Source: an uncultured Thermoleophilia bacterium
Lineage (GTDB): Bacteria; Actinomycetota; Thermoleophilia; UBA2241
Assembly: GCA_963702475.1 (NCBI GenBank)
Contig: CAVPCT010000006.1
Location: 289,405 to 353,404, forward strand
Direction: 5' to 3'
Length of the DNA stretch: 64,000 bases
The notes beneath the pieces are model-generated. The model was not told where the DNA came from. It did not search any database and saw only the letters and a program-made list of their open reading frames with translations. Shown piece by piece: positions 1 through 64,000 of this stretch. The translations under genes and the position numbers were made by a program. How positions within the stretch are numbered: the first letter of the stretch is position 1; every line of letters begins with the position of its first letter.

Positions 1-90
1 TGTCTTCTCATTGGCGGCCGCGACGACGGCCGTGGCGGCCAGGAGGAGTGCCACGGCCAACGCAAGCAGGACCACTGACCTGAGTCTCAT
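1..90 (-). CDS. 5' end (30 codons) of a secreted or membrane protein gene that continues beyond the left edge
   Basis: ATG at 90-88 is preceded by GGAGGTGG. It translates to MRLRSVVLLALAVALLLAATAVVAAANEKT, which looks like a signal peptide or TM helix. Function unknown. Confidence 0.45.
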   Translation of the reverse strand, partial: MRLRSVVLLALAVALLLAATAVVAAANEKT

Positions 91-153
91 GTTCCACCTC
101 CGCATCGGGCTGTGCCACAGCCCGGCTGAGCCACACGCCGGGAGCGGCCTCAC

Positions 154-351
154 CCGCTATGTCGGCAGGTGAGCGGCCGAAGTGGAGAAAGGTCGCAGTG
201 AGCGGTGACGCTACGCCGCACCACTCGTTGACCCACCTGCGGCGGTCAGTGACCGGTGCACCTGGCGGCCCACCGGTCGTTAGCGCCGCTACGTCGGCTA
301 ATGAGCGGTGACGCTACGCCGCACCACTCGTTGACCCACCTGCGGCGGTCA
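154..351 (+). repeat. Intergenic repeat locus L1: two identical 50-nt copies (199-248 and 302-351, period 103 nt) plus a partial third copy of the left flank (154-176 versus 286-308)
   Basis: TGAGCGGTGACGCTACGCCGCACCACTCGTTGACCCACCTGCGGCGGTCA occurs twice exactly. The second copy ends on the acyl-CoA dehydrogenase stop codon. Confidence 0.9.
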
Positions 352-2136
352 ATCGCGGGCGAGGGCGGCGAGGGCGTCCAGCAGGACCGGGTCGCCGGCC
401 AGGACCTGCGCCGCCGCGCCCTCGACGCGCGCCGCCATGCCCTCCGTGAAGTACTGGGCCGCGAGGAGCTTGCGCGCGTCGTCCTGGGCTGCTCGCAGCA
501 CGAGGTAGCCGCAGGCCACGTCGATGCTCATCTCGGTGAGCCGGCGGGCGTGGAAGTCACGGAAGCGACTGTCGCCGAGGGAGCGCACGCGTTCGATGGA
601 CTCGGCCAGGCGCGCGCGGGCGTGCCGCACGCGCGCCAGGAGTTCGGGGGTGGCTGAAAGCTCCTCGGCGTCGTACTCGTCGAGCCTCCCGGCCAGCGTG
701 CCGCCGAGGATGCCGCCGATGGCGGCCACCACCTGCAGCTGCGTCGTGCCCTCGTAGATGTTGGTGATGCGCGCGTCGCGGGCGTGGCGCTCCACGGAGA
801 AGTCGCGCATGTAGCCGGATCCGCCGTGCACCTGCAGCGACTCGTAGGCCACGGTGTTGGCCATCTCCGTCGCCAGCGCCTTCGAAAGCGGCGTGAACAG
901 GGCCGCCAGGCGCGTGTACTTCTTGAGCTCGGCGCGCAGCGCCTTGACGTCGTCGTCCTCGGGGTGGCGGCCGCGAGCCGGGCGGCCGTCGGGGGCGGCC
1001 GGCGAAGCCTCACCGCCCTCGGCCGCCTTCTGGAGCTGCTCGATGCGGTGCTCGAGCACCTCCTTGGTGTCGACGATGAGCGCGGTCTCGTAGAGCAGCG
1101 CGCGCGACGCCTCGATGCTCACCTTCATGTCGGCGAGCATGCCCTTGACGGCGGTGAGCTCGCCGATGGGCGCGCCGAACTGCACGCGTTCGGCGGCGTA
1201 CTTCGCCGCCGCCCGGTACGCCGCCTCGGCGATGCCCTGCGCCTGTGCGGCGATCGCGATGCGGGCGCCGTTCATGAGACTCATGACGTAGGTCGTGAGC
1301 CCGCGCCGGCGCTCACCGACGAGCAGCGCCGGCGCGTCGTCGAACTGGAGCTCACACGTCGGCGACCCGTGGATGCCGAGCTTGTCCTCAAGGCGGCGGA
1401 TACGCATGTGCTCGTCGCGCTCGTAGAGGAACATGCTGAGGCCGCGCGCGTCGGTGGTGCCCTCTTCCGAGCGCGCCAGCACGAGGCTGATGGCCCCGCA
1501 GCCGTTGGTGATGAAGCGCTTCACGCCGTTGAGGCGCCAGGTACCGTCCGGCTGCTCAGTGGCCTTGAGCTGCACGTTCTGCAGGTCGCTGCCGGCCTCG
1601 GGCTCCGTGAGCGCCATGCTGCCGGTGACCTCGCCGCTGGCGAAGCGCGGCAGGTAGGCGGCCTTCATCTCGTCGTCGGCGAACTTGTTGACCGTCTCGC
1701 TGATGTCCTGGAGGCCGAAGATGTTCATGAGCGCGGGGTCGGCCCGGCTGACCATCTCGACGATCATCACGCTGACCGACACGGGGAAGTTGAGCCCGCC
1801 GTACTTGCGCGGCAGGGTGATGCCCATGAGGTCGGCCTGTTTGAGGCGCTCCAGACCCTCGGCGATGCCGGGCGCGTAGCACACCTCGCCCTGCACGAGC
1901 TCACTGCCGGCCCGGTCGATGCCCTCTGCGCGCGGCTCGATGTACTCGCCGGCCAGGTCGCCGACGATGTCGAGGGTGCGCTCGTAGGAGTCCAGCGCGT
2001 CCTCGTAGTCACGCGGCGCGTAGGCGAAGTCGCGCGCCTGGGCGTAGCCGTCCTCACGCAGGCGCACCACGCGCGCCAGGTCGATGCGGCGCAGGGCGGC
2101 CTGCAGGTCCGGGTTGTCGCGGTAGAAGTTGCTCAT
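349..2136 (-). CDS. Acyl-CoA dehydrogenase, long (~595 aa) form
   Basis: ACAD signatures MALTEPEAGSD and QVHGGSGYMRDFSVERHARDARITNIYEGT. The start ATG overlaps the etfA stop (ATGA). The stop codon lies inside repeat copy 302-351. Confidence 0.93.
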   Translation of the reverse strand: MSNFYRDNPDLQAALRRIDLARVVRLREDGYAQARDFAYAPRDYEDALDSYERTLDIVGDLAGEYIEPRAEGIDRAGSELVQGEVCYAPGIAEGLERLKQADLMGITLPRKYGGLNFPVSVSVMIVEMVSRADPALMNIFGLQDISETVNKFADDEMKAAYLPRFASGEVTGSMALTEPEAGSDLQNVQLKATEQPDGTWRLNGVKRFITNGCGAISLVLARSEEGTTDARGLSMFLYERDEHMRIRRLEDKLGIHGSPTCELQFDDAPALLVGERRRGLTTYVMSLMNGARIAIAAQAQGIAEAAYRAAAKYAAERVQFGAPIGELTAVKGMLADMKVSIEASRALLYETALIVDTKEVLEHRIEQLQKAAEGGEASPAAPDGRPARGRHPEDDDVKALRAELKKYTRLAALFTPLSKALATEMANTVAYESLQVHGGSGYMRDFSVERHARDARITNIYEGTTQLQVVAAIGGILGGTLAGRLDEYDAEELSATPELLARVRHARARLAESIERVRSLGDSRFRDFHARRLTEMSIDVACGYLVLRAAQDDARKLLAAQYFTEGMAARVEGAAAQVLAGDPVLLDALAALARD

Positions 2137-3245
2137 GCCGCCCCTCCGTCGTGGGAGGCCACGCCCTTTGTCCGGTAGGCCTTGATCAGCAGGGGGATGA
2201 CCTTGTGGAGGTCGCCGACGATGCCGTAGTGGGCGACCGAGAAGATGGGCGCCAGCGGGTCGCTGTTGATGGCGAGGATGCGGGCGCTCTGGTCCATGCC
2301 GGCGCGGTGCTGCACCGAGCCGCTGATGCCGCAGGCGATGTAGAGCTTGGGGCGGACGGTGGTGCCCGTCTGGCCGACCTGGTGGTCGTGATCGATCCAG
2401 CCGGCGTCCACGGCGGCGCGGCTGGCACCGACGACGCCGCCGAGCGAGCGTGCGAGCTCTTCGACGAGGCCGAACCCCTCGCGCGAGCCGACGCCGACGC
2501 CGCCCGACACGACGATGCGCGCGCCTTTGAGGTCCACGCGCTTCTCCTCGCTGACACGCCTTACCAGCTTGACCGCGAAGTCGGCGTCGGTGAGGACGAC
2601 GCGGTCGGCAGGCGCGACCGCAGCCGACGAGCGCTCGACCGGCACGCGGAGGATCTCGCCGTTGCGCGTTGCGTCCGCCTGCGGCATGACCATGACCCCC
2701 TCGCGCACTGTGGCCATCTGCGGCCTGTGCTCGGGGCTCACGATGGTCGCGATGATGTTGCCGCCGAAGGCCGGGCGGATCTGGTACAGGATGCTCTCCC
2801 AGGTCTCGCCCTTGGCGGTGAAGTCGCCGATGCGCAGGTCGGTGCAGTCGGCCGTGAGGCCGGTGCGCAGGGCGCTGGCGACGCGCGGCGCGAGGTCACG
2901 ACCTGTGGTGGTCGCGCCGTAGAGGACGATCTGCGGCTCGTACTGACGCACGAGCGTGGTCACGAGCCGCGTGTACGGAAGGGCCAGGTAGTCGCCGAGG
3001 TCCTCGTGGCCGGCGAGGTACACGGTGTCGGCGCCGCGGGCGACGACTTCGGCGGCGAGGCCGTTCACGGCCTCGCCGGACCCGGCCAGCACGGCGCCGA
3101 CACTCGCGCCGAGCGACGCCGCGAGCTCGCGGGCGCGGCCGAGCAGCTCGAGGCTGACCTCGGCCGCTTCGCCGTCGTGCTGCTCGATGAACACCCAGAC
3201 CTCGCCGGCGCCGTTCACGGGGGCGCCTCCCGTCCGGTCAGCCAA
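2133..3245 (-). CDS. etfA: Electron transfer flavoprotein alpha subunit
   Basis: ETF-alpha signature LYIACGISGSVQHRAGMDQSARILAIN. The start overlaps the etfB stop by 8 nt. The exact start is uncertain (GTG at VNGAGEV is an alternative). Confidence 0.92.
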   Translation of the reverse strand: MADRTGGAPVNGAGEVWVFIEQHDGEAAEVSLELLGRARELAASLGASVGAVLAGSGEAVNGLAAEVVARGADTVYLAGHEDLGDYLALPYTRLVTTLVRQYEPQIVLYGATTTGRDLAPRVASALRTGLTADCTDLRIGDFTAKGETWESILYQIRPAFGGNIIATIVSPEHRPQMATVREGVMVMPQADATRNGEILRVPVERSSAAVAPADRVVLTDADFAVKLVRRVSEEKRVDLKGARIVVSGGVGVGSREGFGLVEELARSLGGVVGASRAAVDAGWIDHDHQVGQTGTTVRPKLYIACGISGSVQHRAGMDQSARILAINSDPLAPIFSVAHYGIVGDLHKVIPLLIKAYRTKGVASHDGGAA

Positions 3246-4164
3246 GGATGTGCTCCTCGATCAGCTGGTGCACGAGCTCGGCGATGCCGGCCTCGTCGGG
3301 CTCGACCATGCGCGCCTCGCTCTGCGCGAGCACGACGCTCTCGATCTCCTTCACGCGCGTGGGTGAGCCGCGCAGGCCCAGGGCCTCGCGGTCGGCCTCG
3401 AGCGCCTCGTGGTCCCACTGGACGACCCGGGCGCGACAGACCGGCTTGCCGTCGCGCCCGATCATGCAGACCTCGGCGTCGTCGCTCTCGGGGTCCAGGT
3501 AGCTGTCGTCGTACTCGGGCATGGCCTCGGCGGCGATGTCCTTGTACGTCATGACGAGCTTCACGCTGGGTGGGCGCGGGTCGTTGGCCTCGCCGGCTAC
3601 CGTGAGGAGGCACGGCAGCGAGCTGGTGAGCGTCTCGAAGCCGCCCTCGATGGAGCGCGTCGCCGTGACGCTGCCGATGGCGTCGCCGTCGGGCGGGGTC
3701 ACGGCCTCGATGCGGCTGACGCAGGTGATCTGGGGCACGCCAAGCTTCTCGGCGGTCTGCGGGCCGACCTGGGCGGTGTCGCCGTCGATGGCCTGGCGGC
3801 CGCACAGGATGACGTCGACGCCGCCGAGCTTGCGCACGGCGAGCGAGAGGGCGTAGCTGGTTGCGAGCGTGTCGGCGCCGGCGAAGGCGCGGTCGGTGAG
3901 CAGCACGACCTCGTCGGCGCCGCGGAACAGGGAGTCGCGCAGCACCTGCACGGCGGCCGGCGGCCCCATGGTGATCACGGTGACGCGGCCGCCGTGGCGG
4001 TCCTTGAGCTTGAGCGCCTCCTCGAGGGCGCTGAGGTCCTCGGGGTTGAACACCGTCGGCAGCGCCGCCCGGTTGATGGTGCCGTCCTCTTTCATGGCCT
4101 CGCCGGTCACGTTCTGCGTGTCCGGGACCTGTTTGACGAGGACGACGATACGAAGCTGAGCCAT
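3238..4164 (-). CDS. etfB: Electron transfer flavoprotein beta subunit
   Basis: MAQLRIVVLVKQVPD N-terminus and CGRQAIDGDTAQVGPQTAEKLG motif. The start is set at ATG 4164 (aa 65 of ORF 3238-4356) because the upstream part of that ORF only reads through a 51-nt tandem repeat. Confidence 0.9.
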   Translation of the reverse strand: MAQLRIVVLVKQVPDTQNVTGEAMKEDGTINRAALPTVFNPEDLSALEEALKLKDRHGGRVTVITMGPPAAVQVLRDSLFRGADEVVLLTDRAFAGADTLATSYALSLAVRKLGGVDVILCGRQAIDGDTAQVGPQTAEKLGVPQITCVSRIEAVTPPDGDAIGSVTATRSIEGGFETLTSSLPCLLTVAGEANDPRPPSVKLVMTYKDIAAEAMPEYDDSYLDPESDDAEVCMIGRDGKPVCRARVVQWDHEALEADREALGLRGSPTRVKEIESVVLAQSEARMVEPDEAGIAELVHQLIEEHILG

Positions 4165-4239
4165 GAGCGTGGGACTTCCCGTCGTGGTCGATACCAGAGG
4201 CGGTACGCTACCAGAAAGTCGTCGCTTGCGGCAAAGCCG

Positions 4240-4341
4240 CTCACTGACGAGTGCCCCTGCGGCGCACCCGTCGCTGAGCCCGCTACGTAGCTCACTGACG
4301 AGTGCCCCTGCGGCGCACCCGTCGCTGAGCCCGCTACGTAG
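4240..4341 (-). repeat. Intergenic repeat locus L2: a 51-nt unit in perfect tandem duplication (4240-4290 and 4291-4341), related to L1 in inverted orientation
   Basis: CTCACTGACGAGTGCCCCTGCGGCGCACCCGTCGCTGAGCCCGCTACGTAG occurs twice. Its reverse complement shares collinear blocks with L1: CTACGT, AGCG, ACG, CGCCGCA, CACTCGT. Confidence 0.9.
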
Positions 4342-4382
4342 CTCAGTCGACCTCATCGCCGTGCGCGTGGGAGAATCGGAGA

Positions 4383-5834
4383 ATGAGGGCCTTCCGCAGG
4401 AGAAACGGCGCCGCGCGGGCGCTGCGCACCGCGGCGCCGTTGCTCATGGCTGCGCTGGCCTCTCTGGCGCTGGCGGCGGGACCACGGGTGGGGCCGGCCG
4501 CGGCGGCTCCGCCGGGCGCGGCCACGCGAGGGGACGCCACGCCCGTGCGGGATGTCCTGCCTGTGCTCGACGACCTGCGCGGCCCGCTGGCGCGCTCGGC
4601 GGCTTTGCCGCTCTGGCAGGCGCGCGGCGCTCTGCCGAGCGCCAAGCAGGCGATGGTGTTCGCGGCCGGGTCGGTCGCGGTGTCCGTGATCTTCGTGGAG
4701 AGCGACGGTTCCATCGACCGGAGCCGCGAGAACTGGTCGCGGCGGGATCCCAGGTTCCCAGGCGACCGCCGCGCCAACGTGCTCGCCCAGGTCGAGGCGG
4801 CCCTCGACTGGTGGGAACAGCGCTCGCCGGACGAGTCCCTGCAGACCTTCCTCCCCGCGGCCGGCCGGTACGGGGCGCCGCGGACCGTGACCACCGGCTA
4901 CGAGGCCATCACACGACCGACCGGCGACTTCGCCTTCGACTACCGCCAGAGTGACGCCGGCTGGCGCTGGCAGATCATGCGCAAGCTCGGTCTCAAGCAC
5001 GACTCTGAGGACGACTCGCCGCCTCCCGAGCGTGCCTACGCAGAAAAGGTGCGGCGTGTGAACGGCGCGGACTGGGCCTTCGTGGTTTACGTGGTGGACA
5101 GCCTGAAGGATACCGACGGCATGTTCCCGGACGGGGCGATCGCTTACACCAACGACCTGTACGGCCCGTATACCGTGCTCACGTACGACAACGACGGCTA
5201 CGGCTTCAGCAACTTCGCCGCGGTGCTCGCCCACGAGATGGGTCACCAGTTCGGCGCTCTCGACGAGTACCGCCCGCCGTACCCGGGGTACCCCAGTACC
5301 GGCGGCCTGTTCTCCGGCTATCTCGGCGTGAAGAACCGGAACGCCGTCGTGGGCGGCACCACCGACCACCCGTGCCTCATGCGCGGCTCCAAGGAGACAC
5401 TGGACGCCTTCTTCTACGGGGACCTCTGCCCTTCCACCGAGGGCCAGACTGGACTGCGGGTGACCAACGCCCACGGGCGGCCGGACGTGATCGACACCCG
5501 CCCGGGATTCACGTCGGGCGCGCCGGCCGCCGCCGCAGGCGGTACCGTGACCGTCTCCGGCACGGTCGTCGAACAGCCGTGGCCACACGGCGTGAGCACG
5601 GTCGGCCCACTGTTCACGAAGGACGTGAGCATTTACGTGCCGCGCGACGTGCAGTACCGCGTGGACGGCGGCGAGTGGCTGTCGGTCACGGCGGTCGACG
5701 GCGCCTTCGACGAACCGAGCGAGAAGTGGACGCTGACGACGGCGCCACTCATGCAGGGACCGCACGTGATCGACATCCAGGGCACGACGGGCCTGACCGT
5801 GGGCTTCTCGTTGCAGGTGACGGCGGCGCCGTGA
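4383..5834 (+). CDS. Secreted zinc metalloprotease-like protein (HExxHxxGxxD motif)
   Basis: Signal-peptide-like N-terminus MRAFRRRNGAARALRTAAPLLMAALASLALAAGP. Single zinc motif HEMGHQFGALDEY. Confidence 0.7.
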   Translation: MRAFRRRNGAARALRTAAPLLMAALASLALAAGPRVGPAAAAPPGAATRGDATPVRDVLPVLDDLRGPLARSAALPLWQARGALPSAKQAMVFAAGSVAVSVIFVESDGSIDRSRENWSRRDPRFPGDRRANVLAQVEAALDWWEQRSPDESLQTFLPAAGRYGAPRTVTTGYEAITRPTGDFAFDYRQSDAGWRWQIMRKLGLKHDSEDDSPPPERAYAEKVRRVNGADWAFVVYVVDSLKDTDGMFPDGAIAYTNDLYGPYTVLTYDNDGYGFSNFAAVLAHEMGHQFGALDEYRPPYPGYPSTGGLFSGYLGVKNRNAVVGGTTDHPCLMRGSKETLDAFFYGDLCPSTEGQTGLRVTNAHGRPDVIDTRPGFTSGAPAAAAGGTVTVSGTVVEQPWPHGVSTVGPLFTKDVSIYVPRDVQYRVDGGEWLSVTAVDGAFDEPSEKWTLTTAPLMQGPHVIDIQGTTGLTVGFSLQVTAAP

Positions 5835-5874
5835 GGACTGACCGGCGCCGGGTCCGCGCGTCGCCGGTCAGTCC
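5835..5874. terminator. Bidirectional hairpin between convergent genes
   Basis: 13-bp perfect stem GGACTGACCGGCG / CGCCGGTCAGTCC with a 14-nt loop. It starts right after the protease stop, and the SH3 gene stop lies in the right arm. No U-tract. Confidence 0.5.
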
Positions 5875-6224
5875 AGCGACTCCACGTGGTTCGAGGGCAC
5901 CCAGCCGGTCAGGCCGGCGGCCGTGCGGCACAGCAGCCAGCCGCCGGCCTCATCGAGCACCTCGAGCCGTTCGCCGCGCGCGACAGTGAGTTCGGTGGCG
6001 TCGTAGTCGCGCAGGGCGATGGCCTCGGCCGGCCCGCTCGTCTGCAGGTATTCCTCCGGCACCCAGCCGGCGCGGCCGGCCTGGTCGGCGCCCCACACGT
6101 AGGAGGTCCACTGCTGGTCGTGACGACCCACGCACACGGCCTCACCCTCGCGAAAGCGCACGGGCTCGGGCGCGGAGGAGACGTACGACGCGACGACGCG
6201 GACGGAGTGTGGCGGCTCGTTCAT
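5868..6224 (-). CDS. Double SH3-like domain protein (paralog 1)
   Basis: The C-terminal half has the classic SH3 pattern ALRDYDATELTV...GWLLCRTAAGLTGWVPSNHVE. The N-terminal half is a second SH3-like unit ending GWVPEEYL. Start at ATG aa 37 of ORF 5868-6332 (MNEPPHSVRVV). Confidence 0.6.
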   Translation of the reverse strand: MNEPPHSVRVVASYVSSAPEPVRFREGEAVCVGRHDQQWTSYVWGADQAGRAGWVPEEYLQTSGPAEAIALRDYDATELTVARGERLEVLDEAGGWLLCRTAAGLTGWVPSNHVESLD

Positions 6225-6256
6225 TTCAGGAGGGAGGAGCGGGACGACCGCGGCGG

Positions 6257-6616
6257 TCAGCTCTCGACCGCCTCCAGGCAGGACGCCGGCACCCAGCCCT
6301 CGGCGCCGGCGGAGTTGCGACAGCGGATCCACACACCGATGCTCTCGAGGCCCTCCAGGAGCTCACCCTTCACCACCGTGAGCTGGGCCGCGTCGTAGTC
6401 ACGCAGCGCCGTGGCCTCCTTGTCGGTGTCCATGTGGAGGAACTGCTCGGGGACCCACCCGGCGTGGCCGTCTTCGGCGGCGCACCACAGGAACTCCGGG
6501 TACTGCTGGTTGCGGTGCCCGACGACGATGGACTCGCCTTGGCGGATGCGGATGTTCTCTACGTGGTCGCGTGCCCTCGACGTGACGACGCGCACAGGCT
6601 GCGGGTAGGTGTCCAT
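6257..6616 (-). CDS. Double SH3-like domain protein (paralog 2)
   Basis: Collinear with 5868-6224: VRVVTS...GWVPEQFL...ALRDYDAAQLTV...GVWIRCRNSAGAEGWVPASCLE. Start at ATG aa 20 of ORF 6257-6673 (MDTYPQPVRVV). Confidence 0.6.
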   Translation of the reverse strand: MDTYPQPVRVVTSRARDHVENIRIRQGESIVVGHRNQQYPEFLWCAAEDGHAGWVPEQFLHMDTDKEATALRDYDAAQLTVVKGELLEGLESIGVWIRCRNSAGAEGWVPASCLEAVES

Positions 6617-6725
6617 CCGGTGATTGTAGACCTTTCGCGCGGGTTTCCTACCCGAGGTGGAGCGGCGTCCCATCCTTTGGACGGAGACGCGGCGTCGTCT
6701 CGGCTTGAGGTATCATGGGCGGCCG

Positions 6726-8294
6726 ATGAGCGAGCAGAGGACAGAGCGGGCTCCCGGGGGCGTGGTGGTGCGCTTCGCCCCGTCCCCGACGGGCTACCTG
6801 CACTTGGGGAGCGCCCGCACGGGCCTGTACAACTACATCTTCGCGCGCAGCCGCGGCGGCCTCTTCATCCTCCGGATCGAGGACACCGACCCCTCCCGCA
6901 GCACCGACAAGGCGATCCTGCAGATCATCAGCTCCATGCGTGAGATGGGCCTCAAGTGGGACGAGGGTCCGGAGGTCCCGGGCCCGCACGGCCCCTACCG
7001 GCAGACCGAGCGTCAGGGCATCTACCACGAGCACATCGCGCGCCTGCTGGCCAGCGGCCACCTGTACCCGTGCTTCTGCACACCCCAGGAGCTCGAGGCG
7101 GAGCGCCAGGTCGCCCAGGCGGCGAAGCGCGACTGGATCTACTCCGGGAGATGCCGGGCGCTCCCGGCGGAAGAGACGGAGCGCCGCGTGGCGGCTGGAG
7201 AGCCGTACACGCTGCGCATGCGTGTGCCCGACGGCGTCACCGTATTCCACGACCTGTTGCGCGGACCGGTGGAGTTCGCCAACGACACCATCGGCGACTT
7301 CATCGTGCAGCGCAGCGACGGCACGGTGACCTACAACCTCGCCGTGGTGGTGGACGATGTCACCATGGAGATCACACACGTCATCCGCGGCGACGATCAC
7401 ATCAGCAACACCCCGAAGCAGGTCGTCGTGTACGAAGCCCTCGGGGCCGCCGTGCCCGAGTTCCTGCACATGCCTTTGCTGTTCGGCACCGACCGCAAGA
7501 AGCTCTCCAAACGGCACGGCGCCACCAAGTTGGAGCAACTCACGGCCCAGGGCTACCTGGTCGACGTGGTGCGCAACTACCTCTGCTTCCTCAGCACGGA
7601 GTTCGACGAGAGCATGATCGCGTGGACGCTGGACGACCTCGTCGAGAGGTTCGACGTGCTCGGCCTGGGCACCAGCGCGAGCATCTTCGACCCGGAGAAA
7701 CTGCGCTGGATGAACGGGCGCTTCATCCGGCAGCTCGACGACGTGGCGCTCGGCGAGCGGCTCGAGGAGTACCTTACGCGGGTCGGCTTCTACGGCGAGC
7801 CGGCCGCGGTCGAGCAGCTCGCCCGTACCGGACCCGAGGCCCTCGCGGCCGTCGTCGAGGGCGCCGAGACGGCGCACGCGCTGCTCGTCGCCCCGGACGA
7901 GGTCCAGGAGGCGCTCACCAGGCAGCTCGCGCCGCTGGTGCGCGAGAAGATGGACCTGCTCGCCGACTTCATCCCGCTCGCGGGCTGGTTCTTCCGGCCG
8001 CTCGCGTTCGCGCAGGACGCGCGCGAGCGGCTCGCCGCAGCGCCCGGCGCGGCGGAGACGCTGCGCGCCGCCGCGCTCGCCCTCGAGCAGCTCCCTGAGT
8101 GGACGCCCCAAGGCGTGGAGGACCTCGTCCGCGACCTTCCCTCGCGCCTTGAGCAGAAGCCCAAGGCCGTGTTCGCCGCCCTGCGCCTCGGCATGAGCGG
8201 TCAGGCCGTGACGCCCGGCCTGTTCGAGTCGCTCTGGGTGCTCGGCCGCGACGAGGCGGCCGGCCGGCTCGTCACCGCGGCCGCCGAGCTCTGA
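6726..8294 (+). CDS. gltX: Glutamate--tRNA ligase
   Basis: Class I motifs PSPTGYLHLGS (HIGH-type) and KLSKRHG (KMSKS-type). Start at ATG aa 24 of ORF 6657-8294 (MSEQRTE). Confidence 0.95.
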   Translation: MSEQRTERAPGGVVVRFAPSPTGYLHLGSARTGLYNYIFARSRGGLFILRIEDTDPSRSTDKAILQIISSMREMGLKWDEGPEVPGPHGPYRQTERQGIYHEHIARLLASGHLYPCFCTPQELEAERQVAQAAKRDWIYSGRCRALPAEETERRVAAGEPYTLRMRVPDGVTVFHDLLRGPVEFANDTIGDFIVQRSDGTVTYNLAVVVDDVTMEITHVIRGDDHISNTPKQVVVYEALGAAVPEFLHMPLLFGTDRKKLSKRHGATKLEQLTAQGYLVDVVRNYLCFLSTEFDESMIAWTLDDLVERFDVLGLGTSASIFDPEKLRWMNGRFIRQLDDVALGERLEEYLTRVGFYGEPAAVEQLARTGPEALAAVVEGAETAHALLVAPDEVQEALTRQLAPLVREKMDLLADFIPLAGWFFRPLAFAQDARERLAAAPGAAETLRAAALALEQLPEWTPQGVEDLVRDLPSRLEQKPKAVFAALRLGMSGQAVTPGLFESLWVLGRDEAAGRLVTAAAEL

Positions 8295-8422
8295 CGCTCC
8301 GCCGCCGCTGCCCGAGTCGGCCCACTCCCGCTTCCCTGCCTGGCCGGCGGCTGCCTGAGTGAGCCCGGACCGTCCTTCGGGGAACAACCCCTGCAGATCC
8401 ATCGACCAGAAGACAGGAGGGG

Positions 8423-9307
8423 GTGATCACCGTGAGCGACGATCAGGGTCTGGTCCTCGTGATCGGCGGCGCGGAGCACGAAGGGTCGGCCGCCGTTCGT
8501 CACCTGCGCCAGCGCGGCCGGCCCGTGCGGGCGCTGCTCAGGGAGGGCGAGGACATCGCGGCGGAGCGGCTGTACTCAGCCGGCGCATCTCCCGTGTTCG
8601 CCGACCCCGGGGACCTCGCCGCGGTCGAACGCGCCCTGGCGGGCGTGCGCTCCCTCGTCCTGAGCATCGACGAGGCCGACAACGGCCCGCGGGCGCGGTT
8701 GCATGAGGGCAGGGTCGTGGCGGAGGCAGCCGGCAGGGCACCCGACCTCGTCGAGCTGGTCTATATCGCGGGGTCCGGCACCGAGCACCACCAGATCTCC
8801 TGCGACCGAAGCAGGGAGATCGAGGAGCTCCTGCGCAAGCTCGGGCTGCCGCTCACGGTGTTGCGTCCGGTCACGCTGATGGAGGAGATCCCCTGGTACT
8901 GGCTGCACCGGTACGACAGCGGGCTCGAGCTGGCCACGCCTTACGAGCCCGGCCTGCCTCTGCCGCTGGTCGCCGCCGACGACGTGGGCGCGCTGGCCGC
9001 GCTCGCCGTCATCGCGCCGGAGCAGTTCGCGGGACACCCCCAGGTGACCGTGGCCGGCGACGAGGCCACACCGCGGAGCATCGCCGACGAGCTGGCACGC
9101 GATCTCGGAGAACCGGTGCGGCTGACCGAGGTACAGGTGGAAGGCGTCTTCATGTACCCGGATGCCGTGGGACACGCGCGCGATCTGGAGTGGCTGCGCA
9201 GCGTCCACCCGAGGCTCCAGACGCTGCGTGCCTGGCTGACGGAGTGCGGCTCAGACGTCTGCCGCAGCATGGTCGGTCTCGCCCCCGGCGGTCACACCAG
9301 AGTCTGA
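8423..9307 (+). CDS. NmrA-like / atypical SDR NAD(P)-binding protein
   Basis: Rossmann-like N-terminus LVLVIGGAEHEGSAAVRHLRQRG. AGGAGG lies just upstream. The start is GTG 8423 or GTG 8432. The 3' end overlaps the convergent gene by 57 nt. Confidence 0.6.
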   Translation: MITVSDDQGLVLVIGGAEHEGSAAVRHLRQRGRPVRALLREGEDIAAERLYSAGASPVFADPGDLAAVERALAGVRSLVLSIDEADNGPRARLHEGRVVAEAAGRAPDLVELVYIAGSGTEHHQISCDRSREIEELLRKLGLPLTVLRPVTLMEEIPWYWLHRYDSGLELATPYEPGLPLPLVAADDVGALAALAVIAPEQFAGHPQVTVAGDEATPRSIADELARDLGEPVRLTEVQVEGVFMYPDAVGHARDLEWLRSVHPRLQTLRAWLTECGSDVCRSMVGLAPGGHTRV

Positions 9308-10588
9308 CCCGGACCGCGCCTTCTCCGCGTCGAGCGGAAGGTAGTAGCGGATGACGATCAGCGCCGCCAGGGCGGCGCCGATCATGTTCGTCATGTCGAG
9401 GACGCGGTACGGCCACATGCGCAGCGACAGCAGCGTCGCGGCGGCCCCGAGGGCGATCGTCACCCCTTGACGGCCGCCGGGAGGCGGCGCCACGAGGACG
9501 AGCGCGAGCGGCACGATGACCCACACGTAGGCCATCTGCCACGCCAGGGGTGAGAAGAGGAGCGTCAGGAGCACGGCGAGGAGCAGCATGGCGTTGCGCT
9601 CGGCGCCGGCGTCGATGCTCCGCTTCTCCTGCGGCAGGCGTCGCGCGTTCCTCCCGGCCAGCCACGCAAGGAAGAGCAGCGCGGCGTAGCCCAGGGCTGA
9701 GCCGGCCTTGACAAGCGTGGGGTAGCGCGACCAGAACCGCAGCGGTGTCTGGTTGTAGGGCGATGGGTCGGACCCGGCGATGGCCGGAAGGATGTCGGCC
9801 ACGTAGTCACGGTACAGAGAGATGTCGACCCAGACGAGCGACACGGCGAGGACCGCGAGACCGCAGACGAGCGTCTTCAGCACGAAGCGCCAGTCGCGGA
9901 AGTAGAGCACCACGACCAGCACGAGCAGCACCGGGGAGACCTTGACGGCCACGGCCACCGCGAACAGGGTCGCGGAGGGCCACCCCTTCCAGCGTGGGTA
10001 GAGCATGAAGCCGACGATGGAGAGAGCCGCGACGATCATGTCGATCTGGCCCTCGTGCACGTGGTAGAAGAACGGGAACGAGACCAGGGTGAGCAGGACG
10101 CAGGCGGTGAGCGTCTCCAGCCGCCGGCCGCGACGCACGAGCACGGCGACCGCGATCAGCAGGGCGAAGCACGTGACGTCCAGGGCCAGCCAGGCGGCGC
10201 GCGCGGCGTCGTAGTCGGCGCGCGCCAGCAGGCCCATCAGCGGGAGGACCGTGGGCGGGTAGATGAACCCGGAGATCGTGGGATCGTCGTGACGTGGGTG
10301 CTGGATCGCCCGGGCGTCGGCGGGGTGGTTGAGGTACGGATCGAGCCCGAGGTCCCAGTTGTGACCCCCCGCGTAGTACTGGAAGAAATCGTGCTGCGGG
10401 ACGCCGATCCCCGAGTTCAGGTCGTCGTAGGTGCTGCGCACGATCGGCACCCAGAAGCCGACGGCCAGGGCGACAGCCGCCAGCAGGAGCAGCACGCAGA
10501 CTGTGCGCCGGCTGAGCCAGGCGCCGGCCGCCGCGGGGCCGGCGTCAGGCGGCCCTTCGCCGGCCGGTCCGGGTGCGTCTCGGTGCAT
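9251..10588 (-). CDS. Polytopic membrane glycosyltransferase-like protein (DUF2029 / GT87-like)
   Basis: Many TM helices and N-terminal loop motifs (FFQYYAGG, GFIYPPTVLPLMGLL) typical of GT87 mannosyltransferase-like proteins. Start at ATG aa 27 of ORF 9251-10666. Confidence 0.6.
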   Translation of the reverse strand: MHRDAPGPAGEGPPDAGPAAAGAWLSRRTVCVLLLLAAVALAVGFWVPIVRSTYDDLNSGIGVPQHDFFQYYAGGHNWDLGLDPYLNHPADARAIQHPRHDDPTISGFIYPPTVLPLMGLLARADYDAARAAWLALDVTCFALLIAVAVLVRRGRRLETLTACVLLTLVSFPFFYHVHEGQIDMIVAALSIVGFMLYPRWKGWPSATLFAVAVAVKVSPVLLVLVVVLYFRDWRFVLKTLVCGLAVLAVSLVWVDISLYRDYVADILPAIAGSDPSPYNQTPLRFWSRYPTLVKAGSALGYAALLFLAWLAGRNARRLPQEKRSIDAGAERNAMLLLAVLLTLLFSPLAWQMAYVWVIVPLALVLVAPPPGGRQGVTIALGAAATLLSLRMWPYRVLDMTNMIGAALAALIVIRYYLPLDAEKARSGSDSGVTAGGETDHAAADV

Positions 10589-10729
10589 GCTGCTCCTCCG
10601 CGTGTGGGTGCGGCCGCCGCCGCCGCTCGCATCCCGGACCCTACGCGGCGAGGCCGGAGCGTGCAACGAAGCCTGTCGCTCGTGCGCGGTCTCCTGCGGT
10701 GCCGGCCTTACCCCCCGGGTCCCGGGACG

Positions 10730-11953
10730 TCACGGCCGGCTCTCGAGCGCGGCCACCGCCCGCGGCAGGTCAGCGAGCCACGAGACCTCTGCGTCCGGCG
10801 GAGCGGCCCCGGCTGGCCGGGCTGCGCGCACCCGGTTGAACCAGACCGCGCGCAGGCCGGCTTGCCTCGCGCCCTCGACGTCGTTGGCCCACGAGTCGCC
10901 GACCATCACCGCGTCGTGCGCTCCCAGGGGGACGCCGCCGTGCCCCGCACGCAGTAAGACGGCCCTGAAGAAGAACGGATCGGGCTTGGCGACACCCACG
11001 TCGCGCGAGCTCACGACGTCGTCCACCAGGTCTGCAAGGCCCACGCGCGCGAGCGCCGCGCGGACGTCGCGCGCGCTCGAGTCCTCGGCGTTGGTGGCGA
11101 CGATGATGCGGTGGTCCGCGCGCAGCGACTCCAGCGCCTCTGCAGCTCCCTCGACCGCCGCGACGCGAGCCCACGTCGCCATGGGCCCCGGCTGCGTCCC
11201 GTCGTCCTCCATCAGGGTGCCGCCCCAGTCGACCAGAACGACAGCCGCAGATTCTCGCGTGGGGCCGACCCGCGCCGCCCGGATCTGCTTCCCCCCGGGG
11301 ACTGGCCGGACGCTCGCCATGGCGTCCGGCCGCGGCGGAAGCAGGAGGGCCGCGGCGGCGACGATGACGACAGCCAGTGCCCAGGCGCCGAGCACGTCGG
11401 TCAGCCAGTGGACGCCCAGGTACAGGCGCGAGGCGCCCATGACGACGGCGAAGATGCCGACGAGCACCGACGCGGGCAGGCGCCACCTCGTCGGCCAGGC
11501 CACCACCGCGATGGCGAGCGCCAAGGTCGCCGAGGCCAGCGAGTGGCCGCTGGGGAACGCCAGGCCGCTCACGTGCAGGGCGGCGTCCTCTACCGGCGGC
11601 CGGATCCGCCCGAACGCCAGCTTGAGCAGCGGGTTGAGCGCGAGCGCGGTCACCAGTGCCGCGGCCAGGAACGCGGCCGCCCGCCGTCTGCTTGTGGCCG
11701 TCAGGCCGGCGACGACGGCCACACCGGCCGCCGCGATGGCGAGCCACTGACCGAGGCCGGTGTAGGCCTCGAAGAACCCGGTCAGCGCCGGTGTGCGGCG
11801 GGCGGCGAGCATCTCGTTGATGGCTACGTCCAGACCAGCGGACCCGCCGCTCAGGGCGATGGTCGCGATGGCCGCGAACGCGACCAGGCCGGCGATGAGC
11901 GCCGTGAGGGCGGCGCGACGGTGCGGTCCGCCGCCGCTCAGCACCCCGGGCAT
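10730..11953 (-). CDS. PAP2 phosphatase - HAD hydrolase fusion protein
   Basis: The N-terminal membrane half has the three PAP2 motifs KLAFGRIRPP, FPSGHS and SRLYLGVHWLTDV. The C-terminal half is HAD-like (VLVDWGGTL, VSSRDVGVAKPD, MVGDSWANDVEGA). Start at ATG aa 172 of ORF 10730-12466, overlapping the upstream stop by 16 nt. Confidence 0.7.
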   Translation of the reverse strand: MPGVLSGGGPHRRAALTALIAGLVAFAAIATIALSGGSAGLDVAINEMLAARRTPALTGFFEAYTGLGQWLAIAAAGVAVVAGLTATSRRRAAAFLAAALVTALALNPLLKLAFGRIRPPVEDAALHVSGLAFPSGHSLASATLALAIAVVAWPTRWRLPASVLVGIFAVVMGASRLYLGVHWLTDVLGAWALAVVIVAAAALLLPPRPDAMASVRPVPGGKQIRAARVGPTRESAAVVLVDWGGTLMEDDGTQPGPMATWARVAAVEGAAEALESLRADHRIIVATNAEDSSARDVRAALARVGLADLVDDVVSSRDVGVAKPDPFFFRAVLLRAGHGGVPLGAHDAVMVGDSWANDVEGARQAGLRAVWFNRVRAARPAGAAPPDAEVSWLADLPRAVAALESRP

Positions 11954-12672
11954 ATGAGCCCGCCGAGCAGCTCGGGAAGCTCGTCGAAGCGGCGCACGAT
12001 GAGGTCGGCCGTCGAATGCCGCAGGTCGTGGTCGTTGACGGCCACGAAGTGGGCGGCGGCCATTCCGGCGGCCTGGGCCCCGGCGACGTCGGTGCGCTGG
12101 ATGTCGCCGACGTGGGCCGCCTCCCCGGCGCGGACGCCCAGCTGTGCGAGCGTGTGCCGGAACACGCGCACGTCGGGCTTGCTGACGCCGTGCTCGTTGG
12201 AGAAGAAGAGGTACTCGAAGGACTCCAACATGTCGTACCGGGACAGCACCTGGCGCAGCACGCGTCCCGGAGACCACCCGGTATCGCAGATCACCGCGAG
12301 GTGGAAGCGTTCGCGGAGCCGCGGCAGGGTCGCCTGGGCCCCGGGCATGGGCTCCGGCGGCAGCTCCAGCACGAGGTCCTCGAAAGCCCCCACCACCCGC
12401 TCGCCGACCTCGTCCGGGGGTGTGAACCCCAGGGCCATGAACATCGCGTCCACGAGCTCCGCGCACGGCGGCGTACGGTGCTCAACGATCCAGACGCGGT
12501 CGAAATGGTCGAAGGCGGTGCGCAGGGCCTCGTCGACGATCAGCGGCGAGCACTCCGTCCCGAGTCCGGCCAGCTCGTCGCGGACGATCTGCGCGCGGCG
12601 TGCCTCCCTCTCCCGACCGTGGGGGTCGGCGACCAGCGTGTTCCAGAAGTCGAACGTGACGGCGCGCAGCAT
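11938..12672 (-). CDS. HAD-superfamily hydrolase
   Basis: MLRAVTFDFWNTLV (motif I), FFSNEHGVSKPD and HVGDIQRTDVAGAQAAG. This is the 244-aa C-terminal part of ORF 11938-13524. Confidence 0.8.
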   Translation of the reverse strand: MLRAVTFDFWNTLVADPHGREREARRAQIVRDELAGLGTECSPLIVDEALRTAFDHFDRVWIVEHRTPPCAELVDAMFMALGFTPPDEVGERVVGAFEDLVLELPPEPMPGAQATLPRLRERFHLAVICDTGWSPGRVLRQVLSRYDMLESFEYLFFSNEHGVSKPDVRVFRHTLAQLGVRAGEAAHVGDIQRTDVAGAQAAGMAAAHFVAVNDHDLRHSTADLIVRRFDELPELLGGLICPGC

Positions 12673-12765
12673 GGCGCAAGCGTACCAGAGGGCAGTGCGC
12701 AGGACGGCGGGCATCGTCGGCGTCGGCCCGCCCATCCCCGCGCCGGCACTCCCGGCTCCTGCTGT

Positions 12766-12771
12766 TAGACT
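12766..12771 (+). promoter_or_regulatory. Candidate -10 hexamer (TAGACT) for a leaderless CDF transcript
   Basis: TAGACT ends 6 nt before ATG 12778, and there is no Shine-Dalgarno in between. Confidence 0.3.
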
Positions 12772-12777
12772 GAACGC

Positions 12778-13770
12778 ATGGCGGCGGAATCGAAGAAGGC
12801 GATCGTCGCGGCGATCGTCGGCAACGCCGCGATCGCCGTGATCAAGTTCATCGCCGGTGCCATGACCGGCAGCTCGGCGATGATCTCCGAGGGTATCCAC
12901 TCGCTCGTGGACACGGGCAACGGCGGCCTGCTGTTCTATGGGCTGAAGCGGGGGGCCAGGCCCGCCGACCGCGAGCATCCCTTCGGCCACGGCGGCGAGG
13001 TCTACTTCTGGAGCCTCATCGTCGCCGTGAGCATCTTCGGCATCGGCGGCGGCATGTCGATCTACGAGGGCATCACGCACATGCAGCATCCCGTGACCCT
13101 CAAAGACCCCACCGTCAACTACGTCGTGCTTGCGCTGGCTATGGCATTCGAGTCGCTCTCGTTCACCGTCGCCTGGCGCGCGTTCAAGCGCGCGAAGGGC
13201 AAACGCGGCGTGCTCTCCGCCATCCACCGCGGCAAGGACCCGAGCCTGTTCACGGTGCTGTTCGAGGACACAGCGGCACTGCTCGGCCTCGTGGTGGCCT
13301 TCTTCGGCGTGCTGCTCAGCCACACGCTGGACATGCCGGTGCTCGACGGGGCAGCGTCGGTGGGCATCGGGGCGATCCTCGTGTGTGCCGCACTCTGGCT
13401 GGCCTACGAGAGCAAGAGCCTTCTGGTGGGCGAGGCTGCGGACCCGGACGTGGTCGCCACGATCCGCGAAATCGCGCTGGCCGACCCCGATGTGGAAGGC
13501 CTCGGTGTGGTGCTGACCATGCACCTCGGCCCGGAGGACGTGTTGCTCAACATCGAGGTGCAGTTCACGCCGGGCCTGCCCGCGGAATCCGTTCAGGAGG
13601 CAGTGCTTCGCATCGAGGACCTCATCACTGAGAGGTACCCCGAGGTGAACCGCATCTTCATCGAGGTCCGGGCGTTGCGGCCCGGCGCGACCGGGGGCGA
13701 GCCCGGGGTCGCCGCGGGCGCGGCGTCCGGAGACGCGGCCGTCGCGGAGAGCGCAGGGTCTGCGACATGA
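12778..13770 (+). CDS. Cation diffusion facilitator (CDF) family metal efflux transporter
   Basis: N-terminus KKAIVAAIVGNAAIAVIKFIAG...SEGIHSLVDTGN, six TM helices and a C-terminal cytoplasmic domain. Confidence 0.9.
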   Translation: MAAESKKAIVAAIVGNAAIAVIKFIAGAMTGSSAMISEGIHSLVDTGNGGLLFYGLKRGARPADREHPFGHGGEVYFWSLIVAVSIFGIGGGMSIYEGITHMQHPVTLKDPTVNYVVLALAMAFESLSFTVAWRAFKRAKGKRGVLSAIHRGKDPSLFTVLFEDTAALLGLVVAFFGVLLSHTLDMPVLDGAASVGIGAILVCAALWLAYESKSLLVGEAADPDVVATIREIALADPDVEGLGVVLTMHLGPEDVLLNIEVQFTPGLPAESVQEAVLRIEDLITERYPEVNRIFIEVRALRPGATGGEPGVAAGAASGDAAVAESAGSAT

Positions 13771-13964
13771 CCTGGATCAACGCCGCCCTCATCGCCTGCG
13801 TGGTCGCCACCCTGTGTCTCGGCTTCTACCTCGTGTGGTTCATCGCACACCCAAACCGCCCGGAACAGGAGCAGCAGGAGAGCGACGAAGGCGCTGGCAG
13901 TCAGGGTCTCGAGGACCCTGACGACGGGCGTCGCGAGGAGGATCCGGCGGGTGAGCGTCGCTGA
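13767..13964 (+). CDS. Small single-TM protein with an acidic tail (hypothetical)
   Basis: The ATG overlaps the CDF stop (ATGA). MTWINAALIACVVATLCLGFYLVWFIAHP is followed by an E/D/Q-rich tail. There is no family match by eye. Confidence 0.3.
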   Translation: MTWINAALIACVVATLCLGFYLVWFIAHPNRPEQEQQESDEGAGSQGLEDPDDGRREEDPAGERR

Positions 13965-14089
13965 ACGTACGGCGGGCCGCGGGGCGCCGGTGCTCGAGTC
14001 GGAGTGTCCATGACGCCGAGATCGAGACCGGCGGCAGCGTCATGCTGCGGCGCGACCCGCGGCCTCACTCTCCCTGAGGATGAGGCGCC

Positions 14090-14704
14090 GTGACCTCACG
14101 AGCCGGCGGCCGGCGCCCTCGGGTGGTCCTGAACGAAGGCACGCGCATCGTGCTTGCCGGCCTCGGCCTGTACGTCGTGATCGCCGTCGTGATCTGGCTG
14201 TTCCCGGCCCTGCGCTTCACGCCGGCCCGCCCCGCGTGGGCCGCGATCGCGGGCTGGGGGCTTCTCCTGGCGTCGCTCGCCGTGTGGCTCGTGGCGGCGC
14301 GAAGCATGCGCGCCGCGTACGCGGCCGGGCAGTTCCCGACGGCCGGGCTGTTCGCGTGGGTGCGACACCCCATCTACACAGCCCTCATCTTCGTGCAGTG
14401 CCCGGGCCTGATTGTCTGGCTGTGGGGCTGGCCGGCGCTGGTCCTGCCGTTCGTCGCGTACGGACTGTCCCGCTGGGCGGTGCGGCGCGAGGAATCGCGC
14501 CTGTACGATCACTTCGGGCCGTCGTACGAGGCTTACCAGCGCACCGTCCCGGCGCTCTTCCCGCGCCTGCGCCGCCGGCCGCCGCCGGGTGTCGGCGGCG
14601 AACTCGTCAATCGCAGAGTGAAGACGCGCAAGGCCGCGGCGGCCCGCTCCGCCGCCCGCCGGGGCGGCAAGGACCGCTCGGACTCGCACCTCCGCGGGCT
14701 CTGA
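14090..14704 (+). CDS. Isoprenylcysteine carboxyl / phospholipid methyltransferase family membrane protein
   Basis: GLFAWVRHPIYTALIF...REESRLYDHFGPSYEAYQRTVPALFP is typical of the ICMT/PEMT family. GTG start. Confidence 0.72.
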   Translation: MTSRAGGRRPRVVLNEGTRIVLAGLGLYVVIAVVIWLFPALRFTPARPAWAAIAGWGLLLASLAVWLVAARSMRAAYAAGQFPTAGLFAWVRHPIYTALIFVQCPGLIVWLWGWPALVLPFVAYGLSRWAVRREESRLYDHFGPSYEAYQRTVPALFPRLRRRPPPGVGGELVNRRVKTRKAAAARSAARRGGKDRSDSHLRGL

Positions 14705-14735
14705 GGGCGCGGAAAGCCGGAGGTCGCCCCGAAGC

Positions 14736-15503
14736 TCACCCGCCGAGCGGGCGCAGGTGCGCGCTCGCGACCCGCCGCTTGCAGCGGTCGCACAGGTCGT
14801 CGCTGCCGTCGATCCCGTGGGTCTGGGAAGCCGCCATGGCCGCGGCGTGCTCGCGCGTGGTGATCGGCCTGCCGCAGTGCTCGCAGGGCAAGAGCTCGAA
14901 CGTGCGCCCCCAGATCGTGCGTGTGGTGGGTGTGTCCCCCATGCCGATGCACGCGGTGGGGCAGACTTCGTGACAGGATCCGCAGCCCACGCAGTTGAGG
15001 GCCGTCTCCTGCCCGTACGGCGGGCCGATGTACTTGTGGTCGCCGCGGCCGATCGCTGCGAGCGCGCTGTAGCCCAGGGCCGCGCACACGCGCACGCAGA
15101 GCTCGCAGAGGATGCAGTCCGGGAGAGGGGCGCCGGTCAGGGGCGCGAAGCGTGGCTCCGCGGCTCCGAGTCGGGCGGCCAGCCGCTGAAGGACGGGGGC
15201 CCGTGGCGCGCGACGCAGCAGGAGCTGCACGTTCATGAGCCGGTGCTTGCGGATGGCCGGCGAGTCGGTGACCACATCGAGGCCGTCGGACGCAGGGTAG
15301 TCGCACGAGGTGGTCAGCTGCGTCCAGTCGCGGCCCGGCCGCCGGATCTCGACCAGGCAGAGCCGGCACGACGCGACGGCCGGCACCCCCTCGTTGTGGC
15401 AGAGCGCCGGCACGTCGCGCCCGGCACGGCGAGCGGCGTCGAGGACGCTCGCGTCGGCGGGCGCCGTCACCTGTTCGCCGTCGATGATGAGCGATACGTC
15501 CAC
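14736..15503 (-). CDS. [2Fe-2S] plus [4Fe-4S] iron-sulfur subunit resembling the N-terminal FeS part of HydA/NuoG, with no catalytic domain
   Basis: Plant-type 2Fe-2S pattern C..ASCRLCLVEI...TSC, then CILCELCVRVC and CVGCGSCHEVCPTAC. It is the last gene of the aor operon. Confidence 0.8.
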   Translation of the reverse strand: MDVSLIIDGEQVTAPADASVLDAARRAGRDVPALCHNEGVPAVASCRLCLVEIRRPGRDWTQLTTSCDYPASDGLDVVTDSPAIRKHRLMNVQLLLRRAPRAPVLQRLAARLGAAEPRFAPLTGAPLPDCILCELCVRVCAALGYSALAAIGRGDHKYIGPPYGQETALNCVGCGSCHEVCPTACIGMGDTPTTRTIWGRTFELLPCEHCGRPITTREHAAAMAASQTHGIDGSDDLCDRCKRRVASAHLRPLGG

Positions 15504-15512
15504 GGCGCCCTC

Positions 15513-17366
15513 CTACCGCACCAGCACGGCGTCGTACTTGCACACGTCTTTGCAGATGCCGCACTTGATGCAGAGCTCCTGGTCGATCGCGTGCGGCTGC
15601 TTCTTCTGGCCGGTGATCGCTTCCTGCGGGCAGCGGCGTGCGCACAGCATGCAGCCGGTGCACGACTCCGCGTCGATACTGAATGCGATGAGCGCCTTGC
15701 ACACACCCGCGGGGCAGCGCTTCTCGTCCACGTGCGCGAGGTACTCGTCGCGGAAGTAGTGCAGCGTCGACAGCACCGGATTGACGGCGCTCGTGCCCAG
15801 GGCGCACAGCGAGGTGGCCTCCACCGTGTCTGCGAGCTCCTCTACCAGGGCGAGCGTCTCGCGCGTGCCGCGGCCTTCGGCGATCTCGCCAAGCAGCTCG
15901 TGCAGGCACTCGAGACCGTCGCGGCACGAGGTACAGTTGCCGCACGACTCCGAGGCCAGGAAGCGGAGGAAGTACCTGGCGACGTCCACCATGCACGTGT
16001 CTTCGTCCATGACGATCATGCCGCCCGACCCCATCATGGAGCCCTCGGCCACGAGCGTGTCGAAGTCCACGGGCACGTCCAGCTTCTCCGCAGGCAGGCA
16101 GCCTCCGGACGGCCCGCCGGTCTGGACTGCCTTGAACGCCTTTCCCCCCGGGATGCCGCCGCCGGCGTCGAAGATGATCTCGCGCAGGCTCATGCCCATC
16201 GGGACCTCGACCAGGCCGGTGTTGTTCACCTTGCCGACCAGGGAGAAGATCTTCGTCCCCGGAGAGCCGTCTGTGCCGATCGCACGAAACCACCCGGCGC
16301 CGTTGAGCACGATGTGCGGCACGTTGGCCCAGGTCTCCACGTTGTTGACGTTGGTCGGCCGACCCCACAGCCCGTGTTCTGAGAGATGGATGAGCCGCCG
16401 GTGCGGCACGCCGCGGCGGCCCTCCAGCGACGCCATCATGGCGCTCGCCTCGCCGCACACGAACGCGCCGCCGCCGCGGCTCACGCGCACGTTGAGGCAC
16501 AGACCGCTCCCGAGGATGTCGTCGCCGAGCAGGCCGAGCTCGCGCGCCTGACCGATGGCCACGTCGAGGTGCTCCACGGCCAGTGGGTACTCCTGACGCA
16601 CGTACACCACACCCTCTCGGGCCCCGATGGCGAAGGCCCCGATGGTCATGCCCTCGAGCACGCTGTGAGGGTTCCCCTCGAGGATCGAGCGATCCATGAA
16701 GGCGCCCGGATCGCCCTCGTCGGCGTTGCACACCACGTACTTGAGGTCTCCCTCCGCCCTGCGGCAGGCCTCCCACTTGCGACCGGCGGGGAAGCCCGCT
16801 CCGCCCCTGCCCCGCAAGCCCGAGCGCTTGACCTCGTCCAGGACGGCCTCCGGGCCCAACTCCAATGCCTTGGCGAGCGCCGAATAGCCGCCGACGGCGA
16901 TGTAGTCGTCGATCGAGGTGGGGTCGCGCCGGCCGGCGTCGCGCAAGAGGAGCCGCTCCTGGTAGCGGTAGAAGGGGATCTGGTCCTCGCGGGTGTGTCG
17001 CAGGCCGGTCGCCGGGTCCTCGTACAGCAGACGCTCGAGCACTTCGCCGTTCAGCAGGGCCTTCTCGACGAGCTCGGGCACGTCCTCCACGCGCACGCGC
17101 TGGTAGAGGATACCCTTGGGGTAGAGGAGCACGAGCGGCCCGCGCTCACAGAACCCGTGGCAGCCGGTCGCCCGCATCGTGACCAGGCAGTCCGAGCCGA
17201 GTGCCTCGAGTTCGTCGCACAGGGCCCGGAACACCTTCATGGCGCCTTGCGCCCGGCAGCCCGTCCCGCCGCAGACGGCGACGACCGTAGCGGCGGCGTC
17301 CCGGCCCGCGACCAGCGCGTCGCGGTGGCTGCCCAGAGAGCCGGGGTCGGCGAACCGCGCGCTCAC
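15513..17366 (-). CDS. NuoF/HydB-like NAD(P)H-binding flavoprotein subunit with an extra N-terminal 2Fe-2S domain and a C-terminal 2x[4Fe-4S] domain
   Basis: GRGGAGFPAGRKWE (FMN/NADH site) and ESCGNCTSCRDG (N3 cluster). N-terminal thioredoxin-like VCGGTGC...CHGFCERGP. C-terminal CTGCMLCARRCP and CIKCGICKDVC. Confidence 0.92.
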   Translation of the reverse strand: MSARFADPGSLGSHRDALVAGRDAAATVVAVCGGTGCRAQGAMKVFRALCDELEALGSDCLVTMRATGCHGFCERGPLVLLYPKGILYQRVRVEDVPELVEKALLNGEVLERLLYEDPATGLRHTREDQIPFYRYQERLLLRDAGRRDPTSIDDYIAVGGYSALAKALELGPEAVLDEVKRSGLRGRGGAGFPAGRKWEACRRAEGDLKYVVCNADEGDPGAFMDRSILEGNPHSVLEGMTIGAFAIGAREGVVYVRQEYPLAVEHLDVAIGQARELGLLGDDILGSGLCLNVRVSRGGGAFVCGEASAMMASLEGRRGVPHRRLIHLSEHGLWGRPTNVNNVETWANVPHIVLNGAGWFRAIGTDGSPGTKIFSLVGKVNNTGLVEVPMGMSLREIIFDAGGGIPGGKAFKAVQTGGPSGGCLPAEKLDVPVDFDTLVAEGSMMGSGGMIVMDEDTCMVDVARYFLRFLASESCGNCTSCRDGLECLHELLGEIAEGRGTRETLALVEELADTVEATSLCALGTSAVNPVLSTLHYFRDEYLAHVDEKRCPAGVCKALIAFSIDAESCTGCMLCARRCPQEAITGQKKQPHAIDQELCIKCGICKDVCKYDAVLVR

Positions 17367-17878
17367 GACGGCTCCTCGGCAGCCAGGAGCTCGCCGACCA
17401 GCCGGGAGAGACGCTCACTGGTCATGTGGCCGTGGTAGTCGTCGTCGAGGAGGACGAGCGGGCCGAGGGCGCAGGCGCCCACGCAGCTCACCTCCTCGAC
17501 GGTCAGCGATGAGTCGGGTGCGGTGCCGCCGGCCGCCACACCGGTGTCGCGCTCCAGCTGCTCTAGCAGCCGCGGCGCACCTCGCACGTGGCAGGCGGTG
17601 CCCATGCAGACGGTACAGGTGTGCCTGCCGCGGGGCTCGGTGCGGAAGCCGTGGTAGAAGGTCGCCACCCCGTAGACCTGTGTCTCCGACAGCACGACGT
17701 GGGACGCCGTCTCACGCATGGCCGCCTCCGGCAGGTAGCTGAACTCGGCCTGCAGGTCGTGCAGGATGTTCACGAGGTCGCCCGGGTCACGCCGGGGGTA
17801 GCGGGCAAGGACCGACGCGATCCGGCTCTGGTCGGTCGCCGCGTCGCTCACCGTCTCGTCCTTCCGGCGGTCCATCAT
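17363..17878 (-). CDS. NuoE/HydC-like [2Fe-2S] subunit
   Basis: CTVCMGTACHVRG and VSCVGACALGP cysteine pattern. The stop overlaps the NuoF-like start by 4 nt. Confidence 0.9.
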   Translation of the reverse strand: MMDRRKDETVSDAATDQSRIASVLARYPRRDPGDLVNILHDLQAEFSYLPEAAMRETASHVVLSETQVYGVATFYHGFRTEPRGRHTCTVCMGTACHVRGAPRLLEQLERDTGVAAGGTAPDSSLTVEEVSCVGACALGPLVLLDDDYHGHMTSERLSRLVGELLAAEEPS

Positions 17879-17887
17879 GCCGTCCTC

Positions 17888-18160
17888 TCAGCCGCCGGCG
17901 ATCATCGGGAAGACGGAGATCTCGTCGTCGTCCCCGAGCGGCGTGTCCAGCCCCTGCAGGTGCCGCACGTTGCGGCCGTTGACGAGGATGATGATCTCGG
18001 CGTGCAGAGCCTCCCCGTCGAACACGGTGCGCCGGAACAGCCGGCCGTAGCGCTCCGCGAGCTGCGTGAGCAGCTCGCGGAGATCGCTCGGTCGGCCGTC
18101 GATCCGGCGCTCCTGCTCCCTCGTGAGGGAGCGGATGGTGGCGAAGTACTTGACCGTCAT
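17888..18160 (-). CDS. MoaD/ThiS-family ubiquitin-like protein (C-terminal GG)
   Basis: 90 aa, MTVKYFATIRSL...ISVFPMIAGG. The start overlaps the AOR stop (ATGA). This is the C-terminal part of ORF 17888-19600. Confidence 0.75.
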   Translation of the reverse strand: MTVKYFATIRSLTREQERRIDGRPSDLRELLTQLAERYGRLFRRTVFDGEALHAEIIILVNGRNVRHLQGLDTPLGDDDEISVFPMIAGG

Positions 18161-19965
18161 GCCTTGAGCGAGAGCTCCTTCAGCTTCGCCTTGCTCGGCA
18201 CGCCGTCCTCGTCCCAGCCCCGCTTCGCGTAGTAGTCGGGCACCATGTGGCCGAGCTTGCTCACGTGGCCCTTGGATGCGCCGCTCTTGATGGGCTCTTC
18301 GAGCAGCCGCCTGGGCAGCGTGTCGTCGTCCTTGGTGAACCCGGCGGCGATGTTCCAGAGCTTCTCCTGGTTCCAGATCCGATCGCCGATGAGCAGGAAC
18401 TCCTGGAGCGTGTAGTCCTCGCCGGTGAGCGCGGACAGCATCTCCGTGAGCTCCTCGCCACCGATGCCGAAGGTCGAGAACAGGCACGCGCCGGTCGCGT
18501 CGAGCGCGGCCGTGAGGTTCTGGAAGGCGATGCCGAGGCCAGCCTTCTCGTCGGGGCTGTGCGGGTCTGAGCTGCCGCCGCTCTGCAGGATCTCGTGCGA
18601 GATGGTGTAGCCGCGCACGTGGCAGCCGCCGCGGTTGCTGGTCGCGTAGTTGAGGCCGATGCCCTGGATGGCGCGGGCGTCGTAGGCCGGCATCTCCTGC
18701 TTCTTGGCCGTCATGGAGTACTCGGGGTGGCCGTAGCCGTCCGCCAGGCGGTGGGAGCCCTGGGCGATCTTGGCGCCGAAGCCCTCGCCCTCGCCCGCCT
18801 TGCGCGTCATCTCGACGATCGCGGCGGCGTTGCCGAAGCTCAGGTCCACGCCGTCGGTGTCGGCGGTCGTGATGATGCCGCGCTGGAACAGCTCCATCGC
18901 GCAGGCGATCGTGGAGCCCGTGGAGATGGTGTCCATGCCGTACTCGTTGCACAGGTAGTTGGCCTTGGTGATGGCGTCCAGGTCGTCGACGCCGCAGTCG
19001 GCGCCGTAGGCCCAGGCGGTCTCGTACTCGGGGCCTTCGCCGATGCCCTCGTAGCCGGGGGCGTCGACCTTGGTGACGCGGCCGCAGGAGATGATGCAGC
19101 TGAAGCAGCCCTTCTTGCGGATCAGCTGCTTGGCGGCCAGGGACTCGCCGCCGGTCTTGTCGGCCGTCGGGAAGTACGCGTCCTGCCAGTTGCGAGTGGG
19201 CAGGCCGCCGGACTGGTTGAGGATGTTGACGAGCACGTCCGTTCCGTAGGCCGGCAGGCCGGTGCCGCCGACGGGGTGGTCGAAGATCAGCTGGCGCGCC
19301 TTGAGCACGGCCGCCTTGAAGCCCTCGGGGTCGGCCACCTGGACGGCGCCGGTGCCGAGTACGGCGACCGCCTTGAGGTTCTTGGAGCCCATCACCGCGC
19401 CGACGCCGGTGCGTCCCGCGGCGCGGTGCATGTCGTTCATGATGTTGGCGACCAGCGCCAGGTGTTCGCCGGCCGGGCCGATGCAGGCGACCTTGGCGTC
19501 GTCGTCGGTCTCGGCCCTGACCAGGTCGGTGGTGTCGGGCACGGTGTGGCCCCAAAGGGCCGCCGCGTCGCGGATCTCGACCTGGTCGTCCTTGATCCAC
19601 AGGTACACGGGCTTGGCGGCCTTACCCTCGATGATGACGGCGTCGTAGCCGGCGTACTTGACCTCCGGGCCGAAGTTGCCGCCCGAGTTGGAGGCGGCCA
19701 GCGAGTCGTTGAGGGCGCCCTTGGTGACGACGTTGTAGCGCCCGGCGGACGGCGCGAAGGTGCCGGTCAGCGGCCCGGTCGCGAAGACGAGCTTGTTCTT
19801 GGGCCCGAGGGCGTCCGCCTTGGGGTCGACCTCGGCGCGGATGATGGCGCCGCCCAGGCCGCGCGCGCCGATGAAGTCACGGGCGAGCTTGCGGTCGAGG
19901 GCCTCGCGGGTGACGCTGCCGCTGGTGAGGTCGATGCGGAGGATCGTTCCGGTCCAGCCGTACAT
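18157..19965 (-). CDS. aor: Aldehyde:ferredoxin oxidoreductase family (tungsto/molybdopterin) catalytic subunit
   Basis: MYGWTGTILRIDLTSG N-terminus, GCFSCIISC cluster motif, EGPEYETAWAYG and DATGACLF, at the full AOR length of about 600 aa. Confidence 0.95.
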   Translation of the reverse strand: MYGWTGTILRIDLTSGSVTREALDRKLARDFIGARGLGGAIIRAEVDPKADALGPKNKLVFATGPLTGTFAPSAGRYNVVTKGALNDSLAASNSGGNFGPEVKYAGYDAVIIEGKAAKPVYLWIKDDQVEIRDAAALWGHTVPDTTDLVRAETDDDAKVACIGPAGEHLALVANIMNDMHRAAGRTGVGAVMGSKNLKAVAVLGTGAVQVADPEGFKAAVLKARQLIFDHPVGGTGLPAYGTDVLVNILNQSGGLPTRNWQDAYFPTADKTGGESLAAKQLIRKKGCFSCIISCGRVTKVDAPGYEGIGEGPEYETAWAYGADCGVDDLDAITKANYLCNEYGMDTISTGSTIACAMELFQRGIITTADTDGVDLSFGNAAAIVEMTRKAGEGEGFGAKIAQGSHRLADGYGHPEYSMTAKKQEMPAYDARAIQGIGLNYATSNRGGCHVRGYTISHEILQSGGSSDPHSPDEKAGLGIAFQNLTAALDATGACLFSTFGIGGEELTEMLSALTGEDYTLQEFLLIGDRIWNQEKLWNIAAGFTKDDDTLPRRLLEEPIKSGASKGHVSKLGHMVPDYYAKRGWDEDGVPSKAKLKELSLKA

Positions 19966-19966
19966 C

Positions 19967-20449
19967 TCAGCTCACCTCCTGGAAGGCATCCTTGAACTTC
20001 GCCGCGTAGGCCTTCTTGCGGGCCTTCACCTGGGCGTCGTCGTCCAGGTACTCCAGGGCCTTGGTGGGGCAGAAGGCGACGCACTCGGGCGCGCCCTGGC
20101 AGTTGTCGCACTTGAAGATGCTGCTGGAGGCCGCGTCGTAGCGGGCGTTGCCGAACGGGCAGGCGATCACGCACATCTTGCAGCGGATGCACTTGGCCTC
20201 GTCGTAGTCGATGAGGCCGGCGATCGTGTAGCTGGGGTGCATGGCTCCGGTGGGGCAGACGGTGACGCAGGCTGCGTCGTCGCACTGCTGGCACATCATC
20301 GGCACCGAGATGCCCTCGCGCTCCCAGGTGAACGCCTGGACGCGCGAGGCTCCCGGACGGAACCTGCCCTCGTGCTCGAACGAGCACGCGAGCTCGCAGT
20401 TGCGGCACCCGGTGCACTTGTCCGGGTGGATCATCAGGACCTTGGCCAT
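19967..20449 (-). CDS. 4x[4Fe-4S] ferredoxin-like electron-transfer subunit (AorA/DmsB-like)
   Basis: Four cluster motifs: CTGCRNCELAC, CQQCDDAACVTVCP, CIRCKMCVIACP and CDNCQGAPECVAFCP. ATG 20449 lies after GGAGGA, and the stop is 1 nt before the aor start. Confidence 0.9.
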   Translation of the reverse strand: MAKVLMIHPDKCTGCRNCELACSFEHEGRFRPGASRVQAFTWEREGISVPMMCQQCDDAACVTVCPTGAMHPSYTIAGLIDYDEAKCIRCKMCVIACPFGNARYDAASSSIFKCDNCQGAPECVAFCPTKALEYLDDDAQVKARKKAYAAKFKDAFQEVS

Positions 20450-20500
20450 GGCATCCTCCTGCTGGGAGCACTGTTGCCGCCGGCGCGGCCGGCCGGGAGC

Positions 20501-20623
20501 GCGCCGCTCTGCGTGTGCGGCGGACCGTCGATCCAGAGGATGCTGCACACGCCCCTGGGCGGCGAGTCGACGGGCGACCACTCTTGGCCGTGGCGGATTG
20601 GGCGTGTGCACAGGCGCCGCTCT
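20501..20623. promoter_or_regulatory. Repeated GCGTGTGC / GCGCCGCTCT motifs in the aor promoter region (candidate operator)
   Basis: GCGTGTGC is at 20511-20518 and 20602-20609, with its complement GCACACGC at 20545-20552. GCGCCGCTCT is at 20501-20510 and 20614-20623. Confidence 0.3.
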
Positions 20624-20666
20624 CGCGGGCTGCCGCGAGGGGCGGCCTCGCCCGACGCGTGCCGAG

Positions 20667-20686
20667 GCCGCACCGGGGGGTGCGGC
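20667..20686 (-). terminator. Hairpin abutting the PucR-family gene stop
   Basis: 8-bp stem GCCGCACC / GGTGCGGC with a GGGG loop. The last base is part of the stop codon. No U-tract. Confidence 0.3.
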
Positions 20687-22170
20687 TAGCTGGAAGGCTC
20701 GCCGAGCAGCTCGGCCGCGTGCAGACCGAGGCGCACGTCGACGACCGCGTCCAGGTCGCCGAGGTCGACACCGAGCAGCTGCTCGACGTGGGCGAGGCGT
20801 TTCTGCAGCGTGTTGCGGTGGATGTGGAGCGCGTCGGCCGTCTCCTGGACGGCGAGCCGGCGCTCGAAGTAGGTACGCAAGGTCGCGTACAGGCTGGCGC
20901 GGTGCTGCGCGTCGTAGTCCAGGACCGGGCCGAAGGTCCGCGCGACGATGCCGGTCAGCTCCTGCTCGTCGAGCGCGTCGAGGAGGCGGAAGTGGCCGCT
21001 CAACTCCTCGAAGACGCCGCCTTCGCCGGGGTTGTGCGCGAGGCGCGCGGCGATGCAGGCTGCCTTGGCCTGCTGCAGCCCGCGGGCGGCGCCGATGACC
21101 CCACCGAGCGGCGCCGAGCAGCCTGCAACGACGCCGCCGTCGCTGACCGGCGCGGCGGCATCGCGTAGACCGGCGAGCAGGCCTCGCGCCGTGCCGGGCC
21201 CGGCGTCGGGCACGGCGGTGAGGATGACCGCCCTGTGGTCCACCGACGCCGTCAGATAGGGGACGCGGCGCGCGCTCAGCGCAGCGTCCAGCGCGTGCAG
21301 CAGGTCAGCCTCGCGACCGGCGGCCTTGTCCGTCCGCATGGTCCTGGCTGCCGGGTCGAGCGGCTCGACGACGGCCAGACGGAGCACGGCATCGTCGGCG
21401 AAGCCTTGGGCCTGCAGCCGCACCCGCAGCTCGTCGGGCGTGCCGTCGCCGTTGAGCACGTCGTGGAGCAGTCCGCGGCGCAACCTGCGCCGCATGCGCA
21501 GCTCGTCCTTGCCGCGCAGCAGGTCCAGGGCCACGAGCTGCTGCATGAAGACGAGCGAGGCGCCGGCGAACTCCGACGGCCGGTGCCGGCCGATCCTGGC
21601 CGCGAGGACCCGCTCGACCCTGCCCATCACGAGCACGTCGCGGAAGGACACGCGCTCGCCGGTGCTCGTGATGGATGCCGCGTCGGCCTGGCGGTCCCGC
21701 TCCTCGTAGGCGGCCCACAGGCTCCGCTCGAGTTCCGGTGCGGCGCCGGCGCTGCGCGAGGCGCACACCACGTGGCCCTGCGGGTCGAAGAGGACGAGGG
21801 GGACGTCGAGGATCGAGGCGACCCGCTCGACCAGTTCGGCCACGTCCTTCTGCTGGACGACGAGCTCGAGAAGCTGGATCTGCAGCGCGGCGGTGCGCCG
21901 CAGCGTCTGCATGTCGCCGGCGGCCGTAGCCGGCCCCCCATCCTCGTCGTGCTCCTGACGCCTGAGCGCCTCCTCGAGTTCCTCGGTGTGCAGGCGCACC
22001 TGGTCCTGCAGCATGATCGTCGTCTGAAAGAGGCCGAAGTCCGAGCCCTGGACCTTCGTCCCGGCCTCCGCACGGTCCATGAGTGCGTCGACCACCTTGT
22101 TGAGCCGCACGATCTCGGCCTTCAGGGCTTGAACGTCGTCGCCGGGGGCGTTGTGCGAGAGGTCAGTCAT
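20686..22170 (-). CDS. PucR/CdaR-family transcriptional regulator with an N-terminal coiled coil
   Basis: C-terminal HTH LAVQETADALHIHRNTLQKRLAHVEQLLGVDL. N-terminal heptad-like DVQALKAEIVRLNKVVDALMDRAEAG. The start overlaps the FIST stop by 8 nt. Confidence 0.85.
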   Translation of the reverse strand: MTDLSHNAPGDDVQALKAEIVRLNKVVDALMDRAEAGTKVQGSDFGLFQTTIMLQDQVRLHTEELEEALRRQEHDEDGGPATAAGDMQTLRRTAALQIQLLELVVQQKDVAELVERVASILDVPLVLFDPQGHVVCASRSAGAAPELERSLWAAYEERDRQADAASITSTGERVSFRDVLVMGRVERVLAARIGRHRPSEFAGASLVFMQQLVALDLLRGKDELRMRRRLRRGLLHDVLNGDGTPDELRVRLQAQGFADDAVLRLAVVEPLDPAARTMRTDKAAGREADLLHALDAALSARRVPYLTASVDHRAVILTAVPDAGPGTARGLLAGLRDAAAPVSDGGVVAGCSAPLGGVIGAARGLQQAKAACIAARLAHNPGEGGVFEELSGHFRLLDALDEQELTGIVARTFGPVLDYDAQHRASLYATLRTYFERRLAVQETADALHIHRNTLQKRLAHVEQLLGVDLGDLDAVVDVRLGLHAAELLGEPSS

Positions 22171-23305
22171 CGTCCCGTCCGCCGCCGAAGGCGATCGCCG
22201 TGAGTGTCTGGTTCACGTGGACCCCGCAGAACTGCTCCCCGTAGGTGTTGAAGCCGATCGCGTTGTTCCGCCGCAGCACCTTGCTCACGGCGTCGCGCTG
22301 GCCGCTCTGGTCGATCTCGAGCTTGCGGAGGATGCAGTCGAACGTCAGCACGAGCTGGGGAGGCCCGACCTGGGCGCGAGCGCGGGCCAGGGCCGCCTCG
22401 AGGTTGTCGACCAGGTCGACGCCTCTGGCGATGCGCAGGACCACGCCACGGTCGATGGCGCAGTAGAGCTTGAGCCCGTCCGGCTCGACGCGCTGGATGG
22501 AGCGCACGTACTCGCTCCCGTCTACGAGGACGACCATCGGCGAGGCGGCGAAGTGCGCCGGGCCCAGCTCGGCGGGGTCGATGCCGAGCAGGCGCGCGTA
22601 TTCCTCGGCCGCCGGCAGCCCGTTGATCTCACGCACCAGGCGCCTGGCCGGGTCCGCCTCCGTCACCACGAGGCGCTCATCGGTGGCCGTGAAGTGCTGG
22701 GTCTTGAACTCGGCGATGGGCAGCGGCGTGGCGGCGAGCACGAGGACGGCCGCGTCGCGCGAGAAGCGGCCGTCGCAGTAGACGTAGGTCCCCTCGAAGT
22801 CCAGCGAGTCCCCCGCGGAGCCGCCGACGAGTGGGATGTCGCCGAGCCCCTCCTGCAGCGCGTGGGCGACCTGCTCCTCGTGCCCGAACAGGCCGTCGAC
22901 GAGGAGGAAGGCGAAGGTGTTCCACGTGCCGTCCCCGACGAGGTCGCCCAGCCGGCGGCGCAGGTCCTGGGCGACGGCGACGCCGTCCGCGCTGCGGAAG
23001 GAGTCGAGCCCCTCGAGGCGCCCGATGACCGCGGTGCAGACACGCGCTGCGAAGCTCACGCCGGCGAGGCTGTGCTCCCGGCAGCCGGCCGGGCCGATCT
23101 CGCCGGCGGTGGTGCAGCCGACCACGGGCACGCCGGCGAAGCGGACGGCCATCTCCGCCGCGAGCGCGTCGCGGTCGTAGCGGCTCGAGCAGAAGAACAG
23201 CACCAGCGACGCGTCGGGCTGTGTGATGCTGTCGTGCAGCTCAGCCGCAGCCTCGCTGGGGTCGTGTGCGCATGACTGTGCGATGCGGATGGTCTCGTCG
23301 GCCAC
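22163..23305 (-). CDS. FIST (FIST_N + FIST_C) sensory domain protein
   Basis: This is the C-terminal 380 aa of ORF 22163-25723. Contains LVLFFCSSRYD, VVGCTTAGEIGP, FLLVDGL, PLVGGSAGD, and FNTYGEQF near the C-terminus. GTG 23305 was chosen as the first in-frame start after the antisense-typA part, so the start is uncertain. Confidence 0.78.
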   Translation of the reverse strand: MADETIRIAQSCAHDPSEAAAELHDSITQPDASLVLFFCSSRYDRDALAAEMAVRFAGVPVVGCTTAGEIGPAGCREHSLAGVSFAARVCTAVIGRLEGLDSFRSADGVAVAQDLRRRLGDLVGDGTWNTFAFLLVDGLFGHEEQVAHALQEGLGDIPLVGGSAGDSLDFEGTYVYCDGRFSRDAAVLVLAATPLPIAEFKTQHFTATDERLVVTEADPARRLVREINGLPAAEEYARLLGIDPAELGPAHFAASPMVVLVDGSEYVRSIQRVEPDGLKLYCAIDRGVVLRIARGVDLVDNLEAALARARAQVGPPQLVLTFDCILRKLEIDQSGQRDAVSKVLRRNNAIGFNTYGEQFCGVHVNQTLTAIAFGGGRDDD

Positions 23306-23435
23306 AAGCAGCCCCTGCTCGCCGTCGGTCCGGGGCTCTGCCCCGTGCGTAGTCAAGGGCCCATGATACTGCGGAGCCCTCCCTGCGGTGCTGCCTCGCG
23401 GCGTGCCGCTGAGTATGGGGTACAGTGGGGACCAG

Positions 23436-23648
23436 ATGGAGACGCTCGGCATTGTGGCTCTTGTCGTTGGACTCGCCTTGGTGGCGCTGCTGGCGGCTGC
23501 GCTGATCTGGTGGATCGCCAGGCGCATCGGTCGCGCCACGGGACTGGACCGCAAGGTCGACCAGTTCCTGGAGATCGATGGCGACGGCATGTCGCCGGAG
23601 GACCAGCTGAAGTTCCGCGAGCAGCACCCGGGCGGCGGGGGGGCGTGA
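23436..23648 (+). CDS. Small single-TM protein (hypothetical)
   Basis: METLGIVALVVGLALVALLAAALIWWIARRIG followed by a hydrophilic tail. No family recognised. Confidence 0.25.
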   Translation: METLGIVALVVGLALVALLAAALIWWIARRIGRATGLDRKVDQFLEIDGDGMSPEDQLKFREQHPGGGGA

Positions 23649-23821
23649 CCCGAGGCTCGGCCGGCCGGCAGCGGCGGCCGTAGCCGCACGGGGCGCGGCG
23701 CGGGCGACGAAGCCGCTCCCGCGCGGTACACTAGGGTACGCCCGGCCGGCGAAGCCGCGCCGGGCCTTCGCGCCTCAGCGGCCTCATCACCGTCATCCAC
23801 TCCGACAGAAAGACCCCGACC

Positions 23822-25780
23822 GTGCACGCTGTCGACAAGATCCGCAACCTCGCCATCATCGCCCACATCGATCACGGCAAGACCACGCTGATCGACAGCA
23901 TCTTCCGCGCCGCCCACGTGTTTCGCGACAACGCGCGCGTCGAGGAGCGCGTGATGGACAGCAACGACCTGGAGCGGGAGCGCGGCATCACCATCCGCTC
24001 CAAGCACTGCACGGTGGAGTGGAAGGACTACCTCATCAACATCATCGACACGCCGGGCCACGCCGACTTCTCCGGCGAGGTGGAGCGCGTGCTCAGCATG
24101 GTCGACTCGGTGCTCCTTCTCGTGGACGCCAACGAGGGCCCCATGCCGCAGACGCGCTACGTGCTCATGCGGGCGCTCGGGTTCGGGCTGCGGCCCATCG
24201 TCATCGTGAACAAGGCCGACCGGCCGAACGCCGACCCGTCCGGCGCCCTCGACAGGACCTTCGACCTCTTCGTGGAGCTGGGCGCCAGCAACGAGCAGCT
24301 GGACTTCCCAGTGCTCTACGGCTCGGGCCTCGAGGGTTGGATCGTCAACGACATCGACGAGTACAAGAAGGAAGAGCACGAGCGCGAGGAGCACCTCCAC
24401 GACGGCGCCGGGCTCTCGCCGGCGCTGTTGCGGGAGCTGGCCGACGCCGGCATGAACGACCTCTTCGAGACGATCGTCGAGAAGGTGCCGGCGCCCCAGG
24501 TGGTCCAGGACGCGCCCTTCCTCATGCAGGTCAGCACGCTCGCCTGGAGCGACTACATCGGGCGCATCGGCTGTGGCCGCGTGCTGCAGGGCGGCCTGAA
24601 GGTCGGCGACGAGCTGCAGCGCATCACGACGCGGCACCTGGAGGTCGGCGATCCGGACGCCGGCTGGGAGATCACGGGTTCGCAGTCCGCCCGTGTGACC
24701 CACGTCTGGGTGACGCGCGGCCTCGAGAACCGCGAGGTGGACGAGGCGGTGGCCGGCGACATCGTCTGGCTCGCCGGCCCCGACGACATCACCCTCGGCG
24801 ACACCCTGACCGCGCCCGGCCTGGAGCCGGACGCCGCGGCCCTGCCGCCACTCGAGATCGAAGAGCCCACGGTCTCCATGTTCTTTCTCGTGAACAACGG
24901 CCCGTTCGCCGGCCAGGACGGCAAGGCCGCCACGCTGCGCCAGATCAAGGACCGTCTGGATCGAGAGCTGCGCGTCAACGTCGCGCTCCGTGTGGAGGAC
25001 CTGGGGCGGCCGGACGGCGTCAAGGTGTCCGGCCGCGGCGAGCTGCACCTTGCCATCCTCATCGAGGAGATGCGCCGCGAGGGCATGGAGCTGTGCGTGA
25101 GCCGGCCCGAGGTCATCACCCACCGCGACTCGGCGGGCCACCTCATGGAGCCGATGGAGCAGCTGATCATCGACGTGCCCGAGGAGTACCAGGGCGCGAT
25201 CATCCAGGAGATCAGCCTGCGTAAGGGCGAGCTCGTCGCCGTGGAGGCCACCGGCACCGGCCTGGTGCGACTGGAGTTCACGATCACGACACGCGGGCTC
25301 ATCGGCTACCGCAACGACTTCCTCACGGAGACGCGCGGCCTGGGCGTGATGAGCTCGCGGTTCACCGGCTATGGCCGCTGGAAGGGCGAGCTCCCCGGGC
25401 GCGAGCGCGGATCGCTGGTGAGCCAGGCGGCCGGTGAAGCGGCGAGCTACTCGCTCGAGAACCTGCAGCAACGCGCGACCCTCTTCGTGACGAACATGAC
25501 GCCGGTCTACGAGGGCATGATCGTCGGTGAGAACTCGCGCGCCGACGACATGCTGTGCAACCCCACCAAGCGCAAGCAGCTTGGCAACTACCGCTCGTCC
25601 ACCAAGGAGATCGACGCCGGCCTCAAGGTGCCGCGCCCGCTCACCCTGGAGTCGGCCCTCGAGTGGATCGCCGACGACGAGCTCGTCGAGGTGACGCCCA
25701 AGATCGTGCGCGTGCGCAAGCACATCCTCAGCTCAGAGCAGCGCAAGAAGTTCGAGAAGCACGGGGCGGCCGAGGCCTGA
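23822..25780 (+). CDS. typA: Translational GTPase TypA/BipA
   Basis: G motifs [21 protein letters not shown] and VNKADR, followed by EF-G-like domains. GTG start. Confidence 0.95.
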
Positions 25781-25806
25781 GGCCGGGCTGGCCCTGTGCC
25801 GGACTG

Positions 25807-25992
25807 TCAGGGCTCCGTGATCTCGAGATCCCGGCAGATCTTACGGGCGAGGAAATCGTTGATCTCGCGATGCCTGGGCACCGCGGTCGCTTCGCCAACA
25901 GACCGATTCACGTCGACGGAGTGCCGGCCGCCCTCGCGGAGCAGTTCGCAGCCATGACTCTCGAGGTGGCGGACGAGATCGGCGTGCTTCAC
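25807..25992 (-). CDS. hicA: HicA-family mRNA interferase toxin
   Basis: 61 aa, MKHADLVRHLESHGCELLREGGRHSV...AVPRHREINDFLARKICRDLEI. The GTG start overlaps the hicB stop (GTGA). Confidence 0.85.
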   Translation of the reverse strand: MKHADLVRHLESHGCELLREGGRHSVDVNRSVGEATAVPRHREINDFLARKICRDLEITEP

Positions 25993-26210
25993 GCGGAGAT
26001 GCGCAACGGCTCGCGGATCACGTCCCGGTCGCCGAGCCGTTCTTCTGCCAGAAGGCGGTTGGCGTCCAGAACGAGCTCGACGGCCTCGACGAGGTTCTCT
26101 CGAGCCTCGTCCAGAGTAGCTCCCTGCGTGTTCGCCCCCGGGAGCTCCTCGACGTAGCCGATGTAGCCCTCAGGCACCTGTTCGAAGACCGCTGTCAACT
26201 CGAGCTGCAT
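25989..26210 (-). CDS. hicB: HicB-family antitoxin
   Basis: 73 aa, MQLELTAVFEQVPEGYIGYVEELPGANTQGATLDEARENLVEAVELVL. ATG 26210 follows AGGAGG. Confidence 0.75.
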   Translation of the reverse strand: MQLELTAVFEQVPEGYIGYVEELPGANTQGATLDEARENLVEAVELVLDANRLLAEERLGDRDVIREPLRISA

Positions 26211-26372
26211 GTGAACGCTACCTCCTTGATCCCACTGTAGCATGCGGCCGGCGAGTCACGACGGCTCCCCGCCTCACGCGGAGGTGACGTTGTCATGGAG
26301 TCTCAGGCGTTCCGCCGGTCGCGCACCATCAGGCCGACCTCGCAGCCCAGCACCCGCAGCGGCGACAGCGCT

Positions 26373-27279
26373 TCAGAGCCTGCGCAGCTCCGCTATGGCC
26401 TCTGCGATGATCGCCTGCTGCCGCTCGATCTCGTCGAGCAACTCCTCGGGCGTGCGCATGTCCTCCTCGATGATCCGGTGCGGGTTGACCGCCTTGAGGT
26501 CGTAGTTGCTCGTCTCGATGGCGTCGCGAGTCACCGTCCAACGCCGCTCGGAGTCCGGCCGTCCCACTGTCCCGGCCGCGCGACGATCGCCGACGAGTTC
26601 GAAGAACTCCTCCATGCGCACCAGCGTGAACGGCGTCTTCTTGCCGACCTTTAGGTCGCTCCGGTCGTGGTACCAGATGCGCTCGGTGGGCCGGCCCTTG
26701 TTGAATAACAGGAGGTTGGCCTTCACGCAGGCGCCGACCTGGCTGAACACGCCGGGCGGCACGCTGACGATGCACCGCAGGTCGCAGTCGTCGAGGAGCT
26801 TGCGCTTGGTCTGGACGAAGGCGGTCTCGTTGGTGCGGAGCAGGACGCCCTCGTCGATGACGAGGCCGCGGCGGCCGCCGGTGAGCGTGTTGCCGTGCCA
26901 CAGGTGCGGCGCGTCGATGCCGTGCAGTACCACGTTGGCGAGCGCGATGGGGTAGTTGGCGTTGTCCTTCTCGCGGCCGTAGAGGGTGCGATCCTGCAGC
27001 GTGACGAGCTGGTCGGCGCAGGTGATCTTGCCGTTGCCGGCCCCTGCTCGTAGGACTGCGCAAGGAGACCGCCGGTGCCGCTACCGGCTGCGAGTCGGGG
27101 TGCGGCTTGATGCGCAGCGGGTAGTCGGTGCGGCCCTCGGCCTGCTTGAACGGCCGGCCGTCGATGATCTCGATGGCGCCGGCCGTCTCCTCGCGCGGGA
27201 TCAGGTCCTCGGTCCAGCCGCGCGCGTGAATGGCCGGGTCGATGAGCCTGGCGCGAGTATCGGCCTCTGAGAGCCCCAT
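26373..27279 (-). pseudogene. Degraded type I restriction-modification locus: HsdR N-terminal fragment joined to a frameshifted, internally deleted HsdM
   Basis: Reading the minus strand in three frames gives: MGLSEADTRARLIDPAIHARGWTEDLI...GRTDYPL (restriction-subunit N-terminus); GTGGLLAQSYEQ (AdoMet motif I); and DRTLYGREKDNANYPIALANVVLHGIDAPHLWHGNTLTGG followed by the HsdM C-terminal region (ORF 26373-26933). No NPPF/NPPY motif is seen. There is no hsdS and no rest of hsdR. Confidence 0.72.
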
Positions 27280-27374
27280 GGCCGCCGCCCCGTTGGATGC
27301 TTGCGTGGACCCGCAGGGCATCGCGTCTCGCGACGTTCGCCGTAGTCCACCCCGTAGGGTTGACGACTGGAGGA

Positions 27375-27647
27375 CTACGAAGACTCGGTCTGGCCTTCGT
27401 GCCCCGAATCGTCAGAGTCCACGGATTCGAGCGACTCCAGGACTTCTCGGGCCTCGGCGAGGCGGTGCTCCTCCACCAGCACCTGGACGAGGCCCAGCCC
27501 GCCGCCGGACCCGGCGAACAGCCAGCTGCCGTGCTGCTCGCCTCGGGTCATGGCGGGGATGCCGGCGGCCTCGAGCGCGCCCTTGACGGCCTCCGCAGCG
27601 AACGTACCCATGACCATCGTGACGACGACCAGGCGGTCCTCGGTCAC
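27375..27647 (-). CDS. Small DUF2007-like (putative signal-transducing) protein
   Basis: VTEDRLVVVTMVMGTFAAEAVKGALEAAGIPAMTRGEQ... with an acidic tail. The GTG start overlaps the decarboxylase stop (GTGA). Confidence 0.45.
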   Translation of the reverse strand: MTEDRLVVVTMVMGTFAAEAVKGALEAAGIPAMTRGEQHGSWLFAGSGGGLGLVQVLVEEHRLAEAREVLESLESVDSDDSGHEGQTESS

Positions 27648-28987
27648 GGCGTCTCCCGTTCGAGGTCGGCCACGATGAGGTTGACGTCGTCGGGCGTGGT
27701 GAGGGGGTTGATGAAGCAGAGGCGGAGGACCGTCTCGCCGTGGTGCTTGGTGGGGGTGATCATGCCGAGACCGCTGTGCAAGGCCTCGTCGCTCCAGCGG
27801 TCGTAGTCGGCTGCGCACCAGCCCAGCCGCCGGAAGACGACGACCGTGAGCGACGGCTCGAGCACGAGTTCGAGCACGGGGCTGCCTGCGATGCGTTCGG
27901 CCGCGTACGCGGAAATGTCGAGACAGTGCTCGACGGCCTGGACGTAGGCGTCGGTACCGTAGGCCAGGACCGACGCCCACAACGGCAGGCCGCGAGCTCG
28001 TCGCGTCAGGTGCACGGCGAGATCCGCGGGGTTGCCCGCCTCCTCTTCCGTCATGACGTCGAGGTAGTCCGCCCGCTGCGTGAACGCCTTTCGCGCCCTG
28101 CGTTCGTCACGGTACACGACCGTAGCGCAGTCGTACGGCAGGTACAGCCATTTGTGCGGGTTCACGATGAACGAGTCGGCGCGCTCGATGCCGGCGAACA
28201 GGTGGCGCACGCGCGGGGACAGCAGCGCGGCCCCGCCGTAGGCGCCGTCCACGTGCAACCAGAGGCCGAGCGCCGCGCAGACGTCGGCGACGGCGGCGAG
28301 GTCGTCCACGGCGCCGTTGTTGGTGGCGCCGGCTGTGGCCACGACCGCGACCACGTCGTCCGGGTCGTGGCCCTCGAGCGCCGCCCGCAAGACGCGCGCG
28401 TCGAGGCGGCCGTGATCGTCGGCCGGCTCTGCGAGCACGAGGTCGCACCCGAGGACGCGCGCGGCGGCCTCGACCGACGCGTGGGCCGAGTGGCCGGCGA
28501 CGACGACCTGGCTGCGCAGGGAGGCGCGCCTGCCGCCCCTCGCCGCCACCAGCGCACTGAGGTTCGCGATCGTGCCGCAGCTGACGAACGTGCCGCCGGC
28601 GCCGGCGGGAAAGCCGGCCGCGCCGGCCAGCCAGCGCACCGTGGCCTCCTCAGCGTCCACGGCGGCGACCCCCTCCAGCCTGCTGCCCCCGAACACCATC
28701 GCCGCTGACAGCGCCATGTCGGCCAGGGCCGCGGCCACCGACGGCGCTCCGGGGATGAACGCCAGGAAGCGCGGGTGATCGGGCGACACGGTCGTGGCGA
28801 TCACGGTGTGCAGCAGCGCGTCGAGGGCGGCCTTCGTGCCGATGCCCTCGGGTGAGAAGGCCGGGAGCTCGACCGGCCCCCCGGCGGGCGGGAGGGTGGC
28901 GCGCCTGTCGGCGAGACGTGCCAGGGCCCAGTCCAGGAGGTCGTGGGCGGCGGCGACGTCGTCGGGGGTGGGCTGGTGCATGCTCAC
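27644..28987 (-). CDS. Group II pyridoxal-phosphate-dependent decarboxylase
   Basis: HVDGAYGGAALL...ADSFIVNPHKWLYLPYDCATVVYRD (PLP lysine in NPHKW), and SCGTIANLSALVAAR. Confidence 0.85.
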   Translation of the reverse strand: MSMHQPTPDDVAAAHDLLDWALARLADRRATLPPAGGPVELPAFSPEGIGTKAALDALLHTVIATTVSPDHPRFLAFIPGAPSVAAALADMALSAAMVFGGSRLEGVAAVDAEEATVRWLAGAAGFPAGAGGTFVSCGTIANLSALVAARGGRRASLRSQVVVAGHSAHASVEAAARVLGCDLVLAEPADDHGRLDARVLRAALEGHDPDDVVAVVATAGATNNGAVDDLAAVADVCAALGLWLHVDGAYGGAALLSPRVRHLFAGIERADSFIVNPHKWLYLPYDCATVVYRDERRARKAFTQRADYLDVMTEEEAGNPADLAVHLTRRARGLPLWASVLAYGTDAYVQAVEHCLDISAYAAERIAGSPVLELVLEPSLTVVVFRRLGWCAADYDRWSDEALHSGLGMITPTKHHGETVLRLCFINPLTTPDDVNLIVADLERETP

Positions 28988-29101
28988 GCCTACATCCTAT
29001 CGCGGAGCGGCGTCGCGCCGAGCACGGTCTCACAAAGGCGGGCCGGCGTGCGCCGCCCGAGAACCCGCCTGAGAACCCCGCCGCCCGGGCATGACAGAGG
29101 C

Positions 29102-29851
29102 ATGGCGCACGAGGACCAGAAACGGGCCGCAGCCGAGGCGGCGCTCGAGTCCGTGCCGCCGGCCGCGGTGATCGGCGTCGGCACGGGCAGCACCGTCGCG
29201 TTCTTCATCGAGGCACTCGCAGGCCTGCCTTTCGGCAGAAGACCGGCGGCGGCGGTCGCGAGCTCAGAGGCCACGGCGACGGCGCTCGAGGCGGCCGGCA
29301 TCCGCGTCGTCGATCTGGACCACGTCGCGGAGCGCGCGGGGCGAGAGCGCGCCGCCGCGCCGCCGCGCACCGAGGGCGGACCGGCGCTCCTGCCGGTCTA
29401 CGTGGACGGCGCCGACGAGGTGGACCCCGAGCTCCGCCTCATCAAGGGCGGCGGCGGCGCGCACGCGCGCGAGAAGGTGCTCGCCGCGGCCTCAGGCCTC
29501 TTCGTGTGCATGGTCGATGAGAGCAAGCTCGTCGAACGGCTCGGGGCGTTCCCGCTGCCCGTAGAGGTGATCCCCATGGCGGCCGCGTTCGTCGGCGCGC
29601 GCCTCACGGAGACGGGCGCGCGCGTCGTGCCGCGGCCGGGTTACCTGACCGACAACGGCAACATGGTACTGGACGTGACCGGGCTCGACCTGGCAGACCC
29701 GGAGGGTCTCGAGGTCGAGCTCGACGGCATCCCCGGCGTGGTGGAGTGCGGGATCTTCGCGCGCCGCGGGGCCGACATCGTGCTCGTCGGGGGCGACCCC
29801 GTGCGGCGCATCAGCGCCGCGGGTCTGCACGGCGGGCCGCTCAGCTGGTAG
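29102..29851 (+). CDS. rpiA: Ribose-5-phosphate isomerase A
   Basis: VIGVGTGSTV, YVDGADEVD, LIKGGGGAHAREK, and GVVECGIF near the C-terminus. ATG at aa 54 of ORF 28943-29851. Confidence 0.9.
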   Translation: MAHEDQKRAAAEAALESVPPAAVIGVGTGSTVAFFIEALAGLPFGRRPAAAVASSEATATALEAAGIRVVDLDHVAERAGRERAAAPPRTEGGPALLPVYVDGADEVDPELRLIKGGGGAHAREKVLAAASGLFVCMVDESKLVERLGAFPLPVEVIPMAAAFVGARLTETGARVVPRPGYLTDNGNMVLDVTGLDLADPEGLEVELDGIPGVVECGIFARRGADIVLVGGDPVRRISAAGLHGGPLSW

Positions 29852-30010
29852 CGCGGCCCGCCGGCTCCGCGGAGTCCTGGCGGCCGGTGCGGGCCGGCGC
29901 CTGCTCGGCTGCCGGGTGGGTCCTTGATCCCGGCGAGGTGGCCCCACAGCGCGAACCCCGCATGCCAGGGCAGTACGCGCGGTCGTTGGCCCCATGGGGG
30001 AGCGGGACTC

Positions 30011-31312
30011 TCAACGCTGCGCGAACACCATGATGCTGCCGGTGTAGCAGCAGACCCAGACGCTCTTCGTCGGCGTGTCGTAGGTGATGCCGATGGGCAG
30101 CGCGTTCGTGCCCACGCTCTCGATCACCTTCATGTCCCTGGTGCGCACCTGGCTCATCGTGCTGGAGTCGTAGTTCACGACGAAGAGGGACGTGCCGTCA
30201 GTGGCCATCGCCATGCTGCGCGGCTGCTGGCCCGTGTTGACCTTCTTGACCACGCGCCCGGTCTTCGTGCTGATCTTGGCGACGCTGCCCTCGCCGTTCA
30301 GCGTAACGTACAGGTACTTGCCGTCGGGGCTCATGATGAGGTGACGCGGGCCCGAGCCCACGCCGCGGATCCAGCCCACAGAGAAGTCGGTGAGATCAAC
30401 CTTGGCGATGTCGTGGCTGCCCATGACCGACACGTAGGCGGTCCGCGAATCGGGCGAGACGGCGATGCCGCGCGGGTACGGCCCGAGGTAGACGTTCTCG
30501 ACCCGCTCGCTGGTGTGCACGTCGACCACGCTCAGCGTGTACGAGATCCAGTTGCTCACCAGCAGGTACTTCTGGTCGGGCGTGACGGCGACGTACTTGG
30601 GTACCGAGCCGACCTTGATGACCTTGTCGATCTCGAGGTCGTCCAGAGCGACACGGTAGACGGTGCTCTTGTCGTAGCCGGAGCTGGGACCGCCGGCGTC
30701 GTGACCCTCGCGGGAGTAGCCGGGCCCGTACATGGAGTAGTTGGACACGAACATGAAGCGGTGGTCGGGGGTCTCGGCGGCCTCCACCGGGGAGCCCTGC
30801 ACGGTGCCGTCCGTCTTCGAGCCGAGCAGGGAGAGTGGGACCCGGTCGGGGATCGTCTTGACCAGCTCGAGCGTCGTCGTGTCGTACACGGTGATCGAGT
30901 GCTTGTACATCATGTTCTGGGCGAACACGAGGCCGGTGCCGGTGGAGACGACCGACTTGGGCGAGATCTCCGAGCTGGTGATGGTCTTGCGGAGCTTCAG
31001 TTCGAGCTTGTCGGAGGACGGGCCGGTCCAAGCCGCGGCGGCTTGGGCGCTCGAGGTAGGGGAGGGCTTGGGAGAAGCGGAGGAACCGGAGGACGCCGAC
31101 GAGCCGGAAGCGGCCGAGGCGGCGCCGCCCGCCGAAGCGGGCTCGTCGCCTCCGCTGGTGGTGGCGACGACCACGCCGACGACGGCGGCCACGACGAGCA
31201 GCAGGACGAGCAGGGCGACCAGTCGGCGGCGCCGGTACTTGGCTGCGCGGTACCGGCGCGTCTTTCGGAAGTCACGTCTGGTCATGCTGCGGTCGGGCCT
31301 TCTGGTCGTCAT
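30011..31312 (-). CDS. Membrane-anchored YVTN-type beta-propeller repeat protein
   Basis: Basic N-terminus plus a TM helix (RRRRLVALLVLLLVVAAVVGVVVA), a Ser/Ala-rich linker, then repeated propeller blades (PRGIAVSPDSRTAYVS, PRHLIMSPDGKYLYVT, PRSMAMATDGTSLFVV). Start at ATG aa 124 of ORF 30011-31681. Confidence 0.72.
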   Translation of the reverse strand: MTTRRPDRSMTRRDFRKTRRYRAAKYRRRRLVALLVLLLVVAAVVGVVVATTSGGDEPASAGGAASAASGSSASSGSSASPKPSPTSSAQAAAAWTGPSSDKLELKLRKTITSSEISPKSVVSTGTGLVFAQNMMYKHSITVYDTTTLELVKTIPDRVPLSLLGSKTDGTVQGSPVEAAETPDHRFMFVSNYSMYGPGYSREGHDAGGPSSGYDKSTVYRVALDDLEIDKVIKVGSVPKYVAVTPDQKYLLVSNWISYTLSVVDVHTSERVENVYLGPYPRGIAVSPDSRTAYVSVMGSHDIAKVDLTDFSVGWIRGVGSGPRHLIMSPDGKYLYVTLNGEGSVAKISTKTGRVVKKVNTGQQPRSMAMATDGTSLFVVNYDSSTMSQVRTRDMKVIESVGTNALPIGITYDTPTKSVWVCCYTGSIMVFAQR

Positions 31313-31433
31313 GGCGTCGGAGTGTAGCACCGGGCGTACGCGGCTGCCCGGAGCGTCGGAGACTGGAGAGGAGACGCGGCGGGCGGCGCCGTGGCTCGCC
31401 CTGGGGTGAGCCCCGGCAGGGCCCGCCGGGCCG

Positions 31434-32645
31434 TCAGCCGAGGGCGGCCTGCAGGCGGCGCAGCGCCTCCTGCAGCGTACTGCGCGGGCAGCCGAAGTTG
31501 AGGCGCAGGAAGCCCGGGGCGCCGAAGTCGGCCCCGGGTGAGAGCGCCAGACCGGCGTCGAGGCAGGCGCGGGCGGAAGCTCTGCCGTCAAGCCCGCGCC
31601 GCCCCAGACCGCGTACGTCGAGCCAGGCCAGGTACGTGGCCTCGACGTGCGACACGCGCACGTCCGGCAGCTGCTCTCCAACCGTGCGCTCGATGAGGTC
31701 GCGGTTGCCGCGCAGGTAGTCGAGCAGCTGCGCGAGCCACTCGCCGCCGTGCCGGTAGGCGGCCTCGGCGGCGTCGATGGCGAAGCAGCCCGGGAACGGC
31801 AGCAGGCCCTCGTCCGGGCGGGGGAAGCGTTCGCGCAACTCGGGATCGGAGATCACGGCGAAGGCGAAGTTCAGGCCGGGCAGGTTGAACGCCTTGCTCG
31901 GCGACATCAGGGTGACGATCTGCGCGTGCGCGTGCGCCGACGGCGCGGCCGGAAGCACCCCCGGTTCGCCCGACCGGGTGCCGGTGTCTCCCGCGACCAC
32001 AGCGGCGGGCACGTGCTCCAGCGGGTCGAGGATGAGGTCGCAGTGGATCTCGTCCGAGACGAGCACGAGGTCGTGGCGGCGGCAGAAGTCGACGACCGCC
32101 GTCACTTCATCCCGCCGCCACACGCGGCCCAACGGGTTGTGAGGGTGGCAGAACAGCAGCACGCGGGTGTCGCCGGTGACGGTCGCCTCCATCGCCTCCA
32201 GCGGCAGCCGCCAGCCTTCGCCGGTCTCCTCCGCGGGCACCGTGACGAGGCGCCGCCCCGTGTTCTCGGGAGCGTGCAGAAATGGCGGGTAGACGGGCGT
32301 GACGGTCATCACCGCTTCGCCCGGCCCCGCGTAGGCGGCGCAGGCGGCGTTGAGGCCGGGCACAACGCTGGGCAGCCACCTGAACCACTCGGGTTCTGTG
32401 CGCCAGTCGTAGCGGGCATCCAAGTGGCCCGCGATGGCTTCGGTGAGCGACGGCGGCACCAGGGAGTAGCCGAAGACGCCGTGGTCGACGCGGGCGCGCA
32501 GCGCGGCCACGACCGCGGGTGGAGAGGCGAAGTCCATGTCGGCCACCCACAGCGGAAGCACGCCGGGTGGGTACCTCTCCCACTTGAAACTGGCCGTGCC
32601 GCTGCGGTCGACCGGGGTGTCGAAGTCGTAGTCCACGGCGCCCAA
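31434..32645 (-). CDS. PatB/MalY-type PLP-dependent C-S lyase (aminotransferase class I/II fold)
   Basis: DFDTPVDRSGTASFKWERY...LWVADMDFASPP N-terminus and SPSKAFNLPGL (PLP lysine). Confidence 0.85.
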   Translation of the reverse strand: MGAVDYDFDTPVDRSGTASFKWERYPPGVLPLWVADMDFASPPAVVAALRARVDHGVFGYSLVPPSLTEAIAGHLDARYDWRTEPEWFRWLPSVVPGLNAACAAYAGPGEAVMTVTPVYPPFLHAPENTGRRLVTVPAEETGEGWRLPLEAMEATVTGDTRVLLFCHPHNPLGRVWRRDEVTAVVDFCRRHDLVLVSDEIHCDLILDPLEHVPAAVVAGDTGTRSGEPGVLPAAPSAHAHAQIVTLMSPSKAFNLPGLNFAFAVISDPELRERFPRPDEGLLPFPGCFAIDAAEAAYRHGGEWLAQLLDYLRGNRDLIERTVGEQLPDVRVSHVEATYLAWLDVRGLGRRGLDGRASARACLDAGLALSPGADFGAPGFLRLNFGCPRSTLQEALRRLQAALG

Positions 32646-32832
32646 CGTATCAGAACGACGGGGGCCGCCGCCGACGGCTGGGGCCGCGGCCGGGGGCCGA
32701 CCCGCCTGACGACGATCAAGGCGGCCCGGGAGTTTGTCCTGTATTCTTGGGGAAAGACCTCATCGGGCCGCGGCGCGCCGCCGGCCGCGGCGCCGGTCCC
32801 TGACGGCCGGCGTCATCTCCGCAAAGGACGCT

Positions 32833-34323
32833 ATGAAGATCCGCCTCATCGAGCCCGCAGCCCCCAGCATGCACCTCTGGTCCATGTCCTACTTCGTGCG
32901 GCTCGGCCTGCCCATCATCGGAGCGACGCTCAAGCAGGCCGGGCACGACGTCCGGATCTACAACCCTCAGCTCGCGCCCATCGACTGGGACGACGTGTTC
33001 ACGTCGGAGCTGGTCGGCCTCTCCTCTACCACCTCCACGGCTCCGGCCGCCTACGACATCGGCGACGAGCTTCGCCGCCGCCGCATCCCCGTCATCGTCG
33101 GCGGGTCGCACGTCACCTTCATGGCTGAGGAGGCCCTCGATCACGCCGACTTCGTCGCGCGCGGCGAGGGCGGCGAGCAGACCATGTTGGAGCTGGTGGA
33201 CGCCATGGAAGGGCGCAAGCAGATCGCCGACGTGACCGGCATCTCGTACCGCCGCAACGGCGAGACGGTGCACAACCGGCTGCACGAGCGCTGCACCGAC
33301 CTGGATACCCTGCCGTTCCCCGACCTCGACCTCGTGGTGGGCAAAGAGCGCCTCGTCAACACGCCCATCATGACCAGCTGGGGCTGCCCGTTCGACTGCA
33401 CGTTCTGCTCGGTGACGGCCATGTTCGGCAAGAAGTACCGCTTTCGCAGCGCCGAGAGCGTGATCGCCGAGATCAAGCAGAAGGATCCCGAGAAGATCTT
33501 CTTCTACGACGACAACATGGCGGCCAACCGCAAACGCCTCAAGCGCCTGCTGCGCATGATGATCGACGAGGGCATCAAGGTGCGGTGGGGCGCGCAGGTG
33601 CGCACCGACGTCGTGCGTGACCGCGAGCTGCTGGAGCTCATGCAGGCTTCGGGTGCCGACTTCGTCGCCCTCGGCCTCGAATCCGTGAGTCAGGCGACCC
33701 TCGACCACTTCGAGAAGTCGCAGACGGTGGAAGACATCGAGCACGCCGTCAAGGTGCTTCACGAGTACGGCATCCGCACCCACGGCATGTTCGTGCTGGG
33801 CGCGGAGCACGACGAGGGGGACTTCGTGCGCGACACCGTCGACTTCGCGCTCAAGAACCGGATCGACACGGTGATGATGAACATCCTCACGCCGCTCCCC
33901 GGTACCCAGCAGTTCGAGGAGCTGGAGGCGGCAGGGCGCCTCATCACCAAGGACTGGCGCCTGTACGACGCGCAGCACGTGGTGTTCTGGCCGCGCCACA
34001 TGAGCCCGGCGAAGCTCCAGCGCGACGTGCTGCGCGAGCAGCGGCGCTTCTACAAGACCTCGCGTCCTGTGTACTGGTTCCTCGGCTGGCTGCGCGGCCG
34101 CGACCAGGCAAGCTGGGACCGCATGCTCGAGTCCGGCTGGCTGTGGTGGTACGCCCGCATGTGGTGGAAGGATGCCGGCAATCGTGAGCACCTGCGCATG
34201 CTCGAGGAACTGCCTCCCTACGTTCCGCCGGCACCCGCTCCCGCGGCGCGGGACGCCGCTCCCCGCGAGCCGCGGCACCGGCACGAAGAGCCGGCGGTGT
34301 GTGAGGGCGCGTCGCGGGCGTAG
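32833..34323 (+). CDS. B12-binding-domain radical SAM protein
   Basis: N-terminal B12-binding-like domain (MKIRLIEP...[12 protein letters not shown]) and [13 protein letters not shown] (CxxxCxxC). ATG at aa 34 of ORF 32734-34323. Confidence 0.88.
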
Positions 34324-34412
34324 CCGCGGCGACGCGCGGGAACCATGCGCGCAGAGGGCGCGCCGCCTGCAGCACCGGAGCGGCGCGCACACCGCGACAC
34401 CGAGGAGACACC

Positions 34413-34883
34413 ATGGCCATCGCGACCTTCGCCGCAGGCTGCTTCTGGGGCGTCCAGGCCCGCTTCGACGACCTGCCCGGTGTGACCTCCACCGAGGTCG
34501 GCTACACCGGCGGTACCACCGAGCACCCGACCTACCGGCAGGTGTGCTCTCACGCCACCGGCCACGCCGAGGCGGTCCGTGTGGAGTTCGACCCCGACGT
34601 CATCACCTACCAGGAGCTCCTGGCTCATTTCTTCAGCATGCACGACCCGACGCAGTGGATGAGGCAGGGGCCCGACGTGGGCGACCAGTACCGCTCCGCG
34701 GTGTTCTTCCACGACCGCGAGCAGGAGAAGGCCGCTCTCGCCGCCATCGAGCAGCTCACCGGGAGTCAGGTGTTCAAACGCACGGTGGTGACACAGGTGG
34801 CGCCGGCGGCCGCGTGGTGGCCGGCGGAGGACTACCACCAGAAGTACTTCCAGAAGCACGGCCGGCACGGCTGCGCCGTCTGA
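34413..34883 (+). CDS. msrA: Peptide methionine (S)-S-oxide reductase
   Basis: [13 protein letters not shown] active-site motif, 156 aa. Confidence 0.95.
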
Positions 34884-35010
34884 GTGAGGGCCGCGCGCTC
34901 GAGGTCGTCGTGCGCGTCTGCGCCGTCTGAGGGCCGCACCGCGCGCGCTTCGTCTGCACTACGGCCGCCGCGGCCCGTCGCCGTGCGGCCTGCTGGCCGC
35001 CGGCAGTAGG

Positions 35011-36021
35011 TCAGTCGGCGGGCAGGGCCGGCCCCGGCTCCGGCGGCTGGTCGAGGCCGTACTTCTGCAGAAGGCCCACTGTCTTGGCCGAGATCCTGGC
35101 CTGATACTTCACGCGGCCCGGCTCGACCAGATGCCACAGGTCGAAGAAGTCGGCGTCCACCAGGCCGGATCCCTTGACGGGTGTGACCCAGGGGACGTCG
35201 TAGATCCTCGAGATCATCGCGCACCCCGCCTTGACCCTTGCGACCTGGGAGTCCAGGGAGCGGCCGATCACGTCCAGATCCCTCGGCAGGTCGAGCAGGA
35301 CGGGATACAGACCGTGCAGCAGGCAGGTCTCTACCACGCGCGCCAGTAGGTCGAGGTTGTACTCGAACCTCTCCTGGAACTGCGGGTCGCGCACCTTGAG
35401 CCAGTAGCGCAGGTAGTGCGCCTTGGTCTCGCGCGGCTGCACGCTCTTCGTCACCGAGTAGATGTGCTGGACGTAGGCGGGTGGGGGGTCCATGGGCTCG
35501 GGCAGGGTGATCGGGGGGGCCGGCTTCTTCGGGTTGGCGAAGCGGCCCAGATTGACGCCGATGAACACGATCATCGGCGCGTTCTCGGGGAGCAGCTTCG
35601 CGAACTGGAGGTCCTCGGCGAAGGTGTCGTGACGGCAGCCGAGGTTGTGCACCGTCACCGGCGGGCCGCCGAGCCGTGCGATGTCGGCCGCCCACGACGT
35701 ATCATCCACCGTAGCCTCGCGAGCCGACGAGCCCCCGAGGAGGAGCAGCACGGGCGACCGCGGCTCCTCGGCGCGCAGGTTGGCGACGATCTGCAGCCGG
35801 TGCAGCGCGTCCTTGCCCGGCAGGTCGGCGCGTCGCGCGACGTCGTCGCTCTCGGCGAACGCGCGCGGCGCGGCGGACGGCGTCTGCGCCGCGCGCGCAG
35901 CTGCCGGTGTTCCCGCGGGCGCGGCCGTGAACGTCAGGAACGCGACCGCAAACGCCAGGATGACGGCGCCGGCCGACCTCTCGGCCCGACCCCCGCGGCG
36001 CGCTGGGGTCCGCACGGTCAT
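35011..36021 (-). CDS. Secreted SGNH-like hydrolase-fold protein (paralog A), function uncertain
   Basis: Signal peptide, then LLLLGGSSARE (GDS-like block with Gly in place of Asp), FIGVNLGR, and DLWHLVEPGR (DxxH-like) near the C-terminus. The start overlaps the paralog B stop (ATGA). Confidence 0.5.
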   Translation of the reverse strand: MTVRTPARRGGRAERSAGAVILAFAVAFLTFTAAPAGTPAAARAAQTPSAAPRAFAESDDVARRADLPGKDALHRLQIVANLRAEEPRSPVLLLLGGSSAREATVDDTSWAADIARLGGPPVTVHNLGCRHDTFAEDLQFAKLLPENAPMIVFIGVNLGRFANPKKPAPPITLPEPMDPPPAYVQHIYSVTKSVQPRETKAHYLRYWLKVRDPQFQERFEYNLDLLARVVETCLLHGLYPVLLDLPRDLDVIGRSLDSQVARVKAGCAMISRIYDVPWVTPVKGSGLVDADFFDLWHLVEPGRVKYQARISAKTVGLLQKYGLDQPPEPGPALPAD

Positions 36022-36986
36022 GACCCGGCGCCCTCCATGCCGTACTGCTCGAGGAGTCTCACCGTCTCCTTCGACAGCAGGCCCTGCCATACCTCGCGGC
36101 CGGGTTCGACGAGATGCCAGAGGTCGTAGAAGGCGCGGTCGCGCAGGCGCGCCTGAGTGACGAAGCTCACCCACTTCGCGTCCTTCTTGCGCGCCATGGC
36201 TTTGCAGTCGGCCGTGAACCGCTTGACCGGGGCGTCGAGCGACGAGCCGATGACAGCTGTATCGCGGGGCAGTTCCAGGAGGACCGGCCGGTACCCCCGG
36301 CTCCTGCAGGCGTCGACGAGGGCGTCGAGGGTCTTGAGATTCGTCGCGTAGTTCGCCTTGAAGGCGGGGTAGCGCTTGGCCAGCCACTCGCCAAGCAGGG
36401 CCTTCTTCTTCGCCACGGACTTCACCGCACTCTGGGTGTACTGGTGCTGCGCGTAGGGCGGCAGCGTGGCGACCGGCGCGGGAAGGGTGATGGTCGGCGA
36501 CGACGGCGGCGAGGTGAAGCGGCCGACGTTGATGCCGATGTAGACGATGCCCCGTGCCTGCGGCAGCTTCTTCACGAGGGCGACGTCCTGCGCCAGGGTG
36601 CGGTTGCGCGAGCCGAGGTTGTAGGCGGCCACCGGAGGGCCGCCATCTGCCTGGATCTGTGCCGTCCAGGAGGTGTCGCTGACGGTGGATTCGCGCGCCG
36701 CGGACCCGCCGAGCAGCACGACGATGGGCTCGGCAGGCGGATCGGCGCGCAGGTTCGCGACCACCTGGAGCACGTGACGCCAGTCGTTGCCGGCGGCGGC
36801 CCGCGGGGCGCTCGCCGCAGGGCCTGTGGCCTGGCTTGCCGCCGCCGTCGCTGAGGGCGCGGTGTGACTCTCGCCGGCCTGCGCCGCGCAGGCGGGGAGC
36901 GCGGCGAGCAGCAGCCCGGCTCCTGCGGTCAGGACCGCGGCGAGCCGGGCCCGCCGGCGCTTCGCCGGACGGCGCCGTGCTGCCAT
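36018..36986 (-). CDS. Secreted SGNH-like hydrolase-fold protein (paralog B), function uncertain
   Basis: Collinear with 35011-36021: VVLLGGSAARE, YIGINVGR and DLWHLVEPGR. Signal or lipoprotein-like N-terminus LLLAALPACAAQ. Confidence 0.5.
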   Translation of the reverse strand: MAARRRPAKRRRARLAAVLTAGAGLLLAALPACAAQAGESHTAPSATAAASQATGPAASAPRAAAGNDWRHVLQVVANLRADPPAEPIVVLLGGSAARESTVSDTSWTAQIQADGGPPVAAYNLGSRNRTLAQDVALVKKLPQARGIVYIGINVGRFTSPPSSPTITLPAPVATLPPYAQHQYTQSAVKSVAKKKALLGEWLAKRYPAFKANYATNLKTLDALVDACRSRGYRPVLLELPRDTAVIGSSLDAPVKRFTADCKAMARKKDAKWVSFVTQARLRDRAFYDLWHLVEPGREVWQGLLSKETVRLLEQYGMEGAGS

Positions 36987-37061
36987 GTCCGCGCGTGCCT
37001 TCACTCGGGATTCGACTGTAGCATGGGGCGAGTGGTCTCGCGACACAGGAGGAGCTCTGGC

Positions 37062-37919
37062 ATGCCGGATACCCTGAGCTGTACGTCCGACGAGTTCGCC
37101 GCGCGGGACGGTGTACGGCTCGTGCGGTGGGCGTGCCGGCCGGGCGACGAGGCTCGCGCGGCGGTCGCCGTCGTGCACGGGTACGGGGAGCACGCCGGCC
37201 GCTACCGTCAGCTCGCCCGGGAGCTGGCGGAACGCGGCTTCTGCACGTGCACGTACGATCTCCGCGGTCACGGCCGGTCCGCCGGGCGGCGCGGCCACGT
37301 CGGCAGGTTCAAGGAGTACCTCGACGATACCGGCCGGTTCCTCGATTGGGCGCGCCTGCAGGCGCGGGGCCTCCCGCTCTTCCTTCTGGGTCACAGCATG
37401 GGTGGCCTCATCGCGGCGCTGTTCGTCGAGCAGCGCCGTCCCGACGACCTCGCCGGCGTGGTCCTCTCCTCACCCTTCCTGAGGCTGGCGGAGCCGGTGC
37501 CCAGACACAAGCTCTTCCTGGCCCACATCGCCTCGGCGGTCGCACCTTCACTCGACGTGGGCAACACGCTGGACGCGGCCGGGCTCTCTCGCGACGACGA
37601 GGTCGTCGCGGCGTACCGAGCCGATCCGCTCAATCACGGCGTGGCCACGGCGCGGTGGGCGACGGAGGTGCTCTCCGCCCAGAAGACGGCGCTCGCTCAC
37701 GCCGGCCGCATCAGCCAGCGCCTGCTGGTGATGGCCGGGAGCGACGATGCGGTCGCTCATCCCGACGCGGCGCGAGAGCTCTTCGCAGCGGCCGCGTCCC
37801 GGGACAAGAAGCTCCTCGTGTACCCCGGCTTCCTGCACGAGATCTTCAACGAGGCCGGCAGGGACGCGCCCGTGGCCGACCTGCTGGCCTGGCTGGAGGC
37901 GCGCCTGCCGGAGGCGTGA
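37062..37919 (+). CDS. Alpha/beta hydrolase (lysophospholipase / monoacylglycerol lipase-like)
   Basis: VHGYGEHAGRY, nucleophile elbow LLGHSMGG, and a C-terminal GFLHEIFNE. The ATG follows AGGAGGAG. Confidence 0.85.
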   Translation: MPDTLSCTSDEFAARDGVRLVRWACRPGDEARAAVAVVHGYGEHAGRYRQLARELAERGFCTCTYDLRGHGRSAGRRGHVGRFKEYLDDTGRFLDWARLQARGLPLFLLGHSMGGLIAALFVEQRRPDDLAGVVLSSPFLRLAEPVPRHKLFLAHIASAVAPSLDVGNTLDAAGLSRDDEVVAAYRADPLNHGVATARWATEVLSAQKTALAHAGRISQRLLVMAGSDDAVAHPDAARELFAAAASRDKKLLVYPGFLHEIFNEAGRDAPVADLLAWLEARLPEA

Positions 37920-37948
37920 GGGGGGCGGGCCGGGAGGCGCCCGCTCCG

Positions 37949-37968
37949 GGCGGGCGCCGGCGCCCGCC
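37949..37968. terminator. Perfect 20-nt GC palindrome between convergent genes
   Basis: GGCGGGCGCCGGCGCCCGCC lies between the hydrolase stop (37919) and the SagB-type gene stop (37972). Confidence 0.4.
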
Positions 37969-37971
37969 TGC

Positions 37972-38715
37972 TCAGCTCCGCGGCCGGCCCACCGTGGTCA
38001 TGTAGACGACCGGCTCCTCGTCGGGGTCAACGCCGAGCAGGACCGCCGCCTCCTCGTCGTAGAAGGCGGCGACCTGGCAGGTACCGAGCCCCAGGGCGAC
38101 GGCCGCCAGGGCCACGTTCTGGGCGATGTGGCCGGCGTCCAGCAGTACGTAGCGCACGAAGCGCTGCCCGTACTTCCAGCGCGAGCGCTCGAGCACGGCC
38201 GTCCACAGGAAGACCGCGTCGGCGTCAGCCGCGATGCGCTGGTCGAGGGCGGCGCGCGCCAGGGGCAGGCGCACGTCGCCCGGTCGCACCTGCTCGAGGG
38301 CGCGCTCAAGGACGGCGTGGTGGTACACGCCGGGCTCCAGTCCCGTCACGCGGTGCGCTGCGACGTAGTGCTCGATGGGGAAGAGGCCGCCGGCCGACGG
38401 CGCCGTGCGAAAGGCGAAGCCGAGCTGCTGCGCGGTGACCCCGGCGGCCGCCCAGAGCAGCGCGGAGAGCTCCCCGAGGTCGAGTGACGGCGGCGCGTAG
38501 TCGCGCACGCTGCGCCGCCGCCCGAGCACCTCGAACAGGTCCTGGTGCGCCGCGCCCGGCGGCGCAAGGCGCGGCTCGGGCAGCTGGACGCGCGGCGCGT
38601 CGGGGTATGTCTTGAACCAGGCCGGCTGGCGGCTCCAGTCCATACGCCCGCCCACCAGCCGCTCGCGGGTGTGCCTCGTCTCCTTCAGGTACTGCTCGGC
38701 GATGCCGTCGTCCAC
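37972..38715 (-). CDS. SagB/ThcOx-type nitroreductase-fold dehydrogenase
   Basis: YLKETRHT...RRSVRDY...LSALLWAAAGVT...RTAPSAGGLFPIE...YVLLDAGHIAQNV. GTG 38715 follows AAGGAGA. Confidence 0.75.
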   Translation of the reverse strand: MDDGIAEQYLKETRHTRERLVGGRMDWSRQPAWFKTYPDAPRVQLPEPRLAPPGAAHQDLFEVLGRRRSVRDYAPPSLDLGELSALLWAAAGVTAQQLGFAFRTAPSAGGLFPIEHYVAAHRVTGLEPGVYHHAVLERALEQVRPGDVRLPLARAALDQRIAADADAVFLWTAVLERSRWKYGQRFVRYVLLDAGHIAQNVALAAVALGLGTCQVAAFYDEEAAVLLGVDPDEEPVVYMTTVGRPRS

Positions 38716-38778
38716 GTCAGTCTCCTTCCGCGCGGCCGGTCGGGCGCGGCGCATGCCGCGCCCGACCGGCCGCGGCCC

Positions 38779-39621
38779 TCACGTCTTCTCGCCGTCGCCC
38801 CCGTACGGCACGGGGATGTACTCCACCGACGGCCGCCGCTGCGTCCGCCGTGGGTAGAGGTCCATGAGCGCGTAGACCTCGTCGGGCAGCCCTTCTTCCA
38901 CCGGCAGTCCCAGCCGCCCAGCCTCGTCGAGCCTGATTGGGTAGTCGTGGGTCCAGCGGCCCTCACTCAGGGTGGCGGCCAACTCGGCCGCGCGCTCCGG
39001 GAGTCGGTCGCGCACGAGTTCCTCCACCGTGTCGCGGACCTGGGCGATCGCCTTGCGCGAGAGGTCTCCCAGGATCAACGTCTGGTCGTCGCGGTTGGGG
39101 TTGGGCTCCTCCAGGGCGGCGAGGACGGATGCGGCCGGCCACATGCCCCGCAGCGGGTTGCCGAGCTGGGGGTCGACCGGCCCGAGCACTGCGTCGGCGT
39201 CCATCAGGATGGCGTCGGCGGCGAGTGCCACCAGGGTACCGCCCGACATGGCGTAGTGCGGCACCAGCACAGTCACCCTGCCCGGGTGTCGCCTGAGCGC
39301 GTAGGCGATCTGGTCCGAGGCCAGCACCAGGCCGCCCGGTGTGTGCAGGATCAGGTCGATGGGCATCTCCGGCGGCGTCATGCGCACTGCCTTGAGCACC
39401 TGCTCGGAGTCCTCCACGTCGATGTAGCGGCCGAAGGGGATGCCGAGCAGGCCGACGCTCTCCTGGCGGTGGACCATCGTGATGACGCGCGAGCCGCGGC
39501 GCTGCTCCAGCGCACGGATCAGGCTGCGCCGCCTCTTGTCACGGCGGCGGCGCAGCCAGCGCGGCAGAAGCCACGCGAGGGCAAGAAACGCGGCGATGAC
39601 GAGGAGCAAGACCCAGATCAT
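38779..39621 (-). CDS. Membrane-anchored SDH-family (ClpP-fold) serine protease
   Basis: N-terminal TM helix, then IDLILHTPGGLVLASDQIA and PHYAMSGGTLVALAADAILM, typical of the serine dehydrogenase proteinase family. Confidence 0.8.
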   Translation of the reverse strand: MIWVLLLVIAAFLALAWLLPRWLRRRRDKRRRSLIRALEQRRGSRVITMVHRQESVGLLGIPFGRYIDVEDSEQVLKAVRMTPPEMPIDLILHTPGGLVLASDQIAYALRRHPGRVTVLVPHYAMSGGTLVALAADAILMDADAVLGPVDPQLGNPLRGMWPAASVLAALEEPNPNRDDQTLILGDLSRKAIAQVRDTVEELVRDRLPERAAELAATLSEGRWTHDYPIRLDEAGRLGLPVEEGLPDEVYALMDLYPRRTQRRPSVEYIPVPYGGDGEKT

Positions 39622-39759
39622 GGACTCGTCGTGCCCGCTGCGGCCGGGGGCGACACCTGCCGTCCGCCGGAAGCGGGTGCCCGACTGTGTGCGGATTGGC
39701 AACGACGAAGCCCGGCGGGGAGCGGCGTGCCGCCTCCCGCCGGGCTTCTGGCGGACTCC

Positions 39760-40998
39760 TTACTCGGCGCCGGTCGCGTCCTGCGGCGCCCGCTCTTGGA
39801 ACGGCCACTCGCCAGTGACGTAGCTGACCGCCACCTGGTACAGGGCCAGCAGGATCAGGAGCACGATGATCCACGTCCACGAGGAGGCCGAGACGAGCAG
39901 CAGGATGAGCAGCACGACCAGACCGATCACGCGCACGAGCGCGACGTTCTTGCGGATCCAGCGGATGGCAGGACTGTCCGACTTGGCGACCTCGTCGGCC
40001 CTGCTGGCGCCGGCCTTGCCTGCTTTGACGGCGAACTCCCGGATGTCGCGGCGCCCGATGATCCACGCCACCACGGCCACCACGGCGCCGATCGCCACGA
40101 TCCAGATGGTCATGGTGGTCAGCGGCCGCAGGGAGCTGTCGATGACGTCACGGGCCAGCGTCCGCGCCGCGCCCGCCGTCAGGTTGTCGACGATGTAGGC
40201 AGTGGCTCTCTTGATCACGACGTGTGTGATGACGAGGGCGACGGCCACGCCGATGCCGAGCACGATGATGGTGGTGCGGCGCCGGTGCGAGAGCCAGATG
40301 GTCAGGGCCACGAGGGCGGCCACCATGACGGGCAGGATCCACATGAGGCTGTCGAAGATCCTGATGGCCGTCTGTGCAGGGCCAAGGGCGTCGTTCGTGA
40401 GGAGCGTGAGCTGCCCGAAGTCCGCGGGCAGCGGCTTGCCCGACCACTGAGACACCTGCTGGATGGCCTCGTCCGGAGGCGTCGTCGCCTCGATGACCGG
40501 GACGGCGATGCGGCTCTGCAGCGCGCCGGGCAGCTTGCTCTCGAGCGACAGGAGGACCTGACTCACGAGCGGCAGGACGTTCAGCTTGACGTCGCTGCCC
40601 GCGATGTAGGTGTACGTGTTCTCGCCACGCAGCAGGCCCACGACACTCTCATGGGCGACCTCGTTGATCCTTAGCCACGCCTGGTAGGCCTTGTCCGTGC
40701 TGAGGAGCTGGTATGTCTGCTCCTGGATGAACGACTCGACCTGGGCGGTGATGGGCCCGGCGAGGAACTTGGCCCTGTCCGGCAGGACGGCCTCGGCTCG
40801 CGCCTGCAGGTCGGTGGCCGTGATGACCTGCAGCGAGATGTACTCGCTCAGCGACGTGATCGCTTCCGGGTCCTTGCCGATCGGCCCGACGATCTTCATG
40901 TAGCCGTCGGTGTTGAGGGTGGTGTAGTGCGCCCACCAGGTGAGACCGGTCACCACGACGGCGAGACACGAGAGGGTCACGAGGACGGCGATCAGCAC
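39760..40998 (-). CDS. Polytopic membrane protein of unknown function (N-terminus possibly truncated by a frameshift)
   Basis: The ORF starts at a GTG directly inside the first TM helix (VLIAVLVTLSCLAVVVTGL). There are several C-terminal TM helices and no family was recognised. Confidence 0.6.
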   Translation of the reverse strand: MLIAVLVTLSCLAVVVTGLTWWAHYTTLNTDGYMKIVGPIGKDPEAITSLSEYISLQVITATDLQARAEAVLPDRAKFLAGPITAQVESFIQEQTYQLLSTDKAYQAWLRINEVAHESVVGLLRGENTYTYIAGSDVKLNVLPLVSQVLLSLESKLPGALQSRIAVPVIEATTPPDEAIQQVSQWSGKPLPADFGQLTLLTNDALGPAQTAIRIFDSLMWILPVMVAALVALTIWLSHRRRTTIIVLGIGVAVALVITHVVIKRATAYIVDNLTAGAARTLARDVIDSSLRPLTTMTIWIVAIGAVVAVVAWIIGRRDIREFAVKAGKAGASRADEVAKSDSPAIRWIRKNVALVRVIGLVVLLILLLVSASSWTWIIVLLILLALYQVAVSYVTGEWPFQERAPQDATGAE

Positions 40999-41216
40999 GG
41001 TGTGGACGCGCCCGCGCAGGCGGTGCTGCTTGGGCGGGGCGTCGCCGGCCGCCGGCGCTTCGACGGCCGCCGCCCTGCCGTCACGGCCGTCTCGCCGTCG
41101 GCATCGGCGGCCGCGCTGACCGCCTGCGTGACGGCCGTCTGCTCGGCGGTGGCTTCTTCCTCGGTGCCCTCGGCGGGGGCGTCGTCAGCGGCGCCCGCCG
41201 GCTCCTTCTCGGTCAT
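40992..41216 (-). CDS. Acidic Ala/Glu-rich 74-aa ORF. It is either a small coupled protein or the displaced N-terminus of 39760-40998.
   Basis: ATG 41216 is preceded by GGAAGGGGA. Translates MTEKEPAGAADDAPAEGTEEEATAEQ... The stop overlaps the downstream GTG by 7 nt. Confidence 0.35.
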   Translation of the reverse strand: MTEKEPAGAADDAPAEGTEEEATAEQTAVTQAVSAAADADGETAVTAGRRPSKRRRPATPRPSSTACAGASTPC

Positions 41217-41411
41217 GGTCGTCCCCTTCCGGTCACGCGTGCTCGCTCGTCCTCGGCCGCCGTTGTGTCCGCCCGGCGCTCGCACCGGCGCCGTCCGGGC
41301 TTCAGTCCACGTTCGACGGCCCCCCCCGTTCCCCTCGTGACCGGGCGGCCGGCCGCCGTCCGCGATGACCGCAGGCGACGGTGGGCGGATCTCCGCGGGA
41401 CCGCCGTGCCG

Positions 41412-42833
41412 CTACAGCTCCGGGGCCACGGCGCGCAGCTCGTCCCACACGAGCCGCACGTGCTCGCGCTCGGTGTGCAGCGCGCCGATGGACACGCGGA
41501 GCATCTGCCGGCCCTTCAGCAGCGAGGGCGTGAGGTAGGCGCGGCCGGCCCGGTTCACACGGTCGGCGACCGCCAGGTTGTGGGCCGTGAGGGCGTCCTC
41601 GTCGCCGGCCAGGGCCGGTGGCTCGTGCCGCACGCACACGGTCTGGAGCGGCGCCGGCGCGAGGCGTTCCCACTCCGGCGCTGCGTCGACCTGCTCCGCC
41701 AGCCAGGCGGCATTCTCCACGTCGCGCCGCACGCGCGCCTGCAGGCCCTCCACGCCCTGGTCGCGAAGCAGGAACCACAGCTTGAGCGAGCGGAAGCGGC
41801 GGCCCAGCGGGATGCCCCAGTCGCGCAGGTTGCGCACGAGACCGTCCTGGGCCGTGCGCAGGTAGCTCGGGTCGGTGCTCATCACGCGCACCAGGTGCTC
41901 CGGGTCGCGCACGTAGTACGCGGAGAGGTCGAAGACGGTGCCGAGCCATTTGTGCGGGTTGAAGACGACGGAGTCGGCCGCCTCCACGCCGTCCCACATC
42001 CAGCGGTACTCGGGGCAGATCATGGCGGTGCCGGCGAGGGCCGCGTCCACGTGAAGCCACAGGCCGTGGCGCGCCGCCAGCTCGGCCACGCCGCGCACGG
42101 GGTCCAGGGCGGTGGTCGCGGTGGTGCCGACGGCGGCCACCACGGCGCAGGGCCGCCGCCCGGCAGCGAGGTCCTCCTCGACGGCCGCCTCGAGCAGGTC
42201 GAGGCGCAGGGCATGCTCGTCGTCGGTGCCGATGAGGCGCAGGTGCTCTGCGCCGAAGCCGGCCAGCAGCGCCGCCTTGGGGATCGAGCTGTGCGCCTGG
42301 TCGGAGGCGTAGACGACGAGCGGGGTGGCCTCACCCTGCAGGCCGCCGCGGTTCTGGCAGAAGCCACTGGTGCGCTCACGGGCGCAGAGCAGCGCGGTGA
42401 ACGTGGCCGTGCTGGCCGTGTCCTGGATGACGCCGGTGAACGTGTCCGGCAGCCCGACCATGCCGCGCAGCCACTCCATGACGACGTCCTCGAGCTCGGT
42501 GGCGGCGGGGCTCGTCTGCCAGCTCATGCCCTGCACGCCGAGCCCGGACGAGACCAGGTCGGCGAGCACGGTGGAGAGCTCGGCGTTGGACGGGAAGTAG
42601 GCGAAGAAGGCGGGGTGGTTCCAGTGCGTGATACCGGGGAGGACGATGTCGTCGAGGTCGACGGTGATGGAGTCGAGGCCGGCCGGCCGCGCCGGAGGCT
42701 CGGCCGGCAGCTTGGCCGCCACCTCGCCGGGCTGTACGCGGCTCATGACCGGCAGGTCGGCGATGTGTCCGCGGTAGTCGGCGATCCAGTCGACCAGCTC
42801 GTGGCCGAGGCGGCGGAAGTCGGCAGGGTCCAT
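41412..42833 (-). CDS. Aromatic-L-amino-acid decarboxylase-like group II PLP decarboxylase
   Basis: HWNHPAFFAYFPSN, HVDAALAGTAMICPE and SVVFNPHKWLGTVFDLSAYYVRD. Confidence 0.9.
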   Translation of the reverse strand: MDPADFRRLGHELVDWIADYRGHIADLPVMSRVQPGEVAAKLPAEPPARPAGLDSITVDLDDIVLPGITHWNHPAFFAYFPSNAELSTVLADLVSSGLGVQGMSWQTSPAATELEDVVMEWLRGMVGLPDTFTGVIQDTASTATFTALLCARERTSGFCQNRGGLQGEATPLVVYASDQAHSSIPKAALLAGFGAEHLRLIGTDDEHALRLDLLEAAVEEDLAAGRRPCAVVAAVGTTATTALDPVRGVAELAARHGLWLHVDAALAGTAMICPEYRWMWDGVEAADSVVFNPHKWLGTVFDLSAYYVRDPEHLVRVMSTDPSYLRTAQDGLVRNLRDWGIPLGRRFRSLKLWFLLRDQGVEGLQARVRRDVENAAWLAEQVDAAPEWERLAPAPLQTVCVRHEPPALAGDEDALTAHNLAVADRVNRAGRAYLTPSLLKGRQMLRVSIGALHTEREHVRLVWDELRAVAPEL

Positions 42834-42954
42834 GAGGTCTCCCTGAGGGTCGCAGGTCGGGACGGGCGGCGGGGCTGCGCCGGCCGCCGGCCGATTCTAC
42901 CGGACGCCACCCGGCGGCGACGGCGTGTGAGAGATCGTCTGCGCCCCGCGGCCG

Positions 42955-43617
42955 CTACCTGCGCTCGGCAACGATCACCTCTGAGGCCAACACCAGGTCG
43001 GTGACGATGAGTCGCGCCCGGACCGTCCACAGCTCGGGCGTGAGCAGGGGAACCAGTGTGACCGGGCGGCAGCCGCCCATGAGTGCGGGGTCCAGGCTCC
43101 ACACCGCGCGCCAGGCGCGCGTGAGGCCGCGAGCGATTGCTGTCCGGCCCGGGGTGAGGCTCGCCAGAGCGAGCAAGCCCCCGGGACGGAGCACGCGGTG
43201 TACCTCCGCGAGCAGCCCCTCGCAGTCGTCCGGGCTGAGCAGGTCGAGGACGTAGGTGCCGACGAAGCGATCGCACGAGCCGTCGTCCACGGGCAGGTCC
43301 ATCGAGCCGTCGGATCGCTCCACGCGCGCCCGGTCGCCCCACGGGGCGACGGCGGCGCGCGCCAGATCCACCATGCGGGGACTCACGTCCAGACCCAGGT
43401 AGCTCGCCCCGGCCGGGAGGCGCTCGGCCAGCACGCGGGCCGCCAGGCGGCCCGTGCCGCAGCCGAGTTCCAGCACGGCATCGGCGCGCTCGAACGCCGT
43501 ACGCTCCACGAGCGCGTCCAGCGCGCGCCGCTCGCTCAGCGGCCGCGTGTCCTGCCAGCGGCCGATGCGGTCGTAGATCCTCTGCGCCTGCGCGTGACTG
43601 ACGTAGCGCTCCGGCAA
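42955..43617 (-). CDS. Class I SAM-dependent methyltransferase
   Basis: VLELGCGTGRLA motif I and LRPGGLLAL. The only in-frame start is a TTG at 43617. Confidence 0.78.
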   Translation of the reverse strand: MPERYVSHAQAQRIYDRIGRWQDTRPLSERRALDALVERTAFERADAVLELGCGTGRLAARVLAERLPAGASYLGLDVSPRMVDLARAAVAPWGDRARVERSDGSMDLPVDDGSCDRFVGTYVLDLLSPDDCEGLLAEVHRVLRPGGLLALASLTPGRTAIARGLTRAWRAVWSLDPALMGGCRPVTLVPLLTPELWTVRARLIVTDLVLASEVIVAERR

Positions 43618-43830
43618 CCCGCCTCCTCCGTCATGGCCACCCTGAACGTCGCATCGAGCATCCTGTCAATCGAGATGACACCGTATTCAATGATACGCGC
43701 AACATCCCACACATCCGCGCACCTAGTGACACCCGTCACCCACTGAGACAGAATCGACCGCATCCGCGGCGCTGTGTCGCGAGGTAGGGGGGCCTCCCCC
43801 GGGGGGCCGGGTGCGAGACAGGAGGAGCTC

Positions 43831-45504
43831 ATGGCAAGACGTCTCCGTATTCTTCTCATGGTCGTGCTGTGCGTGGGGGTGGTGCTGGCCCTCGCGGCGC
43901 CGGCGATGGCCAAACGGCCCACGCACTTCATGATCGTCGTCATCGACCAGATGCAGCCCGGCTACGCGCAGCAGTTCGACATGGCGAACGTGCTCATGCT
44001 GCAGAAGAAAGGCGTCAACTTCCCCAACGCGTACGTGGGCCACATGGCGTCGGAGACGGTGATAGCCCACAACGTCATGGTCAGCGGGCAGTTCCCCAAG
44101 CACATGGGCTGGTCGGACGAGGCCTTCCGCGACGTCAACAACATCATCGGCTACGGGACCGACGCCATCGTCACCAGCGGTGACCTGGGCTACGCCGACT
44201 ACGAGAAGCTCATCGCCGAGTGGGACTACAAGAAGCTCGGCGACTACCTGCACGAGAAGTTCCCCGGCACGATCGTCGCCAATGTGGGCCAGAAGGGCTA
44301 CCAGGTCGAGTCGATGGCGGCGTCGAGCTCGGACTACTACGTCCGCTACGGCAGCAAGAAGAAGACGTCCGACCTGGCCGACCCGAGCGTCGTGCCGTGG
44401 ACGGGCACCTACCGCGGCCCGTCCGGCAAGCTTCCCGACTACATCAAGAGCGACAACCGCTTCCTCGTGAGCGTCGGGAACCCTTCGGACTCGCTCGAGA
44501 CCACCAAGACCGCGCCGGCCTGGATCTACCCGGAGGACGGTCGCTACGTGGTCGACAGCTATCAAGGCCATCAGGGCGGCGACAACTGGGTCGCCGATGC
44601 CACCCTCAAGATCATGGACAACGAGGAGTGGTCCGGCCTGTGGGTGACCTTCAGTTCCATGGACAAGGTCGGCCACATGTGGGGCACCGGCGAGATCGAC
44701 ACCGTCGCCGAGTACGGCTGGGATCCGAGCTCGCTGTTCGCCCAGATCCACATGCCGTGGGTGGCCAAGAACGCCGACGACCAGCTCGGCCGTCTGCTAG
44801 CCAAGCTCAAGGAGAAGGGCATCGACGACGAGACCCTCATCGTGGTGACGGCCGACCACGCCGCCACCTACGGCAAGGGCGAGGGCTACAGGGGCGTGAA
44901 CACGTACGACGGCGGTAACCTGTTCAACTGGTACGCCGGCTCCTGGTTCCCGGGCTACGGCTCCGACCCCAAGGTCCCCAACACCAGCCCCGGCTCGCCG
45001 AACCTCAAGCCGCTCATGGATACGGGCAACGTGGCCTTCAGCTACCAGTCCACCGCCATCGAGACCTGGCTCAAGGACTGGAGCATGGCCAAGAAGCTGG
45101 CGGCCGCGGACGTGATGGAGGATCTGCCGGGCGTCATAGCCACTTACGTGAAGAACGGCGACCGCTACAAGCGGTACTCGGTGGACGTGGCCATGACCAA
45201 GTCCGAGAGCAACTGGTGGACCGCCCACGGTCAGGAGCTGGTCAACACCATGTGTTTCGAGGGCTCGGGTGACGTGGTCGGGTTGCTCGCCGACAAGAAC
45301 AGCTACGGCGCCTTCGGCGACCACGGCGGCGCGCAGATGGAGGTGCAGCGCATCCCGATGGCCTGGTACATGCCGGGCATCAAGCACGCCGTGAACAAGG
45401 CCGGGATCCGGCTGGTGGACCTCATGCCGACGGCGATGAAGGCGCTCGGCATCGCCGCCACCGACCCGATGGACGGCAAGGCGTACGACCTGAAGATCAA
45501 GTGA
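43831..45504 (+). CDS. Secreted alkaline-phosphatase-superfamily phosphoesterase (NPP/phosphodiesterase-like)
   Basis: Signal peptide MARRLRILLMVVLCVGVVLALAAPAMA. Metal and nucleophile blocks VVIDQMQPGY, MASETVIAHN, SSMDKVGHMWG and VVTADHA. The ATG follows AGGAGGAG. Confidence 0.8.
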   Translation: MARRLRILLMVVLCVGVVLALAAPAMAKRPTHFMIVVIDQMQPGYAQQFDMANVLMLQKKGVNFPNAYVGHMASETVIAHNVMVSGQFPKHMGWSDEAFRDVNNIIGYGTDAIVTSGDLGYADYEKLIAEWDYKKLGDYLHEKFPGTIVANVGQKGYQVESMAASSSDYYVRYGSKKKTSDLADPSVVPWTGTYRGPSGKLPDYIKSDNRFLVSVGNPSDSLETTKTAPAWIYPEDGRYVVDSYQGHQGGDNWVADATLKIMDNEEWSGLWVTFSSMDKVGHMWGTGEIDTVAEYGWDPSSLFAQIHMPWVAKNADDQLGRLLAKLKEKGIDDETLIVVTADHAATYGKGEGYRGVNTYDGGNLFNWYAGSWFPGYGSDPKVPNTSPGSPNLKPLMDTGNVAFSYQSTAIETWLKDWSMAKKLAAADVMEDLPGVIATYVKNGDRYKRYSVDVAMTKSESNWWTAHGQELVNTMCFEGSGDVVGLLADKNSYGAFGDHGGAQMEVQRIPMAWYMPGIKHAVNKAGIRLVDLMPTAMKALGIAATDPMDGKAYDLKIK

Positions 45505-45531
45505 TCCCGATCGCCTGAGCGACGCCGACCT

Positions 45532-45569
45532 GCGCCGGGCCGGCCTCCGGGAGGAGGCCGGCCCGGCGC
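45532..45569 (+). terminator. Rho-independent-type terminator after the phosphoesterase gene
   Basis: 17-bp perfect stem GCGCCGGGCCGGCCTCC / GGAGGCCGGCCCGGCGC with a GGGA loop, followed by CTCTCTGT. Confidence 0.6.
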
Positions 45570-45696
45570 CTCTCTGTGAGCCGGACGTGATCCGCGCTCG
45601 CCCCGCGGTCGCGTCCGGCCGGTTGCGGCTCTCCTCGCCCGCCCTCAGGATGGAGCTCCGGCCGTGGGGCCGGACATCGGGAGCCGGGAGGCACGC

Positions 45697-46824
45697 GTGC
45701 GCATCGAACCGTTCTTCGTCGAGCAGTGGATGAACGCCCACGAGACCACGGCCACGTGGAACATCGCCGAGACGTGTGTGCACTCGCTGACCCTCGAGGC
45801 GCTGCTCGAGCTCAGTGGCGACGCCGACGGCGTGCTGCGTCGCCTGCGCGAGACCAGGCTCGGGTACGGGGACATCGTCGGCTCGCCGCGGCTGCGCGCC
45901 GCGATAGCGGCGCTGTACGGCGAGCACATCGGTCCTGAGAACGTCCTCACGGCCAACGGGGCCATCGGCGCCAACTTCCTGGCGCTCTACGCGCTGGCGG
46001 AGCCGGGTACGTCGGTGGTCAGCGTACAACCCACGTACCAGCAGCTCTACTCAGTACCCGAAGCGCTCGGGGCGGAGGTGCACGCAGTGCGCCTGCGAGA
46101 AGCGGACGGCTACATGCCCGACATCGACGCGATCCGCGCAGCGTGCGACGCTCGTACGCGGCTCGTCATCCTGAACAACCCCAACAATCCGACCGGCGCC
46201 CTCATCGACGAGCCGTCGCTTAGCGAGATCGTCGAGGTGGCGCGAGAACATGACGCCTGGCTGTTCTGCGACGAGGTCTACCGGCGTCTGGAGCACGAGC
46301 CGGGGACGACGGCTCCGTCGGTGGCCGACCTGTACGAGAAGGGCGTCAGCAGCGGCAGCATGAGCAAGAGCTACTCGCTGGCCGGCCTGCGCACGGGCTG
46401 GGTGGCCGGCCCGCAGGAGCTCATCGAGCGCTGTCTCGAGGTGCGCGACTACACCACGATCAGCGCGGGGGTGCTGGACGACGCTCTGGCGGCCGTCGCT
46501 CTCGAGCACATCGACGCGGTCCTCGCGCGCAGCTTGGCGATCGTGCGCGGCAACCTGGCGGTCGTGGATGCGTGGGTGGCAAGCGAGCCGCGGCTGCGCT
46601 ACGTGCGGCCGCGGGCCGGCACCACGGCGCTCGTGAGGTACGAGCACGACATCCCGTCGGTCACGTTCTGCCAGGAGCTGTTCGACCTCAACGGCGCCTT
46701 CGTGGTGCCCGGCGCCGCCTTCGGCGAGGAGCACTCGTTCAGGCTGGGCTACGCCTGCGCCCGCGAGACGCTCGAGGGCGGTCTGGCGGCGGTGTCGGCG
46801 TACCTGCGGAGGCAGGAGGGCTGA
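45697..46824 (+). CDS. Class I/II PLP-dependent aminotransferase
   Basis: NNPNNPTGA and GSMSKSYSLAGLRTGW (PLP lysine). GTG 45697 follows GGGAGG; GTG 45664 is an alternative start. Confidence 0.88.
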   Translation: MRIEPFFVEQWMNAHETTATWNIAETCVHSLTLEALLELSGDADGVLRRLRETRLGYGDIVGSPRLRAAIAALYGEHIGPENVLTANGAIGANFLALYALAEPGTSVVSVQPTYQQLYSVPEALGAEVHAVRLREADGYMPDIDAIRAACDARTRLVILNNPNNPTGALIDEPSLSEIVEVAREHDAWLFCDEVYRRLEHEPGTTAPSVADLYEKGVSSGSMSKSYSLAGLRTGWVAGPQELIERCLEVRDYTTISAGVLDDALAAVALEHIDAVLARSLAIVRGNLAVVDAWVASEPRLRYVRPRAGTTALVRYEHDIPSVTFCQELFDLNGAFVVPGAAFGEEHSFRLGYACARETLEGGLAAVSAYLRRQEG

Positions 46825-47064
46825 GGGCCGGACCGAGTTGTGGCTCCGGAGCTGTGAGTCTTCGTGGTCATCGGGCCGCTCCCTCTCTCGCCAGGCCGTG
46901 CGGTGCCGTGCTGGGCACCCTGTCTCGATCTGACTGTAGGGCCCCGTCCCTCGGCAGTGACTCACCCGCACGAGGTGAAGTGGACGATGGCGCCGTCGGC
47001 ACAGGCTGCCGCAGCCACCGGCCTCCGGCCACGGGTCCGCACGGCCGGGTAAGATGGGCGGGAC

Positions 47065-47475
47065 ATGGATCCCGGGACTCAACCGCGTGGGAACGGCGCC
47101 GACACCAACGGATGTGGCGGGTCGGGTGCGGCGAGCGACGACTCGGCGCCGCGCAGGACCTGGCTCGCCGCGGAGCGTACGTATCTCGCCTGGGTCCGCA
47201 CGGCGCTCGGGGCGCTCGGCATGGCCCTCGCGGTAGGGCGCCTGCTGCCCGCGCTGGCCGACGTCTCTCACGTGGCCTTCGGCCTGTTGGGCGCCGCGTA
47301 CGGGGTCTTCGGCGTGCTCCTGCTCCTGTTCGCCGCGCACCGCGCCCGCGGCGTGCGGGGCGCGCTCGCCGCGCAGGAACAGCTGCCCGAGCACGGCTGG
47401 ACCATGACCGCCGTCACCGTCTTCGGTCTGGTCCTCGCCGTGCTCACCATCGCGCTCATCGTCGTGGAGATTTGA
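47065..47475 (+). CDS. DUF202 (YidH-like) membrane protein
   Basis: RTWLAAERTYLAWVRTALGALGMALAVGRLL followed by two further TM helices. Confidence 0.7.
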   Translation: MDPGTQPRGNGADTNGCGGSGAASDDSAPRRTWLAAERTYLAWVRTALGALGMALAVGRLLPALADVSHVAFGLLGAAYGVFGVLLLLFAAHRARGVRGALAAQEQLPEHGWTMTAVTVFGLVLAVLTIALIVVEI

Positions 47476-47518
47476 GCCTGAAGGCCGGCGACCGCCGTCG
47501 GCAGGGGGAGGGGATCGC

Positions 47519-49783
47519 GTGAAGCGGTACGCTGCGTCGCGGGAGCAGGTCGTCGCGCTGTGTCGCGGTCTGCTTGAGCGCGGCTATCTCAAGGCCACGG
47601 AGGGCAACGTCTCGGTGCGCGTGCCCGGCGAGGACGCCTTCGCCATCACGCCGTCCAACTACGACTACGCCATCATGCACGCGGAGGACATCTGCGTCCT
47701 CGACCACGACCTCAAACGGCTCGAGGGCGCCATGAAGGCGTCCATCGAGGCCGGTATGCACGCCGCGGTGTACGCGCGCCGCGACGACGTGAACGCCATC
47801 ATCCACACGCACCAGCCCTACGCCAGCGCGCTCGCCCTTGTGCGGCGCCCCATCCCCGCGCTGTTCGACGAGCAGGTGCGCTTCCTGGGGCGCTCCGTGG
47901 AGATCGTGGACTACGCGCCGTCGGGCACATCGTTCCTGCGCAAGAACGTGGAGAAGGCCGTGGGGAGCAACGCCAACGCGTACATCCTCGCCAACCACGG
48001 CGTGCTGGTGCTGGGGGGCGACCCGGAGCGCGCCGCCTTCAATATGGCGTTGCTCGAGAAGGTCGCCCTGGACTACCTCCTGGCGCTGATGACGGACGAG
48101 AAGGTGCGCAAGGTGCCGGCGCCGATCCGCGAGGTGGCGTTCGGCAGGCTGCGCAAGGACGAGAAGAGGCTCAGGAAGCAGCTCGAGGCCGCCCGGGAGG
48201 CGGCCGCTCAGGAGGAGGGTGCGGCGGCAGACGAAGCGGCGGCGCGGGCGGAGACGGCCGCGCCTGAGGCCGTCCCGGCCGGGAAGGAGGCCGGCGCTGC
48301 GGGGCCGGGCGAAGCCCGGCTGACCGGCGCCCAGCTCGCCGGCTACGCCATCGGGGCGTACCCGGACGTCGAGGACGTCTACGCGCGCCTCGACGCGCTC
48401 GTGCGGCAGCCCATCCGCCCGCTCAGGCGTGACGCCATGGCGGAGGCGCTCGACCACTACGAGACGAAGTGCCGCCGCAGCCGGGAGCTCACCGACGAAG
48501 CGGGTGAGCTCATCCCCGGCGGCGTCCAGCACAACCTCGCCTTCAACTACCCCTTCCCGCTCGCCATCGAGCGGGCTGAGGGCGCCCACCTCTGGGATGT
48601 CGACGGCAACCGCTACATCGACTTCCTCCAGGCCGGCGGGCCGACCGTGCTCGGCAGCAACTACCGGCCGCTCCGGGAGAAGGTCGCCGAGGTCGTGGCC
48701 GCCTCCGGCCCGGTCACCGGGCTGTTCCACGAGTACGAGCTCAAGTTGGCCGAGCTCGTGCACCGCCTGGTGCCGGCTTGCGAGCAGTTCCGCATGCTCG
48801 GCTCCGGCACCGAGAGCGTGATGGCCGCCGTGCGCGCCGCGCGCGCGTTCACCGGCAACAAGTGGGTCGTCAAGGTCGGCGGCGCCTACCACGGCTGGAG
48901 CGACCAGATGGTGTACGGCCTGCACGTGCCCGGCACTTGGCGGTTCGAGGCCAAGGGCATACCGTTCGGGGCGACGGCGCTGACGCGTGAGGTCTTTCCG
49001 AACGACCTCAAAGCGCTGCGCCGCAAGCTCCGGGAGAACAAGGCCCTGGGAGGGACCGCAGCCGTCATCGTGGAGCCGGTCGGGCCCGAGAGTGGCACGC
49101 GCCCGGTGCCGTTCGGCTTCAACGCTGCCGTGCGCAAGCTGTGCGACGAGTTCGGCGCGCTCCTCATCTTCGACGAGGTCGTCACCGGCTTCCGCCTCGG
49201 CCTGGGCGGGGCGCAGGGCTACTTCGGCGTGCGCCCCGATCTCACGATCTTCGGCAAGTGCATCACGGGTGGGTATCCCATGGCCGGCGGCGTGGGCGGG
49301 CGGCGCGACGTGATGGCGAGCTTCGCCTCCGGCATCGGCGGCAGGAGCGGCGAGTGCGCCTACGTGGGCGGCACCCTGAGCGCCAATCCGCTGAGCTGCG
49401 CCGCCGGCTACTTCGCCATCACCGAGATGGAGCGCACCAACGCGCCGGCGCTCGCAGGCGTCGCCGGCGACCGGCTCACGGCCGGGCTCCAGGACATCAT
49501 CCGGCGCCACCGGCTGCCGTTCGTCGCGTACAACCAGGGGTCCATCGTCCACCTCGAGACGTCGGGCGTGATGCTGCTCGACCTCAGGCACCCGCTGCGC
49601 TTCGCGAAGGAGATGAAGCCGCGTAAGCACATGCTCGAGGAGATGGGCGCGGCCTACGCGGCCGCCGGCATCGTCACGCTGGCCGGGTCGCGCATGTACA
49701 CGTCGATGGCCGACACCGACGAGGTGATCGACGACGCGCTCGAGCGCTTCGAGCAGGTGCTCTCACGGGTCGAGGGCGTCTGA
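47519..49783 (+). CDS. Fusion protein: class II aldolase/adducin-like domain plus class III aminotransferase (glutamate-1-semialdehyde 2,1-aminomutase-like) domain
   Basis: N-terminal part: ATEGNVSVRVPG, IIHTHQPYASALA and ANHGVLVLGG. An Ala/Glu-rich linker follows. C-terminal part: AEGAHLWDVDGNRYIDF and IFDEVVTGFRLGLGGAQGYFGVRPDLTIFGKCITGGYPMAGGVGGRRDVM. Confidence 0.85.
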   Translation: MKRYAASREQVVALCRGLLERGYLKATEGNVSVRVPGEDAFAITPSNYDYAIMHAEDICVLDHDLKRLEGAMKASIEAGMHAAVYARRDDVNAIIHTHQPYASALALVRRPIPALFDEQVRFLGRSVEIVDYAPSGTSFLRKNVEKAVGSNANAYILANHGVLVLGGDPERAAFNMALLEKVALDYLLALMTDEKVRKVPAPIREVAFGRLRKDEKRLRKQLEAAREAAAQEEGAAADEAAARAETAAPEAVPAGKEAGAAGPGEARLTGAQLAGYAIGAYPDVEDVYARLDALVRQPIRPLRRDAMAEALDHYETKCRRSRELTDEAGELIPGGVQHNLAFNYPFPLAIERAEGAHLWDVDGNRYIDFLQAGGPTVLGSNYRPLREKVAEVVAASGPVTGLFHEYELKLAELVHRLVPACEQFRMLGSGTESVMAAVRAARAFTGNKWVVKVGGAYHGWSDQMVYGLHVPGTWRFEAKGIPFGATALTREVFPNDLKALRRKLRENKALGGTAAVIVEPVGPESGTRPVPFGFNAAVRKLCDEFGALLIFDEVVTGFRLGLGGAQGYFGVRPDLTIFGKCITGGYPMAGGVGGRRDVMASFASGIGGRSGECAYVGGTLSANPLSCAAGYFAITEMERTNAPALAGVAGDRLTAGLQDIIRRHRLPFVAYNQGSIVHLETSGVMLLDLRHPLRFAKEMKPRKHMLEEMGAAYAAAGIVTLAGSRMYTSMADTDEVIDDALERFEQVLSRVEGV

Positions 49784-49837
49784 GGCCGAGGGCCGGCCGG
49801 GCCGGATTCGCCCGCCGGCCCGCTTTCGACCGCCGGC

Positions 49838-50347
49838 TCACCACCGCTCGTACTTGACGAGCTCGTCGAGGGGCCGGCGGCTGGTCTGCGCCCGGTCCTT
49901 GTCGGGGTAGCCGAGCGGCGTGAAGGCCAGCGGCTGCACGTCGGCGGGCAGCCCGAGCACCTCGCGCGCCGCGTCCGGGTCGAAGGCGGCGATCCAGCAG
50001 GTCCCCAGGCCGAGCGCCGTCGCCGCCAGCACGAGGTGGTCCATGGCGATGGTGGCATCCACCTCGTCGTAGGGCTTGTCGTCCATGCGCCGCCAGGCCT
50101 CACCGGGCACGGCCACGAAGGCGAGCACCAGCGGCGCCTGCGTGAACCAGCGGCGCCCGTAGACACGCCCGAGCTCTTCCTCCCGTCCCGCGGTGTGTGC
50201 CACGACGATGCGAAACGGCTGCCGGTTGGCCGCGGTCGGCGCCTGCCGCGCGGCCTCCAGTACCTTTGTCAGGTCCTCGTCGCTCACCGGGTCGGGCTTG
50301 TAGCCCCGCACGCTGTAGCGGTCTCTGATGGCCGTGAACACGTCCAC
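49838..50347 (-). CDS. Nitroreductase family protein
   Basis: IRDRYSVRGYKPDPV...ARQAPTAANRQPFRIVV...LGLGTCWIAAF. Confidence 0.85.
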   Translation of the reverse strand: MDVFTAIRDRYSVRGYKPDPVSDEDLTKVLEAARQAPTAANRQPFRIVVAHTAGREEELGRVYGRRWFTQAPLVLAFVAVPGEAWRRMDDKPYDEVDATIAMDHLVLAATALGLGTCWIAAFDPDAAREVLGLPADVQPLAFTPLGYPDKDRAQTSRRPLDELVKYERW

Positions 50348-50504
50348 GTGTCCCTCCCGCGTCGGTCGGTGGTGCCCTTCGCGTGCAGCCTACCCGTGCG
50401 CGAGCGAACGCGCTCCTCGAGAGAACCCCGGGCCGGCGCGCCGGACGCCTGTCCGGGGTCGGGGTTGCAGGGCCGGGGTCGGGCGTCGTGAACTACTCGG
50501 TGTG

Positions 50505-51458
50505 ATGGACGACGACCTGTTCAGCGGCAGCGGCACGCGCCCGGCCCGCCGGGAGGAGCGCCGCGCGCGGCTTCGCAGGCGGCGTCTTATCGCGCTGCTG
50601 GCCGTGCTGCTGGGCGCCGCCGCCGTGGCGGCCGTGTTGTTCGCCACGGGGCGCGTTCCCGGCGTCGCCTCGGGCGCCCCGGTCGTGAGCGCCGGCGAAG
50701 AGCAGGGCGGCGGCGGGCCTGCGGAGGCCGCCGCCCCGTCCGTCGCGGCGTCCCCGGTCGTCTCGTCTTCCCCGGCCCTCGTCTCCCCGTCGGTCTCGCC
50801 TTCGGCCGCGCCCACGCCGGAGCCGCCGCCGCTCGACAAGCCCACCAGCAAGGATCCCTACCGTGTGTACTTCGGCGGCGACTCCCTGGCCGGCCTGCCC
50901 GGGGAGCTCTTCGCCATCCTGGGGCGCAAGAACAGGCTCGTGAAGGTGCGCACCGACTACCAGGTGTCGTCCCGGCTCACCGATCCGGACCCCGTCGACT
51001 GGCCGGACCACCTGCGAGCGCAGCTCCGGACGCACGATCCGGAGCTGGGCGTCTTCATGATCGGCGTCAACGACCCCGGCATGCCGATGGTGGCTGAAGG
51101 GGAGTTCACGATGTACCCCGAGAAGGCGTGGCTCGACGAGTACCAGCGCCGCGCCGATCGCCTCATGAAGCTGATGCTGCGCGAAGGGGTGCGGCGCGTG
51201 TACTGGATCGGCCTGCCGGTGATGCCGGAGAAGGGTCAGACCGACCAGATGAAGCGGCTCAACGCACTGTTCAAGGCCGCCGCCGCGAAGCACCCCGACG
51301 TGGTGTACGTGGACACGTTCGACCTTCTCAAGGACAGGAGGGGACGGTTCGACGCATCGGTGCGCAGTGGTGACGGTGTGCACTTCACGAACGAGGGCGC
51401 CGGGCGTATCGTCGACGCGGTGTGGGAGGCCATGAAGCGGGACTGGCGCACGCCGTGA
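50505..51458 (+). CDS. Membrane-anchored SGNH/GDSL-type hydrolase (DUF459-like)
   Basis: Basic N-terminus plus a TM helix, then YFGGDSLAG (GDS block), FMIGVNDPG, and GDGVHFTNEGA (DxxH). ATG at aa 60 of ORF 50328-51458. Confidence 0.75.
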   Translation: MDDDLFSGSGTRPARREERRARLRRRRLIALLAVLLGAAAVAAVLFATGRVPGVASGAPVVSAGEEQGGGGPAEAAAPSVAASPVVSSSPALVSPSVSPSAAPTPEPPPLDKPTSKDPYRVYFGGDSLAGLPGELFAILGRKNRLVKVRTDYQVSSRLTDPDPVDWPDHLRAQLRTHDPELGVFMIGVNDPGMPMVAEGEFTMYPEKAWLDEYQRRADRLMKLMLREGVRRVYWIGLPVMPEKGQTDQMKRLNALFKAAAAKHPDVVYVDTFDLLKDRRGRFDASVRSGDGVHFTNEGAGRIVDAVWEAMKRDWRTP

Positions 51459-51547
51459 CGCGCCGCGGCGGGGTCAGGTCCCCCGCCGGCCCGTCCGGAG
51501 GTCAAAGGCGCCAGTGAACGGGCCGATGCAGGGAGGACATCATCCCG

Positions 51548-51889
51548 GTGCCGGGGCGCCGCCGGGAGAACGCCGGCAAGGCCCGCCGTGAGGGGGAGCA
51601 GGTGAACGAGGGCGGACCGGCAGGAGACGCTCAGGAGCAGCGTACCGCGCTGTCGTGCGGCCGGATCCACGTCCTGTCGCTGGAGGACGACCCGGCCGAC
51701 GAGATCTCGCTAGAGGGCCGCAACCTGGCCGTGGCCGGCGTGCTGGAGGCCATGTCGTCGCACAGGCCATACCGCGCGGCCCTGGGCCTGGAGCCCGCCC
51801 TGGCGAAGATCCGCGATGGCTCGGGCCGGCTCTACGACACCGACGTCGTCACGGCCTGCGCCAAGGTGTTCGAGGAGGAGGGCTTCTAG
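51548..51889 (+). pseudogene. Orphan C-terminal fragment of an HD-GYP/HD-domain phosphohydrolase
   Basis: Only the tail is recognisable: DEISLEGRNLAVAGVLEAMSSHRPYRAALGLEPALAKIRDGSGRLYDTDVVTACAKVFEEEGF. No HD or HHE..GYP motifs are seen upstream in this ORF. Confidence 0.55.
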
Positions 51890-51935
51890 TTCCAGGCGTG
51901 AGCGCTCCGCCGGCGCTCGGGGTACCATCACGAGC

Positions 51936-53165
51936 ATGGAATCTGTCTCCACGAGGCGACCCCGGCTCACCCGCGCGCAACGCCGCCGCCGCGCCCGCCT
52001 GCGCGGGCTCATCGCTCTCTGCGTGCTGGTCGCCGTGGCCGTGCTCGCCGCCATGGGCATCGCCCGCCTCGCCGGCGGGTCGCAGGCGGCGCCCGAGGCC
52101 TCTGCCGCGAGCGGCGCAGACGCCGGCGGCCGGGCGGTCACGACCGGGGAGACGTCGTCGGGCGGCTCCACGGCGGAGCCGTCGGCCGCCCCCTCTGCCG
52201 CCGGTCCCGTGCGCGTCGTGTCCGGCGGCGACGTGCTCACCGACCGCCAGGTCCGTGCGTACGCGTCGCAGTACGGCGCCGACGCCGTCTTCGCGGGCAT
52301 CGCCCCGCAGCTCCAGGCCGGCGACGCCGCCTGGGTCAACCTCGAAGGGCCCGTCTCCAGCGTCGGCAGCCCGGCCGCCGGCAAGGACTACACGTTCGAG
52401 GGACCGCCGGCCATGGCCGGCGCCCTGGCCGGCGCCGGCGTCGACGTCGTGACCGTAGCCAACAACCACGCCGTCGACTACGGACGCTCGGCGCTCAAGG
52501 ACACGGTCAAGAACCTCGAGGCTGCCGGGGTGCAGGTGGCCGGCGGCGGCAAGGACTTCGACGCGGCCCACTCCCCGGCGATCGTGGAGACGGCGGACGG
52601 CGTCAGGATCGGCTTCCTGGGCTACACCGACGTGATCTGGCCAGGCTTCGCAGCCACCGACACGCAGTGGGGCATCGCCGAGGCCGTCACCGACATGGCC
52701 CGGGTCAAGAAGGACGTGCGCGAGCTGGCGAAGCAGGTGGACTACGTGGTCGTCGGCTTCCACTGGGGGTACGAGTACGAGCACTACCCCATCGCCCAGC
52801 AGACCTCGGAGGCGCACGCCGTGATCGACGCCGGCGCCGACCTCGTGATCGGGCACCACCCGCACGTGCTGCAAGGCTTCGAGACCTACCGCGGTGCGCT
52901 GATCGCCTACAGCCTGGGCGACCTGGTGTTCGACCACTACAGCGTGGAGACCGGCCAGACAGTTCTCGTGGACGCGGTTCTCACGCCGACGGGGGTCAAG
53001 GCCACCCTCATCCCGGTGTACGTGTCGAGCGGCGGTATCCCGGAGGTCCAGCGCGGCTCCTCCGCGAAGACGATCCTGAACCTGGTCAAGGAGTACTCCA
53101 AGCCACTGGACACGTACGTACGCATCAAGGGTGACGTCGCCACGGTGAAGGCCGGCAAGCCCTGA
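51936..53165 (+). CDS. CapA-family (poly-gamma-glutamate capsule synthesis-like) metallophosphoesterase, membrane anchored
   Basis: WVNLEGPV, VTVANNHAVDYG, VGFHWGYEYE and IGHHPHVLQG. N-terminal TM helix. ATG at aa 41 of ORF 51816-53165. Confidence 0.85.
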   Translation: MESVSTRRPRLTRAQRRRRARLRGLIALCVLVAVAVLAAMGIARLAGGSQAAPEASAASGADAGGRAVTTGETSSGGSTAEPSAAPSAAGPVRVVSGGDVLTDRQVRAYASQYGADAVFAGIAPQLQAGDAAWVNLEGPVSSVGSPAAGKDYTFEGPPAMAGALAGAGVDVVTVANNHAVDYGRSALKDTVKNLEAAGVQVAGGGKDFDAAHSPAIVETADGVRIGFLGYTDVIWPGFAATDTQWGIAEAVTDMARVKKDVRELAKQVDYVVVGFHWGYEYEHYPIAQQTSEAHAVIDAGADLVIGHHPHVLQGFETYRGALIAYSLGDLVFDHYSVETGQTVLVDAVLTPTGVKATLIPVYVSSGGIPEVQRGSSAKTILNLVKEYSKPLDTYVRIKGDVATVKAGKP

Positions 53166-53268
53166 CGGCGGCCGGCGCCGGGATGCCGGCGCCGGGAACG
53201 GCTTCGGCCCGGGCTCCACGCACCGGCTTCGGGCCGGCCTGACCGGCGCCCTCGCCCGACGGGGCGTC

Positions 53269-53889
53269 TCAGCCGGCCGTCCAGGGGACGGTGGGCGGGC
53301 CGCCGGGCCCCAGACGGTCCGCCGAGACCACCGTCGAGCGCACCACCACGGTGCCGGCGGCCAGGTCGCCCAGGCGCTGCTTGCGCGGCGTCAGCCAGAT
53401 GACCGAAGCGCCGAGCACGAAGCCCGCCGGCAGCCAGTCGACGGCCATGAGCGCGGTGCGGACGAGCGTGGCGACGATGCCGGGCCGCCGTCCGGACGTG
53501 GTGAGCACGCGCAGCCCGAAGACGCGCATCCCCAGCGTACGTCCCCAGATCGCCTGCGTGAGCCAGAAGTACAGAGGGACGGCGACGACGGCCAGGATCC
53601 ACAGCGGCTGCGCCGTGGGCGACTCGGGCGTGACCTCGGAGAAGGACCCGGCGCCGACGAGCGCGAGGTACCAGGCCAGCGCCACCAGGAGCCAGACGAC
53701 GAACAGGAGGAGGCCGTCGACGACCACCGCCTGGGCGCGCGGCCAGACGCCCTGGCACACGCGCGCGCGGTCCAGCTCACCCCGCTTCATGGTCGCCTCG
53801 CCGGTGCGCGGGTCGGCGCCGCACTCGGTGCAGTACGGCGCCTGCGGCGACACGCGTGTCCCGCAGCGCGCGCAGCGGATGGTGTCCAC
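53269..53889 (-). CDS. RDD-family membrane protein with an N-terminal zinc ribbon
   Basis: IRCARCGTRVSPQAPYCTECG, then WPRAQAVVVDGLLLF and KQRLGDLAAGTVVV. GTG 53889 follows GAGAGGGGG; ATG 53931 is an alternative start. Confidence 0.72.
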   Translation of the reverse strand: MDTIRCARCGTRVSPQAPYCTECGADPRTGEATMKRGELDRARVCQGVWPRAQAVVVDGLLLFVVWLLVALAWYLALVGAGSFSEVTPESPTAQPLWILAVVAVPLYFWLTQAIWGRTLGMRVFGLRVLTTSGRRPGIVATLVRTALMAVDWLPAGFVLGASVIWLTPRKQRLGDLAAGTVVVRSTVVSADRLGPGGPPTVPWTAG

Positions 53890-54155
53890 GGAGCCCCCTC
53901 TCTCGGACGCGACGGCCCTCCCTCGGGCCATCCGGCCCGGTGCCCGGCCGCAGTGAGTGTAGCAGGACGGCGGCCGGCCCCGCTCCCACTCGGGGCGATA
54001 GAATCGGGCCGTCCCATCCCGCGGAGCGGCTGCGGGACGGCCCGCCCACGTGAGGAGCCCGCCATGCGCCCAGCCAGACGCCCGCACGCCGCGCGGCGGC
54101 TCTCGCCGAGAGCGTCCGCGGCGCCGGTCACGGCGGGGGCGGGACGCTGGTCGCC

Positions 54156-55370
54156 ATGAGGCGCGCCTGCGTCCCGGGCGAAGGCATGAGCCGCGCCCTG
54201 GTGCTCCTCTTCGCCGTCGCCACGGGCCAGGCTGTGGCCAGCAACTACCTGGCGCAGCCGCTCCTCGACGTCATCAGCCGGGAGTTCCACATCTCGAGCG
54301 GCGTGGCCGGTCTCGTCGTGACCTCTGCCCAGGTGGGCTACGCCCTCGGGCTCATCCTCCTGCTGCCGCTGGGCGACCTGCTGGAGCGAAGGCGGCTCAT
54401 CACGGTGCTGGCGGCGATCACGGCGACAGGCCTGGCCGCCGCCGCCTTCTCCCCCTCGGTCGCCGTGTTCCTCCCTGCGGTCGGCATTGTCGGCTTCACG
54501 TCGGTGATGGCGCAGATCCTGGTGCCCTTCGCGGCCACTCTCTCGGATCCCGCTTCGCGCGGCAGAGTGGTGGGCACCGTCATGAGCGGCCTGCTGCTGG
54601 GCATCCTCCTGGCGCGGACCGCCTCCGGCCTCATCGCGCAGGTCGCCGGCTGGCGTGGCGTCTACGTCATCTTCGCGGTGCTCATGGTGGCGCAGATGGT
54701 GACCCTGTGGACGGTGCTGCCCACCTATCGGGCCGACGTGAAGCTCGGCTACGGCCGTCTGCTGGGTTCGGTCGTCGTCCTCGCCCGGCAGGAGCCGGTG
54801 CTGCGCCTGCGTGCCTTGTTCGGCGTGGTCTCGTTCGCCTCGTTCAGCGTGCTCTGGACGGTGCTCGCGTTCCTCCTCTCCGGGCCGCCCTACAACTACA
54901 GCGAGGGCGTCATCGGCCTGTTCGGTCTGGTCGGAGCCGCAGGCGCCGCCACCGCCAGCGTGGTCGGGCGCTTCACGGACAGGGGCTGGGCGCGGGCGCT
55001 CACCGGCATCTCAGCGCTGCTTCTCCTGCTCGGCGTCGTGCTGCTGTGGCGAGGAGCCGTCTCGTTGCCGGCGCTGGTGGCCGGCGTGCTGGTGCTCGAC
55101 GTCGGCTCCACCGGCCTGCACCTCAGCAATCAGAGCGAGATCTTCCGGATCAGGCCGGAGTCGCGCAGCCGGGTCAACGCCTTCTACATGACGAGTTGCT
55201 TCGTCGGGGCGGCCGGCGGCTCCGCCGTGGCCGCCCTCGTGTACGAGCGCTGGGCCTGGGACGGCGTCTGCGTGCTGGGCGCGGCCATCGCCCTGTTCGG
55301 CCTGGCGCTGTGGGCCTTCGGCCCGCGCCACTCGGCCGTCGCAGACGAGGCCGCCGCGCACGCCCGCTGA
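54156..55370 (+). CDS. Major facilitator superfamily transporter
   Basis: Twelve-TM-like hydrophobic pattern with LLLPLGDLLERRRL (motif A-like). ATG 54186 is an alternative start. Confidence 0.8.
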   Translation: MRRACVPGEGMSRALVLLFAVATGQAVASNYLAQPLLDVISREFHISSGVAGLVVTSAQVGYALGLILLLPLGDLLERRRLITVLAAITATGLAAAAFSPSVAVFLPAVGIVGFTSVMAQILVPFAATLSDPASRGRVVGTVMSGLLLGILLARTASGLIAQVAGWRGVYVIFAVLMVAQMVTLWTVLPTYRADVKLGYGRLLGSVVVLARQEPVLRLRALFGVVSFASFSVLWTVLAFLLSGPPYNYSEGVIGLFGLVGAAGAATASVVGRFTDRGWARALTGISALLLLLGVVLLWRGAVSLPALVAGVLVLDVGSTGLHLSNQSEIFRIRPESRSRVNAFYMTSCFVGAAGGSAVAALVYERWAWDGVCVLGAAIALFGLALWAFGPRHSAVADEAAAHAR

Positions 55371-55513
55371 CGGAGGCCGGCCTGTCCCGCACCGCGACGC
55401 TCACGGATCGGCGCCGCTCGTTGCCGCGGCCTCCCCGGCGCGAGAGAATCCGGACGGCCACTCGCGCCGGACCGCCCGGCGAGCAGAGCCTGCAGCGAAG
55501 GAGACAACGCACC

Positions 55514-56350
55514 ATGAGGTTCATCGACGCCCACCTGCACACCGACATGATCGAGGATGTCCAGCTCCAGAAGCTGGTGATGATGGGCATGGAGGCGGCG
55601 GTGATCCCGAGCCCTCACATGTTCATCGGCACGCACGACGCCGACACCGTCCTGCAGCTGTGGGAGCGTTTCCTCACGATGGAGACGACGACGGCGAAGA
55701 CCCTCGGCTACGAAGCGTTCACGTCCATCTCCGTCCCGTTCTTCGGGGTGAGCCGCGCCGACGCCGAGAGGTGCCTGGGACGCATGCCCGAGTTCCTGAT
55801 GCACGAGCGCGTCGTCGCCATGGGCGAGATCGGCCTGGACACAGGTACGGAGTTCGAGGAGTGGCTCTTCCGCGAGCACCTGCGGCTGGCCAAGGAGCAC
55901 GACCTGCCGGTGATCCTGCACACCCCGATCCGCCTCGCGCCGCAGGGCCCCACCGTCACCCCGAGGGTGTACGAGATCATCGTGGAAGAGGGCTACCCCG
56001 TGGAGCGCTGCGTGTTCGACCACGCCGGCGAGGAGACCATGGAGTTCCGCATGAGCACCGGCGGCATGGTCGGTCTCAGCATCTGCTGGGACAAGATGCC
56101 GCCCGAGGTCGCCGCGCGCATGGTCATCGACCACCCGGAGTGGCGCGACCGCCTCATCATCAACTCCGAACTGGGTGGCATGGGCAACGACTACTTCATG
56201 GTGCCGCGCGTGCAGCTGGCCATGAAGCTCTTCGGGCTCGACAAGGAGACCATCGACCGGGTCTGCTTCCAGACGCCCGCGCGACTTCTTCTCCCTGCCC
56301 GTCGAGTGACCGGCGCGGCGGGATCGACGTGTGGAGCGCAGACGGGCTGA
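55514..56350 (+). CDS. TatD-related metal-dependent hydrolase (amidohydrolase fold)
   Basis: MRFIDAHLHTD (HxH), GEIGLD, LPVILHTP, and a C-terminal NSELG. The ATG follows AAGGAGA. This is the last 278 aa of ORF 54050-56350. Confidence 0.68.
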   Translation: MRFIDAHLHTDMIEDVQLQKLVMMGMEAAVIPSPHMFIGTHDADTVLQLWERFLTMETTTAKTLGYEAFTSISVPFFGVSRADAERCLGRMPEFLMHERVVAMGEIGLDTGTEFEEWLFREHLRLAKEHDLPVILHTPIRLAPQGPTVTPRVYEIIVEEGYPVERCVFDHAGEETMEFRMSTGGMVGLSICWDKMPPEVAARMVIDHPEWRDRLIINSELGGMGNDYFMVPRVQLAMKLFGLDKETIDRVCFQTPARLLLPARRVTGAAGSTCGAQTG

Positions 56351-56421
56351 CTCCACGCATCGGGTCGACGCGCGGCGGGAGCGGCAAGCGCCGCGCGGCT
56401 GGCACGGGCAGCGGCGGCCGG

Positions 56422-57165
56422 TCAGCGGCTGAGCCAGCGCGCGACGACGAGCCCGCCGACTACGGCGAGCCCGTTGAGCGAGGCGTGGGTGATGACCGGC
56501 GCCAGGACGCTGCCCGAGCGCTTGCGCAGCCAGCAGAACACCATGCCGGCGGCGCCGGTGGCCACCACCGTGCCGGCCACTCCGGCCGCGCGCGCCGCCG
56601 TGGACGAGAGCGTCTCGCCGGCGGCGTTGCTCGACACCGAGCCGATGGACGGCAGCACGTGCCACAGGCCGAAGACCAGGGAGCTCATGAGCGCCGCCCG
56701 CCAGAACGAGTGGCGGCGCCCGTAGAGCCCCAGCAGGCCGCCGCGGAAGATCAGCTCCTCCGAGAGCGCCGTCCCGAGCGGGATGCGCACGAGGAGCTGG
56801 TACAGCAGAGCGGCGGCGCTCATGCCGGCGAAGCGCGCCTCCACGAAGTACGGGCGCGTGACCGTCAGCGCGACGCCGGTCGCCACCACGGCCGCGATGG
56901 GGATCGCGCTGATCAGGCCCCACCTCGCGCCGCTCCATAGCTTGGCGGCGGCGAGGCCGAGATCGTCCGCACTCGCGCCGGCACGGTGGACGAGCACGAG
57001 CACCACGCCGGCCGCCGCCACATTCACCGGCACGTAGAGCGCCTCGGGGACGACCTCGACGATGAAGTAGCCGTAGGCGAGCACCGCAGCGCCGGCGCCT
57101 ACCTCGGTGAGCGCGGCCCGCAGCCCTGTCGCCCGGGTCCCCGCGTGTCCCTCCTCCGGGCTCAC
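56422..57165 (-). CDS. CPBP (CAAX/Abi) family intramembrane glutamic endopeptidase
   Basis: LSEELIFRGGLLG, FGLWH and ITHASLN motifs. The GTG start is 1 nt after the upstream stop. Confidence 0.85.
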   Translation of the reverse strand: MSPEEGHAGTRATGLRAALTEVGAGAAVLAYGYFIVEVVPEALYVPVNVAAAGVVLVLVHRAGASADDLGLAAAKLWSGARWGLISAIPIAAVVATGVALTVTRPYFVEARFAGMSAAALLYQLLVRIPLGTALSEELIFRGGLLGLYGRRHSFWRAALMSSLVFGLWHVLPSIGSVSSNAAGETLSSTAARAAGVAGTVVATGAAGMVFCWLRKRSGSVLAPVITHASLNGLAVVGGLVVARWLSR

Positions 57166-57166
57166 G

Positions 57167-58825
57167 CTACTCGATCGCGTAGCCGTTCACCTCGGTCTGC
57201 AGCCTGTCGGCTTGCGCCTGGGTCCAGCCGGGCGGCGCCGCGATCTGCGACCAGGTCGCGACGCTCATGTTGCCGTAGTTGTGGCCGTAGCCCGGCGGCA
57301 CCGTGGTCCCATAGAACTGATCCACCGTCACCTGCAAGAACGTGACCAGCGGGAACCACATGGTGCGCGGTGAGACGTCCGGCGCCCGCGGCTCGCTGAG
57401 CCAGTCCGGGCGCAGGAGCAGCAGGTTCGGGCTCCACCACACCACGGGGTCGGAGCCGTGCTGCAGGTACGCCACGCGGGGCGTGTCCCACGGCCCGTCC
57501 GGATGCGAGAACGACGAGGAGCCGGAGACGAAGCGGATCGTGCCCCCGCCCCCGTACACGGGCTGCCACTCCGGGGTGCCGGCGTCGCGGGTGTCCTCGA
57601 TGGTGCGCCACGGCTCGGTCATGTTCGGCGTGCCGGCGAAGTAGGCGCCGTCGGTGCGGGCGGCGATGTCGGCGGCGTCCGCGAACGCGGCCTGGCACGC
57701 GTAGGAACCCAGGCTGAGGCCGTAGGCGACGAGCAGCGGACGGTCCCCCTCGGGGAGCGTCGCCCACTCGGCGTACACGGCGTCGAAGAGCGCCTTCCCG
57801 GCGGCGGTGGCCTTGGTGCGGTCGACCAGCGTCGAGATCCAGCTCGGCAGGTCGGAGTACTGGATGGTCACCTCGGCCGTGTCGCCGCCCCACATGTACT
57901 CGGGTGGGTTGGCGGACTGTGGCTCGATCCAGCCGGTGCCGGTACAGCCCATCACGATGAGGAGGCCGCGGGAGAAGGCCCCGGTGCGTTCGAGCTCCTT
58001 CACGGCGAAGGCGGCGCGCTCGGCGGCGGTCGGCGCGCTGTCGAGGCCGACGTAGACACGGATGGGCTGCAGGGCCGGCTCGCCGGTGAAGTGCTCGATG
58101 TCCGCGGGGGACGGGCCGCGACCGACGAAGTTGCGGCCCTCGTAGCCGAGTGACTCCCAGGAGACCAGCGATCCCGGGCCGCCGGATCGCTCCGCGGAGG
58201 TCGGCTGCGTCACACCGGGACGCGTGCCCTCGTTCTTCTGACCGAAGACGACGCCGCTGTAGAAGTAGAAGAAGTCCACCAGGGTGGACACGATCATCAG
58301 GGCGATCACAGCGGTGATGAAGCCGCCCAGGAAGACGCTGAGGCCGCGCGGCATCCGGCTGTGCCGGAACACGCGTCCGCTCGTCCGCCCGAGACGGCGC
58401 AGCCCCCGGCTCGCCAGGAGGAGGAGGAACGCCACCGCGAGGGCGACGGGCACCGAGCCGACCACGGTGACGACGCTCGTGGTGCCCATACTGAGCAACT
58501 CGCGCACCTGGTTCTGCCACGACGTGCCCGCGACGACGGCGACGGCGAACACGGCGACGGCCGCCGCCGCCACGACGACCCAGATGATGCGGCGCGTCCT
58601 GGGCGCGGGGCGCCACGAGGTGAGGCGCTTGCCGACCCAGGCGCCGAAAACGCCGACGCCGTAGCCCGCGGCCATCGCGATGCCGGTGATCACGCCCTGC
58701 ATCAGGAACGGCCGCGGGAGCAGGGACGGGGTGTAGGAGAGCGCCAGCAGCACGATGGCGGCGCACGACCCGGCGATGCTCGGCGCCGCCAGGAGACGCA
58801 GCGTCGGCTGTGTGTCGTCTGTCAC
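57167..58825 (-). CDS. Membrane-anchored alpha/beta-hydrolase family protein (actinobacterial Abhydrolase_9-like)
   Basis: Four to five N-terminal TM helices followed by a large extracytoplasmic hydrolase-like domain (LVAYGLSLGSYA nucleophile-elbow-like). Confidence 0.65.
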   Translation of the reverse strand: MTDDTQPTLRLLAAPSIAGSCAAIVLLALSYTPSLLPRPFLMQGVITGIAMAAGYGVGVFGAWVGKRLTSWRPAPRTRRIIWVVVAAAAVAVFAVAVVAGTSWQNQVRELLSMGTTSVVTVVGSVPVALAVAFLLLLASRGLRRLGRTSGRVFRHSRMPRGLSVFLGGFITAVIALMIVSTLVDFFYFYSGVVFGQKNEGTRPGVTQPTSAERSGGPGSLVSWESLGYEGRNFVGRGPSPADIEHFTGEPALQPIRVYVGLDSAPTAAERAAFAVKELERTGAFSRGLLIVMGCTGTGWIEPQSANPPEYMWGGDTAEVTIQYSDLPSWISTLVDRTKATAAGKALFDAVYAEWATLPEGDRPLLVAYGLSLGSYACQAAFADAADIAARTDGAYFAGTPNMTEPWRTIEDTRDAGTPEWQPVYGGGGTIRFVSGSSSFSHPDGPWDTPRVAYLQHGSDPVVWWSPNLLLLRPDWLSEPRAPDVSPRTMWFPLVTFLQVTVDQFYGTTVPPGYGHNYGNMSVATWSQIAAPPGWTQAQADRLQTEVNGYAIE

Positions 58826-58931
58826 GTCGTCATCTCTCCCACGAGATGCCGGGATGTCTGCCCGCGGCGCTCAGGATGCTATAGGCTGCAGGCGTCAAAG
58901 TCTTTCCGGCGACCGGCGTGAGGGGGGAGCG

Positions 58932-59552
58932 ATGACTGAGCCGAAAGAGGTCGCGGGCGCGGCGGAGGAGATCTTCCCGGGCCTGTACCACTGGCGCATC
59001 CGCAACGGCAACATCGGCGGCGGCACCTCCAGCTCGCACGCCGTCATGGACGAGGAAGAGTGCGCCTTCATCGACCCTGTGAGGCTGGCGCCGGAGGCGC
59101 TGGCGGCACTCAGGCCTCCCAGCGTCATCCTGCTGACCGCGCGCTGTCACCAGCGCGCGGCGTGGCGGTACCGCCGCGAGTTCGACGCCGATGTCTGGCT
59201 GCCCCTCGACGCGTCGACGGCAGACGAGGAGCCCGACTGCACGTACGCAGACGGCGACGAGCTGCCGTGTGGCCTCGTCGCGGTCCGCACACCCGGGCCG
59301 GAGCTGCCGCACTACTCGTTCCTCTGGGACTGCGGCCCGGGCGTGGTCTTCTGCTCCGACCTCATCCTGCGCGACGACGCCGGCGCACTGCACTTCGTGC
59401 CTCCGCAGTACCACGAGGACCCGGCGGAGACGCGGCGCAGCGTGGAGAAGCTGCTCGACCTGCCGTTCGGGATCCTGTGCCTGGACCACGGGGCGCCCAT
59501 CACGGACGATCCGAAGGCCGCGCTGCGCGGCCTTCTCGCGGACACCGCCTGA
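58932..59552 (+). CDS. Hypothetical protein, possibly a degenerate metallo-beta-lactamase fold
   Basis: ATG after GAGGGGGGAG. The overall pattern (SHAVMDEEECAFIDP..., VILLTARCHQR, LCLDHGAPI) loosely recalls the MBL fold, but the HxHxDH motif is absent. Confidence 0.35.
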   Translation: MTEPKEVAGAAEEIFPGLYHWRIRNGNIGGGTSSSHAVMDEEECAFIDPVRLAPEALAALRPPSVILLTARCHQRAAWRYRREFDADVWLPLDASTADEEPDCTYADGDELPCGLVAVRTPGPELPHYSFLWDCGPGVVFCSDLILRDDAGALHFVPPQYHEDPAETRRSVEKLLDLPFGILCLDHGAPITDDPKAALRGLLADTA

Positions 59553-59760
59553 CGGCTCCGGTCCCGTGCGCCCGGGTCCGGCGGGCGTAGGCCGGTCGAG
59601 ACGCATCGAGGGCGAGTGCCACCGTCCCCCGGGGAGCCGCGCGCCCTGTAGCCATCGGGTCAAACGGACGCTACTGTCCTCGTGCTCGTGGCCGATGCAG
59701 GGCCGAGGCCGCAGACCGATCGGTGGTGGCGCTTCGTGGGCGTGAGGGCCGGCGCCGTCG

Positions 59761-59970
59761 GTGGTGGAGCGAGGTGGAGGGCCTGCAGTGGCCGTGGGAC
59801 TCGCAGCGAAGGACGGTCGATCCGTGACCCCCGCGGTGTCGCGGACGGCAGAGCAGTCTGCGCTCGCGGACAGCATGCTCGAGGGGTTCGCGCACTGCCG
59901 CATGCTGTACGACGAGAAGGGCCGCCGGGACTCCTTCTCCCGGCCACGCGACGCTGGATGTCCTCCATGA
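59761..59970 (+). pseudogene. N-terminal remnant of a PAS-domain sensor (histidine kinase?) gene
   Basis: AEQSALADSMLEGFAHCRMLYDEKGRRDSF matches the first strands of a PAS domain. The ORF stops about 10 aa later, with its stop overlapping the receiver ATG (ATGA). No kinase domain follows. Confidence 0.5.
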
Positions 59971-60608
59971 GCAGGTATCGCACGATCCGGGTGGTTGAGG
60001 ACGATGCGAACGACGCCGAGATGACGGTGCGGGCGCTGCAGGCCGACCACCTGCTCAACGAGATCGTGGTGGCTCGCGACGGCGTCGAGGTCCTGCAGTA
60101 CCTGCGCCGCGAAGGTCGCTGGGACGGCCGCAGCGGTGGTCTTCCGGGGTTGCTCCTGCTGGACATCAAGATGCCGCGCATGGACGGACTGCAGGTGCTG
60201 CGGGAGATCCGCGCCGACCCGGTCCTCAAGGTGCTGCCCGTGGTGATGCTCGCCCCGTCGCAGCAGAGCCCCGACCTGAGGACGGCCAATGAGCTCGGCG
60301 CCAACGCCTGTGTGGTCGAGCCGGTGGGGTTCGAGGACTTCTCCGCGGCTGTGCAGCGGATCGGGGACTTCTGGGCGATGGTGGACCACCCCCCGATGAC
60401 GACGGGCGGGCGACGGTGGAAGACGTCGCATTCTTCGAGACGAGGTGAGGCGCGGCGCGGGCGGCCCTTCCGGCCGCCCGCGCCGCGCCTCACTCAGCCG
60501 TTCAGGCCGTCTGGGCGGCAGGCGCGTCGGCCGGCCGCCGCAGCGCGTACAGCGCGAGCGCGGCGATCGCGAGGCCGGCGGCGAAGCTGGCCGGCTGCAT
60601 CCAGCTGA
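59967..60608 (+). CDS. Single-domain CheY-like response regulator (receiver); 3' end doubtful
   Basis: RVVEDDANDAEM, LLLLDIKMPRMDG (phospho-Asp) and LGANACVVEPVGFEDF. The ORF as given continues 70 Arg-rich codons through a 22-bp hairpin and into the convergent gene. Confidence 0.8.
   Translation: MSRYRTIRVVEDDANDAEMTVRALQADHLLNEIVVARDGVEVLQYLRREGRWDGRSGGLPGLLLLDIKMPRMDGLQVLREIRADPVLKVLPVVMLAPSQQSPDLRTANELGANACVVEPVGFEDFSAAVQRIGDFWAMVDHPPMTTGGRRWKTSHSSRRGEARRGRPFRPPAPRLTQPFRPSGRQARRPAAAARTARARRSRGRRRSWPAASS
60445..60493. terminator. Very strong bidirectional hairpin between the response regulator and the convergent membrane-protein gene
   Basis: 22-bp perfect stem GTGAGGCGCGGCGCGGGCGGCC / GGCCGCCCGCGCCGCGCCTCAC with a 5-nt loop. 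It lies 8 nt from the stop of 60502-60906. Confidence 0.6.
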
Positions 60609-60906
60609 CCGACCCGATGATCGCCACCTGCGCCACGATCCAGGACATGAGGATCACGCCCATGCCCAGGGAGACGCACGGGGCGATGCGCCGCCGCAGC
60701 AACCAGGCCGCGGTGGCCAGGATCATGCCGCCGCCGATCACGCCGAGCAGGAAGAGGCTGGGGACCGTGTACGTGCTGAAGGGGCTCCCTTCGAGCCACT
60801 CGCTCGGCACGTCTTTCGCGCCGGCGAGGCCGTAGATCCCGCCGCCGACGGCGTTGGCCGCCACCAGCAGTTGCAGTGCTATGAGGGCTGTCTTCACGCG
60901 CTTCAT
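60502..60906 (-). CDS. Small four-TM membrane protein (hypothetical), divergent from the TetR gene
   Basis: MKRVKTALIALQLLVAANAVGGGIYGL... hydrophobic pattern. GGAG-like site upstream. Confidence 0.5.
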   Translation of the reverse strand: MKRVKTALIALQLLVAANAVGGGIYGLAGAKDVPSEWLEGSPFSTYTVPSLFLLGVIGGGMILATAAWLLRRRIAPCVSLGMGVILMSWIVAQVAIIGSVSWMQPASFAAGLAIAALALYALRRPADAPAAQTA

Positions 60907-60937
60907 GGGTCTGCTCCTTCGCCGGGATGGTTTCTCG

Positions 60938-60996
60938 CGCTACGACGTGGTAGCGTAGTTCACAGTGTTGCGGTAACATCGTTACGGTAACAGTGT
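60938..60996. promoter_or_regulatory. Candidate TetR operator(s) in the divergent promoter region
   Basis: CGCTAC-N6-GTAGCG is at 60938-60955. There is an imperfect 16-nt inverted repeat ACAGTGTTGCGGTAAC / GTTACGGTAACAGTGT (13 of 16 match) at 60962-60996. The region is locally AT-richer. Confidence 0.4.
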
Positions 60997-61036
60997 TATT
61001 GGAGTGATGTCAACACCTTTCTGAGCGGAGGACGCG

Positions 61037-61744
61037 ATGAGCCCGCGGAAGAAGGCAGGCGCCGAGGGGCCGGTGACGCCGGAGCGCGTGGTCGATGCGG
61101 CGCTGCGCGTGATCGACGAGGACGGGCTCGACGCCCTGACCATGCGCCGTCTGGCGCACGACCTGGGCGTCGAGCCCGTCACCGTGTACCGCCAGCTGCC
61201 GAACAAGCAGGCGATCCTCGCCGCCGTCGGCGAGCGCCTGTGGCTGGAGGTCCGGCCGGTCGGCGTCGAGGAGGCCGGGGACGGCAGCGCCCGGCCGGAG
61301 CCCGGCGGGACGGCCGGGCACGATGCCGGCGCCGGCGACTGGCGCGTCCAGATCAGGAGCATGTGGCTGGGCCTGTACGCGGTGATGCGTGCACACCCGA
61401 ACGCCATCCCGGTCATCGCCAAGGGCGGCACGTACTCGGCGTCGGCCGCCGTGGGTACGGCGGGGATGGTCGCGGTGCTCCGCGACGCCGGCCTCTCGCC
61501 GGACCAGGCCGCGGAGCTGATGCACATCCTCAGCGCCTGCGTGGTGGGGTTCGGCTTCGCGCTGGTATGGGCGCGCGAGATCGCCTCCGGCGGGCGGCCC
61601 GAGCAGCCGGCGGGGGCGCCGGCGGCGCCCCCGCCGGAAGACCTGCTTTCGTACCTCGAGCGCATGGGCCGCTGGGAGCCGGCCGAGTTCGCCACGGCGC
61701 TCGACGTCGTGCTCGCCGCCTACGGTGCCGCCGGTGAGGCCTGA
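61037..61744 (+). CDS. TetR-family transcriptional regulator
   Basis: N-terminal HTH VVDAALRVIDEDGLDALTMRRLAHDLGVEPVTVYRQLPNKQAIL. Confidence 0.9.
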   Translation: MSPRKKAGAEGPVTPERVVDAALRVIDEDGLDALTMRRLAHDLGVEPVTVYRQLPNKQAILAAVGERLWLEVRPVGVEEAGDGSARPEPGGTAGHDAGAGDWRVQIRSMWLGLYAVMRAHPNAIPVIAKGGTYSASAAVGTAGMVAVLRDAGLSPDQAAELMHILSACVVGFGFALVWAREIASGGRPEQPAGAPAAPPPEDLLSYLERMGRWEPAEFATALDVVLAAYGAAGEA

Positions 61745-61878
61745 CGGGCTCCGGCCCGACCACCCTCCGGATTCGCACACACCTGTCGAGTCGGGAGGTG
61801 CCGGCGCCGCGTTGCCGCGGCGGCGCGGCGGCCGTAGCATCGCCGCAGGACACGTCCATCGTCGACGGGGAGGGCCGC

Positions 61879-62922
61879 ATGGGACTGATCAGGTTCGAGC
61901 GCAGCGAGGAGAGGGCCGTCTTCCACAGCCCGCTCGCCGGTATGGAGCTTGCGGAACAGGTCATCGAGGTCCGGCGCGATCCCCTCACCGGCATGACGGC
62001 CGTCGCCTCCGCGGAGCTGCGCACCAAGGAGGAGACCTTCTACGGCAAGACCGACTGGGCCTACGCCGACGCGCTGGCTGCCGCGACCCGGGAGGGCTGC
62101 TTCTTCTGCCCGGAGAAGGTGCTGCAGTCCACGCCCAGGTATCCTGACAACGTGCTGCCGGGCGGGCGCCTGGAGCGAGGCCGGGCCTTGGTCTTCCCGA
62201 ACCTGTTCCCGTTGGCGGGCCTTCACGCGGTGGTGACGTTCCCCGAGAAGCACTTCCTGCGGCCGTCGCAGTTCACCCCCGACCTGCTCGAGGAGGGCGT
62301 CGGCGCGGCGGTCGAGTTCATGGGCCGCGCCGAGCTGGCGTACCCCGACCTGGAGCACCTCGAGCTGTGCTGCAACAACATGCTGCCGGCCGGTGCGAGC
62401 CTTGTGCACCCGCACTTCCAGGTGTTCGGAGGACCGGCCGTGCCGTGGCTCCTGCGCTACGTGTGGGAGCGCGCCGAGGCCTTCGTCGCCGAGCACGGCA
62501 CGTCGTACTGGCGCGCCCTCGTGGACGAGGAGAGGGAGCTCGGCGAGCGGTTCGTTTTCGAGGACGCCGGCGTCGCCTGGCTGGCGTCGTTCGCGCCGAC
62601 CGGCGGGCGCGAGTTCGTCGGTGTCGTGCCCGGCGTGCGGCGCGCGAGCGGGCTGGACGAGGCGCAGGTGGCGGCGCTCGCCGCCGGCCTGTCCAAGGTG
62701 CTCGCGCTGTACGAGGACGAAGGCCTCTCCGCGTTCAACTTCACGCTGGGCGGCGGGCCGCTCGCGGGCAGCGTCGACGTCCACGCCGTCACCTTGCGCG
62801 TGATCGCACGCTCGGCGTTCAAGCCCGACTACCGCACCGACGACTACTTCCTGCAGAAGCAGCTCGGCGGCGAGCTCATCTTCATCCCGCCCGAGGAGCT
62901 CGCCGCGACGCTGCGCGGCTGA
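61879..62922 (+). CDS. Galactose-1-phosphate uridylyltransferase-like (GalT/HIT superfamily) nucleotidyltransferase
   Basis: GCFFCPEK (CxxC) and SLVHPHFQVFGG (HxHxQ). The ATG follows GGGGAGGG, at aa 28 of ORF 61798-62922. Confidence 0.78.
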   Translation: MGLIRFERSEERAVFHSPLAGMELAEQVIEVRRDPLTGMTAVASAELRTKEETFYGKTDWAYADALAAATREGCFFCPEKVLQSTPRYPDNVLPGGRLERGRALVFPNLFPLAGLHAVVTFPEKHFLRPSQFTPDLLEEGVGAAVEFMGRAELAYPDLEHLELCCNNMLPAGASLVHPHFQVFGGPAVPWLLRYVWERAEAFVAEHGTSYWRALVDEERELGERFVFEDAGVAWLASFAPTGGREFVGVVPGVRRASGLDEAQVAALAAGLSKVLALYEDEGLSAFNFTLGGGPLAGSVDVHAVTLRVIARSAFKPDYRTDDYFLQKQLGGELIFIPPEELAATLRG

Positions 62923-63099
62923 GACCTGATGGCGAGCGCGCGCGGGCGGGCAGCAGACCCCCGCGGGGGGGTGCCCGCCCGCGCACCCTGCCGCAGCCAC
63001 GGCTGCGCCCGGCGCGGCCTCACACCCGCGTCGGCGTTGCCGCACCCGGTCGCCGCCGTGGCACGGGGTTCGCCGCGGCGCCGGTGATAGTCTCGGCTC

Positions 63100-64000
63100 G
63101 TGGAACCCGATCCTCAGCGTGTCCCCCGCGGCCGCCGAGACGTCTCCGTGTTCATCGCCGTCCTTGGGGGCGTGTGCATGCTCAGCGCGCTCGCGAGCGA
63201 CCTGTTCCAGCCCGGCCTCCCGGCTGTGGCGGCGGACCTGCAGGCGAGCACCGGCGCCGTCCAGTTGACGGTCACGGCGATGCTGTTCGGTTCGGCCGTC
63301 GGCCAGCTCGCGGTGGGGCCCCTCAGCGACAGCGTCGGGCGTATGAAGCCACTGCTCGCGGGTCTGGCGCTGTTCGTCGTGGCGTCGCTGCTGTGCACGG
63401 TGGCGCCTTCGGTCGGCTTCCTCATCGCGATGCGCCTGCTACAGGGCATCGCCGCCGCCACGGGCATCGCCCTGGCCAACGCCATGGTGGCCGACCACTT
63501 CCGTGACACGGAAGCGGCGCGGGTCCTCTCCCGCCTGGTCATGGTGAGCCTGTTGCCGCCGATCCTCGCTCCGCTCGTCGGCGGCCAGCTCCTGCGCGTC
63601 GCGTCGTGGCGGTGGCTCTTCGTGGTCATGGCCGCCGTCGGCGTGGCTCTGCTGGTCGCCGCAGTGCTCGGGCTTCGGGAGAGTCTTCCCCCCGAGCGGC
63701 GCTCGCGGGAGGGCCTGCGCACGGTGATCGTGGGGATGGGCGGGCTCTGGCGCGACGCGGGTTTCACCGGTCTCACGGTCTCGGCGGCCTTGATGATAGG
63801 CGCGTTCTTCGCGTATCTGACGGCGGCCTCGTTCGTGATGCAGGACGAGTTCGGACTCTCGCCGGCGGCCTTCGGCGTGCTGTTCAGCGTCAACGCCTGC
63901 GGCATGGCGGCTGCCACCTACCTGAACCACGTGCTGCTCGCGTGGTTCACGCCGCGTGCGCTGCTCACCGCCGGGGTCGCCGGGTGCGTCGCCGGCTCCG
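63100..64000 (+). CDS. MFS drug-resistance transporter (Bcr/CflA-like), 3' end beyond the right edge
   Basis: The frame is open from the stop at 63088-63090 to the window end. Contains FQPGLPAVAADLQAS...AVGQLAVGPLSDSVGRMKPLL and LLQGIAAATG. GTG 63100 or GTG 63148 is the start. Confidence 0.78.
   Translation, partial: MEPDPQRVPRGRRDVSVFIAVLGGVCMLSALASDLFQPGLPAVAADLQASTGAVQLTVTAMLFGSAVGQLAVGPLSDSVGRMKPLLAGLALFVVASLLCTVAPSVGFLIAMRLLQGIAAATGIALANAMVADHFRDTEAARVLSRLVMVSLLPPILAPLVGGQLLRVASWRWLFVVMAAVGVALLVAAVLGLRESLPPERRSREGLRTVIVGMGGLWRDAGFTGLTVSAALMIGAFFAYLTAASFVMQDEFGLSPAAFGVLFSVNACGMAAATYLNHVLLAWFTPRALLTAGVAGCVAGS

Follow-up and report, generated by a model that had tools for sequence, protein, structure and literature searches.

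The six genes at 14736–20449 on the minus strand of the window (the whole 64-kb stretch of DNA analysed) can be read, with a probability of about 0.8 judging from their sequences, as coding for an actinobacterial orthologue of WorABCSL (Wor-Bfu, with a type 2 BfuABC), a tungsten aldehyde oxidoreductase that bifurcates electrons. WOR clade 87 includes N-type enzymes (AorABC), which have an FAD subunit, and BF-type enzymes (WorABCSL), which have BfuABC instead (PMC12318220). The same split had been anticipated in a first-pass annotation of this DNA, which proposed that a three-subunit Bfu-like module replaces the FAD subunit of AorABC; its statement that AorABC couples to NAD through an FAD subunit agrees with the N-type description. 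Its further suggestion of an AOR coupled to NAD(P)H as well as to ferredoxin, possibly by bifurcation, gains support from the subunit-by-subunit homology to WorABCSL of A. mobile. The novelty that it implied for this combination does not hold, as the A. mobile enzyme has already been purified and solved: it was characterized biochemically (Schut 2021, as cited in PMC12318220 and PMC9304861), and its cryo-EM structure (PDB 9mqx) followed in 2025 (PMC12318220). The combination of an AOR with a Bfu module is already known both biochemically and structurally, and the window holds a further, actinobacterial case. The genes, in order of transcription, are as follows.

19967–20449, minus strand: WorS, 160 aa, 4x[4Fe-4S] 'nanowire' subunit with a C-terminal helix region
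18157–19965, minus strand: WorL (AOR), 602 aa, predicted tungsto-bispyranopterin and [4Fe-4S] aldehyde oxidoreductase catalytic subunit
17888–18160, minus strand: MoaD/ThiS/SAMP1-like protein, 90 aa, C-terminal Gly-Gly
17363–17878, minus strand: WorC (BfuC/HydC/NuoE-like), 171 aa, [2Fe-2S] subunit
15513–17366, minus strand: WorB (BfuB/HydB/NuoF-like), 617 aa, FMN/NAD site, [2Fe-2S] B5, [4Fe-4S] B1 and 2x[4Fe-4S] B3/B4
14736–15503, minus strand: WorA (type-2 BfuA), 255 aa, [2Fe-2S] A1, [4Fe-4S] A2 and A4

The five structural Wor subunit genes thus lie together in a single, tightly coupled cluster, with predicted cluster and cofactor ligands conserved throughout. Read from the sequence, the junctions consist of a 1-nt gap between worS and worL, 4-nt overlaps between worL and the MoaD-like gene (ATGA) and between worC and worB (GTGA), and 9-nt gaps between the MoaD-like gene and worC and between worB and worA, in agreement with the earlier description of six same-strand genes joined by 4-nt overlaps or gaps of no more than 9 nt. 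GC3 reaches 0.91–0.97 in the six frames (window GC, 70%), a codon-position signature of real genes. Antisense shadows account for many of the other long ORFs around the operon. The S-L-MoaD-C-B-A arrangement is kept in L006, L082 and the P0097 contig, and this conservation of order in relatives that are only 55–78% identical, together with the tight translational coupling, argues for one functional unit.

Subunits and their predicted cofactor ligands

Pfam and NCBIfam profiles confirm each of the domains named in the first-pass annotation. WorS, described there as a 4x[4Fe-4S] ferredoxin subunit, contains 16 Cys in four groups and matches Pfam Fer4_7/10/11. Its best PDB match is 9mqx_E (2e-47, residues 1–153 against 1–150 of 152), followed by AorA (8c0z_C, 1.2e-39). 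By the Cys count and the alignment with 9mqx_E, which extends to residue 150 of 152 and places K, Y and F at the equivalents of Lys-143, Phe-145 and Phe-149, WorS has the four [4Fe-4S] clusters and the C-terminal wire helix of WorABCSL. WorL, rightly recognized as the AOR catalytic subunit, matches AFOR_N (7e-79) and AFOR_C (1e-143), and its best PDB match is 9mqx_D over the full length (5.6e-227), ahead of the AOR of Pyrococcus furiosus (1aor, 2e-199) and AorB (8c0z_A, 4e-180). It carries the motifs CFSCIISC (287–294), DATGAC (489–494), PEYE (312) and GGCH (446), the last two of which we take, by 1aor numbering, to hold the equivalents of the catalytic Glu and His.

The third gene had been described as encoding a MoaD/ThiS-like GG protein, and its product indeed matches ThiS (Pfam, 4.5e-18), moaD_arch (76 bits; cut-off 49.5) and SAMP1 (66 bits; cut-off 60), and ends in ...PMIAGG. 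A gene of this kind follows worL in all actinobacterial loci examined. The MoaD-like aorD/aorE belong to the AorABC operon, and their products are missing from purified AorABC (PMC6365974); the protein encoded here is probably not a subunit but serves the W cofactor as a sulfur carrier or in its maturation.

WorC was correctly identified as a NuoE-like 2Fe-2S protein (2Fe-2S_thioredx, 5e-44). Its top PDB matches are C subunits of bifurcating enzymes, the best being 7t2r_C (8e-36) and not A. mobile WorC (9mqx_C, 1.3e-30), with 8a6t_C (4e-35) in between; Cys 91/96/132/136 fit the Cx4C...Cx3C pattern of the C1 [2Fe-2S] cluster. WorB is equally close to the HydB of a NiFe hydrogenase (7t2r_B, 8e-238) and to A. 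mobile WorB (9mqx_B, 2.6e-235, residues 22–613 in a gap-poor alignment with residues 23–612), and also matches 8a6t_B (2e-223). Complex1_51K, NADH_4Fe-4S and SLBB domains are flanked by an N-terminal 2Fe-2S_thioredx and a C-terminal Fer4 domain, which agrees with the N-terminal thioredoxin-like 2Fe-2S and C-terminal 2x[4Fe-4S] domains initially assigned to this NuoF-like protein. By Pfam, motifs (GRGGAGF, GAFMD, GAFVCGE, GGPSG, ESCGNCTSC, LCALG, H545-x5-C551-x4-C556, CTGCMLCARRCP and CIKCGICKDVC) and Cys positions, it has the FMN/NAD site, B1, the N-terminal B5 and the C-terminal B3/B4 of a BfuB. Losey et al. described three residue signatures by which the beta subunits of bifurcating enzymes differ from those of non-bifurcating ones: Ala/Glu together with Met at the NADH site, a Phe close to the FMN, and GGPSG (PMC7311640). 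All three are present in WorB, in GAFMD at 221 (Ala, Met), GAFVCGE at 300 (Phe, not Tyr) and GGPSG at 417.

The 255-aa WorA had been compared to only the FeS N-terminus of HydA/NuoG. The 2Fe-2S and 4Fe-4S domains stand (Pfam Fer2_4 and Fer4), but the additional CxxC...CxxC, the C-terminal helix and the lack of a His-ligated [4Fe-4S] instead give it the architecture of WorA, and its best PDB match, from end to end, is 9mqx_A (6.6e-48; next match, 3e-22). Type 2 BfuA proteins possess A1 [2Fe-2S] and the A2 and A4 [4Fe-4S] clusters and lack A3 (His-ligated) and A5 (PMC9304861). In the window protein, neither an HxxxCxxC...C motif nor an NADH-G_4Fe-4S_3 domain was found for A3, A5 is likewise missing and the chain ends at 255 aa. 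Sixteen Cys are invariant, A. mobile WorA included, among them 35/46/49/67 (A1) and 130/133/136/140 and 171/174/177/181 (A2, A4). Cys 207/210/238/241, invariant in 36 homologues, align with the zinc-finger Cys of A. mobile WorA, whose zinc finger and C-terminal helix plug into WorS (PMC12318220). An AlphaFold model (pLDDT 76) places a helix at 239–248, after the second CxxC, and Foldseek returned 9mqx_A as the top match of this model of moderate quality (1.2e-19, TM 0.46). On sequence grounds, the predicted four-Cys zinc finger and helix of WorA should dock onto WorS. [quoted passage not shown] Tyr-238, Phe-242, Ile-244 and Phe-245, the hydrophobic contact residues in the C-terminal helix of A. 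mobile WorA, are not conserved in the window protein, which reads ...KRRVASAHLRPLGG, so that the docking geometry and a 1:3 stoichiometry, ABC(SL)3, are assumptions here.

Predicted electron transfer and alternative readings

As judged from its A. mobile homologue, WorL would oxidize aldehydes to carboxylates at its tungsto-bispyranopterin, and the electrons would pass from the WorL [4Fe-4S] to the four WorS clusters and along the WorS wire. A4 would be their point of entry into WorA, which its zinc finger and C-terminal helix would hold in place, and they would follow A4-A2-A1 to B1 and the WorB FMN, where they would be split. One electron pair would reduce NAD+ at the FMN site, and the second would travel via WorC C1 and WorB B3/B4 to ferredoxin. 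The predicted net reaction is 2 RCHO + NAD+ + 2 Fd(ox) -> 2 RCOO- + NADH + 2 Fd(red).

An alternative that we consider unlikely is that WorABC acts as a non-bifurcating diaphorase, like HoxEFU or FdsBG, equivalent to AorC, delivering all electrons to NAD+ with no obligatory role for ferredoxin. Aldehyde oxidation (about -560 mV) is thermodynamically able to reduce NAD+ directly, and the need for bifurcation with such a donor is debated (PMC9304861); FeS-domain content alone is not fully diagnostic of bifurcation (PMC7311640), and NCBIfam at best names the C subunit HoxE and the A subunit HoxU-like, with scores far below the cut-offs in both cases. Against these points stand the C-terminal 2x[4Fe-4S] and N-terminal [2Fe-2S] of WorB combined with all three bifurcating signatures, as well as the behaviour of the closest characterized homologue, the BF-type enzyme of A. 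mobile, which reduces NAD and ferredoxin only together and neither alone (PMC9304861). It is more improbable still that the complex runs in reverse, as a confurcating carboxylate reductase producing aldehydes at the expense of NADH and reduced ferredoxin, for instance for alcohol formation. Bfu enzymes are reversible (PMC9304861) and AOR-family enzymes reduce acids with low-potential donors, as summarized in PMC9295118, but, with the potentials given in PMC9304861, a mixture of NADH (about -280 mV) and ferredoxin (about -500 mV) is a weaker reductant for the -560 mV couple than ferredoxin alone, so confurcation would hinder acid reduction. Moreover, neither the 8 kb or so flanking the operon on each side nor the other window genes sampled include an alcohol dehydrogenase or acid-activating gene.

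Least probable, in our view, is that the operon comprises two adjacent but independent units, a ferredoxin-linked WorSL (with MoaD) AOR and a BfuABC-like module serving a partner encoded elsewhere. The WorS-WorL-MoaD cassette is separable in evolution, since it occurs in relatives without WorCBA, beside another module. In the window, however, 9-nt gaps and a 4-nt overlap tie the MoaD-like gene to worC, worB and worA, the gene order is kept in four loci, and WorA belongs to the short adaptor type; its nearest relative of solved structure is physically plugged into WorS. A bifurcating WorABCSL stays our preferred reading of the six genes.

Probable upstream regulators and possibly exchangeable modules

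Three further features precede worS on the same strand.

22163–23299, minus strand: putative sensor with FIST domains (FIST N and FIST_C; Pfam FIST 2.8e-45, FIST_C 3.5e-26), start codon uncertain
20686–22170, minus strand: PucR-family transcriptional regulator (GGDEF_2 and HTH_30; Pfam HTH_30 9e-18, GGDEF_2 3.7e-8)
20450–20685, minus strand: leader/promoter region of 236 nt, in which AGGAGGA precedes the worS ATG as ribosome-binding site

The FIST gene sits inside a 1186-aa shadow ORF, in which coding-type codon-position GC is seen only below about 23330, and its stop overlaps the start of pucR by 8 nt. L006, L082, L085 and the P0097 contig likewise have it ahead of their wor genes, and PucR orthologues of about 60% identity lie at the corresponding place in four related loci. 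The PucR-family protein is likely a dedicated regulator of the operon, the expression of which is probably controlled by this conserved pair of FIST sensor and PucR-type regulator. No riboswitch was detected: the leader gave just two chance-level Rfam matches (E about 10), and no match in the 64-kb window reached the gathering threshold.

In relatives that lack WorCBA, the WorS-WorL-MoaD cassette is joined to a different module. In one of them, L085 (a Thermoleophilia MAG), the cassette neighbours TypA-FIST-PucR just as it does in the window, with a membrane [NiFe]-hydrogenase-like module instead of WorCBA, and some Streptomyces combine the cassette with a membrane group-4 [NiFe]-hydrogenase-like module. 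They resemble the 'U-type' WOR of clade 87, in which WorSL adjoins a membrane complex and which is uncharacterized (PMC12318220). The WorS and WorL of these U-type-like relatives are 62–83% and 70–74% identical, respectively, to those of the window, whereas WorCBA is replaced by an Ech/Mbh-like membrane complex, encoded by six genes, in which the [NiFe] ligand motifs are intact. WorSL with such a hydrogenase-like module could possibly constitute an 'aldehyde hydrogenlyase'. We tentatively suggest, at slightly less than even odds, that in the Thermoleophilia-like lineage the TypA/FIST/PucR/WorS-WorL-MoaD locus carries interchangeable electron-output 'plugs', either WorCBA or the membrane [NiFe]-hydrogenase-like module. 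If so, these plugs would be natural evidence for the WorS wire as a generic socket, and BF-type WORs would form, beyond the Synergistetes and Firmicutes of the gut, a large, unrecognized environmental clade controlled by small molecules (FIST/PucR) and not by a riboswitch.

Comparison with known systems

A. mobile WorABCSL (AmWOR1) has the same five subunits, domains and cluster-ligand sets as the window, including a short WorA without A3/A5 and with zinc finger and helix, a 16-Cys WorS with helix, and a WorB with B5, FMN, B1, B3 and B4. The 9mqx chains are the best solved-structure match for three of the five window subunits (WorA, WorL and WorS). Identity to the proteins of an Acetomicrobium genome is 58% for WorL, 57% for WorB, 52% for WorS, 39% for WorA and 38% for WorC. 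The gene order there is C-B-A-S-L (L009, L004), in contrast to S-L-MoaD-C-B-A in the window, order not being a defining feature. The window further differs from A. mobile in the embedded MoaD-like gene and in the FIST and PucR genes upstream, and no Moco/Tuco riboswitch, such as has been reported for the E. limosum enzyme, was detected in it. Wor-Bfu has been reported from Synergistetes and Firmicutes (PMC9304861), whereas the host here is an actinobacterium, Thermoleophilia-like and of high GC content; the Wor-Bfu papers cited (PMC9304861, PMC12318220) do not mention its phylum as a source of the enzyme.

AorABC of Aromatoleum aromaticum (N-type, PDB 8c0z) has homologues of WorS and WorL in AorA (1.2e-39) and AorB (4e-180), and shares with the window the S-then-L order and MoaD-like gene(s) in the operon (PMC6365974); the C-terminal helix of its FeS subunit serves wire formation, and WorS likewise has one. 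It uses NAD alone as acceptor, whereas NAD and ferredoxin are expected for the window enzyme, where three Bfu subunits take the place of AorC. A Pyr_redox/FAD protein like AorC was found neither in the six genes nor in the roughly 8 kb to each side of them, so the window enzyme is not N-type. P. furiosus AOR (M-type, PDB 1aor) is homologous to WorL over the full length (2e-199) with the cluster Cys motif conserved, but has no extra subunits (PMC12318220) and reduces ferredoxin directly, with neither WorS wire nor Bfu module. Identity as a HoxEFU-type diaphorase was rejected on the C-terminal 2x[4Fe-4S] of WorB and its bifurcating-type signatures (not Thr/Ser..Lys, Tyr). The bifurcating hydrogenases HydABC ([FeFe]) and HydABCSL ([NiFe], PDB 7t2r) have in common with the window the BfuBC core seen in WorB and WorC, as well as, in the A subunit, the [2Fe-2S] at the N-terminus and the ferredoxin-like clusters. 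WorA differs from the HydABC-type A subunit in that it lacks A3/A5 and any H-cluster or hydrogenase-like domain at the C-terminus, and the third substrate of the window enzyme, unlike that of the bifurcating hydrogenases, would be an aldehyde, delivered via WorSL.

Gene content of the operon and enzyme type

Six genes lie on the minus strand at 14736-20449, where the first-pass annotation had placed them, and both the open reading frames and codon-position GC agree with that placement. The window has a G+C content of about 70% and many long spurious ORFs; third-position GC (GC3) in the six operon frames is 0.91-0.97, the codon-position pattern of genuine genes.

Genes of the operon, in S-L-MoaD-C-B-A order
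19967-20449, minus: WorS-like protein, 160 aa
18157-19965, minus: AOR catalytic subunit (WorL), 602 aa
17888-18160, minus: MoaD-like protein, 90 aa, with C-terminal Gly-Gly
17363-17878, minus: NuoE-like protein (WorC), 171 aa
15513-17366, minus: NuoF-like protein (WorB), 617 aa
14736-15503, minus: short FeS protein (WorA), 255 aa

WorS and WorL are 1 nt apart, WorL overlaps the MoaD-like gene at ATGA, 9 nt separate the latter from WorC, WorC overlaps WorB at GTGA, and another 9 nt precede WorA. Pfam and NCBIfam searches, the profile-HMM check proposed with the first-pass annotation, confirmed all of its domain assignments, including the N-terminal thioredoxin-like [2Fe-2S] and C-terminal 2x[4Fe-4S] domains of the NuoF-like protein.

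Four types of clade 87 WOR are recognised (PMC12318220): M has only WorL; N has WorSL with an FAD subunit, that is, AorABC; BF has WorSL with the bifurcating module BfuABC, that is, WorABCSL; and in U, WorSL adjoins a membrane complex. PMC9304861 describes the BF enzyme of Acetomicrobium mobile as coupling aldehyde oxidation to the joint reduction of NAD and ferredoxin, with neither acceptor reduced by itself. The cryo-EM structure of this enzyme (PDB 9mqx) has one WorABC module docked on a (WorSL)3 iron-sulfur wire (PMC12318220). Against the PDB, the 255-aa WorA matched 9mqx_A end to end (6.6e-48; runner-up 3e-22), and the top matches of WorL and of the polyferredoxin WorS were 9mqx_D (5.6e-227) and 9mqx_E (2e-47), respectively. 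WorB matched 9mqx_B (2.6e-235) in a near tie with the A. mobile NiFe-HydB, and WorC matched C subunits of bifurcating enzymes. No FAD-type AorC subunit was found among the six genes or the scanned neighbours, so the operon is not of the N type. Judged by sequence, it is a further, actinobacterial representative of the already characterised WorABCSL system. The earlier proposal of an AOR joined to a Bfu-like module is thus supported, for a combination already characterised elsewhere.

Cofactor ligands and putative electron path

Type 2 BfuA is defined by the absence of clusters A3 and A5 (PMC9304861), and WorA has, beyond type 2 BfuA, a C-terminal zinc finger and helix (PMC12318220). The WorA of the window contains the four [2Fe-2S] cysteines and two CxxCxxCxxxC motifs, and no His-ligated cluster motif was found in its sequence. 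A CxxC...CxxC pair aligns with the zinc-finger cysteines of A. mobile, and the 16 cysteines are invariant both in the alignment that includes A. mobile WorA and in 36 homologues. In the AlphaFold model (pLDDT 76), a helix (239-248) directly follows the second CxxC; the top structural match of this model is 9mqx_A (E 1.2e-19), with a TM-score of just 0.46. WorS has 16 cysteines, and its alignment to A. mobile WorS includes the C-terminal helix of the latter. WorL retains the cluster motif CFSCIISC and Cys494, together with PEYE and GGCH motifs, which we take to be the counterparts of the catalytic residues Glu and His in P. furiosus AOR. Ligands for clusters B5, B1, B3 and B4 are all present in WorB, as are the FMN and NAD motifs. 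Three residue signatures separate bifurcating from non-bifurcating beta subunits (PMC7311640), and WorB carries all three in the bifurcating form (GAFMD, GAFVCGE and GGPSG).

Of the salt-bridge residues of A. mobile, the WorA Arg and WorS Lys are conserved, and WorL has Asp in place of Glu-156, a conservative change. The C-terminal WorA helix does not share the hydrophobic contact residues of A. mobile, and therefore the docking details and the 1:3 ratio stay assumptions. By analogy with the structure and biochemistry of the A. mobile enzyme, the tungsten-pterin of WorL would oxidise the aldehyde, and electrons would pass from the WorL cluster through S1-S4 of WorS, enter WorA at A4 and proceed via A2, A1 and B1 to the FMN of WorB, where bifurcation would direct them to NAD+ and, through C1 and B3/B4, to ferredoxin.

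The MoaD-like genes aorD and aorE lie within the AorABC operon, and their products are missing from the purified enzyme (PMC6365974). Streptomyces relatives have the S-L-MoaD cassette near ThiF, MoeA, cysteine desulfurase and TOBE ABC transporter genes. By analogy, the most plausible role of the MoaD-like protein is in cofactor maturation.

Control region and neighbouring genes

Features outside the operon
20686-23299, minus: FIST-domain protein and PucR-family regulator, coding overlap 8 nt, directly upstream of the operon
27644-28996, minus: PLP-dependent decarboxylase, a possible amine or aldehyde source, not adjoining the operon
2133-4443, minus: etfBA, redox genes not adjoining the operon
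32710-34323, plus: B12-binding radical SAM protein, not adjoining the operon

The 236-nt leader ahead of WorS has a strong ribosome-binding site. The FIST/PucR pair is kept at four homologous loci (L006, L082, L085 and the P0097 contig), irrespective of the output module that follows, and is a candidate dedicated sensor/regulator pair that could help to pinpoint the physiological aldehyde. A tungstopterin riboswitch has been reported for the E. limosum enzyme. In contrast, the whole window gave no Rfam match at the gathering threshold, and at permissive settings the 236-nt leader yielded chance-level matches alone, so no Moco/Tuco riboswitch is detectable here. A promoter and terminator scan of 14000-23900 (70% GC) was uninformative: its one promoter-like site is weak and lies within typA, and terminator-like sites were no more frequent than expected by chance.

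Pfam scans of 20 flanking or nearby genes found no gene for tungstate transport, Moco biosynthesis or a ferredoxin; about half of the genes in the window were covered by scans. The rest of the scanned neighbourhood consists mainly of housekeeping or unrelated genes (typA, a CDF transporter, PAP2-HAD, GT87, gltX and etfAB). A 1186-aa ORF at 22163-25723 (minus), considered as a possible large oxidoreductase, was resolved by codon-position GC into two parts, the real FIST gene and a shadow frame antisense to typA. The long ORF at 11938-13776 (minus) is likewise a real HAD gene fused to a stop-free antisense frame of the CDF gene; such frames of divergent neighbours are a typical high-GC artefact that misleads calling by ORF length. 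The GC3 filter had left 10730-11937 (minus) gene-free, and this view was rejected, as a PAP2 phosphatase-HAD fusion is encoded there and also in relatives (e.g. L082 14096-15400).

Distribution, synteny and output modules

The nearest named homologues of WorL come from Thermoleophilia MAGs (74-81% identity). The entire order typA/FIST/PucR/WorS/WorL/MoaD/WorC/WorB/WorA/CDF...gltX/etfBA is kept in L082 and the P0097 contig, where WorA is just 66-70% identical to that of the window, which marks the operon as an old trait passed on vertically in this lineage. The Thermoleophilia MAG locus L006 (contig_37822) shares the eight-gene FIST-to-WorA order. Its wor matches at 5400-10600 are fragmentary (coverage of WorL 0.67, WorB 0.43 and MoaD 0.47), which suggests assembly frameshift errors in a long-read MAG rather than pseudogenes; WorB is similarly split in the gene calls of L082.

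The WorA search returned 670 matches at E <=1e-10. The best 120 cluster representatives among them were all about 254 aa long, 63-76% identical and mostly metagenomic, and four of their contexts were inspected. Close WorA homologues from environmental metagenomes form no fewer than 120 distinct clusters at 90% identity. Published counts of 29 BF-type WORs (Feng et al. 2025, PMC12318220) and 37 Wor-Bfu (Schut et al. 2022, PMC9304861) come from other, reference-genome-based data sets. A profile search of genome contigs with the WorA alignment listed generic HydA/HoxU-type N-termini, with the closest relatives not among the listed matches. Wor-Bfu has been placed in Synergistetes and Firmicutes, with Actinobacteria unmentioned (PMC9304861 and related papers), and our literature search found no paper joining Thermoleophilia with AOR. 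With the window, the range of bifurcating tungsten aldehyde oxidoreductases comes to include high-GC Actinomycetota, with apparent environmental abundance.

The Thermoleophilia MAG locus L085 has the same typA-FIST-PucR-WorS-WorL-MoaD arrangement as the window (identities of 69% for FIST, 60% for PucR, 82.5% for WorS and 74% for WorL), followed, in place of WorCBA, by a six-gene Ech/Mbh-like membrane complex, with cassette and module together at 9001-17782. S-L-MoaD with the same six genes occurs in L083, L084 and L086 (about 8500-17900 in each), namely in Streptomyces cavernae, Streptomyces sp. YIM S03343 (L084, where hypF adjoins the module) and another metagenome contig. The module encodes a 1036-aa antiporter-like protein and NuoB-, NuoH-, NuoI-, NuoC- and NuoD/HycE-like subunits. 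For the U-type membrane complex, a "quinone-related dehydrogenase" has been proposed (PMC12318220). With RVCGICSNVH and DPCYSCTDR, the NuoD/HycE-like subunit has the two [NiFe] ligand motifs intact, so the module looks more like a group-4 hydrogenase, and its pairing with WorSL-MoaD suggests a putative aldehyde-linked group-4 hydrogenase, even in cultured Streptomyces. A literature search found no paper on the Streptomyces WorSL plus hydrogenase-like cluster. A small neighbour-joining tree of WorL mixes the BF and U sequences of Actinobacteria and places them jointly as sister to the Acetomicrobium-type BF sequences, which suggests an exchange of output modules on a conserved WorSL-MoaD cassette. 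The locus comparison offers a clean natural example of such a swap of electron-output modules on one WorSL cassette, of use in engineering aldehyde/acid biocatalysts and in thinking about the evolutionary assembly of Bfu enzymes.

BF-type WORs have been described as confined to Bacteria (Feng et al. 2025, PMC12318220). A complete C-B-A-S-L set without MoaD is present on a contig binned as Methanofollis (L004, NZ_CALFSA010000045.1), and WorB-WorA alone on one binned as Methanoregula (L016, JAQTSH010000120.1); both contigs are short (5.5-7.2 kb) and may be mis-binned. The Acetomicrobium locus (L009) also has the order C-B-A-S-L without MoaD, whereas the order in the window is S-L-MoaD-C-B-A. As the enzyme type is already established, the window adds no new mechanism; relative to the known systems, its interest lies in the phylum-level extension and apparent abundance, the operon layout, the FIST/PucR control and the evidence for a module swap at an orthologous locus.

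What the first reader, a model, noticed from the sequence alone, without database searches (positions are those of the whole stretch)
47519..49783. Single 754-aa polypeptide fusing a class II aldolase/adducin-type domain to a glutamate-1-semialdehyde-aminomutase-like PLP domain
The N-terminal roughly 200 aa carry the class II aldolase/epimerase/dehydratase hallmarks: EGNVSVR, the metal-binding HTH in IIHTHQPYA, and ANHGVLVLG. After a roughly 60-aa Ala/Glu-rich linker comes a full class III aminotransferase domain very close to HemL, including the FGK PLP-lysine context. Joining a carbon-carbon lyase/dehydratase-type domain to an aminomutase/transaminase suggests substrate channelling. One example would be a sugar-phosphate or keto-acid intermediate that is then aminated. 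I know of no characterised enzyme with this architecture, but I cannot search from here.
Basis: partly seen in the sequence, partly recalled or inferred. Interest (0 to 1): 0.6.

Follow-up and report, generated by a model that had tools for sequence, protein, structure and literature searches.

The report
Fused aldolase-aminotransferase of an uncharacterised pathway
One real gene joins a zinc-type aldolase to a PLP aminotransferase that is not the haem enzyme HemL; across several phyla the two parts travel with a special sugar-kinase-type enzyme that also partners sphingosine-phosphate lyases, which points to an undescribed route for breaking down sphingosine-like amino-alcohols.

Summary
Window 47519-49783(+) is one 754-aa ORF with a class II aldolase domain, an Ala/Glu-rich linker and a GSA-aminomutase-like class III aminotransferase. 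It is not an assembly artefact: over 120 protein clusters and 27 of 80 species-level loci have the same fusion. It is not HemL: a canonical hemL lies elsewhere in the genome, and HemL's SPVR arginine is deleted here.

In other phyla the two halves are adjacent separate genes in an operon: TetR | aldolase | aminotransferase | MFS | FGGY kinase. The fusion arose at least three times.

The partner kinases form a clade apart from the E. coli sugar kinases tested. That clade also holds kinases sitting beside sphingosine-1-phosphate lyase (SPL) genes. In this genome the only such kinase and the only cassette-type MFS sit in an SPL-FGGY-MFS operon on another contig. Two fused loci elsewhere carry an SPL gene within 8 kb. 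In Dehalococcoidia a RuBisCO-like protein takes the aldolase's place.

Best reading (about 50%): the kinase phosphorylates a 2-amino-1,3,4-triol-type amino-alcohol, the aminotransferase turns it into a ketose-1-phosphate analogue, and the aldolase cleaves that to DHAP plus an aldehyde. The substrate is unproven.

No paper in the held library describes this. The scan has noted the same cassette before on other genomes.

The parts
47504..47513 (+). Shine-Dalgarno-like purine run GGGGGAGGGG, 5 nt before the GTG start
   Evidence: Read directly from the sequence.
47519..49783 (+). Whole 754-aa ORF: fused class II aldolase and class III aminotransferase (P0001)
   Evidence: GC3 is 0.93. More than 120 full-length fused relatives exist.
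47519..48103 (+). Class II aldolase-type domain (residues 1-195). The residues aligned with FucA's metal ligands are E77 (47747-47749), H96 (47804-47806), H98 (47810-47812) and H160 (47996-47998). The residues aligned with FucA's phosphate-site residues (role from memory) are G29-N30, T44 and S75.
   Evidence: Pfam PF00596, 163 bits. The best solved match is L-fuculose-1-phosphate aldolase 4c25, E 1e-25. The residues are invariant in 73 of 73 fused and split relatives. The numbering was checked against E. coli FucA E73/H92/H94/H155. Model pLDDT is 85-94.
48110..48169 (+). Conserved helix that ends the aldolase half (residues about 198-217, VPxPIREVAFxxLRKDEK). It is kept in split-form aldolases as well.
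   Evidence: Nearly invariant positions P200, I203, R204, E205, A207, F208, L211 and K216 in alignments A1 and A2. It is modelled as a helix. Its role is unknown.
48170..48343 (+). Ala/Glu/Pro-rich linker (residues about 218-275), variable in length and sequence
   Evidence: No consensus in alignment A1. pLDDT is below 50 for residues 234-279. Unfused relatives start aligning at residue about 274.
48344..48550 (+). N-terminal extension of the aminotransferase half (residues about 276-344). It includes the family signature PGGVQHNLAFN (Q337-N343 = 48527-48547), which replaces HemL's GGVNSPVRA.
   Evidence: Stand-alone relatives of 480-495 aa carry the extension. The motif is conserved in at least 95% of 77 sequences. 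Compared with this genome's own HemL, a 4-residue deletion removes the Arg.
48551..49759 (+). Class III (fold type I) aminotransferase domain (residues 345-747). The PLP lysine K580 is at 49256-49258; D552 lies in FDEVVTGFR.
   Evidence: Pfam PF00202, 169.5 bits. The best solved match is GSA aminomutase 4e77, E 6e-68. K580 and D552 are conserved in at least 95% of 77 sequences and invariant in alignments A1 and A3.
47456..49630 (-). 724-aa antisense ORF: a GC-rich shadow of the real gene, not a gene
   Evidence: It is listed and fails the GC3 test. The same shadow appears in high-GC relatives.

Best explanation
The gene encodes a bifunctional enzyme of a conserved but uncharacterised catabolic module. 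The module consists of an MFS transporter, an FGGY-family kinase, a class III aminotransferase and a class II aldolase, often under a TetR repressor.

Proposed mechanism:
1. The kinase phosphorylates the C1 hydroxyl of an imported 2-amino-1,3,4-triol-type amino-alcohol. This could be a phytosphingosine-like long-chain base or another 2-amino-2-deoxy-polyol.
2. The C-terminal aminotransferase domain moves the C2 amino group onto a keto-acid acceptor. The product is a 1-phospho-2-oxo-3,4-diol, which is a ketose-1-phosphate analogue.
3. The N-terminal metal-dependent aldolase domain cleaves the C3-C4 bond to give dihydroxyacetone phosphate plus an aldehyde.

The fusion would therefore join two consecutive steps.

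In this genome the fusion has lost its own adjacent kinase and transporter. The only kinase and MFS of the family lie in an operon with a sphingosine-1-phosphate-type lyase on contig C3. The two C-C cleaving enzymes would then be alternative outlets for the same phosphorylated amino-alcohol pool.

Shown: the domain architecture, intact catalytic residues, that it is not HemL, conservation, repeated fusion, the gene associations and the kinase phylogeny.

Inferred: the substrate class, the order of steps and the products.
For: Real and conserved:
- Two domains.
- More than 120 fused clusters of 69-100% identity.
- 27 fused and 49 adjacent-split loci among 80 species genomes.
- Catalytic residues invariant or nearly so.
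- At least three independent fusions.

Not HemL:
- Scores are below the curated cut-offs.
- A true hemL scores 576 bits elsewhere in the genome.
- The SPVR arginine is deleted.

Partners:
- An FGGY kinase occurs in 70 of 80 loci, TetR in 33 and MFS in 33. No isomerase or other enzyme recurs.
- The split operon is FGGY-ALD-AT-ALD-MFS in Leptonema and TetR-fusion-FGGY in a second fused lineage.

Kinase identity:
- All cassette-linked kinases form one clade with SPL-linked kinases. The clade excludes E. coli XylB, LyxK, GlpK, FucK, RhaB and LsrK, and also the XylB-like kinases beside ordinary class II aldolases.
- SPL-linked kinases nest inside a 99%-supported clade of 56.
- SPL-FGGY adjacency was seen in G000 and in 4 of 6 other genomes with a close SPL. 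It is 3 of 5 without the unpublished G088.

Physical links:
- The fused loci L050 and L052 carry an SPL gene within 8 kb.
- This genome's only cassette-type MFS (63% identity) follows SPL-FGGY on C3.
- 3 of 6 genomes with the aminotransferase also have a close SPL, against 4 of the 195 without it.

Order of steps:
- An SPL-type partner implies that the kinase product is a 1-phospho-2-amino-3-hydroxy compound. From established class II aldolase chemistry, such an aldolase cannot cleave it until C2 is a ketone.
- The same aminotransferase orthogroup (75% identity) pairs with a RuBisCO-like protein in place of the aldolase in Dehalococcoidia. From established knowledge of MtnB and MtnW, characterised members of both families act on 1-phospho-2-keto sugars.
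- The aminotransferase half has five Arg and three His that are family-invariant and absent from HemL. This fits an anionic substrate.
Against: - No biochemical datum exists for any member. The substrate class rests on guilt by association.
- The sampled genomes are related, so the co-occurrence counts overstate independence and are small (6 and 7 genomes).
- SPL lies in only 2 of 80 cassette loci. A ceramidase was seen beside the cassette once and was not found in this genome.
- The aldehyde dehydrogenase that accompanies some cassettes matches the GabD2-type 'succinic semialdehyde dehydrogenase' equivalog, not fatty-aldehyde dehydrogenases. This does not support a long-chain aldehyde product.
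- Aldol cleavage needs a C4 hydroxyl, so ordinary sphingosine or sphinganine could not be substrates.
- FucA's catalytic Tyr113 is not conserved; it aligns with the invariant D117-E118. The domain might therefore catalyse a related reaction, such as epimerisation or dehydration, and not cleavage.
- In this genome the fusion has no adjacent kinase, and the genome is 93.8% complete.
Confidence: 0.5

Rival explanations
1. Sugar route with a terminal amination. The FGGY kinase phosphorylates a ketose at C1. The aldolase domain cleaves it to DHAP plus an aldehyde. The fused aminotransferase converts that reactive aldehyde at once into a primary amine, for example glycolaldehyde to ethanolamine or lactaldehyde to 1-amino-2-propanol.
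For: - FGGY kinase plus class II aldolase is the textbook fucose/rhamnose logic.
- The best solved match of the N-half is FucA, and the best NCBIfam match is ribulose-1-phosphate aldolase.
- GSA-aminomutase-like transaminases that aminate aldehydes are known, for example GntE, which is the third-best NCBIfam hit.
- A fusion would shield a toxic aldehyde.
Against: - The kinases are not in the FucK, RhaB or XylB groups. They share a clade with SPL-linked kinases.
- Ordinary aldolase plus XylB-like kinase modules exist separately in the same genomes.
- There is no isomerase or sugar-type regulator or transporter; the cassette has TetR and MFS_1 instead.
- The aminotransferase keeps its kinase partner where the aldolase is absent or replaced by a RuBisCO-like protein. 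That is hard to explain if it only mops up an aldolase product.
Confidence: 0.2
2. Biosynthetic direction. The aldolase condenses DHAP with an aldehyde, and the aminotransferase aminates C2 to make a phosphorylated 2-amino-polyol. This would be a sphingoid-like or aminopolyol natural product, and the MFS would export it.
For: - Class II aldolases and transaminases are reversible (established knowledge).
- TetR plus MFS pairs are common in export and resistance modules.
- Actinoplanes and relatives are rich in secondary metabolism.
Against: - A kinase is the most constant partner (70 of 80 loci), and a biosynthetic route starting from DHAP has no use for one.
- No phosphatase, tailoring enzyme or other biosynthetic gene recurs.
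- The cassette is widespread in fermentative Anaerolineae and in a gut Oscillibacter relative.
- The link to the catabolic SPL enzyme points to breakdown.
Confidence: 0.1
3. The N-terminal domain is not an aldolase in function. It is a dehydratase, epimerase or decarboxylase of the same fold (like MtnB, AraD or OtnC) that acts on the keto-phosphate made by the aminotransferase.
For: - FucA's Tyr113 is replaced by an invariant Asp-Glu pair.
- All aldolase and epimerase equivalog scores are below cut-off.
- The domain can be replaced by a RuBisCO-like protein, a family of enolases and isomerases.
Against: - The residues aligned with FucA's metal and phosphate sites are conserved.
- No downstream enzyme recurs that could process an uncleaved product.
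- Cleavage to DHAP is the simplest way for a three-enzyme module to reach central metabolism (inference).
Confidence: 0.15
4. The protein is a second HemL (glutamate-1-semialdehyde aminomutase) fused to an unrelated aldolase, or the fusion is an assembly artefact.
For: The best NCBIfam and PDB matches of the C-half are HemL. Some automatic annotations call relatives 'glutamate-1-semialdehyde 2,1-aminomutase'.
Against: - Scores are far below the HemL cut-offs.
- The arginine of HemL's SPVR motif is deleted. Its role in binding the substrate carboxylate is from memory.
- A true hemL is present elsewhere.
- The fused ORF recurs in more than 120 independent clusters.
- The laid contigs show no indels.
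Confidence: 0.02

Closest known systems
L-fucose and L-rhamnose catabolism (FucK/FucA, RhaB/RhaD of E. coli)
   Same: An FGGY-family kinase is paired with a metal-dependent class II aldolase that yields DHAP plus an aldehyde. The residues aligned with FucA's metal ligands and phosphate site are conserved.
   Different: - A class III aminotransferase is fused or adjacent.
- The kinase lies in a different clade from FucK, RhaB and XylB.
- There is no isomerase.
- Regulation and transport use TetR and MFS_1, not sugar-type proteins.
- FucA's Tyr113 is not conserved.
- Scores are below the curated cut-offs.
Glutamate-1-semialdehyde 2,1-aminomutase (HemL)
   Same: The fold, the PLP lysine, the Asp and the FDEV.TGFR core are shared. 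HemL is the closest solved structure family (4e77, E 6e-68).
   Different: - The score is 268 bits against a 527 cut-off.
- The SPVR arginine is deleted and replaced by the invariant QHNLAFN motif.
- There is an N-terminal extension of about 60 aa.
- A genuine hemL exists elsewhere in the genome.
- The gene context is not a haem context.
Long-chain-base degradation by sphingosine kinase plus sphingosine-1-phosphate lyase (eukaryotes; bacterial SPLs such as StSPL 3MAD and B. pseudomallei 5K1R)
   Same: The logic is 'phosphorylate the amino-alcohol, then break a C-C bond next to the head group'. The cassette kinases share a clade with kinases adjacent to SPL genes. SPL lies in two fused loci. 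This genome's single kinase and MFS are in the SPL operon.
   Different: - Cleavage would be by transamination plus a metal aldolase at C3-C4, giving DHAP. SPL instead makes a PLP-dependent C2-C3 cleavage that gives phosphoethanolamine.
- The kinase is FGGY-type, unrelated to eukaryotic sphingosine kinases.
- Neither the kinase nor the fusion has been tested biochemically.
Methionine-salvage enzymes MtnB (class II aldolase-fold dehydratase) and MtnW (RuBisCO-like enolase)
   Same: These are the same two protein families that alternate beside this aminotransferase (aldolase-type here, RuBisCO-like in L083). From established knowledge, both act on 1-phospho-2-keto pentose derivatives. That is the kind of product the aminotransferase is proposed to make.
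   Different: There is no MtnK, MtnA or other salvage gene in the cassette. The kinase is FGGY-type. The aminotransferase is GSA-aminomutase-like and not a KMTB transaminase.
Guanitoxin GntG/GntE pair (retro-aldolase followed by a GSA-aminomutase-like transaminase)
   Same: A C-C lyase is coupled to a HemL-like transaminase in one pathway. GntE is the third-best NCBIfam match of the C-half (235 bits).
   Different: The GntE score is far below its 525 cut-off. From memory, GntG is a PLP enzyme and not a class II aldolase. The order of steps proposed here is the reverse.

Membership tests
HemL / glutamate-1-semialdehyde 2,1-aminomutase (TIGR00713, NF000818) | Score at or above the curated family cut-off | tested here: not met
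   TIGR00713 scores 268 bits against a 527.3 cut-off, and NF000818 scores 287.7 against 398. The genome's real hemL scores 576.
HemL / glutamate-1-semialdehyde 2,1-aminomutase (TIGR00713, NF000818) | N-terminal GGVNSPVRAF motif, whose Arg binds the substrate carboxylate (role from memory) | tested here: not met
   The motif reads GGVQHNL----AF here, with a 4-residue deletion relative to this genome's own HemL and to 4e77. The replacement motif is conserved in at least 95% of 77 relatives.
HemL / glutamate-1-semialdehyde 2,1-aminomutase (TIGR00713, NF000818) | It is the genome's provider of 5-aminolevulinate | tested here: not met
   A separate canonical hemL lies at G000:C5:812271-813530.
Class III (fold type I) PLP aminotransferases, PF00202 | Domain score above the gathering threshold, a Schiff-base lysine, and the Asp that binds the pyridine nitrogen | tested here: met
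   The score is 169.5 bits against 30.5. K580 and D552 are conserved in at least 95% of 77 relatives and invariant in alignments A1 and A3, and both align with those of HemL.
Class II aldolase/adducin superfamily, PF00596 | Domain score above the threshold, and the Glu plus three His that bind the metal | tested here: met
   The score is 163 bits against 22.2. E77, H96, H98 and H160 align with E. coli FucA E73, H92, H94 and H155 and are invariant in 73 of 73 sequences.
L-fuculose-1-phosphate aldolase (FucA, NF005302) and ribulose-1-phosphate aldolase (NF053831) | Score above the equivalog cut-off | tested here: not met
   The scores are 113.8 against 264, and 118.8 against 300.
L-fuculose-1-phosphate aldolase (FucA, NF005302) and ribulose-1-phosphate aldolase (NF053831) | Catalytic Tyr113 of the neighbouring subunit (role from memory) | tested here: not met
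   In the alignment to FucA 4c25, this position falls on the invariant D117-E118 of the FDEQVR motif.
L-fuculose-1-phosphate aldolase (FucA, NF005302) and ribulose-1-phosphate aldolase (NF053831) | Partner kinase of the FucK or RhaB type, plus a sugar isomerase | tested here: not met
   The partner kinases lie in a separate clade. No isomerase recurs.
FGGY kinase - class II aldolase - GSA-AM-like aminotransferase cassette (uncharacterised; defined here and in earlier notes of this scan) | Aldolase with intact metal site directly followed by, or fused to, the aminotransferase carrying the PGGVQHNLAFN motif | tested here: met
   The window's gene sits in the 100%-supported actinobacterial fused clade.
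FGGY kinase - class II aldolase - GSA-AM-like aminotransferase cassette (uncharacterised; defined here and in earlier notes of this scan) | Cassette-clade FGGY kinase (with MFS and TetR) in the same locus | tested here: not met
   There is no FGGY, cassette MFS or TetR in the window. The close relative L100 has deacetylase-MTHFR-CGS-FGGY-MFS between the fusion and DUF459. The genome's only clade member is on C3, next to SPL.
Sphingoid-base degradation systems (kinase plus SPL) | Acts on a long-chain base phosphate | not testable with these tools
   There is only associative evidence. The ALDH type does not support a fatty aldehyde product.

The most novel reading that the evidence does not exclude
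The fusion is the core of an undescribed, SPL-independent route for degrading phytosphingosine-type long-chain bases, or other 2-amino-1,3,4-triols. An FGGY-fold kinase acts as a new kind of long-chain-base kinase. The aminotransferase domain converts the base 1-phosphate into a lipid 'ketose 1-phosphate'. The aldolase domain then splits it into DHAP and a fatty aldehyde. Carbon and nitrogen from plant and fungal sphingolipids would thereby enter central metabolism in soil and sediment bacteria.
Probability: 0.3. Interest if true: 0.8.

Novelty: new variant of a known kind. Interest (0 to 1): 0.62.

Why it matters
Both domains belong to textbook enzyme families, but their combination defines a widespread module with no assigned function. 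It occurs in Actinomycetota, Chloroflexota, Pseudomonadota, Spirochaetota, Bdellovibrionota and gut Firmicutes relatives. Automatic annotation mislabels it as HemL or as a sugar epimerase.

If the proposed chemistry holds, it would add three things:
- a new catabolic logic: phosphorylate, transaminate, then aldol-cleave an amino-alcohol;
- a new substrate class for FGGY 'carbohydrate' kinases;
- a natural partner pathway for the bacterial sphingosine-1-phosphate lyases, whose physiological role in free-living bacteria is unclear.

Cultured carriers (Actinoplanes species, Phytohabitans aurantiacus, Aquipseudomonas alcaligenes NBRC 14159, Leptonema illini) make this directly testable. The enzyme pair could also interest biocatalysis, since it links amino-polyols with DHAP aldol adducts.

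Tried and rejected
- Complex prediction of a split aldolase (alignment A2) with its aminotransferase (alignment A3) gave no verdict (score 0.00). It says nothing either way about binding.
- The full-length structure model is only moderate (mean pLDDT 67, pTM 0.49). The aldolase half is good and the aminotransferase half patchy, because the alignment was shallow. I ran no fold search on it.
- The idea that each genome has a single kinase shared by SPL and the cassette failed in general. G132, G185 and G198 have several FGGY paralogues. It does hold for this genome.
- Ceramidase association is weak. One ceramidase flanks the Leptonema cassette. None was found in this genome, and only G066 among the aminotransferase-positive genomes has ceramidase-like hits.
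- The window's own neighbours are conserved only in the 5-6 closest loci and are not part of the module. They are a DOPA-decarboxylase-like PLP enzyme, a methyltransferase, a class I/II aminotransferase, DUF202, a nitroreductase, DUF459, PGA_cap and an MFS at 54156-55370.
- My first comparison with the genome's HemL used a shadow reading frame and is void. One search replaces it.
- The aldolase-half tree is dominated by the long branches of the E. coli references and does not place the family reliably among FucA, RhaD and AraD.
- No RNA holder is listed among the public runs, so nothing can be said about expression.
- No single short contig bridges 48274-48346.
- Literature searches found no description of the cassette, of an FGGY-type sphingoid kinase, or of the fusion. 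The GliR paper that mentions both FGGY and sphingosine is unrelated.
Full report
**1. The observation**

Window 47519-49783(+) is a single 754-aa ORF. It starts at a GTG that lies 5 nt after a GGGGGAGGGG run. Its third-position GC of 0.93 is like that of the other real genes of this roughly 71% GC window. The 724-aa ORF on the other strand is a GC shadow.

Pfam finds Aldolase_II at residues 9-183 (E 9e-48) and Aminotran_3 at residues 345-747 (E 1e-49).

The Ala/Glu-rich stretch is real, variable among relatives and modelled as disordered (pLDDT below 50 for residues 234-279). Unfused relatives align from residue about 274. The true linker is therefore about residues 218-275, and residues 276-344 are an N-terminal extension that belongs to the aminotransferase.

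**2. It is a genuine, conserved fusion**

A search of 5.8 billion proteins returned more than 120 clusters of 69-100% identity. All are 732-813 aa long and all carry both Pfam domains; those that are named come from Thermoleophilia.

A scan of one genome per prokaryote species returned 80 loci. I checked each for an intervening stop codon.
- 27 are truly fused: Thermoleophilia and other actinomycete MAGs, cultured Actinoplanes species, Phytohabitans, and one deltaproteobacterial MAG.
- 49 have an aldolase gene of about 228 aa directly followed by an aminotransferase gene of about 488 aa: all Chloroflexota, Aquipseudomonas alcaligenes, Duganella, Bacteriovoracaceae and an alphaproteobacterium.
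- 4 have the aminotransferase match only.
- Two further loci classed as split (L082 and L048) look like frameshifted fused genes.

On a tree of the aminotransferase halves, the fused state needs at least three origins:
- an actinobacterial clade of 27 with 100% support, which includes this gene and is nested among split Chloroflexota forms;
- the deltaproteobacterial L052;
- the divergent P0124 lineage.

The aldolase halves recover the same actinobacterial clade, so the halves have evolved together.

Contigs of four public runs show no indel inside the ORF. Pieces from three runs run from the aldolase domain into the linker.

**3. Both halves look active, and the C-half is not HemL**

Aldolase half:
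- E77, H96, H98 and H160 align with the FucA metal ligands E73, H92, H94 and H155 (numbering checked on the E. coli fucA translation).
- These four, and the residues aligned with FucA's phosphate site (G29-N30, T44, S75), are invariant in 73 of 73 fused and split sequences.

Aminotransferase half:
- The PLP lysine K580, D552 and the FDEV.TGFR core are conserved in at least 95% of 77 sequences and shared with HemL.

Against a HemL identity:
- NCBIfam scores are far below every curated cut-off: hemL 268 against 527, GntE 235 against 525, FucA 114 against 264, and ribulose-1-phosphate aldolase 119 against 300.
- The genome has a canonical hemL elsewhere (576 bits).
- HemL's GGVNSPVRA motif is replaced by the conserved GGVQHNL----A, a 4-residue deletion that removes the arginine. 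From memory, that arginine binds the substrate carboxylate.
- Residues that are family-invariant but absent from HemL include five Arg and three His.

FucA's Tyr113 is also not conserved. It aligns with an invariant Asp-Glu pair.

**4. Context**

The window's own neighbours travel with the gene only in the 5-6 closest genomes. Clustering of all ORFs in the 80 loci found one dominant partner, an FGGY-family kinase of about 528 aa, in 70 of 80 loci. Next came a divergent TetR (33 loci) and an MFS_1 transporter (33 loci).

The archetype is TetR(-) | aldolase | aminotransferase | MFS | FGGY. No isomerase or other enzyme recurs. Two further arrangements were seen:
- Leptonema illini has FGGY | aldolase | aminotransferase | a second, His-less aldolase paralogue | MFS, next to a ceramidase gene.
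- The P0124 lineage has TetR | fusion | FGGY with overlapping stop and start codons.

The kinases score below the XylB and LsrK cut-offs.

In the window itself the kinase is missing. The close relative L100 has deacetylase, MTHFR, a Cys/Met-type PLP enzyme, FGGY, MFS and GDSL between the fusion and a DUF459 gene. Here only a nitroreductase gene on the opposite strand separates the two.

**5. The link to sphingosine-phosphate-lyase systems**

The best match in this genome to the cassette kinase (41% identity) lies on contig C3. It overlaps by 14 nt the end of a gene whose product matches the solved sphingosine-1-phosphate lyases of Burkholderia pseudomallei (E 6e-129) and Symbiobacterium thermophilum (E 2e-127). 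Directly after the kinase comes the genome's only orthologue (63% identity) of the cassette MFS.

In a 201-genome sample of the phylum:
- Six other genomes have a close SPL. Four of these have an FGGY kinase beside it, or three of five if the unpublished genome G088 is left out.
- Those kinases are 46-48% identical to the cassette kinase.

In a tree of 83 FGGY kinases:
- All cassette-linked, SPL-linked and aminotransferase-only-linked kinases form one clade (SH-aLRT 82).
- That clade excludes E. coli XylB, LyxK, GlpK, FucK, RhaB and LsrK. It also excludes the XylB-like kinases next to ordinary stand-alone class II aldolases of the same genomes.
- The SPL-linked kinases nest within a 99%-supported clade of 56 that is otherwise cassette-linked.

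Two fused loci contain an SPL gene within 8 kb. L050 reads fusion | FGGY | MFS | ALDH | FGGY | SPL, and its SPL is 77% identical to this genome's. L052 is the other. By my rough estimate, chance would give well under 0.1 such loci in 80.

Three of six sampled genomes with the aminotransferase also have a close SPL, against 4 of the 195 without it. These numbers are small and the genomes are related.

In Dehalococcoidia the same aminotransferase orthogroup (75% identity) sits in FGGY | RuBisCO-like protein | aminotransferase | STAS | CoA-transferase.

**6. Mechanism proposed**

An SPL partner implies that kinases of this clade make a 1-phospho-2-amino-3-hydroxy compound. A class II aldolase needs a 1-phospho-2-keto-3,4-diol (established chemistry of the family), so it can act only after the C2 amine has become a ketone. 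That conversion is what a transaminase does.

This gives the order kinase, then aminotransferase (C-terminal domain), then aldolase (N-terminal domain). The products are DHAP, an aldehyde and an amino acid. The fusion would join consecutive steps, which fits its repeated origin.

The alternation of aldolase-fold and RuBisCO-like partners fits too. From established knowledge of MtnB and MtnW, both families handle 1-phospho-2-keto sugars.

The substrate must carry a C4 hydroxyl. Candidates are phytosphingosine-type bases, which are abundant in plant and fungal lipids, or hydrophilic 2-amino-2-deoxy-polyols. TetR and MFS_1 in place of sugar-type regulators, the one ceramidase neighbour and the SPL link lean towards the lipid. 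The GabD2-type ALDH found in some cassettes does not.

My estimates are about 0.5 for the general mechanism and about 0.3 for a sphingoid substrate. All of this is inference from gene association; no member has been assayed.

**7. Known or new**

Sources give relatives only generic names, or the wrong name 'glutamate-1-semialdehyde aminomutase'. No curated equivalog claims either half. Seven literature searches found no description (one search checked one false lead).

Earlier notes of this scan, which are AI notes on other genomes, describe three related things: the same cassette, FGGY-SPL pairs in many phyla, and a kinase-aminotransferase-RuBisCO-like operon. I reached the SPL link independently, before reading those notes. 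I re-tested the cassette, the adjacency, the kinase grouping, the His-less paralogue and the RuBisCO-like variant on my own data. This is therefore not the first sighting in the scan.

I rate it a new variant of a known kind: familiar enzyme folds in an undescribed pathway.

**8. Claims that rest on the unpublished genome G088**

Only one of the four SPL-FGGY adjacencies rests on it, along with one of the four SPL-positive, aminotransferase-negative genomes. The trees do not use it.

Noticed in passing
G000 contig C3:794105-798429 (locus L101:5106-9430), outside the window: An operon of a sphingosine-1-phosphate-lyase homologue (E 6e-129 to 5k1r), an FGGY kinase that overlaps it by 14 nt, and an MFS transporter. 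A further class III aminotransferase (L101:10134-11477) and a metallophosphoesterase lie downstream.
   Followed up: yes
L083:5069-11116 and L077 (Dehalococcoidia MAGs): A variant operon: FGGY kinase | RuBisCO-like protein | the same aminotransferase orthogroup (75% identical) | STAS protein | acetyl-CoA hydrolase/transferase | rhodanese. The RuBisCO-like protein stands where the class II aldolase sits elsewhere.
   Followed up: partly
L097:9491-10183 (Leptonema illini); probably also after the aminotransferase in L055, L057 and L058 (Aquipseudomonas): A second aldolase-fold paralogue follows the aminotransferase. It lacks all three metal-binding histidines (FSRQDW in place of HTHQP, VSGGLL in place of ANHGVL). 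It keeps the FDEQVRxLGRSV motif and the C-terminal KVPxxVRxIAxxxLxKDxK helix of the window's aldolase half. It may be a non-catalytic subunit.
   Followed up: partly
window 49784-50327, compared with L100:10245-17856: Synteny breaks just after the fusion. Relatives have about 7.5 kb here (polysaccharide deacetylase, MTHFR, Cys/Met PLP enzyme, FGGY, MFS, GDSL lipase) before DUF459. The window has only a nitroreductase gene on the opposite strand (49838-50347), so the kinase and transporter block has been lost or replaced.
   Followed up: partly
window 41412-42833 (-): A PLP decarboxylase very close to a solved DOPA/aromatic amino-acid decarboxylase (7xin, E 8e-191). A SAM methyltransferase (42955-43617, -) lies beside it. 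This pair is conserved upstream of the fusion in the closest relatives only.
   Followed up: partly
L082:7989-10302 and L048:7875-10221: In two MAGs the fused gene appears as two overlapping frames (overlaps of 871 and 79 nt). These are most likely frameshift errors of the assemblies or recent pseudogenes.
   Followed up: no
L138 (G185:C53) and L139 (G198:C23): More distant relatives of the aminotransferase (44-46% identity) sit divergently next to an FGGY kinase of the same broad clade, with no aldolase nearby. The aminotransferase-kinase pair looks like the oldest core of the system.
   Followed up: partly
window 43774-45504 (+), 45664-46824 (+), 47065-47475 (+): Three co-directional genes precede the fusion: an alkaline-phosphatase-superfamily (phosphodiesterase/sulfatase) gene, a class I/II aminotransferase and a DUF202 membrane protein. 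The last two are conserved in the 6 closest loci. Any link to the fusion is unknown.
   Followed up: no
window 37972-38778 (-) and 49838-50347 (-): Two nitroreductase-family genes lie in the window, one of them directly downstream of the fusion and convergent with it.
   Followed up: no
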